Source of the DNA: a virus
Lineage: Duplodnaviria; Caudoviricetes
Virus record (IMG/VR): IMGVR_UViG_3300030392_001100
Location: 1 to 50,558 of that record
Reading direction: 5' to 3' (one strand)
DNA length: 50,558 bases
The stretch's first letter is position 1. The number at the start of each line of letters is the position of its first letter. Below are positions 1 to 50,558 of this stretch, piece after piece. The position numbers were made by a program, and so were the translations under genes. Under the pieces are notes generated by a model. That model had not been told where the DNA came from. It saw only the letters and a list, made by a program, of their open reading frames with translations, and searched no databases.

Positions 1-208
1 GTGCCTTCTTGGCTGGTGCGGCTGCTGCGGCTGGTGCGGCTGGTGCGGCTGGCGCCTTCTTGGCTGCAGCCTCAAGCTCAGCTACCCTGGCCTCAAGCTC
101 ACGAACGTAAGCAAGCACCTTGGGCATACTCTTGGTTGCCTCGTACTTGCTCTTGTAGTTCCTGTAGTTGCTACTGATGAGCCCAAGCTCCTGCTGAGTC
201 AGAGACAT
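1..208 (-). CDS. Partial hypothetical protein (3' end outside window); coiled coil followed by Ala/Pro/Lys-rich tail
   Basis: ATG at 208 preceded by GAGG; reads MSLTQQELGLISSNYRNYKSKYEATKSMPKVLAYVRELEARVAELEAAAKKAPAAPAAPAAAAAPAKKA, open to the window edge. Confidence 0.7.
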   Translation of the reverse strand, partial: MSLTQQELGLISSNYRNYKSKYEATKSMPKVLAYVRELEARVAELEAAAKKAPAAPAAPAAAAAPAKKA

Positions 209-242
209 TTTTACCTCTCAGGTGTTGTTAAGCTGGCCGGGC

Positions 243-251
243 TGATATGCT
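243..251 (+). promoter_or_regulatory. Extended -10 promoter TGATATGCT; predicted +1 at the A of ATG 258 (leaderless mRNA)
   Basis: TG-n-TATGCT at 243-251, 6 nt, then ATG at 258; no SD upstream of that ATG. Confidence 0.5.
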
Positions 252-257
252 CGACAG

Positions 258-533
258 ATGGACAAAGATGGAAAGCTGTTCTCGCTGGATCGACAACCGT
301 TCAAATATGACGAACTGCCGGATGGTGCCATTCTACACTCTGGGATGAAGGTCGAGTGGCAGGGCGAAACCTTCAAGCTGGACACCAAGCCTTGTCCGAA
401 GTGTCTGCGCACAGAATATGGCATGCTCACCAGGGATGACGGCACCACAGTCTGTTTTGTATGCGGAGAGGTTGGGCTCATGATTGACGTGACAGGCCGG
501 GCCATTCGCGCACGCTCACGCTGCCACCAGTAA
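258..533 (+). CDS. Small zinc-ribbon protein
   Basis: 91 aa with CPKC...CFVCG pairs and coding-like codon usage; 3' end overlaps the convergent HTH gene. Confidence 0.6.
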   Translation: MDKDGKLFSLDRQPFKYDELPDGAILHSGMKVEWQGETFKLDTKPCPKCLRTEYGMLTRDDGTTVCFVCGEVGLMIDVTGRAIRARSRCHQ

Positions 534-711
534 CAGTCTCGATTGCAACAGCCAGCCTTAGCGCTGGCACCTTTCGTCCATACTCGAGATCGCGCAGGTA
601 GGCGATTGAGAGGTGGCAACCCTCTGGCTCCAGCTTGTCGTTGATCCAGTCAACAAACTGGGCACGGGTTGTCACGTTCGGTAGACCTTGTCGGTAATCT
701 TGGATGCGCAC
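478..711 (-). CDS. Cro/XRE-like HTH DNA-binding protein
   Basis: GTG at 711 with AGGAGG 9 nt upstream; LSIAYLRDLEYGRKVPALRLAVAIETVTGGSVSVREW is Cro-like. Confidence 0.75.
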   Translation of the reverse strand: MRIQDYRQGLPNVTTRAQFVDWINDKLEPEGCHLSIAYLRDLEYGRKVPALRLAVAIETVTGGSVSVREWPGLSRQS

Positions 712-731
712 AGCCACAGCCCTCCTTGTAA

Positions 732-760
732 AAAATAGCGGGGTGGACACAACTTGTCCA
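732..760 (-). promoter_or_regulatory. Leftward sigma70-type promoter TGGACA-N17-TATTTT
   Basis: -35 at 760-755 and -10 at 737-732 with a 17-nt spacer, directly upstream of the SD of the Cro-like gene. Confidence 0.6.
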
Positions 761-788
761 CATTGGGGTGTGGCCCATTGACACACCC
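743..788. promoter_or_regulatory. Two operator-like inverted repeats between divergent HTH genes
   Basis: GTGGACA-N5-TGTCCAC (743-761) overlaps the leftward -35; GGGTGTG-N9-CACACCC (766-788) overlaps TTGACA at 778-783. Confidence 0.6.
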
Positions 789-825
789 GTGGTATGTGAA
801 TAACAGTCTAAGTACGGAGACGGGA

Positions 826-1047
826 ATGGGAAAGAGGCTTGGGGCAGTACTGAAGTCCGCACGAAAGCGGAAGGGCGTCTCCCAGCAAAAGCTTGTTGCA
901 AGGATCGAGCTTGAGCACGGCGTCTCAATCAGGCAACCGAGGATGAGTGAGTACGAGTGCGGACGCAAAGAGCCAACAGAAATTGAGCTTCGGTGCATCC
1001 TTGAATCGCTTGGATACGAACCGAAAGGCAGGAACGCAGATGGCTGA
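826..1047 (+). CDS. XRE-family HTH transcriptional regulator
   Basis: ATG at 826 after GGAG; LKSARKRKGVSQQKL...MSEYECGRKEP fits the HTH_XRE pattern. Confidence 0.8.
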   Translation: MGKRLGAVLKSARKRKGVSQQKLVARIELEHGVSIRQPRMSEYECGRKEPTEIELRCILESLGYEPKGRNADG

Positions 1048-1999
1048 GATGTCGCGAGAAGAGTGGCTGCAAGAGAGAACCAAGGGCCTTGGCGCAACCG
1101 ACTGCGCCAACATCATCGTCAACTCAGCGAACCAGTCAGACCGGATTGGCTGCTGGAAGGGCAGCCTGTTCTCCATGTGGAGCACCAAGATGAAGCTCAG
1201 CCCAGCAGGTGGCGCGTCGTCACCCGCTGCACGACGGGGCCAGATCATGGAAGAGTACGTCTGCAGGATGTACCAGGAGCACCTTGGCGATGACGCGAAA
1301 CTCATTCAGCAGGGGCTGACCTGGCACCCGAAGCGCCAGCACATCTTTGGAACACCAGACCGCTTGGTAGAACTGGATGGCATTCGCTTCGGCATGGACG
1401 CAAAGACAAGGCGAAGCAGCAGGGGCTGGGGAGAGGAGGGCACGAACCTCCTGCCACTAGACACCGAGGTCCAGTGCCGGGTCTACATGGACATCTTTGA
1501 TACCCCATACTGGGATGTCGCCACACTGTTTGGGCTCGATGACTTCAGGATCTATCGAATCCACAACGACCAGGGCCTCATCGACGACATCTTGGATATC
1601 TGCGAAGGCTGGTTCTCGAAGCACGTCACTGGAGAGACGCCACCGCTCATGGACGGCAGCGCGCGCGCAAAAGAGGCCATCTCCAAGATGCACCCGAGAG
1701 AGTCGTCAGACACCCTGAGAAGCCCGACCGGGCACGAGTTGGACATACACAAAGAGCTTCTCAATGTTCGAGCCGAGCACAAGTCCCTGAGCACTCGAAA
1801 GCTAAAGCTCGAGAATCAACTTAGAGAGGCCATTGCAGACGATATTGGCATCGAGGGCGTAGCAACCTGGAAGGCCTCAAAGGACCGCAAGAGGTTTGAC
1901 TCGAACGCCTTCAAGGAAGCCGAGCCAGAGCTTTACGATAAATACACGACGACTGAGCCGGGTGCCCGCACCTTGCGGCTCATAGGGGAGAGCAAATGA
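1040..1999 (+). CDS. YqaJ-like (lambda Exo family) exonuclease
   Basis: REEWLQERTKGLGATD N-terminus, RGQIME, GTPD...MDAKT PD-(D/E)xK core, QCRVYM; directly upstream of RecT; ATG at 1040 overlaps the previous gene's end. Confidence 0.9.
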   Translation: MAEMSREEWLQERTKGLGATDCANIIVNSANQSDRIGCWKGSLFSMWSTKMKLSPAGGASSPAARRGQIMEEYVCRMYQEHLGDDAKLIQQGLTWHPKRQHIFGTPDRLVELDGIRFGMDAKTRRSSRGWGEEGTNLLPLDTEVQCRVYMDIFDTPYWDVATLFGLDDFRIYRIHNDQGLIDDILDICEGWFSKHVTGETPPLMDGSARAKEAISKMHPRESSDTLRSPTGHELDIHKELLNVRAEHKSLSTRKLKLENQLREAIADDIGIEGVATWKASKDRKRFDSNAFKEAEPELYDKYTTTEPGARTLRLIGESK

Positions 2000-2904
2000 C
2001 TACGGCGATGACGCACCAAGAGAACCTCACAACGCTCCAGGGATACCTGGTGAAAAAGAAGGACGTGCTCGTTCGCATCGCGCCAAAGGGCTCCGACGTG
2101 GAACGAATCATGCGCGTTGCGCTCTTCGAGGCAGCCAAGAATGAGAAGCTGGCGCAGTGTACGCCGGTCTCGGTCTACCTGAGCCTCGCAAAGGCCTGCG
2201 AGCTAGACTTGGTTGCAGGCGGCGTTCTGCATCGGTGCTCCCTGGTTCCGCGCTGGAACAAGGGCAAGAAGGGCTTTGAGGCCGACCTGATGATCGAGTA
2301 CACCGGGCTGATGGACCTCGTGCGGCGCTCAGGGGAAGTCAAGAACTTCACCGCCCGCTGCGTCAGGGAGAACGAAGTCTTCAAGCATACGTTTAGCCTA
2401 GAGCAAGGTGAGACGCTGATTCACGAGCCCTGCTACGACAACGAGCCAGGAAACCTCAAGATGGTGTACGCCGTCTGCGAGTTCAAGGACGGCTCCAAGC
2501 AGGTGGAGGTAATGCGCAGAGACCAGGTCGAGGCCGTCAAACGATGCTCTCGCTACTCTGACCAGGGGCCGTGGGCGGAGCACACTGAAGAGATGTGGCG
2601 GAAGACCGTCATTCGACGGATCTGCAAGTACTTGCCGCTGACCCCACAGGCCAAGGCAGTACTTGAGCACGACATCAACGTCGAGTATGGAGATGGGGCG
2701 GATCCGTTCATGAGTCCGGAAGTAGAGAAAGACCTATCGGCGCGGCCCAGCAGGGACACCTCAGGAGTGATTGATGTATCATCAGATGATGACTTCGATC
2801 CAATCAGCGTATTTGAGGCAGACGACAAGGAACGTGCTACTCAACCAAAGAGCCGCGCAAGCGCAGCCATCAAAAACGCCAAGGCGAACCAGGAAAAGGA
2901 GTAA
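1996..2904 (+). CDS. recT: RecT-family ssDNA annealing recombinase
   Basis: LAQCTPVS, YTGLMDLVRRSG, GPWAEHTEEMWRKTVIRRICKYLPL motifs; ATGA overlap with the exonuclease. Confidence 0.92.
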   Translation: MTTAMTHQENLTTLQGYLVKKKDVLVRIAPKGSDVERIMRVALFEAAKNEKLAQCTPVSVYLSLAKACELDLVAGGVLHRCSLVPRWNKGKKGFEADLMIEYTGLMDLVRRSGEVKNFTARCVRENEVFKHTFSLEQGETLIHEPCYDNEPGNLKMVYAVCEFKDGSKQVEVMRRDQVEAVKRCSRYSDQGPWAEHTEEMWRKTVIRRICKYLPLTPQAKAVLEHDINVEYGDGADPFMSPEVEKDLSARPSRDTSGVIDVSSDDDFDPISVFEADDKERATQPKSRASAAIKNAKANQEKE

Positions 2905-2907
2905 ACC

Positions 2908-3525
2908 GTGTCATCACTGATTGATCAGGTAGAAAGCAAAAAGGGGTACCGAGGGAGCCAGGAGGATGTCGAGCCCGAAGACAAGAAGCTCATGCAATCC
3001 TCTGAGCTTGTCAGCATCGCAAGCGACATCTGCGAGCGCAACAGCATCGAAGCAAAGCAGCGCAAGCGGTGGGCCAAGCACCGCAAGCGGCTGCACGACG
3101 TGTACTGGCCCCTGGGCTCAATCCTGGGCAAGTGCAACACCAAGAACTTTACCGGCATCATTGCGGCCTCTCTCGATCACTTTGACAAGACATGCAAGCA
3201 CGTCCAGCCGAACGGCGAGTGGAAGATTTGCGACTATGAGGTGGACATCCGCGACTCAAAGGATGGGGAGCGCATAGTCATGGCCGTGCAGTTCGTTGAC
3301 GCGCTCAACAAGCCAGACCTCAACTACCACAACGGTCAACCGGCGGTGAGCGTGAACATCACGGCCCCAGCCATCCCAGATGAGCTTGTATCTGCGCTCA
3401 AGGAGCGCGGCAGCGGTGACGATGAACTCAAGGACCTGCTCAAGCAGTTCGTTGGCGTCATGGCTCAGAAGGAGATGAGCAAGGTCAGTGAAGAGACACC
3501 TGCAGTCATCGAGGAACAGGCATGA
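2908..3525 (+). CDS. Hypothetical protein in recombination operon
   Basis: 205 aa, GTG start after AGGAG, tightly packed between recT and ssb. Confidence 0.75.
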   Translation: MSSLIDQVESKKGYRGSQEDVEPEDKKLMQSSELVSIASDICERNSIEAKQRKRWAKHRKRLHDVYWPLGSILGKCNTKNFTGIIAASLDHFDKTCKHVQPNGEWKICDYEVDIRDSKDGERIVMAVQFVDALNKPDLNYHNGQPAVSVNITAPAIPDELVSALKERGSGDDELKDLLKQFVGVMAQKEMSKVSEETPAVIEEQA

Positions 3526-3926
3526 TCAACAAGGCAATCCTTCTCGGAAACCTCTGCGCAGACCCAGAGGTCAAGCCACTGCCCTCCGGGACCACCGTGG
3601 CAAACATGCGCCTGGCCACCAACAGCCGGCGCAAGGTTGGCGACCAGTGGGAGGACGTTGCGGAGTTCCACAACGTCGTCGCCTTCGGCAAGACCGCAGA
3701 GAACGTCGGCAAGTACTGCGCCAAGGGAAAGCAGTTGTTCATCGAGGGCCGCATCCAGACCAGGAAGTGGCAGGACAAGGACGGCCGCGACCGCTACAGC
3801 ACAGAGATTGTGGCCGACCAGGTCCGGTTCCTGGGCGGCGCAGAGCAGCGCCAGGAGCACACAGCAGCAGCGCCAGCGCCAAGCAATGGTGGACAGCAGA
3901 GGCCGGCGGACGACATCCCGTTCTAA
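3522..3926 (+). CDS. ssb: Single-stranded DNA-binding protein
   Basis: MINKAILLGNLCADPE, EGRIQTRKW, C-terminal DDIPF. Confidence 0.95.
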   Translation: MINKAILLGNLCADPEVKPLPSGTTVANMRLATNSRRKVGDQWEDVAEFHNVVAFGKTAENVGKYCAKGKQLFIEGRIQTRKWQDKDGRDRYSTEIVADQVRFLGGAEQRQEHTAAAPAPSNGGQQRPADDIPF

Positions 3927-4183
3927 TGGGTGAGCCCCCGGATGATATTCTAGAGCGCCTCTCTGAGGCCAACCCAGACGCCGTGCTGTGGGACGGCTTT
4001 GATAAGGCCGTCGTAGGCATTGGCGCCCGGGTCAACCTTGGCCCCGTCGCCATCTACGACCGAGAGAAGTGCATCAAGGTCCTAACAGCGCAGGGCCTGT
4101 CTCGAGAAGATGCAGAGGAGTACTTCAGCTACAACGTAGAGGGCGCATACGTCGGTGAGTACACGCCAATCATTGGGGTGTAG
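3926..4183 (+). CDS. Small conserved phage protein of unknown function
   Basis: TAATG coupling to ssb; DGFDKAVVG...YDREKCI...EDAEEYFSYNVEGAYVGEYTP resembles a recurrent phage hypothetical family; the 3488 start in the ORF track is probably too long. Confidence 0.8.
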   Translation: MGEPPDDILERLSEANPDAVLWDGFDKAVVGIGARVNLGPVAIYDREKCIKVLTAQGLSREDAEEYFSYNVEGAYVGEYTPIIGV

Positions 4184-4249
4184 CGCAACTGGCAGCGCAC
4201 CTGGTTGTTACCCAGGAGGTTGTTGGTTCGAGTCCAACCGCCCCAGCCA
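4174..4249 (+). tRNA. tRNA-Asn (GTT)
   Basis: 76-nt cloverleaf: acceptor TGGGGTG/CGCCCCA, D stem GCGC/GCGC, anticodon stem CCTGG/CCAGG with loop TT-GTT-AC, T arm GTTGG-TTCGAGT-CCAAC, G73 and encoded CCA. Confidence 0.95.
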
Positions 4250-4703
4250 TCTCCCCACTCACCTCGTCCATGCCGCCGAAGCTTCATCGAAAGGGCGAGA
4301 GGCCCAGTCGGACCCAGTCGGGCGAGGTGGGTGGGACTTCCGTGGCTGAGCTATGGCCGCCAAAGCAATTGCCGTTATTCGGCCCCAGGTGGGTCCTAAG
4401 CGGCTCCAGATGCACAGCGCCGGGGTGTGGGCGCATTCGCCAAGCTGTGGCGCTGCTGGGCAGCCCAGTGGGCGAGAACAACGGTCCGCAGGGCGGGTGG
4501 AGATGCGAGGGCGGGCACGAGGGCTGGATCTGGCCAAACAACTGCGAATTCCCCGCCCCACGAGTTACGGAGCCTGGCTAACGTCCAATAGGACGTAAGC
4601 GCTGGTGTGAAGTGCCTCACTGCTGGGATGGGCCTGGTGGTGGGGTGGCTTTGCGCCTCCCGTGGATTGAGCCCCGTTCAGGTGTCACGGCCTGGGCGGG
4701 GTT
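4250..4703 (+). ncRNA. Candidate large structured non-coding RNA of unknown family, downstream of tRNA
   Basis: 16-bp helix 4254-4269/4320-4335; 10-bp long-range helix 4338-4347/4563-4572; nested 4357-4380/4476-4496; hairpins at 4456-4468 and 4581-4596; non-WC pairs are mostly G-U on +; no convincing ORF. Confidence 0.55.
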
Positions 4704-4704
4704 T
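4670..4704 (+). terminator. Probable terminator hairpin ending the rightward transcript
   Basis: AGCCCCGTTCAGGT-gtcacg-GCCTGGGCGGGGTT, 14 bp including G-U pairs on +; short T run; abuts the stop of the convergent operon. Confidence 0.55.
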
Positions 4705-4957
4705 ATCCGTCCTTGTTCTCGATCATCTTGGCGATGTCTTTCTTGAGCTTGTCCTCTTCCTTGCTCTTGATGATCGCGTCGAGCTTCGCCGTCTGATCTG
4801 TCAGTTGAGTAGCAATCGTGTCCGTCATCTGGTCAATGCGCTTCTGGGCAAACCAGTTGGTGACGATCAGGTAGATGGCAAAGATGCCCATCGCTCCGTA
4901 CTCCAGCAGTGCGGTGACTACGCTGCTGGCGCTATCGGCTACGGCTTGCTCTTCCAT
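4703..4957 (-). CDS. Holin-like membrane protein (one TM plus coiled coil)
   Basis: LLEYGAMGIFAIYLIVTNWF TM segment and charged C-terminus; directly after the endolysin. Confidence 0.6.
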   Translation of the reverse strand: MEEQAVADSASSVVTALLEYGAMGIFAIYLIVTNWFAQKRIDQMTDTIATQLTDQTAKLDAIIKSKEEDKLKKDIAKMIENKDG

Positions 4958-5532
4958 TAGAAGCTTGGCTCATCAATGAGCGTATAGGTGAACGTCTCGC
5001 CCCAAAGCTCGGCAGACCTCTTCACGAGCTTCATGAACTGCCGGAAGTCGTATTCGTTGGCAAAGACCTGGCAGCCGGCGCTCCACTTGTTGACTTGAGT
5101 AGACTGAGCCCCAGCCTTGTGTATGTTGATCCCGAAGTACCCCTCGTCAACACTCTCTGGATCCATGTCCAGGACTTCGTCCTTGTTGGCGTCCCGGTAA
5201 ACCTTGACCGAGCCGCCACGCTGAACCAGGGCATCGTATTGGCCGCGATGCTTTCCTATTTTGTAGGCGCCCCTGTACTGCCCAGGAACGAGGATTGCAG
5301 TCCCGTTCACATTGCTTGGATTGTCTAACCAGTACCGCCCAGGGTCCGTAGTGCAGTTCCAGGTTCGCGTTACCCAGCCCTCATCGTCCTTGTAGGCCAG
5401 ACAGATGCGGTCATCGAAGCAGTTGGCGCGGCTTTCCTTGGACCGTATGCCGATGATGTTGACGTTGTACGCGCCGTTCTCGAATACAGCGTGACCCAGC
5501 GAGTCAACGACATCGAGCAGCACAGGCCTCAT
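4957..5532 (-). CDS. Putative endolysin with YkuD/L,D-transpeptidase-like His...SAGC motif
   Basis: GINIHKAG...VNKWSAGCQV; NIIGIRS, CTTDPG; flanked by small membrane proteins. Confidence 0.7.
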   Translation of the reverse strand: MRPVLLDVVDSLGHAVFENGAYNVNIIGIRSKESRANCFDDRICLAYKDDEGWVTRTWNCTTDPGRYWLDNPSNVNGTAILVPGQYRGAYKIGKHRGQYDALVQRGGSVKVYRDANKDEVLDMDPESVDEGYFGINIHKAGAQSTQVNKWSAGCQVFANEYDFRQFMKLVKRSAELWGETFTYTLIDEPSF

Positions 5533-5816
5533 CTACATCTCGCATTCGTCGCCTGGCATATAGCATTTTGGTTGATCATCAGAGACTTCACGTCATCTGC
5601 CACAGCCGCCTGAGTAGTCTCCAAACGCTCTATCCGGGTATCATCGTGAGCTTCTGGATTGGCTACGTGGACGATGACCTGGGTTGTCTGCTCATCCAAC
5701 GTGGTCTTAATCTGGGAGACATTGTCCGACACCGACTGTAGGCTCCACCATCCACCGCCCGCCAGGAAGACGAGGGTGGAGATCCAGATGACCAGCTTTG
5801 CGTCGATTTGCTTCAT
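5529..5816 (-). CDS. Membrane protein (N-terminal TM plus coiled coil), holin/antiholin-like
   Basis: LVIWISTLVFLAGGGWW followed by a heptad-like region; ATGA overlaps. Confidence 0.6.
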   Translation of the reverse strand: MKQIDAKLVIWISTLVFLAGGGWWSLQSVSDNVSQIKTTLDEQTTQVIVHVANPEAHDDTRIERLETTQAAVADDVKSLMINQNAICQATNARCR

Positions 5817-6250
5817 CTTACTGCCCCTGAGCCATATTGATAAGCAGCGCTGAGGCCAACAGCAACCACGCCGACCGTTACCAGCGTTTCCAGTCTACCA
5901 AACCACCGCTGTGTTCCTGGTCTTTCAAGGAATGGTAGAGGCTCAGATTCCTCTTCGAGCCTCGCCTTATACCAATCACGCTCTCTGACCAGTTCCGCTG
6001 TGTCAATCCTGTAGCGATCCGATACAGCCTTGCCCCAGACCTCCAGGTTCAGCAGGTCGGCGTACTGAGAAAGGGGGACGGCCACTGCCGAGCATGCGGA
6101 AGAACCAGACGGGGAAAGGAGCTTGAACGGCAGCGGCTGACCCCTGGTTATGGGGTAAACCATTGCGCATTCACCTGCCACCGGCTCCGGCGGGGCTGGA
6201 CGCTCAATAGGGTCAGCATGCGCCAACGCGAGCAGCAACAGCATGCTCAC
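5813..6250 (-). CDS. Exported protein, possible spanin component
   Basis: Short signal MSMLLLLALAHA-D, two Cys, coiled coil, C-terminal hydrophobic LVTVGVVAVGLSAAY. Confidence 0.55.
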   Translation of the reverse strand: MSMLLLLALAHADPIERPAPPEPVAGECAMVYPITRGQPLPFKLLSPSGSSACSAVAVPLSQYADLLNLEVWGKAVSDRYRIDTAELVRERDWYKARLEEESEPLPFLERPGTQRWFGRLETLVTVGVVAVGLSAAYQYGSGAVR

Positions 6251-6498
6251 CTGCGGCTCCTGGCGTTACCAAGTGTTGCCAGGTCCTCCTCAGGCGTCTT
6301 TCCAGACTTCGCACGCTCTATACGCTCTATGGCCTCGTCAAACGTCTCCTGGACCACGCCTTGCGCGGCAGGGACAACGGGATTTGCGGGAGCCTCTGTC
6401 TCTGGCTTCTTTTTTCGAATGGACAGCCTGATTGTAAAAAACGCAAGCACCGCAACAACGAGTGCGCTGACGGCCGGTACGAATAACTCTTCCATCAT
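6247..6498 (-). CDS. Single-TM membrane protein, possible inner-membrane spanin
   Basis: N-terminal TM VSALVVAVLAFFTI followed by a helical region; ATGA overlap with the next gene. Confidence 0.55.
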   Translation of the reverse strand: MMEELFVPAVSALVVAVLAFFTIRLSIRKKKPETEAPANPVVPAAQGVVQETFDEAIERIERAKSGKTPEEDLATLGNARSRR

Positions 6499-6872
6499 GA
6501 CGCCATTATGCGGACCTGGACCGCGTTTGATGGGCTTGTCCCGCTACTGGTTGCTGCCCCTGTAGTACACCAGATCGATACCCCAGAGGCATACGCGTGG
6601 CCAGACGGCAGGCTATACGTCGCCACGGTAGCCCCGGCAGCGTAGAAAACCAAACCAGGCACTGTCGATCCTGGCGTAGCCGAGGATGCGTCTGCGATCT
6701 TCAGGTAGGCCGTTGTGGTGTTCTTTGAGTTGTCGATCTGGACCATGTAGATGCTACCGGTGGTTGCTGCGGTGACGTTGTCTCCATCAGCATCGTCACT
6801 CGCATCCGCAGACGAATCAAACACCAGCTTGGTGGCAAGCGCCGTAGGGTTCGAGATCGTGTAAACAGCCAT
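6495..6872 (-). CDS. Small beta-rich virion protein (paralog family A)
   Basis: IYMVQIDNSKNTTTAYLKI...PG...G; similar to 6882-7301, 49913-50308 and 50320-50558. Confidence 0.7.
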   Translation of the reverse strand: MAVYTISNPTALATKLVFDSSADASDDADGDNVTAATTGSIYMVQIDNSKNTTTAYLKIADASSATPGSTVPGLVFYAAGATVATYSLPSGHAYASGVSIWCTTGAATSSGTSPSNAVQVRIMAS

Positions 6873-6881
6873 TCTGTAGCC

Positions 6882-7301
6882 TCACTCAGTGGTAAGCGCG
6901 ATGAGTGGAGAGTATGTTTTTGTTGCCGTCTCTTCGGTGGAAGCGGTAATACGTACAACCGATGTGCCGGCGGAGGCAGTCGTGTCGGATGTGGCTGCAT
7001 TAAGTGTCGTGGCAAACGAACAAGAGGTAAATGGAATGCCCTCTGGGATGGTCCATGACTCTCTGGTGCTCCCGAGACAGCGAAGAATAATATCGGGTGC
7101 GGTAGAGCCTAAGACTGGACTGTAGCTCGAGAGATAGAGCTTGAGATAGTTGGTGTTGCTGCCGCTGGTGTTGTCGAAGTCAATCGAGTAGATCTTCCCG
7201 TTACCCGCAAAGGCGTCGGTGATCAACGAGTTGGTCGAGTCGCTCTCTACGGCCATTATGTAGCCGAGAGACCGATCAAACTTCGAGACTGTCAGTGCCA
7301 T
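6882..7301 (-). CDS. Small beta-rich virion protein (paralog family A)
   Basis: IYSIDFDNTSGSNTNYLKLY...GSTAPDII...IPEGIPF. Confidence 0.7.
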   Translation of the reverse strand: MALTVSKFDRSLGYIMAVESDSTNSLITDAFAGNGKIYSIDFDNTSGSNTNYLKLYLSSYSPVLGSTAPDIILRCLGSTRESWTIPEGIPFTSCSFATTLNAATSDTTASAGTSVVRITASTEETATKTYSPLIALTTE

Positions 7302-7305
7302 GCGG

Positions 7306-7494
7306 CTACTTCCTTAGCGCAGCCATGGCCTTCTCAGCCGAGTCACCTGCGATGTATGCAAGGCCAAGGTAGAGCCATTGGGTTGAATCGAGAGTGCCCA
7401 TCACCAGCAACGCAGTCCCAAGAGCCAGCACAGCAAGCCGGCGCCACGAGATGCGCTTCTGTGAATCAAACAGGGAAGCGATGAGATTTTTCAT
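7306..7494 (-). CDS. Holin-like two-TM protein
   Basis: ISWRRLAVLALGTALLVMG...QWLYLGLAYIAGDSAEK, a typical small phage holin pattern. Confidence 0.7.
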   Translation of the reverse strand: MKNLIASLFDSQKRISWRRLAVLALGTALLVMGTLDSTQWLYLGLAYIAGDSAEKAMAALRK

Positions 7495-7700
7495 TATGAA
7501 CTCCTTTTACTTTCAAGCCATTGTACCAATACCAGTGCGTCAGCAGCAGAAGCAAGCGCCGCATCCCAGTGCGAAGTCTCAATGGAGAGTTCTGCCTGCA
7601 CAAAGAATGTCTGGACGGATGAGTCGGCGGTAGTTGTCACAGAGTCTACCGTATCGACAATGGCATCCGCATTGGAGTTGTTGAGATCATCCTGCGTCAT
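7494..7700 (-). CDS. Hypothetical protein
   Basis: 68 aa, translationally coupled on both sides. Confidence 0.6.
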   Translation of the reverse strand: MTQDDLNNSNADAIVDTVDSVTTTADSSVQTFFVQAELSIETSHWDAALASAADALVLVQWLESKRSS

Positions 7701-8560
7701 GCTGCACCCGTTCCTCGCCAGCCATCAATATTGTGGTTGACCATGTACCAAAACCTTACCGTGACAACTGCTGGGTCTGCGGTCCCGTTAGTGTCAACGT
7801 AACTACCAAACCATGCAAACAAGTAGACATTGTTGTCACTGCTGTAAGTGTCATTGTCGTTCCCAATCGTAGACGTGTGAGCATTTACATTTGTATTCTT
7901 GGCGTAACTGTTCCCAGACGTATCAAAGAATGTAGTGGTCACTCTACAGCTATTCGCATCAGCGTTTGAAGATCCAACCGATGGGCCGATGTACCAGTTT
8001 GATATCGCAAGGGCTGGCGTGTTGGATGTAAGGGCTGACGACAACACCCTTGTCTTACTTCCACTTCCTGAACTGTACCCCTGAAGACGCTTGAATCGTG
8101 GGTCTCCACCGACATCGTCATAGATTACCTGGCCAGTCGCCAAGAACTTGTTGGCTGTGCTGCTTCCGTCAATATCTGTAGCATTCTGTCCGATCCCAAA
8201 ACCAAATGCTGGGTCATGCTCATTGGCGGAATCGTCAAAGTCTCCAGTGACGCTGATGAACTCACACATCGTGCGCAAGACAAACGGCTCTAAAAAGTTG
8301 ACCGGAACGCCAAGCGCATCGGTCAATGGCATCTGATAGCAAGCGTAGTCAGTTGGATGCTCGCTTGAGCTTCCAATGACATCCGTTAGCGTAACCACGG
8401 TATTGCCAGTGCTCTCAACAACGCCAGAAACCATAGAGCTTGGGTCTTCAACCAAGATAAGCGGATCGCTAAGCATAAACCTGCGCCATCCATGCTTGGC
8501 ATGGCTTGTCTGCTTGCCAATCAGTTGACGCGAGAAGTCTCCTGGCCGCCTATCACGCAC
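7697..8560 (-). CDS. Putative receptor-binding/beta-sandwich virion protein (paralog family B)
   Basis: GTG at 8560 after GGAGG; shares GW..F...EDP...VVE(S/T)TGNTV...HP...MPLT...PF.LRTM.E.IS..GD and C-terminal RFWYM..H...GW.GTG with the upstream gene. Confidence 0.7.
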   Translation of the reverse strand: MRDRRPGDFSRQLIGKQTSHAKHGWRRFMLSDPLILVEDPSSMVSGVVESTGNTVVTLTDVIGSSSEHPTDYACYQMPLTDALGVPVNFLEPFVLRTMCEFISVTGDFDDSANEHDPAFGFGIGQNATDIDGSSTANKFLATGQVIYDDVGGDPRFKRLQGYSSGSGSKTRVLSSALTSNTPALAISNWYIGPSVGSSNADANSCRVTTTFFDTSGNSYAKNTNVNAHTSTIGNDNDTYSSDNNVYLFAWFGSYVDTNGTADPAVVTVRFWYMVNHNIDGWRGTGAA

Positions 8561-9464
8561 TTCCGGTTCCTCCCCAACCATTCGACATGTCATGGGTCAA
8601 CATGTACCAAAATCGACACGTCAGCGTGACCGCCGTGTTTGAGCCGTCATTTGCCCCTGCGTCCTGGTCAGCTATCGACACGTACAGGAACACCTGCGAA
8701 TCAGCATTGAACCCACGGGCCGCTGAGAGTCCTTTTTGGCTGATTGTCGGGCCTTTCTCATACGGTGTGCCAGCATTTGAGTCGGCAAACGTACAGATAT
8801 TTATGAGGCCATTGATGCTCTCCGCACCGCCTGAGCCGTCGCTCATGTCCGGACCGATCATATAATCAGTGACCATCAAAGGGTACCCAGTTTGATTACT
8901 GGTAGACCCCTCGGCCGTTGTGTGACCGCTACCGGTACCGCTCAGGTAGCTGTAAATCATATAAGCATTCGTCTCTATGTCTTGACTGCCAGTTGCACGG
9001 AGACGGTATCCAGCAAATACATGACGATTGGCGTCGGCAACAACCGCAGTACCTGTATAGTCGGTGGCGTTCGTGCCGATACCCATGGAGATGACTGGCC
9101 AGTTCTTGTCGTCGTTATCGGTCCGCGAGTAGTCCCCGCTAATGGAAATCATCTCGATCATCGTCCGCAGCGCGAATGGTTTACCGAGCGTGATGGCGGT
9201 GCCGTCCGGCCCAGTAAGCGGCATTGCCGCAACCCACCCCTGCGCGGGATGCTTCTTGGTTACACCAGTGGCCGAGATAGAATCAGCGAACGTGAAGACC
9301 GTGTTTCCTGTAGTCTCGACCACCGTGTCTTTGTAAGTATTCGGGTCTTCTTGCACGACTGTTGCGCCAGTAGCATAGAACTGCTGCCACCCGTCACGGT
9401 AGTACCGTGCGCGGCCCGTGGTTCTGTTGGCGATTGGCCCCAGGGCTCGTGTACTGCGAGACAT
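8553..9464 (-). CDS. Putative receptor-binding/beta-sandwich virion protein (paralog family B)
   Basis: ATG at 9464 after AGGA; Ser/Thr/Gly/Asp-rich; clear paralog of 7697-8560. Confidence 0.7.
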   Translation of the reverse strand: MSRSTRALGPIANRTTGRARYYRDGWQQFYATGATVVQEDPNTYKDTVVETTGNTVFTFADSISATGVTKKHPAQGWVAAMPLTGPDGTAITLGKPFALRTMIEMISISGDYSRTDNDDKNWPVISMGIGTNATDYTGTAVVADANRHVFAGYRLRATGSQDIETNAYMIYSYLSGTGSGHTTAEGSTSNQTGYPLMVTDYMIGPDMSDGSGGAESINGLINICTFADSNAGTPYEKGPTISQKGLSAARGFNADSQVFLYVSIADQDAGANDGSNTAVTLTCRFWYMLTHDMSNGWGGTGSA

Positions 9465-9474
9465 TGGTTTCCTA

Positions 9475-9906
9475 CTATGCCGTGTACCTGTTGACGTAAC
9501 CAAACACGTTGAGGGCGACTACATCATTCGCGCCACCACTAACTTGATCGACAAGAGCACTTACGCGGAGTTGGTTGGTTGCTCGCCCCTTCAGTGTCCA
9601 GCCGGGGCAGACAAGGACTGTTTCTCCTGGCTGAATCTTGTGCTGTGAGAGCGTCCCAAGTTCATTTGAGAATGGGTCAGTATTGTTGTCCAGCCCACCA
9701 AAGTACAGCGACAATGTATGCGCCGACGTATGGTTGTTGGAGCACCACAGCCACACCTCGTCGTAGTTCGCCGCAGTCGCATGGCCTTCATGGATTTCTG
9801 CGTAGTCAGCATCAGTGTCCGTATCGCTAAGAGACACAGCGATACTTGTCGCAGCGGTAAGCTCGGTCCCGCTTGGAGCGAGCAGTTGTCTTGTTACAGT
9901 TGCCAT
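9475..9906 (-). CDS. Small tail-associated beta protein
   Basis: ATG at 9906 after AGGA; IH...DEVWLWCSN...LVCPGWTL...VFGYVNR resembles small phage tail proteins. Confidence 0.65.
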   Translation of the reverse strand: MATVTRQLLAPSGTELTAATSIAVSLSDTDTDADYAEIHEGHATAANYDEVWLWCSNNHTSAHTLSLYFGGLDNNTDPFSNELGTLSQHKIQPGETVLVCPGWTLKGRATNQLRVSALVDQVSGGANDVVALNVFGYVNRYTA

Positions 9907-9914
9907 GTTGAATC

Positions 9915-10451
9915 CTATGTAAACATCTGCATATGCAGGATGAGGCTGGAGTCGTCTGCCGCAGCACCGCCACCGCCACCGATGGTGGAATGGTCTGCTG
10001 TCACATCCATGAACTGAAGCAGGTACCAGTTGGTGCCATCGAAGCACCACTGCGTCACATCACCCGATTCGGTCACGATGTCTGCGCTACCGCCCTTGAG
10101 GTTGGTGCCTGTAACGTCGTAGGTGATGGCCGCAGTAGAGATGACCGTGATGATCTGACCGGCAACACCACCATCAAACATCGTGATGGTCTCGGTAGAC
10201 GCATGGTGCTTGAACAAGTTCCCTGTAGCCACAGACGGAGTTGCATCGCCGTCAGCGAAGGTAACGAACGTCTCACTGGGCCCGGAGAACGCCGCAGAGC
10301 CCGCAACATGGAGCGTAGCGTCTGGCGTTGCAGTACCGAGGCCAACACGGTTGTTGGTGGCATCAACGGTGATGGTTGTGCCGTCTACCTGAAGGTCAGT
10401 GAGTACGAGACTCTGCCCGCCGCTAAAGAATCCACGGTTGAAGTGTCCCAT
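9915..10451 (-). CDS. Short tail-fibre-like protein
   Basis: VDATNNRVGLGTATPDATLHVAG fibre repeat, FDGTNWY, C-terminal GGGGG linker. Confidence 0.65.
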   Translation of the reverse strand: MGHFNRGFFSGGQSLVLTDLQVDGTTITVDATNNRVGLGTATPDATLHVAGSAAFSGPSETFVTFADGDATPSVATGNLFKHHASTETITMFDGGVAGQIITVISTAAITYDVTGTNLKGGSADIVTESGDVTQWCFDGTNWYLLQFMDVTADHSTIGGGGGAAADDSSLILHMQMFT

Positions 10452-10454
10452 GAC

Positions 10455-10892
10455 CTACCCCTGAGAATCGTGCCAATTGAGTCTTGCTTGACCAAGCGTG
10501 CTGCTGGACATCGACGGTTTGACCCAAAGGTAAACCTTCCCAGCAGTCGTTTGCGTTGCTGGCGCACGGCAGAAAAAGTCACCAAGGGCAACAGTTGTGT
10601 GCCTTACTGTAGATGTCCCGCCAGTTGTAAGCTCGACAGCCGTAGCCGTTGCTGTCAGAGGGTCATTCCCGGTGCTGTCCCATGTTAGATAGCAAGTGAC
10701 TGTATCTTCCGTACCAGAGCCAGCGCTGGTAAAGACCAAGTCCAGGTGAGAGATCGAGCAGCCACTCGGCATCGCCTTTGAGTTTGCGTCACTCGGCGAC
10801 CCGCTGGTCTGCTCAGCAAGCAGAACAGCGGTGAACGCCGAGGTACTCAACGATGTCGGGGCAGTCGTATTCGTAATGAATCCCTGAGCCAT
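10455..10892 (-). CDS. Hypothetical beta-rich virion protein
   Basis: 145 aa, Thr/Ser-rich, AGGAGG SD. Confidence 0.7.
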   Translation of the reverse strand: MAQGFITNTTAPTSLSTSAFTAVLLAEQTSGSPSDANSKAMPSGCSISHLDLVFTSAGSGTEDTVTCYLTWDSTGNDPLTATATAVELTTGGTSTVRHTTVALGDFFCRAPATQTTAGKVYLWVKPSMSSSTLGQARLNWHDSQG

Positions 10893-10920
10893 GGGACCCT
10901 CCTAGTTCAGGGGTTCAGGA

Positions 10921-11328
10921 TCAGGACGGGCTAGGCTTTGTGACTGACGCATACCAATAAGTACCGTCACAGATACACGTAGCAATCTCGTCGTTATCGA
11001 CATTGACGTTCACGCCCAACTGCAACTCAGCAACCGACCCGCCTGAGTCTACGTACTTAATATCAACGCCATGCGCGGAGCCAATGTTTACAACGTGGAG
11101 AACCATCCCTGCGCACTGGCCTACCGGAGGGAGAACAAGGTCATCGTTGTTGGCATTGGTCAGAACGGTAACAACATGTCCCGTGAGTTGCTTTTCTCCA
11201 GCAGTGCTCGTCGGATTCATCTTCAGTTTGAGTTCCGTGCCGCTGAAGTCAGCGGAAACGACGGCCGTGACCCCCAGAGGCATTGGAAATACGTGGCGGC
11301 CACCGGACATTTCGGGGATCTGGGACAT
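10921..11328 (-). CDS. Hypothetical beta-rich virion/fibre protein
   Basis: LVLPP...GMVLHVVNIG...CICDGTYWY resembles fibre-tip modules; GGAG SD. Confidence 0.65.
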   Translation of the reverse strand: MSQIPEMSGGRHVFPMPLGVTAVVSADFSGTELKLKMNPTSTAGEKQLTGHVVTVLTNANNDDLVLPPVGQCAGMVLHVVNIGSAHGVDIKYVDSGGSVAELQLGVNVNVDNDEIATCICDGTYWYASVTKPSPS

Positions 11329-11370
11329 TTTCTACTCCATACAGGGAGGGGGTGTTGTGTGGTCGTGACA

Positions 11371-11379
11371 AAGATAGCA
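11371..11379 (-). promoter_or_regulatory. Extended -10 promoter TGCTATCTT upstream of the fibre/lysis genes
   Basis: TG-n-TATCTT in the gap just after the stop of the giant gene. Confidence 0.45.
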
Positions 11380-11390
11380 CGTTCGAAAGC

Positions 11391-14300
11391 TTAACGGCGC
11401 GTGTAGATATCGCCCTCCTCTTCCTTTTTGATTTGGTCCTTGACGTCGTAGCTGTGCCTCCGGAGGTAGCGCGCCCACATGACGTCTTCTTGTGCGATCG
11501 GGATAGGCCGAACCCCAAAGAACGCACTCAACTCTTCTGGCCCGCTCAACTCCCCAGCACGAGGCCCAGCCAGGTCCGGCGAGATGTCTGAGGGCAGCTT
11601 GACCCGCGCAGGCCTCGGATAGTCCAGGTACCCGTGCCTCACGCCGTGCATGCGGACAGTCCGCAAGCCCTCCATCGCTATCTCAACGGCGCCGATGTTC
11701 GACCGGTCCAGGCTCTCGATGACATCCATGGAGCGCCCGAAGCCCGGTGTTTGGATCAGCCTGCGCAGGACCCACCAGTACTTTCCGTTGCGCGCGTGGT
11801 AAAAGCCGAGCCCAGGAAAATCCTCTGTGAGCGGCTCGTACATCGGCTGGTCGTCTATATCGAGGATGTCCTCGACTACCATGCCGCCGGTAAGCATGTA
11901 GTCCGCCTCAACGAAAAACGCCGGCACCCGGTTGTATTTGTCCAGGTCGCGCTCAAAGAAGATGTCCTCGTTAAACATGAACACGGGCCCCGCTTGGATC
12001 CATGGCGTGAGACGAGACATCATGCCTCTCAGGTGCTCGGTATCTCTAGCTGCCGACGTCATGGCCTCGGCGGAGCCAAGAACATCGACCCACAGGCCCA
12101 CAGCGTCCGTAAACGGAAGTGGCGGCAGAATAAACATCACCTGACGATTTAGGTGTGTCTGTTTTCCAATGTCTCGGAAGTACACCGGCAACCGGCCCTT
12201 CAGGTACTCGGGCAGCACGATCTCTGGGTCTTCCTCGAGATTCACCTGTTGAATCCCACGCATCAGGCGGGCCTGGTTGATGACCCGGCTCGGGTGTGTC
12301 AACACTGTGTCCCAAAACAGATCCTGATTCTTTCGCATGTAACTGTAGAACAATATGATGTCGCGCATGGACTTGCGCTCAAAGTCGGTCAGGGCGCTGT
12401 AGTCGTAGCCAACCTTCCTGGCCAGACTGGCTGCCGCATCCGGCGATGCTCCGCGCTTTAGCTCAGAGATGAACGTGCCAACACGGAAGTAGTTATCAAT
12501 AGCCGTTGCAGACTCGATCAGCGTGTCTTGCCAGCCAGAGAAGCCGCTCGTGATACGGTCGAGCACGCCGCTTGGCGTCATCTTGGCGATGTCATCCGCA
12601 ATAGCGCCCACCGTCTCTATCTTGATGAAGCTCTGGTTGAGCCCATAGCGCTGAGCCATCTCAGCAAGCATGCTGGACGTGTAGATCCGGCCATCATTGG
12701 TGACGATGGCTGGCGCATTCGGGCGGTATCCGCCCTCCTTGAACAGTCTGGCCACAACCGCAAATGTCATTCGGGTTGGGAACGCGGCGGTGATTGACCG
12801 CAACAGACCTAGACCCTGGTACATCTGGAACCAGGCGCCAACCCCAACACTCACGTAGTAGGCAGCGTTCGGGATAATGATTCCGGTTGTCACTCCCATT
12901 TTGATTCTGGCTGCCGTTATCGGGTTCATGTTCCAGAGCCAGTTGACCGTCTTGCCCACAGCGCTCCAGGCAATGACATCCTTGTCGCGCTCGATCTTCT
13001 CAGCAATCTTTGGGTCTTTGAGTGGAAGCCCCCGACGCTCAGGCAGGAACTTCTTGCTGAGAGACGAGCGGCCGTAGGTGTTTCCAACGCCAGCGGCGCG
13101 ATCGATCGCAGACTGTAGGTGCTCCTTTGCGGCGCTTGGTATGAATATTTCCGTGCCATCCGGGGCCGTAAAGGTCTCCCACTTTCCGCTGAACGTGCCG
13201 ATACCCCAGAGATCGATGATCTCCATCGCCTTCAGGTAGGCACGCATGTCGTGCAGCTTGTCCGCCCCATCGAGGGGGCCTGGAACCCGGTCACGCTTCG
13301 GATAATTTGATGGGTCCGGCGCGTTCGGTTTAATTGTCGCCACACGCTTGCGGTTCCGCCAGAGATTTCTGGTTGATCGATCGCCAGCAAGCGTAGATGA
13401 CAGGTAGTGCTTGACCCGCTCGGCATACGCGGCCTTGTCGAAGTTTGGTCCGAACTGTTTGGCGCTGTCGAGGTCGCGCACATCGAACCTGAGGTTGTAC
13501 CTGGTCAGGTCCTCCAGCAGACGATTGAATTCCTGTGTGGCCTTCATTCGAATGATCATCTCAAGCATGACCTCACTCATGTCGATGCGAGACATGCGGT
13601 CTTTCTCGAGGCCCGTGTGGTACCCGCGCTGAGATACGAAGTCGATGAGTTCCTCTAGCTCCCCGTTAAAGAACCAGTGGTAAAGCTGCATCTCCTGCGG
13701 AAGCGACAGGCCAGCATAGAGCCCTGACTTCTCTGACCCAGAAATGCTCGATGCGATCTCATAGGCCTTCTCTCTAGCGACCTCAACCTTCTTGTCCAGC
13801 GCATAGTGGATGTCATCGATCGCACCGCCAAACTCGAACTGTTCAAACTCGTTTAGATCTTCAAGGGACTGCGTCCTCAGGCGCTTCTTGTAGATCTCAA
13901 GCGTATCAATGGCAATCGCAACGGGCTCCGGAAGCAAGTTACCCTCTTCCCTGAGCAGCATCTTGATCTGATCGAGGTCCGCGAAAAGCTCTTCCGTGGT
14001 GAAGTCGGCGTACTCGTCTGCGTTCGGGAACTTGTCAGGATTCTCTGAATCCCACCGACGGCGTCTGTTGTCCTCAACGCGCTTCAGATCCTTGAACTTG
14101 CTCCGCATATCCAAGAGCGGAGATGTCTTCGACTCATCCAGCCAGATCTTGCTCGGATGAATTGGCCATTCGAGGGACTCGCGAAGCTCATTGATGATCT
14201 TTGCGTGGATCCGCTGCTCCGTTGGGCCCTCGTGGCCAGGTTCTGCGCGCGCGGCGCGTGCGATCTCACGAGCACGGCGCCTCACCCAATCTGGAGCATC

Positions 14301-17300
14301 CGCCATCCTGCGGGCCCCGCCCTGGAGAAGGGTCCTAACGATTGGATCAATCTGTGACAGTTCTTCGCCCAGGCTGAACCACGAGCGAATCCAATCCCTG
14401 CTTCCCTCAACGACTCTCCACCGCTTGTCGTCGGCAAGATTGTTTACCGCGCTCTTGAACATGTTCCAGACCGCATAGCCCATGGACGGCGAGATCCTCT
14501 CGCTGTACCCGGTCTTCCTGGAGCCAGCGCCGGCAACGACGTCATTCATGACCTCAAGCGCATTGTTATACTCTGTCGGGGTCGGCCGAGAGTAGTCGTA
14601 GTCAGGCTCAAGCATCCGGGCGTAGATGATGTTGCCCATGGGCTCGCCAGCCATATCCTCAACCATGCGCTTGAATCCGGCGGCCTGGGCCTCATTCAAC
14701 TCATAGACCTCAAACTCAACGCCGTCTCGAACCTCGGTCGTTACCAGTTTGGCGACCTCCTTCGGATGTAATTGCATGTAGTAGATTGTACGGTCGCGAA
14801 CCTGCTTATCAATACTCTTGAGACGGCTCGCCGGGACGTGGCTTCTGACTGTGATTCCGACAAGCTCCGTCGGCCCGGATAGCTTTCGTATCTGTTCAGT
14901 AGCAACATACGCGTACATCTTTGAGAACAGATCAATCGCGTCAACCTCGGTAACATCCTCGGGTAAGTCCATGGCCTGGCGCAAGTGCAGCTCTCTGGTA
15001 TCGATGCGCTCCCAACTCATCTTCTGCTGAGCCTTCCTGGTGCCACCTTCATTCCAGCGCCTGCCCATGTCAGCATCAAGGTTCACGCGAGGCATCCTGG
15101 CTTCACGGGATGCCGCAACCAGTCCAACAGCCCCGGCTGCAGCAACATCGGTGGGCCGGAAGTACGCATCAAAGAGATCGACCATCCGGCCAGAGAGGAC
15201 ATCTGGTTGGTTCCGTACACGCAGCCAGTAATCCTGCATCGTGCGGTAAAGCTCTACAAACTTGCGCCGCACCGGTCCGCCCGGCCCGATTCTGGTAAGC
15301 AAGAACCACTTCCAGGCCTCTGCGATCTGTTCTGATGCCTCAGGTGTAAGTCGGCGGCCAGGAAACTCCCACCAGCCCATGCCGGCAATCAGATCCTGCT
15401 CGATCAGTTCGGGATACACCTTGGTCGGGTAGTGCGAATACAGGTCATCTCGCCACTGCGCTCCCAGGATGGCCTCTAACAGGTGTCCGTTTTCGTGGAA
15501 CAGAACACCAATGTCGCCAGTCTTGAACATGCGAATAAGCAGGTCGCCAGTCGTCTGATCGATCTCAAAGGCTCCGCGTGGCGCCTCAGGATCACCGCTG
15601 AACATGATTCTGTGCCCCACGCCCGGCTCGTGACTGTACAGCCGCACCTCTGGATCCAGTGATGTCTTCCCGGCATTCCTGAAGAAATGCAACTCAGCCA
15701 GTTCCCGCCGAAGCTCCATCAGCGCAGCGGCAGACTGTCCAGGTATTGAGCTTGCGCCAGGGGCCACGGTCATCTCTGGCTCATAGTACCGACGGATCTG
15801 GTCCCACCTGAGCCACTGCGCGCCAAACGTGGACAGTCCAGCGTCCTTGGCCGTCGGGTCATTTCTGATGACGTTCACAGCCCTGGTATACGCATCAGTC
15901 GTGACACGCGCCTCGCCATCCTTGATTGCCTGGACCAGCGGATGGTCTGGGTACAGCTTGTCCCACTTGGTGACGGCTCGCTGGACGTTAAGCAGCGACT
16001 CTGCCCGCTCTACGCCCCTGCCAAGCCTGCGCATGTCCTTGGCCCCAACTCCAGCCGTTCTGCCAGCACTAAGCGCGGCGCGAGCCATTGTCAGTTCTTT
16101 CCGGCGAGCACCAACATCAATCTCAATTCCACGCGCGCGGACCTTCACTGGCCTTGGCGCCAACGTGGCCTGAGTGCGCGCAACCCAGTCGCTGCTGTAG
16201 TTCTCAAAGTAGTCCTTGAAGTCCACGTCCTGGCGCGTGGCGATGGTCTGCTTTGACGCGCCAACACCAGGATCGCTCTCTCCGCGACCCTGCTTCCACA
16301 TCTTGTACCAGTCACGAACGCGCTTGCTTGCATCAGGGATGATGCTTCGCCAGTACTTGCGGATCATGTGAACGTCGATGGCGGCAACATTCGAATTCGC
16401 TGGGTCTGTCAACGAAAGCGCGAATGAAGAGGTCTTTGTGCCCATCCCCCGAGTGCTCGACTGTACACGCATGATGAACTCATCAAACATCTCGTCTGGG
16501 TGCGGCTCGAACCACAGATACTGCTGCTTGCCTGACTCCACGCGGGCGAGATCTTCATCGAAGGCGACTAAGAGATCCGCAATCAAGCGCGGATCGATCT
16601 GGCTTCTGGCAACGAAGCCCTCCGTTAGCCTGGCAACTGGCGATGATGGAATGAACTCACCAGCGGTGTACCTCAGGAACTCGCGAAGGCTCTCGTACTC
16701 CAACTCCCGACGCTTAATGCCGGCCTCAGACTGCTTGATCCGCTTGCGGATAGAGGTCTTGCGGGCCTTGGCTTTCTCGGTCTTGAGCAGCGCCTTGTCA
16801 GCGTCGATGTCCTGGCGCGCAGTGTCCATCTCAAGCTCAATGCGGTCCATCCTGCCGATGACATCCACTCTGGCATCCCTGTATGCCTTCTCGTTGAGCT
16901 TCTTGAGTGTGTCCCATTCCCAGGCCTGGAACGGCGTCCCCGGCTCCCACCACTTGCGGAATCCGCCACCACGGACTTCAGCAAGGATGCCCTTGTGGAT
17001 GTACTTGGCGTCCGCCTTTGAGCCCGCAGTGATGGCGAGCCCCACGAGGTACTGGGCCTCCTCTCTGCTCAGGTCTTCGTAGATTGCCCTGGCCTCGTCC
17101 AGGTACGCGTCAATCACAGACTCGCCGTACACAGCTTCACCACGGCCGACCAGTTGCTCGGCCGCATCTCTGGGCAGACCTACTTCAACGTATACCTTCG
17201 ACAGGGCGTCCAGGTCCTGCCCCTCCAGTTCCTCCGGGGTAAACCGGCGGACGTCTTTCGCTCGGTTTTCAAACCATGCCCGCTTGCGGCCTCGAGACTC

Positions 17301-20300
17301 GCGGATCAGGTTCGCCGTTTGCTTCAACTGCGCACGAGTACGTGGCCGGATGGCTGCAGTCAGTAGCTGATTCTCGGTGATATTGGTCCCAGCGCTCGTC
17401 ATTGCAAGGATGAGGATTCCAAGCTGATCGACGGCATGCACATTGAGCCGGTCCAGGTAGGCCTGGCTGGGCGTGGCTCCGGCTTCAGGCGCTTCTGGCC
17501 TGTATTTGGTCGTCCCCATTGAGTTTAGGTGCTTGCGGTAGAGGGCGATCGTCAGGTCTTCGTAGGCCTCTGACGCGGCGCGCATCACCGCCGCGATGTC
17601 CGCGTTGCTGTAGACCCGGTCCTCAGGCATCGTGAAGCCAAGAGCCTCATCGATGATGTCCTCTGGAATCCCGGCGGACTTGTAGATCTTCCGCAGACGA
17701 GACGCATCCTTGCCCGGCATGTTCTCGATGTCCTGCAGATTGAACTTCGGATCCAACATGATAGGGCGTCTGGTGACGTAATCGAGATCCGGGAACGAGA
17801 ATGTACCCTCCGTTCCTCCCGGAACCAGCGCAACTGAGCGGTCTGTACGAACGAATCTTACGTTGAAGCTGATGGATCGAGGCGGACCATTGGGGTCATC
17901 CGGCAGCGAAAGCTCAAGCTCGACCTTCTGGCTGACCACCTTGAGTGCTGCCACCTTGTCCGGCTGCAGCCTCTTCTTTGCCTCGTCGATGGCGTCTTTG
18001 GAGAGTCCAGACTGGTCCAGGCGCTGCCCAATGGCCTTGCCCACAGCCTCGTGGGGCTTCCCGCCCTCAATGTCGAGGTGCCGGCCAAGCTCTGGCGTCA
18101 GGTCTCTGACGACTTCGGAGTGTCTAGCTGGGGTTGGGTCAGGAAGACGCTCGCCGTCAGTTCCCCGGCCTGGGGCGCCTTTATCAGAGGCTCCACGGTT
18201 CGCGGTTTGGCTTCTGGCAAGGTTTGAACCTTTAACGCCTTCCTCCAGGCTGACGTCAAATCCTGCTCGACTCGTGTGCCTGATGTCTTCTGCTTGGAGC
18301 CCTTCCGAGATGGCATCGTCATACCCCTTGATTTCATAGGCCCCATGGGCTCTTCCACCCTCTGGAGCGTTCACATAAATGTTCTCACGGATGTGGCCAG
18401 CGGCAACAGTTCCGAGACCGTTGGCCTCCGCGAAGTCGCTAAGCGCAGCAACTGCGTGCCGGGTGATCGTCAAAAACTCGGCCGGGCTGACCGGTCGCGA
18501 GGACATCTCGGGCAGATAGACCAGTTCGATGCTATCAGCGCTCCTGGCGAGCGCGATCCCTGCCTGCTCAAGCTCAGCAACCCGAAGGAAGTCAGCCAGT
18601 TCCGGGCGGGCCATGATTCGATCGTTTAGCTCGATGCGCATGGTCGGAGCGCGGGGCCCACCATCCGGCCCATTGAACAGCAGGTCGGCAACAGTCTCAG
18701 CGGAAATCGGCGCGCTGACGTCATCTAGGTAGCCCTCTGGCAGGTCAGACGAGCCCGTTGACTCGCGAATGACCAGTGACTCCTGCTTGTAGGCCTTGCT
18801 GAACTGGGACAATCGTCCACGGATCATCGTGAGATCACCGCCCAGTTCCAACTGCACGAACGGCTGGCCAGGCTCTCCACCCCATCCAGGAAGCCCACCC
18901 TCATCGAGATCTGGGCCCCTCACGCCACCAAGCTGGATATCATCCGGATGCGCATTCTCGGTCAGAACGCGGTTCAGGTCCGGCTTGAAGATGTTGTAGA
19001 CCTCGGTGAGCACCTGGTCCAGTTCCGCGTGGATTGAATCCCGCGCGTTTAGCTGCATCTCGGTATAGCGCCCGCCCTGCTTTGTCCTGGCCTGCTCATC
19101 GAGCTTCTTGAGGTCTCTGAGGAGCGCCCTGTACCGGCTGTACCGAATACCAACCTCAGGAAACTCGCCGCGAGCCCCGCTGATGCCCACCAGCAGCCGG
19201 CTGGGTCCACGGCTTTCGACCGGCGGCTTCATCATTCCAGGCTCAACACCGTAGCGTGTGGCAAACTCGAGAGCGTTCTCTGCTGGCACCTGAACCGGTA
19301 CAGTTGTCTCTCCCTGGTCTCGCAGTGCGGCGAACCGGTGTCTCCCGTCAGAGAACCCAACGGGCTTCTCGGCATCTGGACCCAACGAGACCCGTGGAAC
19401 CTCAATGGGCTGTCCGCTTCGGGCAAACGCCAGGAAGCGATCGAGCTTGGCGATGCTGGCCTTGCCCTTTCCGCTTGTGGCGTCGATGTCCTCTCGCCTG
19501 GGGACGTAGAAGCCGCTGTCCTTGGCCCAGTCGGCGTCCAGCTTGGCTACGTCGGCATGGATGGTTCGATAGCCGCCATCGTGGGCGCGCTCCAGGTAGG
19601 TGAGACCGACGCGCTCAGCCTCCGCAACACCAGGGCGGGCAAACTCAGGCTCTATGCGAGAGGCGCGAACAGCCCATGCGCGAACTCCCTCATCCAGATA
19701 ATCATCCAGCTTCTTCAGGGCTCTCCCCGCGTCCTCAAATCGAAACTCGCCAAGAGCTACCGCAGCGTCATTTGCCAGTCGTTGAACCTCGTTGTAGACC
19801 GGAATCTTGCGGTGTTCGTCGGCATACTCCTGACCCAAACGACGAAGCTCTGCTTCAACATCTGCCCATTTATCTGACCGTGCGCCAGCCGCAACTTCCC
19901 GGGCATGTTGACTCTTCATGCCATCAAGGAGCGAGTAAGGTTTACCTCGATGCGTGAGAAAGCCGCCTATTTGCTCGGCCATGCCGTGAATCTTGCCGCG
20001 TATCGTGCCATAGCCGCGTTGTTTCTCGTCGCCCTTTTTCCCCATCCGATGAAGCAAATCACCAATATGCTCTACTTGGTGACCATACTCGGGCACGCGA
20101 ACGTCAGATTCGCGAATACGCATCGCCGCTTGTTCTGGCCCCTCATAGCGCTGAACGTCCGACATAGCCTTAAACGCTTCGTTGATTTCCTCTGGAGTCT
20201 CAGGCAGCTTCGCCGCAGCCGGGGCCTCAGGCTCTACGCCTCGGGGCCGGATGACGTTGGAGTAGATGATGTCTGCAGCAGTTGGCTCAGGCTCTCTGGG

Positions 20301-23300
20301 TCCAGGCTCTGCACCTCGCTCAGGGCCTCCTTCCACTTGCTCGAGTCGTCCCCGTGGCGCTCCACCGTCATCACCCTTTGCTCCAGGTAGCCGATCACGA
20401 ACTCCTGCTCGTCCTTCAGCGGGGAGTTTTTCTCCGGGCTCCAGAGACTTTGCAACATTTTTCGTACCAAACTGTTCATAAGAATCCCTCAGGGCTTTGT
20501 AGTCGTCCCAGTGCTCATCGAGCACGCGGCGCATGGCGCGCTTGATCGGCTCCTCCACCTCAAGGTCGGCAAGCCGTGTGTGTATGTTTATCTCTTCTCT
20601 GACAAACGGATCGCCGTGCCCCGATTTCCTCATGTGGGTAGCCTCGTGGATCAGGACAGACCACCACGCGCCCACGACACCTTTGTCGGATTTCGCGACG
20701 TTCATCAGCGGGTTCAAGAAAAACGCCCTGTACGGAACCCTGATATGAACGCCTTCGTAGGTTTTGTCGAGAGAGATACCGCTGGCGTAAGGCTTCATGG
20801 GGTCGCTTAGACCCCCGTACCCAGGAACCTTCGCCATGCGCTCCTTGAACTCAACAATAATGCTGCCGATTTTGGCAAGCATTGGCTCTGCGGATTCCGG
20901 GATTTCAAGGGTCGTGTTGTTATGAAACAGCGGCCTTTTGGGGTCAACAGCGACTGTGTCAATGAAGTCCTTCGCAGTCTTAAACTCTTTTTTGGCCTCA
21001 AAGCTTTCTGCAATCTGGCGCTCCGATGTCTTTACCTCTCCCTCGCTAATCCTGATGGCCGGCTTCATCCCCGCCATGATCTCTTCAATCTCAACGCTTC
21101 TTTCGAGCTTCCTGGTCTCAGGAAGAAATCGCGGCTGAACCTGCTCTCCGCCGGCCATCAGGTCATCGAGGTTCACCCTCTCCATCGGTATAGCGGTCTT
21201 AAAGACATCTGATGTTTCTGCGGCCTCAAGCCCGTGGCCGTACTCCGCGAGGAAACCTTCCATCGCTTGGATGTCGGCCAGGATTGTACTCCTATACTCC
21301 TCCCTGGTCATATTGAAGGGGTAGGAACCATCGATGGTATCGACGTTCGGCTTTACATCAAAAATAAGGTGGTACGGCAAGGTGCCCATGAGTGGAAGTG
21401 AGGCACGGTCGAATTGCCAAACGCCAGCGGATAGGACCTGCCTGCTCGTCCACGAGATTTTGTCGAGCTTCGTATTGCCCACATAAATATCAGCCTCGCC
21501 CCAATCAAACGTGGCGGTAGTCCAGAGCTTGAACTCGTCGGCATCAAAATCACGCCCTAGAACCTTGCCGGGATCTCTGGTGGTTACCACTACGTCGCCT
21601 TCCCCCCAGTTTTCACGAGTGACATGGTGCTCCCTGATTTGAACATCACCAATCAACGGCTTGGTAAAAAACGGAGTAGTGTCGCCATCGATTGACGGAA
21701 GTTGGACCTCCGCCTTGTACTCATGCGACTTTCCAGCGTATTCGACGTACTCATCAAACGCCCAAGCCTTTACGCTCGTTCCGTTTGGCTCTGTCGTTTG
21801 CGTTGTCTTGATCTTGATCTTCCCAGACAGGATTATGTCTGGCGTGACCCTTGCTACAGTCTTTTGGCCATTGCGAACTGTGACAAGCTCAAGCGCTCTG
21901 GAGCCAAACAAAAAACCCATCTTGGCTTTACCGTACCCGCCAGAGCGTCTGCCTGGTGGAAGGTCGCCCTTGTAGCTCCCTGACGCGGTAAAGAACGCAT
22001 CCTTGACAACATCGCGCAGCATTCCGCTTCCGTTGTCGGCCACAGTGATACTTCGGTCGTTGTGGTCAATGGTGACATCGATCCTGCCCTCACCCGGTGA
22101 CATCTCGCCCAGATACATGGACCCATCAACGCCATCCCAAGCGTTCTGGACAAGTTCCTTGATTGTGACATCGGCCCAGCCCGCCTTATACATGTTGAGG
22201 CCTTCTTGCTGGGATTGGCGCTCAATGTCGTTCTTAAACGCAATCGTCTCTTCAATTCCACCTTCCGGCAGTTCTTCAACCTGACCCGTTCCCTCGTATT
22301 TTATTTGGTCAAGCTGAGCGGCAATTTCAGCAACCTTGCGCTCCTGGGCAAGGGCCCACCATGGCGGTCTCCTTTGGGGTAGCTTGGAGTGGACCATTTC
22401 AGCCACCATGCCCCAAGTCTCGTCGTCAACGTCCTTGTATAGGTGTCGGTGACCGTTGATATGGTCCTCAAACTCGGTCAGATTATCAGTCAACGAGTAC
22501 TCGTAGGCCTCGCCTGCTGATACAATCTCGCGCACGATTGAATCAGCAAAATGGTCGGCAAGCTCCTCGCCACCCTCAAGCGCCTCGATTCTGGTCAAGA
22601 CCGCAGAGCGCGCGACTTCGTCTCGAAGTTGATTCAGGTACCAGTCGAACCGTTCCGGGCCTTCGAACCGGGGATCCAAGACTTCAGCGCGCGGGATTTC
22701 AGACTCGGGGATGATCTCACGAACCTTGTCCAGCACACGCTCCGAAAATGGGGTCCACGTTCCCCTATACATGCCAACGTCATCAAAGTCGTAATTAATG
22801 GTTGTCTCGGGGTTGTCCGGATACCAGCCATCAAGCTGATTAGAAACATGATCCTCAATGCTCCGACCAGCTTGCTCAGGGTGATGGTGCACCGCGCTTC
22901 GGATATTCATCGCAAAATCGTCCGCAACACTATCGGCATCGCGCTTCTCACCCTCGGAGAGGGGCCGGCGGACATGTCGGGGCAACTCAGACTCGGGGAT
23001 GATCTCACGAACCTTGTCCAGCACAAGCTCCGCAAATGGGGTGTACCTTCTCCCAGGGCCGGGCTCGAAGAGCGCCGCATAGCCACCTTGAAACACCTCC
23101 GCCTCATCAATAACCCACGATGCTACGCCCTCTAAGGTCGGACTCTGTAGATGCTTTGGCTCATATCTCATGTAGGCCCTGATAACTTCCACGACCTGAT
23201 CGGCAGCGAACGTGGCCAACTCTTCCTGGGGGTCGGGTCGGATAGCCGGCTCTGGGGCCTCAGGCTCAGGCGCCTCGTCCACCTTCTTGCCGAACATGTC

Positions 23301-26300
23301 CTTCTGGATGGACTCAGCGTCTGGCGCTTCCGCTATTCGTTTTCCTGCTCCGGCAAGCTCTTCACGGTACCCCTCAAGCTCCCGAGAAATGGCTCCAATA
23401 TCAGATTGTGCTCTAAGTCCAGGCTGAGAAGCACCCCCTGCACTCGTTCTGCGGAATCTTGCGTTGATTCCGGCCTCTTCGAGGACATCTTCATAGTTTT
23501 CAACAACTCTTTCGCTGATTCTTTGCTTAAAAGCTTCTGCGTCATATGCCGACTCCCCGCCTATATGTTTCTCCAGCCTGCCAGGATCATAACCACGCCG
23601 CCCAATTATGCCTGAAAAATACTCTACCGCGACCTCGCGAAACCTTACGGCCCTCTCCCGACTGCCTGTGGCCGCCTCGATGTCGTCTGCGTACAGGTGG
23701 ATTGCCTGCATGAGCCCAACGTTTCTAGCTTCAGTGAGCGAGGCATCCATCTGCTGAACTACGCCTGAGGCCGCAAACTCGTTCCATCCACCAATGGCAC
23801 CTTTATCTCTGACTCTCTCAGCAAGGTTCCAGTCAGGGCCCCAACCAGCCTCTCCCGCTGGCCGGTCAAGTACAAAGCCTATACCGTCCGGCGCACCAAT
23901 CGCCCGAATCGAGGCGGAATCCCCAAGCATGCCTCCTACAATATCGCCAGGGCTGGGCGGGGTACCTGTTGGGTGTACGTGGGTAAAGATTAGGTTTTGA
24001 TGCAACGATGAGCGGATGTAGTCCTCTGGCTCCAGCGGAACGTGGGATACCTCACCGCGTCGGCGGCCTACCTGTTTCCCGCTTAAGGCATCAACCCAAG
24101 CGCCGTGTTCCATCTCTGAGCCAATGAGCGCACCCTCAAGCTCGCCAAGGTCCATGTCTGCGGTAATGGGTCCGACAGATGGCTCATCATAGTCGAGTGG
24201 GCTCTTTTCAAATTTGGGGTCCATGGCCCTGGGGAGCTTTGCGGGATCTCCGCCGAAGCGCCCTAACTGCATCGCGCTGTAGACCAGGGCCATACCTGCC
24301 TGGTTGTGCAGTGGAAGCTCAGCAAATCCAAGCTCTTCAAGCTTGGACTGGAAAGCCGGAGAGTCAATCTCGATACCCAATCTTTCGCCAAGCCTAAGGA
24401 TCGAGTGCATGTCCAGGGTGTGCATGAACGAGAGCGATTCTTCGGCAACAGGCGCGGCGGGCTTTTCAGCAGTCCGCTTAGCGAATTCATAATCACGAAG
24501 AATGGCAATTTCGGCATCAAAGGCATCTGCAGCAGCATCACCCATATTGGCGCGAATAGCTTGGCTAAGACCGGTCCGCACCTGTTCGTGCTCGACCTTA
24601 GTTTCTTTCCCGTATCTCGTTGCTCTGGTGGTAACCTCAAACACTTCGCCTTCAGGCGAAAACTCACGATCAATGATCCCCTCGCCGACTCTTTCGTGCT
24701 CTGAGCGCGCCTTCGCTATTGCCACACGCTCTGCTTCAGTCTTTCCGGCTGTAGGTGGGGGAAGCTCCGGAACTTCCGGAGCGGCGGCAGTAGGCTCCCC
24801 AGCATGCACCCGGCCAAGAGTCTCAGCGCCGACGCTCCGCACCTCAGGATGGATTCCGCTGTACCTGGCGTTCGGGCCAGGTGTGCCACCAACCAAATGC
24901 CGCACCTTGTTGAAGTAATCTTCGGGGGTCTTGATTGATGGAAGCTTGGGGTCCTGAGCGAACCGCATGCCCTCGATCTCCATCAGCGCCATGTACAGGC
25001 CAACGTGATCTTGCTCAATAATCCCCTCTTCCGAGAGCTTCCGAATCTGCTCGAATACTGCATTATAGCCCTCTCCTGCCCTAAGACCGCGCGCAGTCGG
25101 CGTGCCCCTCTCAACGATCTCGTTGACGCTGTTGATCATCGAGCCGAAGGTCTGCCGCGAGACCCCCATGACCAAATCCTCAAGCGCTTCGTACCCGCCC
25201 TCAACGCCAAGCCGGCCAGCCACAACCTCAAGCTGACTTCTGATCAGCTTCTGCATGGGCGACTTGTGGATGTTCCCCGAGAGAACCGACTCTTTGATCA
25301 TCGCCATGATGACGTGATTGGATACAGAATATGAGTCCGCGTACTTGGGCGCCTTGTCTGTGCCGTAAACCAGCTTGTGGTACATCCTGTACGCAGGCGG
25401 CGAGGCCATGGCCATGTACATCTTGGTGCGGGGCACCCCTTTTGGGATCAACCTGCGTGGGATGGTCGCCATCCGATGTGCAGACATGCCGGCAGAGATC
25501 GGTACAGCCGCGCTGAACTCTTCCCAGGGGAAGATCCAATCGAGCAATACCGCCAGGTTCTGTGTGACTGCGTACTTCGTTGATCTGCGATCCCAGCCTG
25601 CGCGGTGCGCCAGCGCCATCTGGTTCCAGGTCAATCCTCCAGAACCAGATGCGACCGCAGCAAAGACCCGGTCCAGGTACGCTGAGCCGATAGTGCGGAT
25701 GCCGAGACCATAGGCGAAGTCAATGCCGGCCGGCGTGATGTAGGGGATTGGGGCCTCAAGCCAGAGTTCCTGGAGCCCCATGATCACCCGCATGGTACGA
25801 CCGAAGTTGCTCTCTACAACATTGACTGCGCCAACTTTCTCGTTGTCCTTGACCCGCTTGAGCATCATCTCGCCAAACGCACGCTCCATGATCTCACCGG
25901 CATGACCGCCAGTTGCGCCGCGAAGCTCGTGAGCCGCCCTCGCGGATTTCGCGATGGACTCAGGACTCGGCATTGCGTGAACAATTACTTGTTTACCGCC
26001 GCGTCTGATTCTATTGAGCAGCAACCCCGCCTCGGCCAGTTCCCAGAACGGCACCGCGTCGAGAGACTCTTGAATCTTGTCGTCATCTGCCCCGGCCTCA
26101 ACCTGACCGATTGCCCGCTGCAGCGAGCGGAGATCCTCTCGATCCACCAGCAGGGGCGTCTTTAATAGGACGTTCCTCAGCGATCTCGGCTGGACCGTTG
26201 TCACCGTATTGATCTGACGCCTGACCCAGCTATCGTCCATGTCTGGCCAGGTCTCTCTAATTGCGCGCTCAACGGTGACCCGATGGTCCACATAGGCCTG

Positions 26301-27506
26301 CTTCGGGATGTCCACTGGAGCGAGCATCAGGTACTGATTGCGGAACTGCTCCTGGAGGAACTTCACATGATCAGGATTGGCGTCAGCTTCCTGCTGCGAA
26401 ACACTGTCCTTCGCTGCCTGCACGCTGACCATGGTGTCAAAGTTCATGCCAACATCAGCCAACTCAAGCTGCCTTGACATCCGCTCTTTGTCTCCCTCGG
26501 CCCAATCCGGATCGACCTGACCGTGAAGCCAACTGTAGAGATCAAACGCCCTTGACTTGACTGATGCTCTTGTGGCCAAGGCGACCAAACCCCTCGGGGC
26601 CACCAACTGTGTCGGGGCCGCAAGCTTTCCGGGGATAAGCATGGAGTGCGCCTCTCCCTCACTGGCCTTGATTAGCGGTACTGACTCCCAGAACTCATCC
26701 TTGTCATAAGAAAATGCAACACCCGTGCCGGCATACCCCATCCCAGCGCCAAACAGCGCCGAGAAGCCGGCCCCAACAGCACCCATTGGGCCGAGGGCAG
26801 AGCCAGCAAGCATCGCGCTAGCGACTGGAGTAAGCCCACCGACTAGCCCACCAACGATCGCGCCTGTTTTAAGCTGCTCCTCAGTCGCTCTTGGGTTTTC
26901 TGGGAGGTACAGCCCCTGAGACTGGACATCTTCGAGTGGACGAGTGCCCTGGGTGCCCTCCCAACTCTCTATGGCTTGCTCACTGATGCCCATGTCGCGC
27001 ATTTGAGCGTACATGCGCTGGCGCACGGTAATCATTTCCTCCATCGGCGCAGCGGGCGGCTCTCCCTCCTCTGCTTCCTTCGGCATTTGAATGACTCTGC
27101 GGCCTACGACGCGAGACAGCTTGCCTCTGGATGCCCTGCTCACCAGATCCGGATCAGGGCCCCGATAGGGTGGCAGATACTTGAACTTGTCGGACTCATG
27201 CTTGGCTAGCACGCGCGCCCGATCTGGATCGATGCCAGGGTGCGCCTGAAGGATCGAGTATTCAACATTCTGGTGGTACTCGTTGACGAGCGCCTGGTAC
27301 TCGCCCAGTTCGTTGCCCGAAACAGGCTGGCGCGCGTACTCAGGGGGCTCTATCCTCGCTGGCTCAGCGGGCTTAGTGGGAGGCATTGCGTCCTCACCGC
27401 CGAACGGCTCCATGGCGCCAGACGATAGTGCGCGCTCGAGGACCTCCTCGTCGGTGACCCCGGTGTAGTCATCTCCGATGACCTCAGGCTGTTGCTCGTC
27501 TGCCAT
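11391..27506 (-). CDS. Giant (5371 aa) polyvalent internal virion/ejection protein with JAB, GHKL ATPase, HExxH, ParB-like, HhH-GPD-like, MPTase and LPD38-like regions
   Basis: Uninterrupted 16.1-kb ORF after the ejection-protein genes; motifs HVHPTGTPPSPGD, KELVQNAWD/DNGSGM/GGYGKAKMGF, HEATH, DGRHR, GMGTKTSSF...AIDVHM, HENGH...EQIAE, DYSALTDFER...LFYSY. Confidence 0.85.
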   Translation of the reverse strand: MADEQQPEVIGDDYTGVTDEEVLERALSSGAMEPFGGEDAMPPTKPAEPARIEPPEYARQPVSGNELGEYQALVNEYHQNVEYSILQAHPGIDPDRARVLAKHESDKFKYLPPYRGPDPDLVSRASRGKLSRVVGRRVIQMPKEAEEGEPPAAPMEEMITVRQRMYAQMRDMGISEQAIESWEGTQGTRPLEDVQSQGLYLPENPRATEEQLKTGAIVGGLVGGLTPVASAMLAGSALGPMGAVGAGFSALFGAGMGYAGTGVAFSYDKDEFWESVPLIKASEGEAHSMLIPGKLAAPTQLVAPRGLVALATRASVKSRAFDLYSWLHGQVDPDWAEGDKERMSRQLELADVGMNFDTMVSVQAAKDSVSQQEADANPDHVKFLQEQFRNQYLMLAPVDIPKQAYVDHRVTVERAIRETWPDMDDSWVRRQINTVTTVQPRSLRNVLLKTPLLVDREDLRSLQRAIGQVEAGADDDKIQESLDAVPFWELAEAGLLLNRIRRGGKQVIVHAMPSPESIAKSARAAHELRGATGGHAGEIMERAFGEMMLKRVKDNEKVGAVNVVESNFGRTMRVIMGLQELWLEAPIPYITPAGIDFAYGLGIRTIGSAYLDRVFAAVASGSGGLTWNQMALAHRAGWDRRSTKYAVTQNLAVLLDWIFPWEEFSAAVPISAGMSAHRMATIPRRLIPKGVPRTKMYMAMASPPAYRMYHKLVYGTDKAPKYADSYSVSNHVIMAMIKESVLSGNIHKSPMQKLIRSQLEVVAGRLGVEGGYEALEDLVMGVSRQTFGSMINSVNEIVERGTPTARGLRAGEGYNAVFEQIRKLSEEGIIEQDHVGLYMALMEIEGMRFAQDPKLPSIKTPEDYFNKVRHLVGGTPGPNARYSGIHPEVRSVGAETLGRVHAGEPTAAAPEVPELPPPTAGKTEAERVAIAKARSEHERVGEGIIDREFSPEGEVFEVTTRATRYGKETKVEHEQVRTGLSQAIRANMGDAAADAFDAEIAILRDYEFAKRTAEKPAAPVAEESLSFMHTLDMHSILRLGERLGIEIDSPAFQSKLEELGFAELPLHNQAGMALVYSAMQLGRFGGDPAKLPRAMDPKFEKSPLDYDEPSVGPITADMDLGELEGALIGSEMEHGAWVDALSGKQVGRRRGEVSHVPLEPEDYIRSSLHQNLIFTHVHPTGTPPSPGDIVGGMLGDSASIRAIGAPDGIGFVLDRPAGEAGWGPDWNLAERVRDKGAIGGWNEFAASGVVQQMDASLTEARNVGLMQAIHLYADDIEAATGSRERAVRFREVAVEYFSGIIGRRGYDPGRLEKHIGGESAYDAEAFKQRISERVVENYEDVLEEAGINARFRRTSAGGASQPGLRAQSDIGAISRELEGYREELAGAGKRIAEAPDAESIQKDMFGKKVDEAPEPEAPEPAIRPDPQEELATFAADQVVEVIRAYMRYEPKHLQSPTLEGVASWVIDEAEVFQGGYAALFEPGPGRRYTPFAELVLDKVREIIPESELPRHVRRPLSEGEKRDADSVADDFAMNIRSAVHHHPEQAGRSIEDHVSNQLDGWYPDNPETTINYDFDDVGMYRGTWTPFSERVLDKVREIIPESEIPRAEVLDPRFEGPERFDWYLNQLRDEVARSAVLTRIEALEGGEELADHFADSIVREIVSAGEAYEYSLTDNLTEFEDHINGHRHLYKDVDDETWGMVAEMVHSKLPQRRPPWWALAQERKVAEIAAQLDQIKYEGTGQVEELPEGGIEETIAFKNDIERQSQQEGLNMYKAGWADVTIKELVQNAWDGVDGSMYLGEMSPGEGRIDVTIDHNDRSITVADNGSGMLRDVVKDAFFTASGSYKGDLPPGRRSGGYGKAKMGFLFGSRALELVTVRNGQKTVARVTPDIILSGKIKIKTTQTTEPNGTSVKAWAFDEYVEYAGKSHEYKAEVQLPSIDGDTTPFFTKPLIGDVQIREHHVTRENWGEGDVVVTTRDPGKVLGRDFDADEFKLWTTATFDWGEADIYVGNTKLDKISWTSRQVLSAGVWQFDRASLPLMGTLPYHLIFDVKPNVDTIDGSYPFNMTREEYRSTILADIQAMEGFLAEYGHGLEAAETSDVFKTAIPMERVNLDDLMAGGEQVQPRFLPETRKLERSVEIEEIMAGMKPAIRISEGEVKTSERQIAESFEAKKEFKTAKDFIDTVAVDPKRPLFHNNTTLEIPESAEPMLAKIGSIIVEFKERMAKVPGYGGLSDPMKPYASGISLDKTYEGVHIRVPYRAFFLNPLMNVAKSDKGVVGAWWSVLIHEATHMRKSGHGDPFVREEINIHTRLADLEVEEPIKRAMRRVLDEHWDDYKALRDSYEQFGTKNVAKSLEPGEKLPAEGRAGVRDRLPGAKGDDGGAPRGRLEQVEGGPERGAEPGPREPEPTAADIIYSNVIRPRGVEPEAPAAAKLPETPEEINEAFKAMSDVQRYEGPEQAAMRIRESDVRVPEYGHQVEHIGDLLHRMGKKGDEKQRGYGTIRGKIHGMAEQIGGFLTHRGKPYSLLDGMKSQHAREVAAGARSDKWADVEAELRRLGQEYADEHRKIPVYNEVQRLANDAAVALGEFRFEDAGRALKKLDDYLDEGVRAWAVRASRIEPEFARPGVAEAERVGLTYLERAHDGGYRTIHADVAKLDADWAKDSGFYVPRREDIDATSGKGKASIAKLDRFLAFARSGQPIEVPRVSLGPDAEKPVGFSDGRHRFAALRDQGETTVPVQVPAENALEFATRYGVEPGMMKPPVESRGPSRLLVGISGARGEFPEVGIRYSRYRALLRDLKKLDEQARTKQGGRYTEMQLNARDSIHAELDQVLTEVYNIFKPDLNRVLTENAHPDDIQLGGVRGPDLDEGGLPGWGGEPGQPFVQLELGGDLTMIRGRLSQFSKAYKQESLVIRESTGSSDLPEGYLDDVSAPISAETVADLLFNGPDGGPRAPTMRIELNDRIMARPELADFLRVAELEQAGIALARSADSIELVYLPEMSSRPVSPAEFLTITRHAVAALSDFAEANGLGTVAAGHIRENIYVNAPEGGRAHGAYEIKGYDDAISEGLQAEDIRHTSRAGFDVSLEEGVKGSNLARSQTANRGASDKGAPGRGTDGERLPDPTPARHSEVVRDLTPELGRHLDIEGGKPHEAVGKAIGQRLDQSGLSKDAIDEAKKRLQPDKVAALKVVSQKVELELSLPDDPNGPPRSISFNVRFVRTDRSVALVPGGTEGTFSFPDLDYVTRRPIMLDPKFNLQDIENMPGKDASRLRKIYKSAGIPEDIIDEALGFTMPEDRVYSNADIAAVMRAASEAYEDLTIALYRKHLNSMGTTKYRPEAPEAGATPSQAYLDRLNVHAVDQLGILILAMTSAGTNITENQLLTAAIRPRTRAQLKQTANLIRESRGRKRAWFENRAKDVRRFTPEELEGQDLDALSKVYVEVGLPRDAAEQLVGRGEAVYGESVIDAYLDEARAIYEDLSREEAQYLVGLAITAGSKADAKYIHKGILAEVRGGGFRKWWEPGTPFQAWEWDTLKKLNEKAYRDARVDVIGRMDRIELEMDTARQDIDADKALLKTEKAKARKTSIRKRIKQSEAGIKRRELEYESLREFLRYTAGEFIPSSPVARLTEGFVARSQIDPRLIADLLVAFDEDLARVESGKQQYLWFEPHPDEMFDEFIMRVQSSTRGMGTKTSSFALSLTDPANSNVAAIDVHMIRKYWRSIIPDASKRVRDWYKMWKQGRGESDPGVGASKQTIATRQDVDFKDYFENYSSDWVARTQATLAPRPVKVRARGIEIDVGARRKELTMARAALSAGRTAGVGAKDMRRLGRGVERAESLLNVQRAVTKWDKLYPDHPLVQAIKDGEARVTTDAYTRAVNVIRNDPTAKDAGLSTFGAQWLRWDQIRRYYEPEMTVAPGASSIPGQSAAALMELRRELAELHFFRNAGKTSLDPEVRLYSHEPGVGHRIMFSGDPEAPRGAFEIDQTTGDLLIRMFKTGDIGVLFHENGHLLEAILGAQWRDDLYSHYPTKVYPELIEQDLIAGMGWWEFPGRRLTPEASEQIAEAWKWFLLTRIGPGGPVRRKFVELYRTMQDYWLRVRNQPDVLSGRMVDLFDAYFRPTDVAAAGAVGLVAASREARMPRVNLDADMGRRWNEGGTRKAQQKMSWERIDTRELHLRQAMDLPEDVTEVDAIDLFSKMYAYVATEQIRKLSGPTELVGITVRSHVPASRLKSIDKQVRDRTIYYMQLHPKEVAKLVTTEVRDGVEFEVYELNEAQAAGFKRMVEDMAGEPMGNIIYARMLEPDYDYSRPTPTEYNNALEVMNDVVAGAGSRKTGYSERISPSMGYAVWNMFKSAVNNLADDKRWRVVEGSRDWIRSWFSLGEELSQIDPIVRTLLQGGARRMADAPDWVRRRAREIARAARAEPGHEGPTEQRIHAKIINELRESLEWPIHPSKIWLDESKTSPLLDMRSKFKDLKRVEDNRRRRWDSENPDKFPNADEYADFTTEELFADLDQIKMLLREEGNLLPEPVAIAIDTLEIYKKRLRTQSLEDLNEFEQFEFGGAIDDIHYALDKKVEVAREKAYEIASSISGSEKSGLYAGLSLPQEMQLYHWFFNGELEELIDFVSQRGYHTGLEKDRMSRIDMSEVMLEMIIRMKATQEFNRLLEDLTRYNLRFDVRDLDSAKQFGPNFDKAAYAERVKHYLSSTLAGDRSTRNLWRNRKRVATIKPNAPDPSNYPKRDRVPGPLDGADKLHDMRAYLKAMEIIDLWGIGTFSGKWETFTAPDGTEIFIPSAAKEHLQSAIDRAAGVGNTYGRSSLSKKFLPERRGLPLKDPKIAEKIERDKDVIAWSAVGKTVNWLWNMNPITAARIKMGVTTGIIIPNAAYYVSVGVGAWFQMYQGLGLLRSITAAFPTRMTFAVVARLFKEGGYRPNAPAIVTNDGRIYTSSMLAEMAQRYGLNQSFIKIETVGAIADDIAKMTPSGVLDRITSGFSGWQDTLIESATAIDNYFRVGTFISELKRGASPDAAASLARKVGYDYSALTDFERKSMRDIILFYSYMRKNQDLFWDTVLTHPSRVINQARLMRGIQQVNLEEDPEIVLPEYLKGRLPVYFRDIGKQTHLNRQVMFILPPLPFTDAVGLWVDVLGSAEAMTSAARDTEHLRGMMSRLTPWIQAGPVFMFNEDIFFERDLDKYNRVPAFFVEADYMLTGGMVVEDILDIDDQPMYEPLTEDFPGLGFYHARNGKYWWVLRRLIQTPGFGRSMDVIESLDRSNIGAVEIAMEGLRTVRMHGVRHGYLDYPRPARVKLPSDISPDLAGPRAGELSGPEELSAFFGVRPIPIAQEDVMWARYLRRHSYDVKDQIKKEEEGDIYTRR
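22699..23042. repeat. 56-bp direct repeat (22699-22754 and 22987-23042), 2 mismatches, 288-bp period, inside the giant gene
   Basis: tcagactcggggatgatctcacgaaccttgtccagcaca is identical over 39 nt; encodes TPF(A/S)E(L/R)VLDKVREIIPESE twice. Confidence 0.9.
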
Positions 27507-27511
27507 CGCAA

Positions 27512-27536
27512 TCCCTGCCCTCAGGGAAGCATAACA
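27512..27536 (-). promoter_or_regulatory. Extended -10 promoter TGTTATGCT plus RBS-covering hairpin upstream of the giant gene
   Basis: TGTTATGCT at 27536-27528; TCCCTG-AGGG-CAGGGA at 27527-27512; ATG at 27506. Confidence 0.5.
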
Positions 27537-29237
27537 TCAGTCAGCAGACTGACCCCCGGATTGTTCCTGGATCATCCGCTGGATTCTGAACTGCTCGATA
27601 GCTTGCTTGAGTTGCAGCAACCTTGCGGCGTCTGCGCGGGCTGCGAATTCTTTGCGACTTAAAAGCGCCATTCCGTAGCTGTGGCGCCGGGCACTGCGTC
27701 CAAGCTCTCTTGGGGCGAGCATGGCAACATCAACGCCAAGAGCGGATATTTCATCTTCTTTTATTCCTGCGGCCTCATTCGCGAACTTCTGCGCTCTGTC
27801 CAGTTCCTTATCCTCGAAGAGTCCGAGGATATTGTGGAGTTCGGCCAAAGTGGCATCATCGATGAGTTCCAGCCTGCTTCTCAACGTCTCAAAAAAATCA
27901 GGAGGCCGGTAATCCCTTGGGTGGGCCCCGCTGGCTTCACGGATCGCGTTGATCTCACGGTAGTTTGCCGGCCTTGGAACCTGCTGAAGTAGCCGATAAG
28001 ACTCATTTGGAACCGGAATAATCCGCCGATCAGCCTCGGCAGGCGTCTCAACGAGGCCCTCCCAGCTAAATCCAGGATCAATTGACATGTCCGTCAAGAC
28101 CTGGACCGCATCCCTGTACGCTTCGCGGGCCGTGTCTGCCCATCTGTCTGCCTCAAAGAAGTCATCGTATGATTTTTGTAGATTGGTGTTCAGTTCAGGC
28201 TTTGGTGCCAGGGCCCTCCACTCCTCCTCGCGCTCCCTGCCGGTGGCCTTCTCTTCGTATTCCTCCATCCGCAGTCTAGCGTTGCTGAACGCAGTTGCGG
28301 CGGGAATGACGGCGGCTTCAGCTTTCTTGAAGTGCCCACGAAGTGTGTCATAAAGCTGTTTCTGCTCTACAGCGGTCTTGACACTTAACTGTTGACGCAT
28401 CTCGCCAAGAAGCGTCCCAGAGTACCGCTCTTCTTTCTCTCCTTCCGGGAAGAACTCGTGCGGGTACATGGTTCCAACCTCTGACTCCGAGACTTGGTGT
28501 GGCTTCTCCTCCGAGGGGGATCCCCTTAGTGCTTCCGCTGTGGGCCCGTGCCAAGGGACAGGCCGGTCATCAAGGGCCCCCGCTTCTGGCGCATCTGGCT
28601 GATACCCTGCGTAGCGCAGAATGGTGTCAGTGAACCATTCTGAAACATCTGCTTCAGCCATCGGTGGCGTGGCGGGGGCGGCTATGGCCGGGGGCGCTTC
28701 GGCTGCCTCAACAGCAGGCTCCGGCCCCGGTGCTGGCGGCCCTTGTAGCGCCTCGTGTTCGGCCTTTGACCTATCCCACAGTTGCTGGTTGGATTGCAGC
28801 CAGGTCCGACCCTCTCTCGCGAGAACCGGATCCCCGGTAGCCTCACCCTGCGCGATCTCGAGTTCGTGAAACTTTTTCTTCGCGCCGTAGTACGTATCGG
28901 CCACACCGTACCACTGCCCGATCGTCTCTGGATCATGCCCTTGAAGGTACTCTGGATGGGTTTTGCCTTGTTCCTTCGCTAATTGTTGCAGCCCCGAAAA
29001 GGTTTCCCAGGCAGCGACCTTCTTTGTTTCCGCATCCTGAAGCCGGCTCTCTAGTGTCTTGTCAGCATCAGCATCAACATCAGCATCAGCGTCGGCATCA
29101 ACGTCTGCATCGGCAGCAGGCGGAGCGGCAGGCGGAGCGGCAGGCTCGGCAGCAGGCGGAGCCACGTCGGACCACGACTTGATTATGGTTTCCCAGGCAT
29201 CCTTGGCCCGTGGCTCCTCTCGTGCCGGTGCAGCCAT
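27537..29237 (-). CDS. Putative internal virion protein, alpha-helical with low-complexity N-terminus
   Basis: 566 aa; PAAPPAA and ADADVD repeats; lies between other ejection-protein candidates. Confidence 0.7.
   Translation of the reverse strand: MAAPAREEPRAKDAWETIIKSWSDVAPPAAEPAAPPAAPPAADADVDADADADVDADADKTLESRLQDAETKKVAAWETFSGLQQLAKEQGKTHPEYLQGHDPETIGQWYGVADTYYGAKKKFHELEIAQGEATGDPVLAREGRTWLQSNQQLWDRSKAEHEALQGPPAPGPEPAVEAAEAPPAIAAPATPPMAEADVSEWFTDTILRYAGYQPDAPEAGALDDRPVPWHGPTAEALRGSPSEEKPHQVSESEVGTMYPHEFFPEGEKEERYSGTLLGEMRQQLSVKTAVEQKQLYDTLRGHFKKAEAAVIPAATAFSNARLRMEEYEEKATGREREEEWRALAPKPELNTNLQKSYDDFFEADRWADTAREAYRDAVQVLTDMSIDPGFSWEGLVETPAEADRRIIPVPNESYRLLQQVPRPANYREINAIREASGAHPRDYRPPDFFETLRSRLELIDDATLAELHNILGLFEDKELDRAQKFANEAAGIKEDEISALGVDVAMLAPRELGRSARRHSYGMALLSRKEFAARADAARLLQLKQAIEQFRIQRMIQEQSGGQSAD
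29060..29162. repeat. Coding short tandem repeats (6-bp AD/VD units and 12-bp PPAA units)
   Basis: tcagcatcagcatcaacatcagcatcagcg... and ggcaggcggagc repeats. Confidence 0.8.
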
Positions 29238-31657
29238 CAGGGTGTATCTATCGGGCGGTCGCTGGTGGGCCAGGGAGAGCCCTCCGGCCGAGAAGCTATG
29301 TTCTCTATCTGTCTAATCCTCTTATTGACCTCCTTTAGCTGAGCGATTTCCCCTGTATCGTCAGGGGGAGACTCAGTAAGAGACTCGCCGCCCTGAGGGA
29401 CGTAGTAGCCCGGTGACGAGGTAGCAATATCCCGCAGAAGCGCCTTTTGGGCTGCCGCCCACCTTTCCTTGGCCTCCTTCTTGGCTGTGATGATCTCTGC
29501 AAGTCTGTCACGCTGTTTAGCGAGCACGTTCAGCTTGGCGGCTTGATCCTTCGTAAGATAGCCGCCCTTCTCGCTCAGGAACAAATTTGCGAAAGATGAT
29601 CTGGGGCTGCGCTGCTCCTTACCGAACTCGCCCGCGCTGTACGCGGCTTGAACAGCGGCTTGAGCGGGGGCAACAGCGGGCGTCGTGAGGCTGCGTTCCG
29701 TTTCCTCGACGATCATCCTCAATCTATCGACTTCATTTTGTAGTGCTTGAGTCTTAACCAACTTTGGATCCAGGGTGTCACTTTCATCTGAAAGGACTTC
29801 GCCCTTAAACTCCTCCAGCGCGCTCTCTCGCTCGCCCAGCGCGCTCTTTCGCTCCTTAAGAAGGAGCAGACTTGGCGCGTCTTCACCTCTACCTGTCCCG
29901 TATACATAGCCAAGCAGCGCGTCCATTCGGCCAACCACCGCCCTGTATGCCTCGCCACCCTTCTCAAGGTGCTTTTCCCGGCGGTCCAACTGCTGCTTAG
30001 CCCACGCCGCAAGCTCGCCTGGATTGGCGCCCTTAAGCGCATCTATATGCGCTTGTGTGGTCTCAGTGAGCGGCCAGCGATCGGCAGGCCACCAGTCGGG
30101 ATCTCGCGTCTCTGGATATTTCTCGACTCTGGCCTTAAACTTCTTCCCGCTGAAGCCTGGCGTTCCGGGCATGTCCTCCGGTTCAAGCTCCTCAGTAAGC
30201 GAGCCAACTCCACGTTGCGCGAGCGTGATCACCTGATCGTGGAGGTTGCCAAAGGCCATTGGATCCTGCGAGGCGTACGCCTTCTCAATCGCTCGCATAA
30301 TCGCTGCGCCGGTCTGGCCGTACCTATCCGGAGCCTGTTTGATCATCGTATAGATCCCGAAAAGCTCATCGATGGCCTGTTCCGAGGCTCGACCGTACCC
30401 TCTCGAGTATTCCCTGAATTTGTCCACCGCCTGACCCAGCATGCGGACTGAGCTAGGATTGCCAGGCAAGGGAAAGTCAGCGCCAAGGGCCGCGCCAGCA
30501 GGGACAGCACCGCCCTCTATGTCGATCTCCTCCAGCCTTCTGATGTCCCCGATTGCCTCTACATCCACCTCGCCATGCTCACCCCAGTAGTCCTGCACTG
30601 ACTCCATGTAGTTCTGGAAGACTGTCGGCCTGATCTGGCCCACCTCGCCCAGAATCTCCCAGTCGCGCTGCCAGCCTGGCTCTCGCGTGTAGCTGGGAGC
30701 TATCCACGACTTCATGTAGGAGCCAATCGCGGTCTCACGGTACTCCCGCTGCATCTGTTTACGCTCTGCGCGGACCTCCCTGAGTTGGCCCTTCTCACTC
30801 TGCAGCATCTCCTGAAGGTATCCAATCGGGGCCTCGCCGGCCGTCAGTCCAGCGGGGGCCCGCTTGTCGGCCTTGAACTGATCACTGAGGATCTGAAGCG
30901 CTTCATTTGATGCTGGTGAGCCGGGGACACCTAGCTGGGCACTGGCCCGATTGACAGCTTCTTCGGCCCAGGTCATGGCATTCAGTTGCGGCTTCGACTG
31001 GTAAAACGCCTGCAAAGGGTTGTCCGCATAGAGCGAGGGCATCCAACCACCAAATTGCTTGCGCATCGCATCGACGGCGGCCGTGTGTCCTTTGTTTATG
31101 GCGACCTGCATAACCTGAGCGGCCAGCCACTCTTGCTTGATTGTGTCATCCGGCTCTCTGGATATAAATCCATTGATTGCAGGAATATAGTGCTGCGGGG
31201 AGCCGGCAGCGCCTGCGCTCTTGGGAACCTGCGCAAGCACGCCCTGAACAGCCTGGCGACTTGGCTGGTGTGCAGCGGTATACCCGGCCTGCCCATCCAT
31301 AGCCGTTTCGTAGAGGCCCTTAATAAGATTTGCCTTATGCTGAAAGTGCCTCGAGCTTTTTGCGACCTCCTGCACACGAATGGCGCCCCAGGCCTTTATG
31401 CGGGCCACGTCCATTCGACCCTTGGTCTGAAGGCCCTCGCGCTGGATCCGCGCGATCTGCTCCTGAAGTTGACCTATGTTTTTGATATGCCCCTGCTCAA
31501 GTTTGATCAGGTTCGTCGGATCAAGTGCAGCAAGTTTGCGCTTGATCATCAAATTGTGGTCTTCTTTCCGCTGAGCCAAGAACCCAGTCAGGTACTCGCC
31601 CAGGAAGGACTTACCTACACTGAACGCGGTGGATGGATAAAAGGATTGAACAGCCAT
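29237..31657 (-). CDS. Putative internal virion (ejection) protein
   Basis: 806 aa, helical/coiled-coil, coupled to neighbours. Confidence 0.7.
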   Translation of the reverse strand: MAVQSFYPSTAFSVGKSFLGEYLTGFLAQRKEDHNLMIKRKLAALDPTNLIKLEQGHIKNIGQLQEQIARIQREGLQTKGRMDVARIKAWGAIRVQEVAKSSRHFQHKANLIKGLYETAMDGQAGYTAAHQPSRQAVQGVLAQVPKSAGAAGSPQHYIPAINGFISREPDDTIKQEWLAAQVMQVAINKGHTAAVDAMRKQFGGWMPSLYADNPLQAFYQSKPQLNAMTWAEEAVNRASAQLGVPGSPASNEALQILSDQFKADKRAPAGLTAGEAPIGYLQEMLQSEKGQLREVRAERKQMQREYRETAIGSYMKSWIAPSYTREPGWQRDWEILGEVGQIRPTVFQNYMESVQDYWGEHGEVDVEAIGDIRRLEEIDIEGGAVPAGAALGADFPLPGNPSSVRMLGQAVDKFREYSRGYGRASEQAIDELFGIYTMIKQAPDRYGQTGAAIMRAIEKAYASQDPMAFGNLHDQVITLAQRGVGSLTEELEPEDMPGTPGFSGKKFKARVEKYPETRDPDWWPADRWPLTETTQAHIDALKGANPGELAAWAKQQLDRREKHLEKGGEAYRAVVGRMDALLGYVYGTGRGEDAPSLLLLKERKSALGERESALEEFKGEVLSDESDTLDPKLVKTQALQNEVDRLRMIVEETERSLTTPAVAPAQAAVQAAYSAGEFGKEQRSPRSSFANLFLSEKGGYLTKDQAAKLNVLAKQRDRLAEIITAKKEAKERWAAAQKALLRDIATSSPGYYVPQGGESLTESPPDDTGEIAQLKEVNKRIRQIENIASRPEGSPWPTSDRPIDTP

Positions 31658-31660
31658 GAT

Positions 31661-32614
31661 TTACGGTATCGTTGGTTCGGTTTGTTGCTCTGTCAGCGCT
31701 GATGTCACGAACTGCCTACGCTGGCCAGGCCCCATGTCCCGCGCCATTTGAGCCATCATGATGGCGTTTTCTGGGCCATAAATGCGAACCATCTTCTCCA
31801 TCTGCTCTGGAGAGATAGTCTTGACGGGAATAGAAGCAACGAGTTGACCGAGAGGCTTTGCCACAGCAGGGATCGCCTGCATCACCAGTGCCTTCCGCTT
31901 GTCCTGCTGGATGCCCTCGTAGGCCTCACGCTCAGCTAGCTCTTGGCGCATCTGCTGCGCGCGCTGAACGTCAGCTTCAACGAGGAACTGCCCAGCCTTT
32001 TGCCCAGCCTCTGAAAGTGCTCGACGTGACTCTCGCTGGCCTCTGGCCAGTGTGGCCGCAGAGCGGGTTGTCGGAGCCCCGGCTGTCCGCGCCTCTTCCG
32101 CCTTCTGCATCTGTGAGATCAGTGCACGTGGCGCCTCCATTACTTGACGGGCATGCCGGGCGTACTCGGCCCGACTCAAGCCCATTCTTCCGCGCCTGAG
32201 GGCCGCGATCTTGCGCGCGTTCTCTAGTTCAGTTTCTGTTTTGGAAAGCCCAACCCCAAGACGGGCCGCCTCTCCTAAAATGCCAACTCCGGCGGTGGCA
32301 ACATCGCGACCAAGCTGGGCTTTGCCCATGTGCGGGATGGCCTTCGCCATGGCCGCTGCTGCTTTGTCTCGCCGTGCCCAGTAGGCGGCCTGCCCGGCCG
32401 GCATTCCTTGCGAGAAGCGCGTTCGAAAGTCGGGTAGGGTCCCAATCTCGCCCGCTGCTGGCGGAATCGGCGCGCGCAGGTGCTGTCTCAGAGCCATGGT
32501 CTCCAAGCCGATCGGCACGCCAGAAACTGCCACCTGGTCACGCGGGATAGGGTCTCCAAGATAGTCGTAAGTAGGCGTGTAGCTTCGACTCGTTCTGGAA
32601 TCCCATGGCGCCAT
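31661..32614 (-). CDS. Putative internal virion (ejection) protein
   Basis: ATG at 32614 after GGAGG; Ala/Gln/Arg-rich helical sequence. Confidence 0.65.
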   Translation of the reverse strand: MAPWDSRTSRSYTPTYDYLGDPIPRDQVAVSGVPIGLETMALRQHLRAPIPPAAGEIGTLPDFRTRFSQGMPAGQAAYWARRDKAAAAMAKAIPHMGKAQLGRDVATAGVGILGEAARLGVGLSKTETELENARKIAALRRGRMGLSRAEYARHARQVMEAPRALISQMQKAEEARTAGAPTTRSAATLARGQRESRRALSEAGQKAGQFLVEADVQRAQQMRQELAEREAYEGIQQDKRKALVMQAIPAVAKPLGQLVASIPVKTISPEQMEKMVRIYGPENAIMMAQMARDMGPGQRRQFVTSALTEQQTEPTIP

Positions 32615-32615
32615 C

Positions 32616-33446
32616 TCACCCTCCCTTGAGCGCCGCGCCCAGCACAGCTTCATCTGTTTGCGGCATATCCATCATATCCGATGCGGGCCCTTCAGGCGTG
32701 GGTTCATCCTGAGGAACTGTCTCACTCAGGATCTCTCGCTCGATGAGATGCGCCACGGCCATCACGGCAGTGATGTAGCGCCTGGTTTCCACTGGCAGGC
32801 TCTCGATCTTGCCTTGTTTGAACCGGCGCACCCGGCCACGGCCAGCCTTGTACGCGGCAGCAACCTCCTGCTGCGTATGAAACCCCATATCATCGAGATG
32901 CTTTAGGTAGTAGAACACGACGGGGCCGGCAGTCTGCGGGTCAAACCGCTTGTCGCTCGGCATCGCGTCCCCGTAGACCTTCCTGCTAGCGCTCGCCCAG
33001 GTCTTTGGCATGAACTGGCCGATGCCCGCCGCCCCAGCACTCGAGACGGTTGGCCCACGAATGAATCGCTCTTCGCCGCCAGTCTCTACGCCCATGATTG
33101 CGAGCGCAAAGAACGGATCAACCCCAGAGCCGGTAGACCACCTCAAGATGTCGTCTCCGTACTTGTGGTAGATCTTCCTCGCGCCCAGAATGCCACTCAC
33201 GATCGATTCTTCAGCGTCCTGTGCGGAAGCCATCTCGTGTGCGACGTCACCGACGTCTTCTTTCTCAAGATCGATCTCTGGGGCGCGCTCATCCAGGATC
33301 GCGTCCAGTTGCGCCTCGCCCCATGAGCCAAGGTCGTCTGACGCATCTGGCGCAGCCCCCGGCAGGCCCTTCTCGAGAATCTCGTCTTCGGTTGTCTCCC
33401 GAACGCTTCTCTGCGGAGCTTCAGCCTCGGCGGTGGCTTGGGGCAC
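32616..33446 (-). CDS. Virion-associated lytic transglycosylase (SLT domain)
   Basis: AIMGVETGG (catalytic Glu), SSAGAAGIGQFMPKT, AAYKAGRGRV, ETRRYI. Confidence 0.9.
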   Translation of the reverse strand: MPQATAEAEAPQRSVRETTEDEILEKGLPGAAPDASDDLGSWGEAQLDAILDERAPEIDLEKEDVGDVAHEMASAQDAEESIVSGILGARKIYHKYGDDILRWSTGSGVDPFFALAIMGVETGGEERFIRGPTVSSAGAAGIGQFMPKTWASASRKVYGDAMPSDKRFDPQTAGPVVFYYLKHLDDMGFHTQQEVAAAYKAGRGRVRRFKQGKIESLPVETRRYITAVMAVAHLIEREILSETVPQDEPTPEGPASDMMDMPQTDEAVLGAALKGG

Positions 33447-33447
33447 G

Positions 33448-34071
33448 CTATACGCTCACGCCGGGCCCGTAGACCCTCTGGTGCCACATATCGGTACCGC
33501 CACCACCACCAGCGGACATGCTTTGCGTCAGAATCTGCTCGTCTGGCGTTGTTGTGCCAGGTTTTCGCGGGCCCTTTGAAGCCAGAGTCTTGCTTGCGCT
33601 GGCCTCACGGCCAGCCTTAGCCTCCATGCCAGCTTGCGCCTCGCCGGTGAGTGCCGCGATGTCTCCCGTCTTGGCCTCTTTTCGCTGGCGCGCAGCCTCT
33701 CTCTTGCGTCCTGCCTTTTTTCCGATTCCAGCGCCAATGCCGGTCGCAAGGGCGGCCGTGCCAAGCAGAATCGCAAGTGGGACGCCAATGCCGGTCGCGG
33801 CTGCCGCCGCACTGCCCGTAGCGAGTCCGCTAAAGATCGCGCCAGAGCCAATTGCGGCCCCGGCTACCCCGGCACCAGCCCCACCAATGCCGGCCCCGAC
33901 GCCAAGACCAGTCAACGCGCCCTTGCCGGCTTCCCTGCGGCCAGCGCTTCTCAGTGGCCCTTCTTTGTAGTACTTGCCGGTCTCTATCTCGTACTCAGAC
34001 GCGCCAGGCTTGGTGGGATATTTGCCTACCCCGCCACCTGGGCTTCTCCTCGCGGTTCTGACTGACGCCAT
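33448..34071 (-). CDS. Glycine-zipper pilot/ejection protein
   Basis: Long Gly/Ala hydrophobic stretch GLGVGAGIGGAGAGVAGAAIGSG...LATGIGAGIG followed by a basic segment. Confidence 0.65.
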   Translation of the reverse strand: MASVRTARRSPGGGVGKYPTKPGASEYEIETGKYYKEGPLRSAGRREAGKGALTGLGVGAGIGGAGAGVAGAAIGSGAIFSGLATGSAAAAATGIGVPLAILLGTAALATGIGAGIGKKAGRKREAARQRKEAKTGDIAALTGEAQAGMEAKAGREASASKTLASKGPRKPGTTTPDEQILTQSMSAGGGGGTDMWHQRVYGPGVSV

Positions 34072-34080
34072 CTCGATCCC

Positions 34081-34995
34081 CTATTCTGGCCAGCCGCCGC
34101 TATCCGGCTCGCGAAAGTTCTGCATATCGACAACCACTGATCGTGAATCTACCACAATCCTCTTCCATCGGTCAGGCGGGTCAGTGTGCGACTTGAACCG
34201 CTTGAGAACCTTAAGCTTGAACTCAACGTTGTGATAACCGGGACCGGCCACAAATACGTGGGTCCACATGAAGTTTTTGTGGACCCACCTCTCCCCGCGT
34301 GACGCGAAGATCCGGCGAACCGTTGTTGCCTCAAGAACGCCGTCAACCCACAACCCAAGCCGTGCGCACTCTATTTTTTCCGGCCCGTATGCCCGCTCCG
34401 CGCCGGTGAGCACCAGAGCTTCCATATCCTTATCCCCATCTGGCTGCGTATCCGTTGGATCAAAGCCGCCAACCTCCCAGGCCGTGCATGAGCCGGTCAC
34501 AATGACATCCCTGTCATCCTCACCGTCTGGCCCACCATCATTGAATATCGTCACCGCCATCCCACGGATGGTCTGCCACGACGCGTGATGTGCGTCATCT
34601 CGATGGGGCCACAGCCTCTGCCGCTGCCACCATCCACGGTTATGAATGTTGATCGCGGACATGGTTGGATCATCTGTTCGGTCATAATGAAACTGCTGCA
34701 TGTGGCTGATGCCGTGGTGAACAGACCGCTGCAGTCTTCCGACTGGAAAAAACCTATGGTGGACAGTCCCGCTCGTTGCCACAATCCTTGGGTCTGGAGA
34801 GCCGTAGAACTCTGGCTTGTAGACATGCTCTTCCTTCACCCAGCGTTGAAGCGCTTTGTTTTCCTCGGTATAGCTCACGTCAGCAATTCTGATCTTTCCG
34901 TTCAGGTAGCGCTCCAATCGGTTGAATTTGATAACAAACGACTCCGGGTCAACAACATCACCCGACGCAAACCTGGCGAGAAAGGAAACAGCCAC
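34081..34995 (-). CDS. Tail-associated protein (trio member 3)
   Basis: N-terminal FASGDVVDPESF...FNRLERYLNG tail-attachment-like motif; C-terminal beta domain (GYHNVEFKL). Confidence 0.65.
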   Translation of the reverse strand: MAVSFLARFASGDVVDPESFVIKFNRLERYLNGKIRIADVSYTEENKALQRWVKEEHVYKPEFYGSPDPRIVATSGTVHHRFFPVGRLQRSVHHGISHMQQFHYDRTDDPTMSAINIHNRGWWQRQRLWPHRDDAHHASWQTIRGMAVTIFNDGGPDGEDDRDVIVTGSCTAWEVGGFDPTDTQPDGDKDMEALVLTGAERAYGPEKIECARLGLWVDGVLEATTVRRIFASRGERWVHKNFMWTHVFVAGPGYHNVEFKLKVLKRFKSHTDPPDRWKRIVVDSRSVVVDMQNFREPDSGGWPE

Positions 34996-34996
34996 G

Positions 34997-35872
34997 CTAC
35001 CTCCGGTAGTTAACGGCGAAGAGGTTGACGTTCATTGCGGACCACCAGAACCTATTGCCTTTTTCGTGCCAGTCTCTGCCATCTACGTACCGCCCCATCA
35101 GCGTGACCCAGACAGGTGTGTTCGTAGCCGTCGCGAGCGTCGTGGGCTCACCCACAGCAAGTTCCGGCGCAAACCCGTGTACAACCGAGTAGGAAAGGCT
35201 CGTAGGGATCGTTTCCTCTGGTGAGCAAACGCCATTAGGCGGATTGCCGATTCCAAACCCGCGACGGGTTGCCACCATAGTGGTCCAGGGGCCGTCTTGG
35301 CTGGCGACTGAGTACCCAAGCGCAAGCTCAACTTGCGGGCAGTACGTTGATCCAGACCCGCCTCGTGGCCTCTGAATCATCATTTCACATGAACAATAAA
35401 GAACCCACCGGTTGTAGTGGTTGTACGCGTCACCACGGTAATCGTTCACTGCGTAGAGCGGGAATGTAAGCCTTGCTGGACGGGAAAATCCAGAGAACGA
35501 GATCGAAGTAGGGGCAAGTCCGGACGGGAAGAGGCCAGGGTAGGCCATATTGACCTGGACCCACCTCGTGGATTGGTCTGGCGGATGGATTGGGGCAAGC
35601 TGGTTGTCTGCGCCCTCTCTGTGCCCAGTCAAGCCTCTCCAGTAAATTGTTGTGTCGCCATCGCTGGAGCTATCCTCCAAGAGCTTGCTTACGTACACTG
35701 CGCGAAGCTTCCCGAGAGCGAAGCTGTCCAGCGCCTCATCTCTTACATTGGAGCCCTTCACCTTTGTCGTTTTTGATTCCCAATTATCCAGGGTCTCATT
35801 TGCCTTGTCCGGATCAAGGTCTGTATTTGTTCCAATCTGGGTGACGGATACATGGTTCGTCGTGTCTGCCAC
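34997..35872 (-). CDS. Tail-associated protein (trio member 2)
   Basis: 291 aa; N-terminal TDLDPDKANETLD...NVRDEALD. Confidence 0.65.
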   Translation of the reverse strand: MADTTNHVSVTQIGTNTDLDPDKANETLDNWESKTTKVKGSNVRDEALDSFALGKLRAVYVSKLLEDSSSDGDTTIYWRGLTGHREGADNQLAPIHPPDQSTRWVQVNMAYPGLFPSGLAPTSISFSGFSRPARLTFPLYAVNDYRGDAYNHYNRWVLYCSCEMMIQRPRGGSGSTYCPQVELALGYSVASQDGPWTTMVATRRGFGIGNPPNGVCSPEETIPTSLSYSVVHGFAPELAVGEPTTLATATNTPVWVTLMGRYVDGRDWHEKGNRFWWSAMNVNLFAVNYRR

Positions 35873-35874
35873 TT

Positions 35875-36603
35875 CTACCTCGTCTTAAAAATAACTAGAA
35901 GCTCTCTGGCGCGAACAGCGAAAATCGCACGCTGGCCCGTGAAGGCTCGCATGTCAAACTCAAGATCCATAAGTACGCCAGCGCGTCCCTCAACTGTGAT
36001 CGTTACCTCTCCAGCCTCTACCGGAGTTGCGCCAGTCATAGCCACGCATTGGTTTGGCCATGCCGCTGAATGCTTGCCAGAGTTCGCAACTTCAGTTCCG
36101 TTTACCACAATACGAAAGTTCGCAAATTTTGATGCCCTCTGATAAAAATCCTCGTTGGCGAAGTAGTCAATTTTCTTACCAACGACATTTGGCGCGTAGT
36201 TCGGCTCCCCCTCCAGCCAACCAGTCCAGTGCGCAATAATCATCCCTTCGGTCTTGGCCGTGAACTTCACCTGCCCCAGTCGGCTGTCGTCCGTCGTCGA
36301 ATCAATATCCGATTGTTTTGCGGCCCACTCAGCGCTTCCATACCGAAAGAAAAACTTGTCCGCTTCCGCTGCGGTGTATGCGTCTGATTCAATTTTATGA
36401 AAGCACGTCAGCGCGATATTTTTGGTGGTCCACGGCTCCGTGTACTCTTCTACCTGCATCGGCATCAGCAGATTTGATGGAAGGTTGTCACGATCCAGCC
36501 TTCCGTTGAACTCTCCAGCATAGTCCATGTGATTCTGGACCCAGGTATCCGGGTGAACCACTTCACCGGATACAATCGGAACCTTTCTGAACCGCCAAGC
36601 CAC
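35875..36603 (-). CDS. Tail-associated protein (trio member 1)
   Basis: SGEVVHPDTW...EFNGRLDRDNLP N-terminus; VEAGEVTITVEGR beta domain. Confidence 0.65.
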   Translation of the reverse strand: MAWRFRKVPIVSGEVVHPDTWVQNHMDYAGEFNGRLDRDNLPSNLLMPMQVEEYTEPWTTKNIALTCFHKIESDAYTAAEADKFFFRYGSAEWAAKQSDIDSTTDDSRLGQVKFTAKTEGMIIAHWTGWLEGEPNYAPNVVGKKIDYFANEDFYQRASKFANFRIVVNGTEVANSGKHSAAWPNQCVAMTGATPVEAGEVTITVEGRAGVLMDLEFDMRAFTGQRAIFAVRARELLVIFKTR

Positions 36604-36605
36604 CT

Positions 36606-38915
36606 CTATCTCCGGTTTACGCCAAGAACGTCTGTAAGTGGTTTGATGCGCCGCTGCTCACCAAGCTTGCCCTCGATTTCGTAGCCAACAAGTTGAACGC
36701 TATCCTGTGCCTTGAAGCTGAAAGCAAGCTCACGCACAACGCCTTCGTGCATCGCGCTGATGTCATACCTGATACAGATGGGCCTGTGGTACCCCCACTT
36801 TCCAGTGCCCCAAACAGCGGAGTTAAAGGTCTGAAGTGGCTCAAGAAGCTCCTGCTGTTTCCTCGTCTTATCGGCATCAAGCGAGAAGTTCTCGGAGCGG
36901 TTCACCTGGAAGTTCACCTCCAGCTTCGTGTCCCCGTAGCCAATCACGTAAGCGTTCAGATATGCGGGAACGAAGTGTCCGAACTTTGATCCAAAGTCGT
37001 GATCAACAGACACATACTCGGATTCAACCGCCGTATCTCCTAGGATCGCGTTTTGGCCCAACGAATACACACGGATGCCGGGATTTGTTTTCTCCCTGGA
37101 GTTGGTGCCATAGGTGAGGTACCCGCGATGATCTCTCGTCTCCACCATGCAGCCGATATTAAATCCGGTCCGGTAGCTCCACTCCCCGATCTCTCCGTGG
37201 AAGATAAGTACCAGGTCGTTTTCAGAGCTACTGACTGTTGGGACAGCCAGCCAGTACTCTTTGTCGCGGCGGTAGTAGACTCCGGTGGCATTCTCGGCAG
37301 CAGAGAAGTTGATCTGCTTCATTAGCTCTGGGATGGCCTCGCTGAGATGAATCACCTGGGTGGGACTGCCCTCGTTTTCAAGCGCGCCCTCCAGCATCAT
37401 CACGCCACCCTCAGACAAAAACACGGTCCCCTTGCCCGGCAGTTCAGCAATGCTGTTGGCGGCGCAACACCCAGCGTCCCTGGTTAGCGTCTGCGCAAAG
37501 AACCCGTTTTCTGGGTCCCCCTTCACCAGATAGATCGCTTTCTGCTTGAACACAACGAGTGCGTTTTTGGTTGAGCGCATTCCAGTGATTGGGCCGGACT
37601 CACTGTTTCCAATCTCAATGGTGTTGTTGATCGGAAATACCTCTGGGTGCATCGGACGACTGTACATCAGCTTATTGTCCGAGGTCCCGGCAATGAACAT
37701 CGTGTTCTTGAACGATGCCAGGAGTCTGGCGTTCGTTGGCCAGTTGCCAAAATCCTCCTCGTCTACAACCCCGCCAAGGGATGTATCTGGAACGGCATCC
37801 TCAAATGACCTGCAGGCGTTGTCCTGAAGTTCCTGCAGGAAGTAATAGTGGAATCCCTCGCCCAGATTTGCTGGACGGCCCCGGATGTCGAGCATGTCCT
37901 GGGTTCGATACAGTCGTCGAGCGACCGTGCCAGGCGGGCCGACCGGTATTTGAACGGTAATGAACCTGCGGCCGACTTCGTTGTTTCGCTTCGCGTCGAA
38001 GACATCGACGCTTGGCTCCCAGAAGCACTTGGCTCTGACGCTATTGGAGGGAGGGGATAGCGGGCTCTCTTGTCCGCGCTCATTGATAAAGCTGACACGG
38101 TAGCGCCACAGGTTCCATTTGTCGCCACGGCTCAGTGGGGAACGCCCTTCTTTGCCGCCAGTGGTACTACCGACCTCACCGACCGTACCCATGCCATAGG
38201 CAAGGTCTGTGGTCCAGTAGCCGTGCCATTCCTTGTCGTTCGATTCTTTTTCAAAGCGAACAAGACTTGCGACTGGGGCGGACGGCTGGGAACCATAGCC
38301 AGCGCGCGAAGTCTTTACTCCATCGAACACGACCGGCTCATCATACCCGTTTACCAGATAGAGCCGGTCCGCCCAGGCGACCGACTGGGTCCTGATGGTG
38401 GGCGTGTCAAGAATCGTTCTGCTCTGCCCAGTGTCTGCATCCCACTTCTCCGGCCCATTGGTTGCGCCGCTAGCCGTCTCCGACGGAGTCTTCACGGATT
38501 CGTAGGCCTTCGCGAGAAGCAGATCCTTCCAAGGGTTGCCGTCTTTGAATGTGGTGCCTTCTGTGCTTATCCCTGGGCCCCATAGCGCACGCAATTGGCC
38601 ATCTGCGGTCTCCCAGATCAGCCACTGCCGTGCGCCGTTGTGCTGCGCAAACCAATGGAGGGACACGATCTCTTGATCGTCTGTCTTGAACGGGTCCTCT
38701 TCCTCGGAGCTACCCTCTTCAGGCTCACCGGCGGTCGGATTGATGGACTGTGACGGGCTTGTCGGTTGCGCCAGGCTTCTGTCACCGCCAGAGCGTGTCC
38801 AGCCATCTCGCGGATCCCACCTCATGTTTTTCACAGAGGATGCGCGTGACGATTCTGGCTTCCAGCGCTCGTCCATGCCGCGCAGCTTCAAAATCTGAAA
38901 AGCTTGGGTCAGCAT
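36606..38915 (-). CDS. Tail nozzle / stabilisation protein (tubular-B or P22 gp10-like beta-propeller)
   Basis: 769 aa; LYLVNG, LVVFKQKAIY, GCCAANSI, VFLSEGGV propeller-type motifs; follows the adaptor gene. Confidence 0.7.
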   Translation of the reverse strand: MLTQAFQILKLRGMDERWKPESSRASSVKNMRWDPRDGWTRSGGDRSLAQPTSPSQSINPTAGEPEEGSSEEEDPFKTDDQEIVSLHWFAQHNGARQWLIWETADGQLRALWGPGISTEGTTFKDGNPWKDLLLAKAYESVKTPSETASGATNGPEKWDADTGQSRTILDTPTIRTQSVAWADRLYLVNGYDEPVVFDGVKTSRAGYGSQPSAPVASLVRFEKESNDKEWHGYWTTDLAYGMGTVGEVGSTTGGKEGRSPLSRGDKWNLWRYRVSFINERGQESPLSPPSNSVRAKCFWEPSVDVFDAKRNNEVGRRFITVQIPVGPPGTVARRLYRTQDMLDIRGRPANLGEGFHYYFLQELQDNACRSFEDAVPDTSLGGVVDEEDFGNWPTNARLLASFKNTMFIAGTSDNKLMYSRPMHPEVFPINNTIEIGNSESGPITGMRSTKNALVVFKQKAIYLVKGDPENGFFAQTLTRDAGCCAANSIAELPGKGTVFLSEGGVMMLEGALENEGSPTQVIHLSEAIPELMKQINFSAAENATGVYYRRDKEYWLAVPTVSSSENDLVLIFHGEIGEWSYRTGFNIGCMVETRDHRGYLTYGTNSREKTNPGIRVYSLGQNAILGDTAVESEYVSVDHDFGSKFGHFVPAYLNAYVIGYGDTKLEVNFQVNRSENFSLDADKTRKQQELLEPLQTFNSAVWGTGKWGYHRPICIRYDISAMHEGVVRELAFSFKAQDSVQLVGYEIEGKLGEQRRIKPLTDVLGVNRR

Positions 38916-38918
38916 GGC

Positions 38919-40385
38919 TTAGCTCTTGCTTGGAATGCCCCACCGCTCACGATTGCGGTAGGAAAACAGGCTGCGTTCGAAGCTGCCGCGAATGTAGGGT
39001 CGGTCAGTGCGGCTGAGGTACTTGTCCTTCATTCGCTTAAGTAGCTCGATTGCGCGGCGTTCGTAGGTCCCAGCCTGACTATTCATGCCGTGCATCAGGC
39101 ACAGGTCCTCCAGGACCTTGTAAACGAGCAGGTGGTGGTACTGGCCGGGCCAGAGAGGCTGGTCGCCGTCAGCAGACATTCTGGTGGGCCTGACGGCGTA
39201 GCGGACCTCGACCTTCTTGTCGGTATCCGGCGTTCGATAGGCGCGCAGGTACTGGCGTGGGCCTGGCTCATCCAGGGTGTTGAGCATTTGATAGCGGTCG
39301 ATCTTTGGGTGCGTGCCCACTTGAGCCCAGTCCAAGTAGGACGTGGCACCAGAATCAAGATCAGCAATGTACATCCAGGACCCAGCAAACTGGTAAGGAG
39401 CAAACACTTCTATGGAGCCGGTAGGATCGTCCAACACAATCCGCCGATAGAGCCGCTTTCTTCGTCCGCTATCGTATCCTAAGGTTGTGCTGGTGCTGGA
39501 CAGATGATCGTTGTACAGCATTCCAGTGACGTAAACGCCGAAGCCGGAGCTTCCATCATTTGTGTACTCTGCCACAGGGGATGGCGATGATTCGCGTCCC
39601 GCAAACACGCTGGTGTAGCAGTACTGAACGGACTTCACCCGAGAACTAAAGAGCACGGCCCCGTCAGTGGGGTCGGGGGTGCCGGTGACGGGTTCACGCT
39701 TCGTCAGAACCGGCGCGATGCCTGGCGACGGATCCACATTCGTCATCTCCTCCACCAGCACGATCGAGTCGCCGGTGTTGTCCCGGTCCAGGTAGAGAAG
39801 CTCTTCCTTCTTGGCGTCGATGAATACCAGGCGACCGCGATCGTCGCCTCGAGAGGTGACCCCAAGAATCTCAACGCTGTCGCGCGGCATGGCGTACTTG
39901 CGGTACTGGATCTTCCAGTCCGAGCTTCGCGTGGTGCTAAGAGAGCCTGGAAGCTCATCTGAGCCAGCAAGTGGCTCGACATACAAGCTGTCGGTAAGAC
40001 CCTCGGACTGCGTGATCAGAAACTCGTGGTCAACATCAGAGATGGTCACAACGAGCGTCTGGCCATCGGTGGCAGCCTTGTCCAAGAACGTGGGCGTGGT
40101 GACCGCAGAACCGCCCGTAGAGGCCTCGTAGAACTCAACCTTGCGTGGGTTGCTGCTGTCACGCTGCAAATACAGCGTAGAGCCGGCAGCGGACGCTGTA
40201 GCCGCCGCAACGTCGGGCCTGAGCGTCAGGTCCGCTTTCTTCTGCATGAACAGCCAGGGGTACTGGCTGGAGATCTGCAGGTAGTGCCGATTGATGACAC
40301 GAGAGACGATGTCCCGGTACTGCTTGAGGTCGGGGTTGTAATCAAGCTGAGCGTTGATCTCTTCTCTGAGTTCTTTGAGATTCAC
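38919..40385 (-). CDS. Head-tail adaptor (tubular-A-like) with inserted beta domains
   Basis: MNLKELREEI...INRHYLQI...YPWLF N-terminus and VRYAVRP...DQPLWPGQYHHLLVY C-terminus. Confidence 0.7.
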   Translation of the reverse strand: MNLKELREEINAQLDYNPDLKQYRDIVSRVINRHYLQISSQYPWLFMQKKADLTLRPDVAAATASAAGSTLYLQRDSSNPRKVEFYEASTGGSAVTTPTFLDKAATDGQTLVVTISDVDHEFLITQSEGLTDSLYVEPLAGSDELPGSLSTTRSSDWKIQYRKYAMPRDSVEILGVTSRGDDRGRLVFIDAKKEELLYLDRDNTGDSIVLVEEMTNVDPSPGIAPVLTKREPVTGTPDPTDGAVLFSSRVKSVQYCYTSVFAGRESSPSPVAEYTNDGSSGFGVYVTGMLYNDHLSSTSTTLGYDSGRRKRLYRRIVLDDPTGSIEVFAPYQFAGSWMYIADLDSGATSYLDWAQVGTHPKIDRYQMLNTLDEPGPRQYLRAYRTPDTDKKVEVRYAVRPTRMSADGDQPLWPGQYHHLLVYKVLEDLCLMHGMNSQAGTYERRAIELLKRMKDKYLSRTDRPYIRGSFERSLFSYRNRERWGIPSKS

Positions 40386-40394
40386 GGCACCCCC

Positions 40395-40439
40395 AAAAAG
40401 AAACCGGCGACTGAGGTTGATTGTACCCCAGCCGCCGGT
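40395..40439 (-). terminator. Rho-independent terminator after the capsid/decoration genes
   Basis: ACCGGCGGCTGGGGT-acaatca-ACCTCAGTCGCCGGT (15 bp) followed by TTCTTTTT. Confidence 0.85.
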
Positions 40440-40470
40440 AATGGGCGCAGGGCCCGGTAGCGAAAATGGC

Positions 40471-41148
40471 TTAGAAGAGGCCTTGATCGAGAATCATGAC
40501 ATCAGCCGCGCCAGCAGTATCGGCCTCAAGAGCGTATGCGATCTTGTTGAGGTTACGACGCCAGGTAACGATGACATAATCACCGGTATCAGCGGTCGCT
40601 GTAGCAGCACTCTGAACATTGCCATCACTTGTGACGGTCACATCAGTAAGATTTACCATAGTTCCAGAGGCTGTACTTAGGTCATGGTGAAGACAACTGA
40701 CAACTTCATCTGTTGTCAGAATGCCAGTAACCGCAATGTTGTTGGCAGCGGCAGATCCAGGGTCTACCGTGAACACGTTGATACCAGCGTATGCTTCAGC
40801 AGCGGGGTAAGCAGTACCGGCAACAATCGATGCATACAGAGAGTCACCAATAACGGTGCTTGTATGAACGGTTGCATCAGTGAACCGACCAGCAGTCTGC
40901 ACTTTGCAACGCCCACCAGCAGCGGCAGCTTCAGTAGCGAAACCAAGCGCAATGGGCTGACCGCCACCAGCAGTAGCATCAGTAGTTACGTCTGCTGGAC
41001 GGATAGAAGCGCCAACACCATTAGTGGAATCACTAAGGTCAAGTGCAACAAGCATGCCCTTTGTGACCGCTTCGCTAGCGTAAAGCGTTACGAACTTCCT
41101 TGGAAAATTATTGGTGCCATCAACACCATCAATCTTATGAATTGCCAT
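40471..41148 (-). CDS. Capsid decoration/cement protein (DUF2190-like) with inserted domain
   Basis: ASEAVTKGMLVAL...LGFATEAAAAG...KVQTAG...IAYALEADTAGAADVMI; directly after the MCP; GGAGG SD. Confidence 0.7.
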   Translation of the reverse strand: MAIHKIDGVDGTNNFPRKFVTLYASEAVTKGMLVALDLSDSTNGVGASIRPADVTTDATAGGGQPIALGFATEAAAAGGRCKVQTAGRFTDATVHTSTVIGDSLYASIVAGTAYPAAEAYAGINVFTVDPGSAAANNIAVTGILTTDEVVSCLHHDLSTASGTMVNLTDVTVTSDGNVQSAATATADTGDYVIVTWRRNLNKIAYALEADTAGAADVMILDQGLF

Positions 41149-41185
41149 TTTGTCCTCCCTCTTTTGACTTTATGGCTATGAAGTA

Positions 41186-41212
41186 GGGTGGAGGCCAACA
41201 CGACCCCCACCC
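41186..41212 (-). terminator. Hairpin after the MCP stop (weak terminator or mRNA stabiliser)
   Basis: GGGTGGGGGTC-gtgtt-GGCCTCCACCC, 11 bp, no long U tract. Confidence 0.5.
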
Positions 41213-41224
41213 AATCAAGTTGAC

Positions 41225-42274
41225 CTAGAAGGTTTCGAGGTCGATGGCCAGTCCAGCGCCCGCAAGGGAGCGGCAGATAAGCTGGCCACGGCAACGAATC
41301 TTCGCGGAACGAACGTCGTACTCACCCGAGACAGTCTCGAAGTCGCTCATGTCGAAGTACCCCTTCGGGTCCCACAGCATGTGAATGTCTTCAAGGTTCA
41401 GGAACATGAAGCTCGCGGGGTCAGCCGTACTGCCGGGAGTACCGCCAGCGTTCGGCATGAACCGCTCGACATCGATCTGGATACCATCCCAGTACTCGAC
41501 CAGGCGACCGCCATCGATCTTGTCCTGAGACACGTACCGCTCCTGGGCAGACAGAGAGCGCTTCAGGTTCTTGAAGCCCTCGCGGGATGCCAGGATGACG
41601 TTCGGCTGGTTTCCGCCCTTGGATGCAATCTCAACCTTGAGGTCGTACAGGCCGGCAAGACCGTTCGAGTTGAAGGAAGCAGCGCCATCGTAGAAGCTCT
41701 GCTGCCAACCAGTCTTGTCCTGGAAGCTCGACTTGATCACACCGCCAACCGTGTTGGTTTGCGAACCGTCAGCGCGGTGCTCCAGGAAGCCCGTGGTGTT
41801 GTCGATACCGTTGAGCGTCTCCCAGTCGTCCCAACCAGTCACGCTGCCCTGCACGATCTGCTGGCAGAACTGACGCTTGAGAGCGTTGGCAGTCATCTTC
41901 ACCCGGCTCTCCAGGATCGAGATGATGGCGGACTCGCCAGCGTTGATCATCTCTTCCTCAGAGGAGATGGCAACCGGACGAACAACGTGACCCCAGTTGA
42001 ACACTGCGGGCTCGAACACGTCCTCGACGCTCAGGTCGATGCGCTCAAAACCGGTCTGCATACGAGTGGTCTTCGAGTGCTCGCCCATTCCGAGAGGAAT
42101 CACGATTCGAGTTCCACCAGCCTGGGTGGGACCTCCTGCACCGTGAACACGCTCGTGTGCATCAAGAAAAGCAGTGGCTTCCGAGACGTTGTCTCGCCAC
42201 TCCTTCATCAGGATGTGCATAGTCGTGGAAAGCAGTTCGTTTCCAATATTGTTGAGTGCTGAACTGGTGGCCAT
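41225..42274 (-). CDS. Major capsid protein
   Basis: 349 aa after the scaffold; GGTRIVIPL, LNGID, TVGGVIKSS...WQ, PNVILAS, CRGQLIC pattern; strongly C/G-ending codons. Confidence 0.85.
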   Translation of the reverse strand: MATSSALNNIGNELLSTTMHILMKEWRDNVSEATAFLDAHERVHGAGGPTQAGGTRIVIPLGMGEHSKTTRMQTGFERIDLSVEDVFEPAVFNWGHVVRPVAISSEEEMINAGESAIISILESRVKMTANALKRQFCQQIVQGSVTGWDDWETLNGIDNTTGFLEHRADGSQTNTVGGVIKSSFQDKTGWQQSFYDGAASFNSNGLAGLYDLKVEIASKGGNQPNVILASREGFKNLKRSLSAQERYVSQDKIDGGRLVEYWDGIQIDVERFMPNAGGTPGSTADPASFMFLNLEDIHMLWDPKGYFDMSDFETVSGEYDVRSAKIRCRGQLICRSLAGAGLAIDLETF

Positions 42275-42300
42275 TTTGGGGCGCTCCTACAGGGGGTTTT

Positions 42301-43236
42301 CTATGAGAATTGAGTGCGAAGCCGCTTGGCCGCCTCTGGGTTGTCCCGAAGCCAATTGACAATTGCGCCTGCACCTCGGCGCCGGACCTCGTTCGGGATG
42401 TTGTCACTCGCCGGTGACCCGCTGGTCGTCTTGCGAGCGACTCTGCGGGCCGACTTGGCGCGGGCAGCAGTCTCCTGCTGTGCTCGTGCCTGCTCCTTGG
42501 CAAGCACTCTCCGGGCCTTGACGAGTTGAAAAGCGTCTTCAGTCGATATGCGCTGGTCTGTGTCCCATCGTTGCTTGACGACGCCCACGACCTCTTTCTT
42601 GAATGAAGGGCTGCGCATCTCAGGATGATCGGCAACGAAGTCCATCAGCGCGGATTGCCGATGATTCATGTCCGCTGCCTGGTTCATCGGCTCCAGAACC
42701 TTCCGCAGCCCATCCGCAACCCGCTGCTCCACCATGGCGTTGAGGCCTTCTGGCGTGTACGGATCAATCGGAGACTCGGACTTCTCCGGGTTCAGCAACT
42801 TCTGAATATCCGGGTCATTCGTGACTGCAGAAATCTCGGCCTGGCGACGAGCGAAATCCCGCTCCAGCTTTCCGAGGTTCTCCATGCGGCCCGCAATGTC
42901 ACGCTCTTTGTCTTCCAGCTTGCGATCAAGTTCCTGCTCGCGGATCTTGTATGCGTTGCGGAAATTGTGAAGCATCCGCTTTGCGGTCGTGGGCAGTTCC
43001 TTGATGTGATCTTCATTCAGATCTTTGTAGAAACCGTCCAGCTTCAACTCATCGTCACCAATATCTGACGTGAGCGGGTTGAATGCGACCTGCTCGACGA
43101 TTTCTGGAATGGCCTCTGCGGGTTCCGCAGAAACAGGCGCCTCTGCCACGAGCCCGGCAAGGTCCTCTGCGGACTCCTGCTGTGCCCCTTCCGGTGCCTC
43201 TACAGATTCGCTCTCAACGGAAACATCGGTCTCCAC
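42301..43236 (-). CDS. Capsid scaffolding protein
   Basis: Acidic N-terminus, coiled coil, basic C-terminus; directly upstream of the MCP. Confidence 0.75.
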   Translation of the reverse strand: METDVSVESESVEAPEGAQQESAEDLAGLVAEAPVSAEPAEAIPEIVEQVAFNPLTSDIGDDELKLDGFYKDLNEDHIKELPTTAKRMLHNFRNAYKIREQELDRKLEDKERDIAGRMENLGKLERDFARRQAEISAVTNDPDIQKLLNPEKSESPIDPYTPEGLNAMVEQRVADGLRKVLEPMNQAADMNHRQSALMDFVADHPEMRSPSFKKEVVGVVKQRWDTDQRISTEDAFQLVKARRVLAKEQARAQQETAARAKSARRVARKTTSGSPASDNIPNEVRRRGAGAIVNWLRDNPEAAKRLRTQFS

Positions 43237-43258
43237 TCATCACCTCACGACTTTCGGA

Positions 43259-43288
43259 AATCTACCACCTTGAGCACAGTCTGCGCAA
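43259..43288 (-). promoter_or_regulatory. Sigma70-type promoter TTGCGC-N18-TAGATT with TG extension, upstream of scaffold/MCP
   Basis: -35 at 43288-43283, TGG then TAGATT at 43264-43259; predicted +1 is A at 43252. Confidence 0.55.
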
Positions 43289-43975
43289 CTACTCCATGCC
43301 CGCTGCAAGAATCTCATCCTCTTCAGTCATTGCCCCTGGTTGCGGAGGAGGCAACTCCTCCTCACCTTCAGCCCCACCAACAGGCTGAGACATAACCTCA
43401 ACAAGCTTCTTGTCTCCCGACATCTTGGACAACTGTCCAGAAAGCTTCCGAAGCGCAGCGTCATCCGTCAGGGTCAGCGGATCAAACCCATATTTCTCGC
43501 CAACCTCTGGGTCCGGAATCATCTTGAGCGCCTCATTGAGCGCATAAACCGGCACAAAAATCTCAGGTGGTAGCGGAAGATTCCACTTTGCACCCTTCTC
43601 CGCCTCGAGATTCGGCTCGACATCCGGGAGATCTCCACCGCCAAGCGCATCGACGGCCTCGTTGAACTCCTTGGCGAGCGTCTCGATGGCCTTCTTGCTG
43701 TAGGGCTTGCTGGGCTGAGGAGCCATTGCGGCCACGTTCTCAACACGAAGCGCGCCCTCCTGGCCCTCTGCGTCCATCACTCCTTCCGGTGAAGGTGGCG
43801 CACCAACTTCAGGCCCGGGTGCAGGGGGAGCGGGCGCTCCCTCCGGGCCCACTGGAGGTGCGCCACCAGAACCTTCTGCCGCAGCATACGCTTCCGGATT
43901 GGCCGCCATGGCCTCTTCGTATCCAGGCTCTCCAGGGTAGGGGAGGGGCTGTCCAGTTCTGGGGTCAACGGGCAT
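43289..43975 (-). CDS. Hypothetical acidic Pro-rich head-module protein
   Basis: 228 aa, AGGAG SD, between the zinc-ribbon gene and the scaffold. Confidence 0.75.
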   Translation of the reverse strand: MPVDPRTGQPLPYPGEPGYEEAMAANPEAYAAAEGSGGAPPVGPEGAPAPPAPGPEVGAPPSPEGVMDAEGQEGALRVENVAAMAPQPSKPYSKKAIETLAKEFNEAVDALGGGDLPDVEPNLEAEKGAKWNLPLPPEIFVPVYALNEALKMIPDPEVGEKYGFDPLTLTDDAALRKLSGQLSKMSGDKKLVEVMSQPVGGAEGEEELPPPQPGAMTEEDEILAAGME

Positions 43976-43991
43976 GTGATGCTCCTGCGGT

Positions 43992-44585
43992 TCAGATTAA
44001 ACCTTGGTCTCGCTCTTTACGATAACTCGCGAAGGCGGGATCGTTGTCGAGTTGGTTGCAATAATCTTTGTATGCTTGCTCATCTTTTTTGTCTTCGTCA
44101 TCCCACTTGCGGAGATGGCTGTCAACATCCCAGTCTCCATCGACCGGTGTAAGGCCACGACGCTTGCACACCTCTCTGCGGTGTGACTTGGATTTAAGCC
44201 ACATACCAAGACCACGATCAAAGTAGGGGAAGGCCTCGCTAAAGCGGTCAATTCGCACTGACGGAACCCATCGTACATTGCTGGAACCGCATTCGGAGCA
44301 TTCGCGTTCATCGCTTGGTGACTCATTGTCTCCGAAATCGACAATGTCATCAAACTTATGAGAACAATCACCACAGACAAACGAGTGCATCGACATGCCG
44401 CCGAACGCCGTATTGCGCGCTGGGGCCGGGACGAAACACTTGTCTGTGTATTTTGAAACCGAAATCGTGTACCGAGCCTTGTGGCTACAGTCGCTGCAGT
44501 CAATCTCATCTGGGCGAGTGGATGCTGAGAACAGCCTGTCCTTTGACAGCCCACAGTTCTCACAACTGTACTCATACAGGGGCAC
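43992..44585 (-). CDS. Double FmdB-type zinc-ribbon protein
   Basis: MPLYEYSCENCG...CSDC and HSFVCGDCSHKFD...CSECGS. Confidence 0.8.
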   Translation of the reverse strand: MPLYEYSCENCGLSKDRLFSASTRPDEIDCSDCSHKARYTISVSKYTDKCFVPAPARNTAFGGMSMHSFVCGDCSHKFDDIVDFGDNESPSDERECSECGSSNVRWVPSVRIDRFSEAFPYFDRGLGMWLKSKSHRREVCKRRGLTPVDGDWDVDSHLRKWDDEDKKDEQAYKDYCNQLDNDPAFASYRKERDQGLI

Positions 44586-47106
44586 TTAGGACTCCAGTTA
44601 AGATCTCCTCGATTGCTGCCATCTGCTGCTCTGGCGGTAGCATTCGGATCTCCGCGATCACCTGCAGCATCTCCGGGTTGCTGGCAAACAGAGACTCCAG
44701 CATGGCAAGCGCCTCCTCTGGGGGCATCTGCAGGATCTCCGCAAGCAACTGCTCAAGCTCTTGCGCTCCACCTCCAGCAGGCATCGCCCCTGCCGGCGCT
44801 GGCGGCGCTGGCGGCGGCATAGCCATCTCCGCACCAGGTGGTGGGGCCTGAATGCCTGGCTGCCCTGGAACACCCATGGGTGGTCCCTCTGGAGCACCTG
44901 GCGCACCTGGAGCACCAATCGGCGGACCAACCGGTGGGCCGGGCGGTGGGCCGGGCGGTGGGCCAACCGCTGGGCCAGCCGGGGCTGCTCCTGGAGCCGG
45001 CGCCCCACCAGGGGTGGCCTGAGCCTCTTCTGTGGCCTTCTCCTCCGCCTCCTGCTGGCGCTCTTCTGCCTGAACTTCAAGCTCATCAGGATGTAGGTCT
45101 CTGGGCATGTCGAAGCGCTCAGCGATGACCTTCAGGTAGTTCCTGGCGAGCGTTCCAATCGGATCTGGGTTCTGTGCAGCCTCCCAGAGAGCCGCGTAGG
45201 GCTGCATCAGACCAACGAGGTTCTGCTGCATTGCGGCATCGTTCACCGGGGTACGGCCACCCTCCACAAAGTTGATCTCGAAGTCCGCGTCCAGATCAAA
45301 CGGGTGGATATCAATGAACTCGTTCCGGTTGCGAAGCTTCAGCGCTGCGTAGCTGATCTCGGCCTGCTTCTCGCCAGTGATCTCTGAGCCAAGCTCTGGC
45401 GTCAGATCGTCGTCCGTCATCGCCGTCTGCTTGCCGGTAATCTTGGAGATCATGTCCATCATCTTGGACTTGACCGTCTGCTTGCTGGCTCCAGGCTCAG
45501 GAGCCTCTTCAGCCTCTTCAGTCTCTTCAGCCTCCTCAGTCTCTTCAGCCTCCTCCATCTCGGATTCAGGAGACTTCTCATCGCCTTCGATAACCTTGGG
45601 CGCGGGATCGACGCGATCCTCGTCCTTGACCTCGTTGTCCTCATCAGGCTCAGCGCCAACTTCGGCAAGCTTGAGATCAGTCTCTTCCGCGTAGGCCCCA
45701 GCAGAATCACCGAGATCCTGCATGGCAGACATGATCGCCCGCAGAACAACGCGAATCAGTTCGGAGAGCCACTCGTCTTTGACGAGACCGTGCATTCCAA
45801 ACTCAGACTCAGTGTATTGCTGTACAGTCTGAACCTCGAAAGCCGTTGCCTTTGTGATCTCTCCACGGGCCTGCGGGCTGCCACCAATGACACGCTCGAG
45901 ATCGTTTTCAACCAACGCCATGTGGTTTTGGATGTTGGCCGTCAGTGGACCGTTTACAACGGGGCGAATGGCGTCATCGAGCGGACGCTCGAAGTCAGAA
46001 CTGACCTCAAGCACCAGCCCGTCCTGACCCTCCGTCAGCCCGGTCAACTCTTCCGCGTTGAACGTGCCCTTCCGAGTAATGTACTGCCGCGTGTCTTTTC
46101 GCGTGGCCATGGCCATAAACGAACGGTACGAGTTCAACTCGCGGACCTGCGGCAAGATCCGTGCAGAGTGTGCAATCCCTCGCAGCGGGAACTCAGGTTC
46201 TGTATTGAAGATCAGCGGCACAACATGCGCCATCGGCCGCCCATCAGGACGAGCAAACGGCAGCGGGCCCACAAAGACTGGCTTGTTGGACACAGCGCCC
46301 TGGCCCAGCACGTAGATCTCGAGCCGACCCTGGTACTGAATGCTTGAGTCACCCTCGTCCCGGATGGTGTCCTTCAGGTTGCAGATCTCAAGGACACGAA
46401 CAAACGCCTCGTTGTCGCTCTCTGCACGCTCTGAGTAATTCGCTCTCTGCTTGGACTTGTTGTCCGAGAGCCGCCCAGACAGAAAATCCTCACGCCCAAT
46501 ACCCGTGAGGTTCTCCAGGCCGTACTCTTCCTCGACCTCGTGCTTGCTTCTGTAGTAGACATGCCCACGAAAGCGCTCATCTTCGGCATCACCGACGTCC
46601 GCATCCAGCACCATCTCCCACCAGGGGATGACGCGGACCCAAACACGGTCCAAAGCCGAGCCACGGCCCGGATGGTAGCCAACTTTTGCCCCTGAGCCCG
46701 GATATAGCAGCGATTGGCGCAGCGCAGACGTGATTCGCTGATGGATCCGTCTACTTCCCAGCCAACTGTTCGCCACAAGCTCCGCTTTCTCGGGATCTCC
46801 GGTTCCTGCGGCGTCGGGAGAGATAACTGCACGCGCCGCGCGCGGATAGAGCGCCGAGAGGTACGACGAGAGCATTCCCCAGAGGCGATTGACCTCAATA
46901 TCGATGTCGTGGGTCTTGTTGGAGTACGAGGAGACCGGATTTCCGCGCATATGACGCCAGTACTGCGTCATGTACGATGCTTTCGCTAGCGCCCAGTCCT
47001 CTCGGCCGCCACGCATGCGTCTATCGTGCGCCCGAACGTGCTCGAGGACGATCTTCGGGGTGATTTCATCCCGTTCCCCATCAATGATCGCGTCAATATC
47101 CTGCAT
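44572..47106 (-). CDS. Portal protein with acidic insert and Pro/Gly-rich C-terminal extension
   Basis: Follows TerL; VNRLWG, PGSGAKVGY, IPWWEMVLD, PLRGIA, KATAFEV podovirus-portal-like motifs. Confidence 0.8.
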   Translation of the reverse strand: MQDIDAIIDGERDEITPKIVLEHVRAHDRRMRGGREDWALAKASYMTQYWRHMRGNPVSSYSNKTHDIDIEVNRLWGMLSSYLSALYPRAARAVISPDAAGTGDPEKAELVANSWLGSRRIHQRITSALRQSLLYPGSGAKVGYHPGRGSALDRVWVRVIPWWEMVLDADVGDAEDERFRGHVYYRSKHEVEEEYGLENLTGIGREDFLSGRLSDNKSKQRANYSERAESDNEAFVRVLEICNLKDTIRDEGDSSIQYQGRLEIYVLGQGAVSNKPVFVGPLPFARPDGRPMAHVVPLIFNTEPEFPLRGIAHSARILPQVRELNSYRSFMAMATRKDTRQYITRKGTFNAEELTGLTEGQDGLVLEVSSDFERPLDDAIRPVVNGPLTANIQNHMALVENDLERVIGGSPQARGEITKATAFEVQTVQQYTESEFGMHGLVKDEWLSELIRVVLRAIMSAMQDLGDSAGAYAEETDLKLAEVGAEPDEDNEVKDEDRVDPAPKVIEGDEKSPESEMEEAEETEEAEETEEAEEAPEPGASKQTVKSKMMDMISKITGKQTAMTDDDLTPELGSEITGEKQAEISYAALKLRNRNEFIDIHPFDLDADFEINFVEGGRTPVNDAAMQQNLVGLMQPYAALWEAAQNPDPIGTLARNYLKVIAERFDMPRDLHPDELEVQAEERQQEAEEKATEEAQATPGGAPAPGAAPAGPAVGPPPGPPPGPPVGPPIGAPGAPGAPEGPPMGVPGQPGIQAPPPGAEMAMPPPAPPAPAGAMPAGGGAQELEQLLAEILQMPPEEALAMLESLFASNPEMLQVIAEIRMLPPEQQMAAIEEILTGVLSAPV
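45503..45556. repeat. Coding 18-bp tandem repeat (EEAEET units) in the portal
   Basis: agcctcttcagcctcttcagtctcttcagcctcctcagtctcttcagcctcctc. Confidence 0.75.
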
Positions 47107-47109
47107 GTT

Positions 47110-48675
47110 CTACTGCAAGCCCTGAGTGTTCGTGAGAAACGGATTCCTGCGAGCCCTATAACGTCGTCTGCTCCGGCGTATCGGAGCTTCTGCTCTCGGT
47201 AGTGTACGACGATTCCATTCAGCAAGCATCAAGGCATCCGAATGATCATCATGATAACCGTCCTGGCCCTCGATCTTGCCGTTTGATTCGCGGATGTGCA
47301 TAAGCTCCTGCACGGTAGCCATATCGTTCAAAGTCAGGGCATCACCGTTTACCATCTGGCGCAAATGAGCATAACCTTGCTCCTTGCTTCCGCGACTGGT
47401 TGTCCAATACTTCGGTGTCGCCAGAGCCTTCTGGCCGGGCTTTGCTGGCTTTATCCACAGGGGAATGCCCGCCTTCGAGAACTCGCGCAGACCTACGATT
47501 CCTGCACCCCCAGGGTTGCTCTCAACCAGGGTCTTGGCCTTGTTGAAGTGTCTAGCTAGCTCAATGGCCTTCTCAAAGAACAAAAGCTCACCGCCACGGT
47601 TTGTGGACAGTGTCGCCACCTGCCTCCCGTCGTGGCTTATGACCTGGGCCACAGCAAAGTCCCCCCCATTGCACCAGGACGGGTCCACGCCCATCGCATA
47701 GGTCATTCCGGGTACCGGGCGCTCATGGATGCGCAACTCGGACTCAGAGGGCCCCAGAGAGCTTAGAAGCTCATTTAGATAGTCCGTGTCGAACCAGGCC
47801 CCATCGAAGATGGAGAAGCCGTCCTCGATGGTTAGCGGGTACTCTCGGCGGAATCTGTGAAGCCCAACACCATTGACTCCATGGATCTTCTCGTGGCGCC
47901 AGTAAAGCTGCGGAATGGTCAGGCCATGCGCTTGGGCTATCTCCCACTCCTCCTGGTCCGGCTCCCAGCCTTCTGGCGGGTTGGAAGCGTAGGCCTCGTG
48001 GTCCGACCACTTAAAGAAGCGGAACCGAATGCTCTCATCGTTACTGCGTTGCGCCTCAAGCGCTGCCATGACCTTGGTGTGAAACAGATTCCCAGGACCA
48101 TTGGCTGTAGACAGAATGATGACTTTGCGGTGCGGGCCTGGGTGCATCGTTGATGTAATAGATGCCCAGACATCCTCGGCTGACGGCCAGTACGCCAACT
48201 CATCTGCGTGCAGGCGCTGGTACGTCCATGCGCGACCCTCGCTTCGACCGCCTGCCGTCAGACACCGAAAGCCCGCCTGGGTGTCTGAAAAGATCAACTC
48301 TTTGCGGTTTGACCTCGACGTGTCGCGCCTCAGCATCCTTGGTAGGCTCTCGTTGTAATGGCGCAGCTTCTCGAAAATGCTGGTTGTAGCTTCATAATCA
48401 TGGGCTACCACCAGGCACCGCACAGGATCTGGCGTCCAGTACAGGTACTGAAAGTTGTACGCCGCAGCAACAGTGGTGTCCCCAATCTGGCGCGGCTTGT
48501 AGTGAACGATGGTCTCGGCAGGGGACAAGAAGTCCGACATCGCTGAGACCTGCTCGTCGAATGGGCTATCGAAATTCCGGTTCTGGCCCTTCTCGTCGAT
48601 GATCTTCAGCCGAGAAACAAACTCGTGCGGATCGTCCCCCAGGCTCAGAACCCGCTTCTGCAAGCGGTGGTCCAT
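47110..48675 (-). CDS. terL: Terminase large subunit
   Basis: KPRQIGDTT Walker A, LHADE Walker B, ILSTANG, MGVDPS and HDDHSDA RNase H-like nuclease motifs. Confidence 0.92.
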   Translation of the reverse strand: MDHRLQKRVLSLGDDPHEFVSRLKIIDEKGQNRNFDSPFDEQVSAMSDFLSPAETIVHYKPRQIGDTTVAAAYNFQYLYWTPDPVRCLVVAHDYEATTSIFEKLRHYNESLPRMLRRDTSRSNRKELIFSDTQAGFRCLTAGGRSEGRAWTYQRLHADELAYWPSAEDVWASITSTMHPGPHRKVIILSTANGPGNLFHTKVMAALEAQRSNDESIRFRFFKWSDHEAYASNPPEGWEPDQEEWEIAQAHGLTIPQLYWRHEKIHGVNGVGLHRFRREYPLTIEDGFSIFDGAWFDTDYLNELLSSLGPSESELRIHERPVPGMTYAMGVDPSWCNGGDFAVAQVISHDGRQVATLSTNRGGELLFFEKAIELARHFNKAKTLVESNPGGAGIVGLREFSKAGIPLWIKPAKPGQKALATPKYWTTSRGSKEQGYAHLRQMVNGDALTLNDMATVQELMHIRESNGKIEGQDGYHDDHSDALMLAEWNRRTLPRAEAPIRRSRRRYRARRNPFLTNTQGLQ

Positions 48676-48678
48676 TCA

Positions 48679-49161
48679 TCACGCCTCTGCCGCCGGTGTC
48701 CGCCATCTCGAGCCACCCGTTTCGTTCAGGTAACTGCGAAGCTCGCGGGTCTCCTCACGATCTTGCTTGCGTTGCTCGCCCTTGAATCTGACGTTCGCGT
48801 ACAGCTTGTATGCCCAGTCCTTGTCGTTCTGCATGCCCTTGACGACACCATCGGTCCACAGCGAGTCCAGGAGCGTGTGCTCCTCCTTGCTCATGGGCGC
48901 CGCCTCAGGGAAGTCTTCGTAAAACCACGCTACAAAGCTGGCATCCGCAGACCACCGATTCCAGTCAGAGAGGGCAACCCCGTCCTTGAACCGCCCATCA
49001 CGGCGCGAGTTCTTGAACCACTGCTTTTTCATCAAGACGCCATCGTCTACTTGCTCGCGAACAAATCTACGAAACGTGATCTGAAGCTGGTTCGGTTCAT
49101 AAATCCACGAGTTGGGCTCAATCCACTTCTCGTATCCCTCTGGAACCTTCGGATCAGACAT
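48679..49161 (-). CDS. Putative terminase small subunit
   Basis: 160 aa directly upstream of TerL; helical, with WNRWSADASFVAWF; mainly a positional call. Confidence 0.5.
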   Translation of the reverse strand: MSDPKVPEGYEKWIEPNSWIYEPNQLQITFRRFVREQVDDGVLMKKQWFKNSRRDGRFKDGVALSDWNRWSADASFVAWFYEDFPEAAPMSKEEHTLLDSLWTDGVVKGMQNDKDWAYKLYANVRFKGEQRKQDREETRELRSYLNETGGSRWRTPAAEA

Positions 49162-49163
49162 GA

Positions 49164-49913
49164 TCAGTACTCCTCCCCAGTGGTCTCTTCTCTGAGTTCT
49201 AGCCCCATGGCTTCCGTTAGAACCGGATCTGTTTCCCAGCTATATTGTGGCTCGGGGGGCACCAGAAACTCCCCTGGGCCCCACGGCTGCGACCGCTGAA
49301 AATCTTCAGTAATCGCCTCGACCATGTCGCGTTCCTGCTCATCGAGAGCGTCCTGGTAGAGATCGAAAGCTTCGCCCTTGCGGGCTGCCTGATCCATAAG
49401 CATTCTCAGGCGCATCATCCGTCCAACCTCAGACTCAAGCACGTTCGACGACTGTTGGCCGAAGCCGTCTGGGAGTCGGCGCCGGACGTACTCGGGGGTG
49501 ACGTCGAAGTCAGAGGTAGGAACCGCTTCTGCTAGGCCTATATTACGTTCTATTTCAAGTAGGTCATTCGCCGTGAAGTAGGGGCCTGGCTCGCTTGGCT
49601 TGCCGACCGAGGTCTCGCCCTCGCCAATCCGCACGGTGAACTCAGACCCCTCGTCAGGCGGGATGATCGTCAAGCCGTCTGCGCTCACGCGAGTGATGCT
49701 GCCCTCAGGAAGCTCATCACCAATGTAGACCTCCCTGAAACTCCCGCCACCCATCGATCGGCCAATGTTGAGATCCGTCTCGATCACCGCCTTCCCGTAT
49801 TCGGTGACACCAGCAGCAGGGTCCGGCTCCGGTCGGCCATCAGCACCCGTCCTCCAGCTTTTCGGGGAGCCCGCTGGTGTCGTGCTTACGATTCGGTAGC
49901 CCCGACCCGGCAT
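49164..49913 (-). CDS. Hypothetical protein
   Basis: 249 aa, TGATG-coupled to the upstream gene. Confidence 0.65.
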   Translation of the reverse strand: MPGRGYRIVSTTPAGSPKSWRTGADGRPEPDPAAGVTEYGKAVIETDLNIGRSMGGGSFREVYIGDELPEGSITRVSADGLTIIPPDEGSEFTVRIGEGETSVGKPSEPGPYFTANDLLEIERNIGLAEAVPTSDFDVTPEYVRRRLPDGFGQQSSNVLESEVGRMMRLRMLMDQAARKGEAFDLYQDALDEQERDMVEAITEDFQRSQPWGPGEFLVPPEPQYSWETDPVLTEAMGLELREETTGEEY

Positions 49914-50308
49914 CAGGCCACCAACAGATAAACAACAACCGCCGCATCAGGGCCAGTCGTACCCGTCTTGTCGGCCTCCTTGACCACCCACTGACTAAAG
50001 CCACTCGAGAACGTAATGCCCGTCTGGGCGTTTGCGTCCGCAAACACAATCGACTGAGAACCGCCAGCCGGCACCCGAACCTTCAGATTCGGTTCCGTCG
50101 TACCAATTGTTGTCGATGTTGCGTTCGCCAGCTTGTAGTAAATCTCATGGGAGTTGGCAGAGTTGTCGATCTGGATCATCAAGAGATCCCCAGCCGCAGA
50201 TGTCACATTAGCGCTGCTGGGCGCTACATTCTGAGCAGAGGTCTCTAGCGTGTCCTTGACGAGCTTCGAGCCAAGCGCAGTGCCTACCGTCTGTACAATC
50301 GTTGCCAT
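49913..50308 (-). CDS. Small beta-rich virion protein (paralog family A)
   Basis: LGSKLVKD...NVT...LLMIQIDNSANSHEIYYKL...GTTEP; aligns by eye with 6495-6872. Confidence 0.72.
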   Translation of the reverse strand: MATIVQTVGTALGSKLVKDTLETSAQNVAPSSANVTSAAGDLLMIQIDNSANSHEIYYKLANATSTTIGTTEPNLKVRVPAGGSQSIVFADANAQTGITFSSGFSQWVVKEADKTGTTGPDAAVVVYLLVA

Positions 50309-50319
50309 CTTCTACGCTC

Positions 50320-50558
50320 CTATGATGCCACAATAGCAAGCTTGACCGCGTTGCCAGGATCGCTGCTCATCGCTTGACGCTCATCCGGCACAGCCCAGAA
50401 ACTCAGCGAAGAGAAAACCCAGCCGCCAGGAAAACTGAGGCTGACCTCACTCGACCCAGTAAGAGGGAACGTCATCGTCGGCGCGGTCGTGCCAACAACA
50501 AGGCCCGTTCCATCGTAAATCTGCAGGTAAATCGTGCCGGCATTGGCCGAGTTGTCCG
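50320..50558 (-). CDS. Partial small beta-rich virion protein (paralog family A), 5' end outside window
   Basis: Frame reads DNSANAGTIYLQIYDGTGLVVGTTAPTMTFP...FPGGWVF...NAVKLAIVAS to TAG at 50320. Confidence 0.7.
   Translation of the reverse strand, partial: DNSANAGTIYLQIYDGTGLVVGTTAPTMTFPLTGSSEVSLSFPGGWVFSSLSFWAVPDERQAMSSDPGNAVKLAIVAS

Follow-up and report, generated by a model that had tools for sequence, protein, structure and literature searches.

A probable composite of structured RNA element, small protein gene and hairpin cluster behind a phage tRNA-Asn gene

Described RNAs and the junction behind tRNA-Asn

Several described RNAs are close to the locus analysed here in position or in outline. 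GOLLD and ROOL are large RNAs with multiple pseudoknots, and many GOLLD RNAs exceed 800 nt (cited part of bioRxiv 2024.12.08.627333). Theta ribozymes, which are HDV-like, adopt a nested double pseudoknot with a catalytic C and place the cleavage-site G1 no more than 5 nt from a tRNA 3′ end (cited part of PMC10879173). The bacterial RNA YrlA carries a 5′ GNCGAAN0-1G motif, with a Ro60/TROVE gene within about 4 kb (cited part of PMC4201824). In the early region of T7, RNase III cuts R1.1, an intergenic RNA of 60 nt whose loop is asymmetric (4/5) (cited part of PMC6121014).

The stretch of DNA analysed (hereafter the window) is a virus record of 50,558 bases with an estimated completeness of 70%. 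Sequencing runs matching positions 3500-5500 were labelled marine, seawater, hydrothermal vent or simply metagenome. A rightward operon at 947-4183 (plus strand) encodes a RecE-like exonuclease, RecT, a 205-aa ORF, SSB and a PHROG 13182 ORF with overlapping starts and stops. It is followed at 4174-4249 (plus strand) by tRNA-Asn(GTT), which has an encoded CCA and an ordinary U8/A9 core (ARAGORN; Rfam RF00005, 67.2 bits) and of which near-identical copies are present in relatives. Convergent late genes, an 84-aa ORF and an endolysin-like ORF (phrog_33083, E 2.1e-17), lie at 4703-5532 on the minus strand. The leftward block of terminase, capsid and endolysin-like genes extends to 4703, and the stretch at 4250-4703 is its junction with the rightward operon. 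We infer that the RecE, RecT, SSB and tRNA-Asn genes and the studied region form one transcript.

An earlier note had taken this junction, which starts directly behind the tRNA CCA ending at 4249, for a gene-free gap holding a single structured RNA of about 450 nt. The position of the CCA and every pairing motif that it named were found in the sequence; however, 4342-4581 is a conserved protein gene, as judged from a homologue family and its residue pattern. The junction is very probably a composite of a structured element of ∼ 85 nt, a gene for a 79-aa protein and a hairpin cluster. The look of a large non-coding RNA came from GC-rich helices within this unannotated small gene, and what is left standing is a new covarying motif of ∼ 85 nt that is absent from Rfam, together with an uncatalogued family of small Cys/His proteins.

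Like GOLLD and ROOL, the locus has a phage-encoded structured RNA close to a tRNA gene, but the conserved RNA here is ∼ 85 nt long, a protein gene fills the middle and no Rfam family is matched. The GOLLD and ROOL models gave no match in the window (gathering threshold), the region (E ≤ 10) or the relatives (E ≤ 5), and hundreds of nucleotides of continuous non-coding structure are absent, 4342-4581 being coding with a folding z of -0.29. The Rfam search that the earlier note had proposed found the tRNA as the sole match, both in the window at gathering threshold and in the region at E ≤ 10, and the same was true of 11 relative loci at E ≤ 5.

Theta ribozymes share with two of the 12 copies of the ∼ 85-nt element (element A) a position directly behind a phage tRNA. 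They differ in that element A begins with pyrimidines rather than G1 and is mostly not adjacent to a tRNA, and in that no HDV-like double pseudoknot was found: a theta/HDV-like descriptor, approximate in its topology and run without a positive control, gave 0 matches on either strand of 4241-4710. Between 4241 and 4256 the discriminator at 4246 is the sole G. The Rfam models for hammerhead, twister, twister-sister, pistol and hatchet ribozymes likewise had no match in the region or the relatives. With YrlA and other bacterial Y RNAs element A shares an outline of 80-130 nt, a long stem joining both ends and a large internal loop. It differs in that the GNCGAAN0-1G motif occurs in only two of the 12 sequences (the window and L003), at different positions, that D/T-arm mimicry is not evident, and that Ro60/TROVE (PF05731) was found in 0 of 10 records, most of them fragments, with the control positive in 2 of 14. 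Cultured phages matched the region essentially via the tRNA among the matches listed (20 of 565). A match in phage Gaia extends 20 nt beyond the tRNA, with nothing related there, and neither element A nor the 79-aa protein had a match in cultured phages.

The covarying element at 4253-4336

Over 4250-4703 as a whole, the plus strand folded better than its shuffles (z -2.69, 0/100) and the minus strand did not (z -0.34, 30/100). The signal sits in the flanks, at 4250-4337 (z -4.45), 4605-4660 (z -4.6) and 4669-4706 (z -5.79), each reached by 0/150 shuffles, and the middle contributes none. The domain of ∼ 235 nt that had been drawn at 4338-4572 does not behave as a structure: with a z of -0.29 it is equalled by 60 of 150 shuffles, and its longest helix (10 bp) was equalled or exceeded in 132 of 200 mononucleotide shuffles. 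The helix proposed to close it (4338-4347/4563-4572) does pair at 10 of 10 positions, three of them G.U, but its ensemble probability, 0.58 without the tRNA, falls to 0.00 when the tRNA is included, and the helices proposed inside it have ensemble probabilities of 0.00-0.36.

Element A occupies 4253-4336 on the plus strand. It comprises an outer stem, P1 (4254-4269/4320-4335), an asymmetric internal loop, an inner stem, P2, and a variable apical part. In the window, P1 is paired at 16 of 16 positions, as the earlier note had seen, with two U.G pairs and an ensemble probability of 0.99. Relatives (designated L followed by a number) were gathered via RecT, tRNA and element-pattern searches, and a model, R1, was built from nine distinct element A sequences. 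When 97 of the 110 collected sequences were searched with R1, 19 matches were obtained at E ≤ 1 and 16 at E ≤ 0.0003. L003 and L008 in this search, and L007 in a smaller one (E 0.0037), were found by the model and lie outside its training set. The final set contains 12 distinct sequences, of which L094 and L101 are one base apart.

P1 is at least 10 bp long in all 12 sequences. Its top ten pairs are formed in 120 of 120 cells with compensatory changes present, the 14 cells that are not Watson-Crick are every one U.G on the plus strand, and the remaining 106 compare with 87.5 in permutations (0/5000); in a second count the share of paired cells is 93.7% against 86.8%, and both sides have changed in 10 of 22 pairs (reached by 0/500 shuffles), counts which come from an alignment fitted to the model with relatedness uncontrolled and are not to be read as probabilities. 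Selection at the RNA level on the plus strand, which had been proposed for the entire stretch, is thus upheld for the first ∼ 85 nt by this covariation and for the terminal hairpin by its homologues, but not for the central domain; no long-range pairing joins the modules. Together, the aligned sequences indicate that the outer stem of element A is a real, conserved and covarying RNA motif absent from Rfam.

The inner part is more variable. P2 has 5-9 bp, with compensatory changes, in nine of the 12 sequences, and has just 3 bp in L003, L095 and the window. In 11 of 12 sequences pyrimidines predominate on the 3′ strand of the internal loop; the most divergent copy is that of the window. In L095 the apical part has been deleted with the core of the element retained. 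A pseudoknot combining P2 with the loop of a GGGA/UCCY hairpin was compatible with 86% of cells, which is not above shuffles (52/500; 161/500). The window also holds two tandem copies of a 9-base unit at 4302-4321, inside the element, and this repeat may explain the departure of the window copy from the inner structure of the family.

Element A is a single-copy feature: when 29 records were searched in full, seven had a single match apiece; none was found in the 11 of those 29 that are at least 90% complete, nor in the DNA examined at the tRNA-Asn loci L093, L096 and L099/L084. A core-motif scan of prokaryote genomes returned three matches, all without the outer stem, and 11 of the 13 matches of a first pattern scan were due to chance. 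No description of the motif was found in those parts of the literature that the searches covered. It may be among the 10,006 candidate viral RNAs of PMC10690425 (cited part); six contig names were not found in six supplementary files of that paper, the search having covered files other than 1, 2 and 4.

In all 12 sequences the element starts a few bases past a stop codon or a tRNA CCA, and its upstream neighbour varies (tRNA, FmdB-type, HTH-type or another gene). The association with a tRNA that the earlier note had supposed holds for the window and L095, where the element is directly behind the CCA, but is not constant: small ORFs intervene in seven sequences (L065, L066, L092, L094, L097, L100 and L101), and no tRNA lies within the 6.5-kb loci of L003, L007 and L008. 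The start of a small gene is no more than about 20 nt from the base of P1 in eight of the 12, seven of these genes being of the MKLHW/MKKHW type and the eighth that of the window. No same-strand ORF follows element A in L066, L095 or L008, and the one in L007 is doubtful and appears to overlap the convergent gene. No promoter-like site was seen near the element; in this genome its 5′ end could arise through tRNA 3′ processing.

The stretch between tRNA-Asn and the lysis genes in L065, L066 and L092-L101 is a hotspot in which small genes, among them an FmdB-type zinc ribbon, an HTH-like gene and several Cys-rich ORFs, are shuffled in varying combinations. The MKLHW/MKKHW proteins (∼ 55-80 aa) are a Cys-rich, uncatalogued family encoded behind element A in L065, L092, L094, L097, L100, L101 and L003, in the slot held by the 79-aa gene in the window; the L065 member had no match in Pfam.

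The small protein gene and the 3′ hairpins

The middle of the junction encodes a protein of 79 aa with a C-x4-C ... W-x-C-x3-H pattern, from a GTG at 4342 to a TAA at 4581 on the plus strand. This is the frame of ORF 4270-4581, the coding of which the earlier note had itself named as counting against a non-coding RNA, and for the middle of the stretch a gene was indeed found, starting at GTG 4342. A word-indexed protein search returned only the protein itself; the family emerged from an exhaustive search of 1.84 billion representatives, which gave 24 relatives at E ≤ 0.001 and five at ≤ 1e-10. The best is a 75-aa protein with 58% identity over residues 1-69 (E 2.2e-23) and the same start position. 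When 20 of the 24 relatives were aligned (three long multi-stretch matches and one 182-aa protein were omitted), residues G51, W53, C55, H59 and G61 were invariant and C24, C29, P49, Q50, G58 and W62 nearly so. Identity ranges from 35 to 53%, and the spacers vary in length with the frame preserved. Because one frame is kept across variable spacers, a conserved RNA translated by accident would not be expected to give this picture.

The Atlas recognition value of the protein, 2395, is reached by 91 of 100 known proteins and by 9 of 100 shuffles. A single contig piece (run X6) differs from the window gene by three substitutions, two synonymous and one V to L. The codon score of the gene is -0.08, a value as low being found in 1.1% of 174 real chunks. 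Its synonymous-only score, at +0.087, is above zero. Among conserved small genes of relatives, two score -0.154 and -0.196 and two others +0.033 and +0.291. The overlapping ORF 4353-4598 is not supported by its codon score; it had no Pfam or PHROG match, and the three strain differences are all non-synonymous in its frame. Three minus-strand ORFs were also unsupported by codon score. No DNA copy of the 79-aa gene was found in the other collected loci or in the 29 related records. The gene is thus a rare passenger, its place in relatives being taken by another small Cys-rich gene.

As judged by its sequence relatives, the 79-aa family is an uncharacterised and uncatalogued family of small Cys/His proteins. 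The residue pattern and an all-β model (pLDDT 63.7) lead to the prediction of a small zinc-binding β protein. The protein resembles small phage zinc-ribbon proteins in its Cys/His spacing and in being modelled as all-β, and zinc-finger and zinc-ribbon types are among the nearest Atlas clusters that have a Pfam family (score 0.86, a lead only); unlike them, it matches no Pfam or PHROG family, and a Foldseek search with the single-sequence model gave no fold at E ≤ 0.001. The best PDB sequence match of the family profile is a zinc-finger domain, and is weak (E 0.0058). Residues 8-12 (window positions 4363-4377) form a QLPLF stretch, with similar residues in several relatives, which we take to resemble a sliding-clamp-binding motif.

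The gene is followed by a cluster of hairpins on the plus strand. Both of those described in the earlier note were confirmed, namely a perfect 6-bp hairpin after the stop codon (ACGTCC/GGACGT, 4581-4596; ensemble probability 0.99) and a 14-bp terminal hairpin (4670-4703; z -5.79, probability 1.0). Between them lies one that had been missed, of 24 bp with 10 G.U pairs and a 5-nt loop, at 4604-4657 (z -4.6 on the plus strand and -0.16 on the minus; probabilities 0.94 and 1.0). No homologue of the 6-bp hairpin was seen. The terminal hairpin, which abuts the stop of the convergent gene, has a conserved 6-nt loop and homologues in L095, L100, L101 and L102 with consistent and wobble changes.

In relatives the cluster 3′ of the small gene includes a first hairpin that contains an internal loop and has no counterpart in the window, and a terminator-like long hairpin with a 5-nt loop, which is followed by a U-run in six of seven loci. 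By position and loop, the 24-bp hairpin of the window is possibly the counterpart of the latter. The 3′ hairpins resemble intrinsic terminators in being GC-rich and at the end of a transcription unit, with that U-run in relatives, but the 24-bp and 14-bp hairpins of the window lack a clean U-run and the loop sequences are conserved. Neither was called as an intrinsic terminator (6 sites called versus 4.4 expected). L065 lacks the whole 3′ cluster and L066 the terminal hairpin, and the 3′ parts are therefore modular.

A conserved 3′ module was observed at L100 1170-1290 (minus strand), at L101 1745-1935 (plus strand) and in L097, L092 and L066. It follows the small gene and opens with a GTTAC motif. 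Next come a covarying hairpin, whose internal loop is U-rich and whose apical loop is conserved, a small hairpin that is not always present, the long terminator-like hairpin and the terminal hairpin. The module had no match in Rfam or cultured phages. In L095/L081, ∼ 200 nt of hairpin modules (a short element A, two hairpins and the terminal hairpin) lie behind the tRNA with no gene between, and this arrangement is the nearest thing to the RNA that the earlier note had imagined.

Possible roles of the element

A helix, an asymmetric loop and a helix between units of an early operon is the outline of a T7 RNase III signal, and for this reason we favour, at about even chances, a reading in which the composite is the 3′ end of an early polycistron and element A a cis-acting processing or stabilising signal recognised by a protein. 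The region would be transcribed as the 3′ end of the rightward early transcript with RecE, RecT, SSB and tRNA-Asn. A nuclease or an RNA-binding protein would recognise the conserved core of the element (long stem, asymmetric loop rich in pyrimidines on its 3′ strand, short inner stem), which would in this way define or shield an RNA end between the preceding unit, in this case the tRNA, and the downstream part. P1 overlaps, with its 3′ strand, the likely ribosome-binding site of the 79-aa gene (a run of purines ahead of GTG 4342), so that cutting or unfolding of the stem would be needed for efficient translation in this genome. The 3′ hairpins would then end the transcript, or protect it, at the point where it runs into the convergent lysis genes.

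In its predicted form element A resembles T7 R1.1 in being intergenic, of similar size and in an early region, with two helices flanking an asymmetric internal loop just 5′ of the ribosome-binding site of the next gene; they differ in that element A is single-copy, has a loop of 2-3 / 6-8 nt rather than 4/5 and sometimes lacks a downstream gene, and the comparison concerns a putative way of working only. T7 has several early RNase III sites, and RNase III is not known to need as much conservation of loop sequence as element A shows. Counting against a processing signal are the one copy per record, the 3-bp P2 of the window, L095 and L003, and the lack of a downstream same-strand ORF in L066, L095 and L008, which leaves such a signal less purpose. 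An end-protecting stem would fit even there. As a processing signal, element A would be a modest addition to phage RNA biology.

Less probable, though in keeping with the single copy, the conserved loop sequence and the independence from neighbouring genes, is a second possibility: element A could be released as a separate small RNA of a new class (∼ 65-95 nt, closed by P1), cut from the early transcript and binding a host or phage protein in trans. This RNA would present the conserved pyrimidine-rich internal loop, possibly with a loop-strand pseudoknot, as a module independent of its neighbour genes, and its 5′ end would here be generated by tRNA 3′ processing. Indeed, the element is kept whatever the upstream gene and whether or not there is a downstream one, and in size and outline it resembles Y RNAs (cited part of PMC4201824). 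Against this stand the lack of a visible promoter-like site nearby, the scarcity of the YrlA motif (2 of 12) with no TROVE protein found in 10 records, and an apical part that L095 does without and that has diverged in the window. Were element A indeed released to bind a protein target, it would represent a new class of phage RNA. Element A is small enough for direct cleavage, self-cleavage or protein-binding tests.

Two further readings are improbable. That element A mainly controls translation of the small gene downstream is unlikely: such a gene does lie within about 20 nt of the stem base in eight of 12 sequences, and in the window the purine run before the GTG is within P1, but the element persists intact in L066, L095 and L008, which have no such gene behind it, and is kept although that gene differs between the window and its relatives. 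Less likely still, the hairpins might work as single-stranded DNA structures, as an origin or as a signal for recombination or packaging, where the two transcription units meet. They are single-copy and near the early/late convergence, with RecE, RecT and SSB genes close by, and single-stranded DNA hairpins tolerate G.T pairs; the wobble frequency (14 of 120 cells in P1 and 10 of 24 pairs in the long hairpin) nevertheless suits RNA better, and element A is co-oriented with the upstream gene and starts after its stop codon or CCA in 12 of 12.

Finally, a single tRNA-linked RNA of ∼ 450 nt, similar to GOLLD or ROOL and with the ORF as bystander or overlaid, is largely refuted and very improbable, for although the whole region folds well (z -2.69), structured modules flank the gene and L095 has ∼ 200 nt of modules without one, the middle is a conserved protein gene that folds no better than chance (z -0.29), modules are lost or swapped one by one in relatives (L065, L066), no long-range pairing connects them and Rfam has no match.

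Elsewhere in the window, a 5371-aa ORF at 11391-27506 (minus strand) gave only a weak match to HATPase_c_3 (E 2.4e-05). It had no match to RNA polymerase when tested for one, and N4-type hairpin promoters were set aside for that reason. A second stretch without a clear gene lies at 534-946, 5′ of the RecE-like gene; positions 63-815 are 77% identical in L066, and 534-946 may be a control region or contain a small gene.

Follow-up and report, generated by a model that had tools for sequence, protein, structure and literature searches.

The window analysed here is the whole stretch of 50,558 nucleotides of a linear IMG/VR virus record that is about 70% complete. The last large gene of its minus-strand podophage virion operon encodes a protein of 5371 aa and 599 kDa (positions 11391..27506). 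The ORF starts with ATG at 27506 and runs to 11391 with no internal stops, and the letters of the window include no N. Two more copies of 5371 aa, with 4 and 1 residue differences from the window protein, come from two other assemblies, and at both ends it is collinear with two relatives, of 5207 and 4463 aa. Since these copies and relatives make an assembly chimera unlikely, we rejected such an origin of the ORF, and the single giant reading frame proposed in the initial annotation is confirmed.

The operon, all on the minus strand, reads in the order terminase (47110-48675), an 844-aa gene that occupies the portal position and has no family match, major head protein (349 aa, 41225-42274), SU10-adaptor-like protein (488 aa, 38919-40385, E 3e-6), a 769-aa protein labelled 'internal virion protein' by PHROG (36606-38915), a lytic transglycosylase (SLT; 32616-33446, Pfam SLT E 1.6e-12, PHROG internal-virion/endolysin), genes of 330, 806 and 566 aa, and finally the giant gene. 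This order is repeated in three related genomes (G001-G003) found via the head protein. The slot had been described as following pilot, transglycosylase and internal-virion genes; the latter two are in place, while no pilot gene was identified. Close cluster-mates of the relatives of the 5371-aa protein come from Tara data, which hints that the family may be marine.

Exact-word scans of IMG/VR with either end of the protein found no close relatives, nor did tblastn against 50,697 GenBank phages with aa 1-3000, 3001-3950 and 3901-5371. The identity of a virion RNA polymerase was considered for the protein and rejected, there being no such Pfam or PDB match; the RPB1 entries in the PDB search with the joint HhH profile described below had E above 1.

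Two conserved blocks and one variable slot

A whole-length search with the 5371-aa protein returned five relatives, four of which have the first ~870 and the last ~1400 residues in common with it and differ in the middle, while the fifth (P0007, 6136 aa) shares aa 1753-2385 alone. When the last 1200 aa were searched against 1.84 billion representatives, 1828 relatives were obtained at E<=0.001. Our family table holds 157 rows, made up of the 150 of these matches that were listed and further homologues, and profiles of the two inner edges find both anchors in 62 of the 157. The family counts refer to these 62 rows among the matches listed; outside them stand 31 cluster-mates of P0001, P0004 and P0005, the 95 rows without one anchor (mostly fragments) and 1678 of the 1828 matches.

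In the 62 rows among the matches listed, the N block has a median length of 875 aa (CV 0.19) and the C block of 1408 aa (CV 0.07), and the insert between them ranges from 0 to 5246 aa (CV 1.0). The slot is empty, with an insert of <=57 aa, in 16 of these rows; the insert of the 5371-aa protein, ~3110 aa or 342 kDa, is the seventh largest of the 62. No recurrent cargo module falls outside the slot (JAB in 12 rows, GHKL+HExxH in 4, the two HhH types in 3 and 15), and the slots of relatives hold in addition ART-PolyVal, PBECR5, C5 methylase and DUF7178. In G003 the same gene slot holds a version of 3500 aa that carries ART-PolyVal and an HhH-like domain of type B, and in G001 an empty version of 2517 aa. 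Whole modules differ at this site even in the close pairs P0074/P0077, P0071/P0072 and P0142/P0150. Two conserved blocks thus bracket one variable cargo slot in this protein family. The initial annotation had placed the cargo inside an ejection-protein scaffold and had proposed the alignment of homologues as a check, and in that alignment the ends are indeed kept and the middle is swapped.

The N block (aa 1-873, 24888..27506, minus strand), defined by identity to relatives and by its anchor, is 43-45% identical to P0003 and P0004 and 22-26% identical to P0005 and P0006. Its hydropathy profile contains a Gly-rich hydrophobic stretch at aa 215-239, and it has no Pfam or PHROG match. The C block (aa 4121-5371, 11394..15146, minus strand) adjoins the LPD38 and LPD39 clusters of a language-model Atlas at 0.93-0.96, with a recognition of 2510 and with LPD38 itself at 0.96. 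Pfam LPD38 (PF18857), however, has 0 matches in the 5371-aa protein, in one scan alongside a control that also matched nothing, and of 43 relatives a single one is matched, at E 0.061, so that the LPD38-like end noticed earlier owes its likeness to language-model features and is best called LPD38-like rather than a member of LPD38.

The model of the last 771 aa has a helical core (pLDDT 76) with no strong fold match in the VIA fold comparison. Among the matches listed, the longest alignment, which is also the best across the confidently modelled core, is that with chain 9k3a_A of the cyanophage A4 pre-ejectosome; it is weak (Z 4.7, 178 aligned residues, rmsd 5.6), lies in the background range and serves only as a lead. 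The scaffold profile gave short, chance-like matches against the PDB, of 18 proteins that are members of the scaffold family or neighbours, 17 have no PHROG match, and no Pfam, PHROG or PDB-profile match links the scaffold to a known ejection protein.

Cargo domains of the 5371-aa protein

The motifs named in the initial annotation stand where it placed them (1175-1188, 1783, 2287, 2720, 2907, 3687-3713 and 4004), all encoded on the minus strand. Its Pro/Glu/Ala linkers are present as some rich stretches and not at every module border, because only three 50-aa windows (901-950, 1401-1450 and 2401-2450) reach 42-50% of these residues against 24% overall. Among the cargo domains the GHKL ATPase alone exceeds a Pfam cut-off; motifs and weak profile matches are the basis for the others, with E values of 0.004-0.2 for the JAB, ParB, WLM and HhH assignments.

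The first module is a RadC-type JAB domain (aa 1103-1223, 23838..24200) with the motif THVHP..S..D at 1175-1188. Its metal site (E...HxH-x6-7-SxxD; E1133, H1176, H1178, S1185 and D1188) is invariant in 12 of 12 aligned rows, and the best PDB match of its profile is RadC 2qlc (E 0.0043). Pfam RadC matches 3 of the 12 members (best E 0.052, below the cut-off) and Pfam Prok-JAB one of them (E 0.035). The proposal that this domain acts as an isopeptidase finds no support, because the closest match is RadC, a clade suggested by Iyer et al. (2017; PMC5512222) to act on nucleic acids. In the account given there RadC is listed for polyvalent proteins of conjugative elements only, whereas here the RadC-type JAB occurs in 12 of 62 phage rows among the matches listed.

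The helical unit of ~96 aa said to be repeated is present in two copies (aa 1425-1612, 22671..23234). The duplication and its spacing of 288 nt, or 96 aa, stood up to inspection, but the likeness is clear over 76 nt at 87%, about 25 aa, and a third copy was rejected since no candidate was convincing. The unit has no match in the other 156 rows among the matches listed.

The GHKL (Hsp90/MutL-type) ATPase (aa 1763-1922, 21741..22220) is borne out by Pfam HATPase_c_3 (E 5.3e-7, over the cut-off; HtpG E 7e-4) and has the Bergerat motifs KELVQNAWD (1783-1791), DNGSGM and GGYGKA. It is followed by a middle domain and a metallopeptidase-like HExxHx5H domain (20439..21674) with HEATH at 2287 (H2287, E2288, H2291 and H2297), a motif that is invariant in 4 of 4 rows; the profile matches of this domain, to Wss1 WLM (E 0.21) and YgjP-like proteins (E 0.11), are both weak. 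The three parts travel as one block of ~630 aa, which among the matches listed also occurs in P0003, P0004, P0099 and the otherwise unrelated P0007.

Next come a domain (aa 2435-2625, 19632..20204) found in this protein alone, with no match in the other 156 rows among the matches listed and no meaningful Pfam match, and a ParB/Srx-like domain (19227..19604) with DGRHR at aa 2720. The latter matches SbnI (E 0.14) and PFIN (E 0.068), both weakly, and has no DdrB-ParB Pfam match; weakly related DG/EGxHR domains are present in P0003 (two), P0039 and P0075. The ParB-like assignment and that of the HExxH at ~2287 thus have weak support, from their motifs and from top matches of the expected kind. 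The 'QES' module consists of two sub-units (aa 2778-3074, 18285..19175) found in 4 and 7 of the 62 rows listed, with no PDB match in a profile search. The module is recurrent, but the motif after which it was named is not conserved: QD is found in 2 of the 4 covering rows, and QES near 2907 was rejected as a catalytic triad.

The last cargo is a module of ~810 aa (15696..18134) whose end is an OGG2-like HhH glycosylase/AP-lyase domain interrupted by large insertions. It carries GMGTKT..IDVH at 3687-3713, with K3691, D3711 and H3713, and further Q3897, W3901, D3902 and R3905. This type A module occurs in seven rows among the matches listed (the 5371-aa protein, P0003, P0065, P0098, P0092, P0084 and P0087) and a second HhH type, B, in 15 of the 62; K3691 and D3711 are invariant in both types. 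A joint profile of the 5371-aa protein and six type-B rows has OGG2 glycosylase/AP lyases as its top four PDB entries (9o00, 9o01, 3fhf and 9o02; best E 0.013), and K3691 and D3711 align with the residues changed in 9o02 and 9o01, which bears out the HhH-GPD-like region proposed near 3690. The likeness to OGG2 (PDB 9o00, 3fhf) lies in the register of G-x-G-x-K...D-[RH], while the module differs from it by its large insertions, and the E of 0.013 comes from a profile dominated by type B. The profile of type A alone has no PDB match, and hhalign places the two types in register with E 0.063 and a probability of 0.9%. An AlphaFold model of aa 3125-4120 built from 7 sequences reached a pLDDT of 51, with which Foldseek and VIA returned coiled coils only. 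Searches with the HhH domain alone found no homologues among proteins of 179-571 aa, and tblastn with the HhH region of a relative had no match in the 50,697 GenBank phages. The Atlas places the module near DUF7178 clusters (0.90-0.91, low recognition); membership of DUF7178 (PF23802) was rejected, with no Pfam match and an hhalign to the DUF7178 region of P0074 that is out of register (E 0.18).

The full set of JAB, GHKL, HExxH, QES and HhH type A is confined, among the matches listed, to the 5371-aa protein and P0003, which has another MPTase and a second ParB-like domain in place of the repeat and of the domain at aa 2435-2625.

The zincin and the flanking linkers

The C block is opened by an MPTase-type zincin (15147..15593, minus strand), recognised by its motif and by the anchor alignment. 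It carries HENGH at 4004-4008 and a downstream Glu in SEQIAEAW, as in the MPTases of polyvalent proteins, and the HExxH of MPTase type reported near 4004 is upheld by these residues; the domain has no Pfam MPTase match. The motif is intact in 48 of 80 aligned rows among the matches listed. When the rows are divided by cargo, an intact anchor HExx(x)H (36 of the strict pattern and two HExxxH) is found in 38 of 46 loaded rows against 2 of 16 empty ones, again among the matches listed; the two exceptions among the empty rows retain HENGH. The other eight loaded rows have an HExxH inside the insert (expected in 0-4% of shuffles), which in two of them is possibly the anchor itself. The pair P0074 and P0077, with C blocks 83% identical, illustrates the pattern: the former has a cargo of 1666 aa and HEFAH, the latter no cargo and PQFAK.

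On the tree, the anchor motif yields 6-7 independent pairs of which ~4 agree and none oppose (p 0.125, not significant). Counting any HExxH, 5-6 pairs agree (p 0.063 and 0.031), a biased count, since a row without an insert has no room for an inner motif.

Short linkers on the two sides of the slot are candidate cleavage sites: ARYSG after the N block (aa 880-884, 24852..24875) and RLYSH (3955-3959) and IMFSG (3967-3971) before the C block (15594..15653), all on the minus strand. In the loaded, protease-intact rows, [FY][QS] is present in 18 of the 38 windows that follow the N block and in 19 of the 38 that precede the C block, where the background is 12-14% and 1000 shuffles gave at most 10-11 windows; in the empty, protease-dead rows the figures are 2 of 14 and 0 of 14. 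The pattern was picked after viewing the windows, from three that were tried. Gibbs motif sampling was dominated by the Pro/Gly composition of the linkers, and cross-tests of the unbiased sampler placed 6 and 9 of 38 windows above threshold, which is poor support for [FY][QS]. The association of the linker with HExxH on the tree is not significant either (p 0.6).

In its behaviour the HExxH at 4004 resembles a protease by which the cassette processes itself more than a payload directed at the host. The reading we prefer, to which we assign a probability of roughly 60%, is that the giant protein would be an ejection protein, packed in the virion and entering the cell before the DNA does, whose cargo would be freed by its own HExxH protease. 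The zincin (aa 3972-4120) would cut at x-[FY]-[QS] linkers, one side of the slot and the other, and release a cargo of ~340 kDa.

The main rival is that the cargo is delivered whole and stays uncut, its domains remaining attached to the inner-membrane conduit, where they would treat the DNA as it emerges, with the zincin in a packaging or structural role. N4 vRNAP, ArdC and TraC1, which according to Iyer et al. have MPTases and yet are packaged or transferred uncut (PMC5512222), offer a precedent. A tether at the site of DNA exit would suit cargo that looks mostly DNA-directed, few [FY][QS] motifs occur between the cargo modules of the 5371-aa protein, and the MPTase fold is retained in empty rows even where the motif is dead. 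A structural role, however, needs no catalytic residues, and it is these residues that accompany cargo and disappear from rows that have none, in a protein whose slot is flanked by a short motif; we regard uncut delivery as rather unlikely.

Far less probable, in our estimation, is that the zincin is a protease of peptidoglycan or of host proteins and that a tolerant loop has collected cargo which is for the most part decayed or neutral. The authors who described gp47 of phage phi24B propose peptidoglycan degradation for its metallopeptidase (10.64898/2026.04.10.717836), the existence of empty versions means that cargo is dispensable, and two of the inserts are found in the 5371-aa protein alone among the matches listed. 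Against this, distant rows agree in the catalytic residues of JAB, GHKL, HExxH and HhH, a protease that cuts the wall would have no reason to depend on cargo, and the operon already has a separate SLT.

Proposed delivery into the cell and relation to known systems

In the self-cleaving reading, packing in the head and ejection ahead of the DNA are inferred from the position of the gene, the scaffold-only empty forms, the LPD38-like features and the precedent of phi24B gp47. The end blocks would make up that part of the DNA conduit which lies in the inner membrane or the cytoplasm, and the empty versions would therefore still work. The released domains would act mostly on DNA at entry: an OGG2-like glycosylase/lyase, the RadC-type JAB and a ParB-like nuclease/NTPase may repair the incoming genome, strip modified bases from it or turn on the DNA of the host, while host proteins may be removed or degraded by the GHKL-protease block. 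The cargo would thereby counter host defences ahead of all phage gene expression.

The processing might instead take place in the producing cell before packaging, the scaffold or part of the cargo entering the virion and the rest working late, for example in the quality control of DNA during packaging. P1 DdrB is cut before packaging (PMC5512222), the giant gene is late by position, and a chain of 600 kDa is a large load to eject. Volume is no bar, however, at ~725 nm3 per copy against ~110,000 nm3 (for an assumed inner radius of 30 nm); nothing in such a scheme would hold the cargo to one slot of a gene in the ejection position, and the cargo modules are not found as stand-alone genes in G001-G003. 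We judge this course of events improbable.

The assignment to the polyvalent proteins made in the initial annotation holds for the class features that could be tested. One chain combines at least two unrelated activities (GHKL with JAB, HExxH and HhH), it includes the MPTase-type zincin, its gene lies among the virion genes of a portal-terminase phage, and its orthologues have mosaic architectures. The proteins presented by Iyer et al. (2017; PMC5512222) are likewise giant products of late operons with unrelated enzyme domains, a zincin MPTase, ParB-like and RadC-like domains, and predicted injection and self-processing, for which the authors cite the cleaved P1 DdrB; their ART-PolyVal and PBECR5 recur in relatives of our protein. 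The main text of that work contains 0 mentions of GHKL, HSP90 or glycosylase, although its supplement may list GHKL or HhH, and the account it gives does not describe a fixed two-block scaffold with one slot, empty forms or a cleavage motif.

From P1 itself, DdrB is described as virion-borne and processed, with ParB-like and MPTase domains, of which our protein has putative counterparts, and DarB as injected and anti-restriction (PMC5512222), while its methylase-helicase has no counterpart in the 5371-aa protein. Both are accessory head proteins of a myophage, whereas ours is a candidate ejection scaffold of a podophage. To our knowledge, podophage ejection proteins of the T7 gp16 or A4 type have 1000-1700 aa and at most wall-lytic domains. 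The 5371-aa gene resembles theirs, as far as described for A4 (PMC12002296), in that it is the largest and comes after small genes for ejection and lytic proteins. In its published description, phi24B gp47, found in virions by proteomics and proposed to be an ejection protein (10.64898/2026.04.10.717836), is also a large protein with a metallopeptidase, assigned to peptidoglycan by its authors, and with LPD38 where our protein has an LPD38-like end. It differs in its 2811 aa and its LPD5 and LPD1 cargo, and the two are likened by description and not by a sequence match.

The polyvalent class is already known, but the literature searched gave no account of a single-slot cassette, of this mix of cargo or of a cleavage motif, nor of an OGG-like domain that is injected.

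More tentatively, and with doubts that outweigh our confidence, the ejection protein of this widespread podophage family may be seen as a self-cleaving cassette with one loading site, its zincin kept only while cargo is loaded, whose commonest loads, glycosylase-like and RadC-like, would clean base damage at entry. Between two short cut sites of the form [FY][QS], such a cassette would accept any cargo of up to 5,200 residues; the damage on the phage genome would be host-imposed or oxidative.

That polyvalent proteins are processed by their own MPTases was predicted in 2017, and handles on this prediction have been few; the present family makes it directly testable by offering a named residue (E4005), candidate cut sites and natural pairs of loaded and empty sisters. 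The putatively injected glycosylase-like, RadC-like and GHKL-protease modules are candidate counter-defences acting before phage expression. The family-level pattern outweighs the single cargo list of the 5371-aa protein, and it indicates what protein load may be possible through the podophage ejection machinery: a chain of 600 kDa here and of 7,833 aa in one relative.

Genes around the giant gene

The recombination cluster of the window, comprising a YqaJ exonuclease, RecT and SSB (947-3926, plus strand), is convergent with the virion operon. Within the latter, the SLT gene is separated from the giant gene by two large unassigned genes, with products of 566 and 806 aa (27537-31657, minus strand). 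At this position G001 and G003, relatives found through the head protein, carry one gene of 872-975 aa and an SLT-like gene, without clear similarity. A gene for an FmdB-like zinc-ribbon protein (43992-44585, minus strand), located between the head genes and that of the probable portal, is kept in G001-G003. At least three members of a family of ~125-aa paralogues, for which no clear Pfam match was obtained, are also present on the minus strand of the window (6495-6872, 6882-7301 and 49913-50308); in the relatives G001-G003 they form tandem pairs in several places, with six copies in G003 and four in G001.

Possible cargo outside the cassette

In G001 the slot of the giant protein in the ejection position is empty, and an ART-PolyVal domain is encoded by a distinct ORF of 2232 aa with one HELVH motif (L024:4633-11331, that is G001 40633-47331, minus strand). 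Neither the N nor the C scaffold edge was found in this ORF, which possibly represents cargo relocated from the cassette.

Exchange of cargo modules

The commonest cargo among the profiled modules is a second type of HhH/OGG2-like domain, carried by P0186 (L019:8466-18968) and 14 other proteins (15 of the 62 family rows), frequently near the MPTase; it had no match among GenBank phages. The GHKL-middle-HExxHx5H block (window 20439-22220) also occurs in P0007 and P0099, and one giant protein with it additionally has LPD39, helicase and methylase domains. This block shifts between unrelated giant proteins as one unit. In the family members P0004 and P0015, which belong to the same 90% cluster, the cargo slot differs by an insertion of 191 aa around aa 1178; the cargo thus varies between very close phages.
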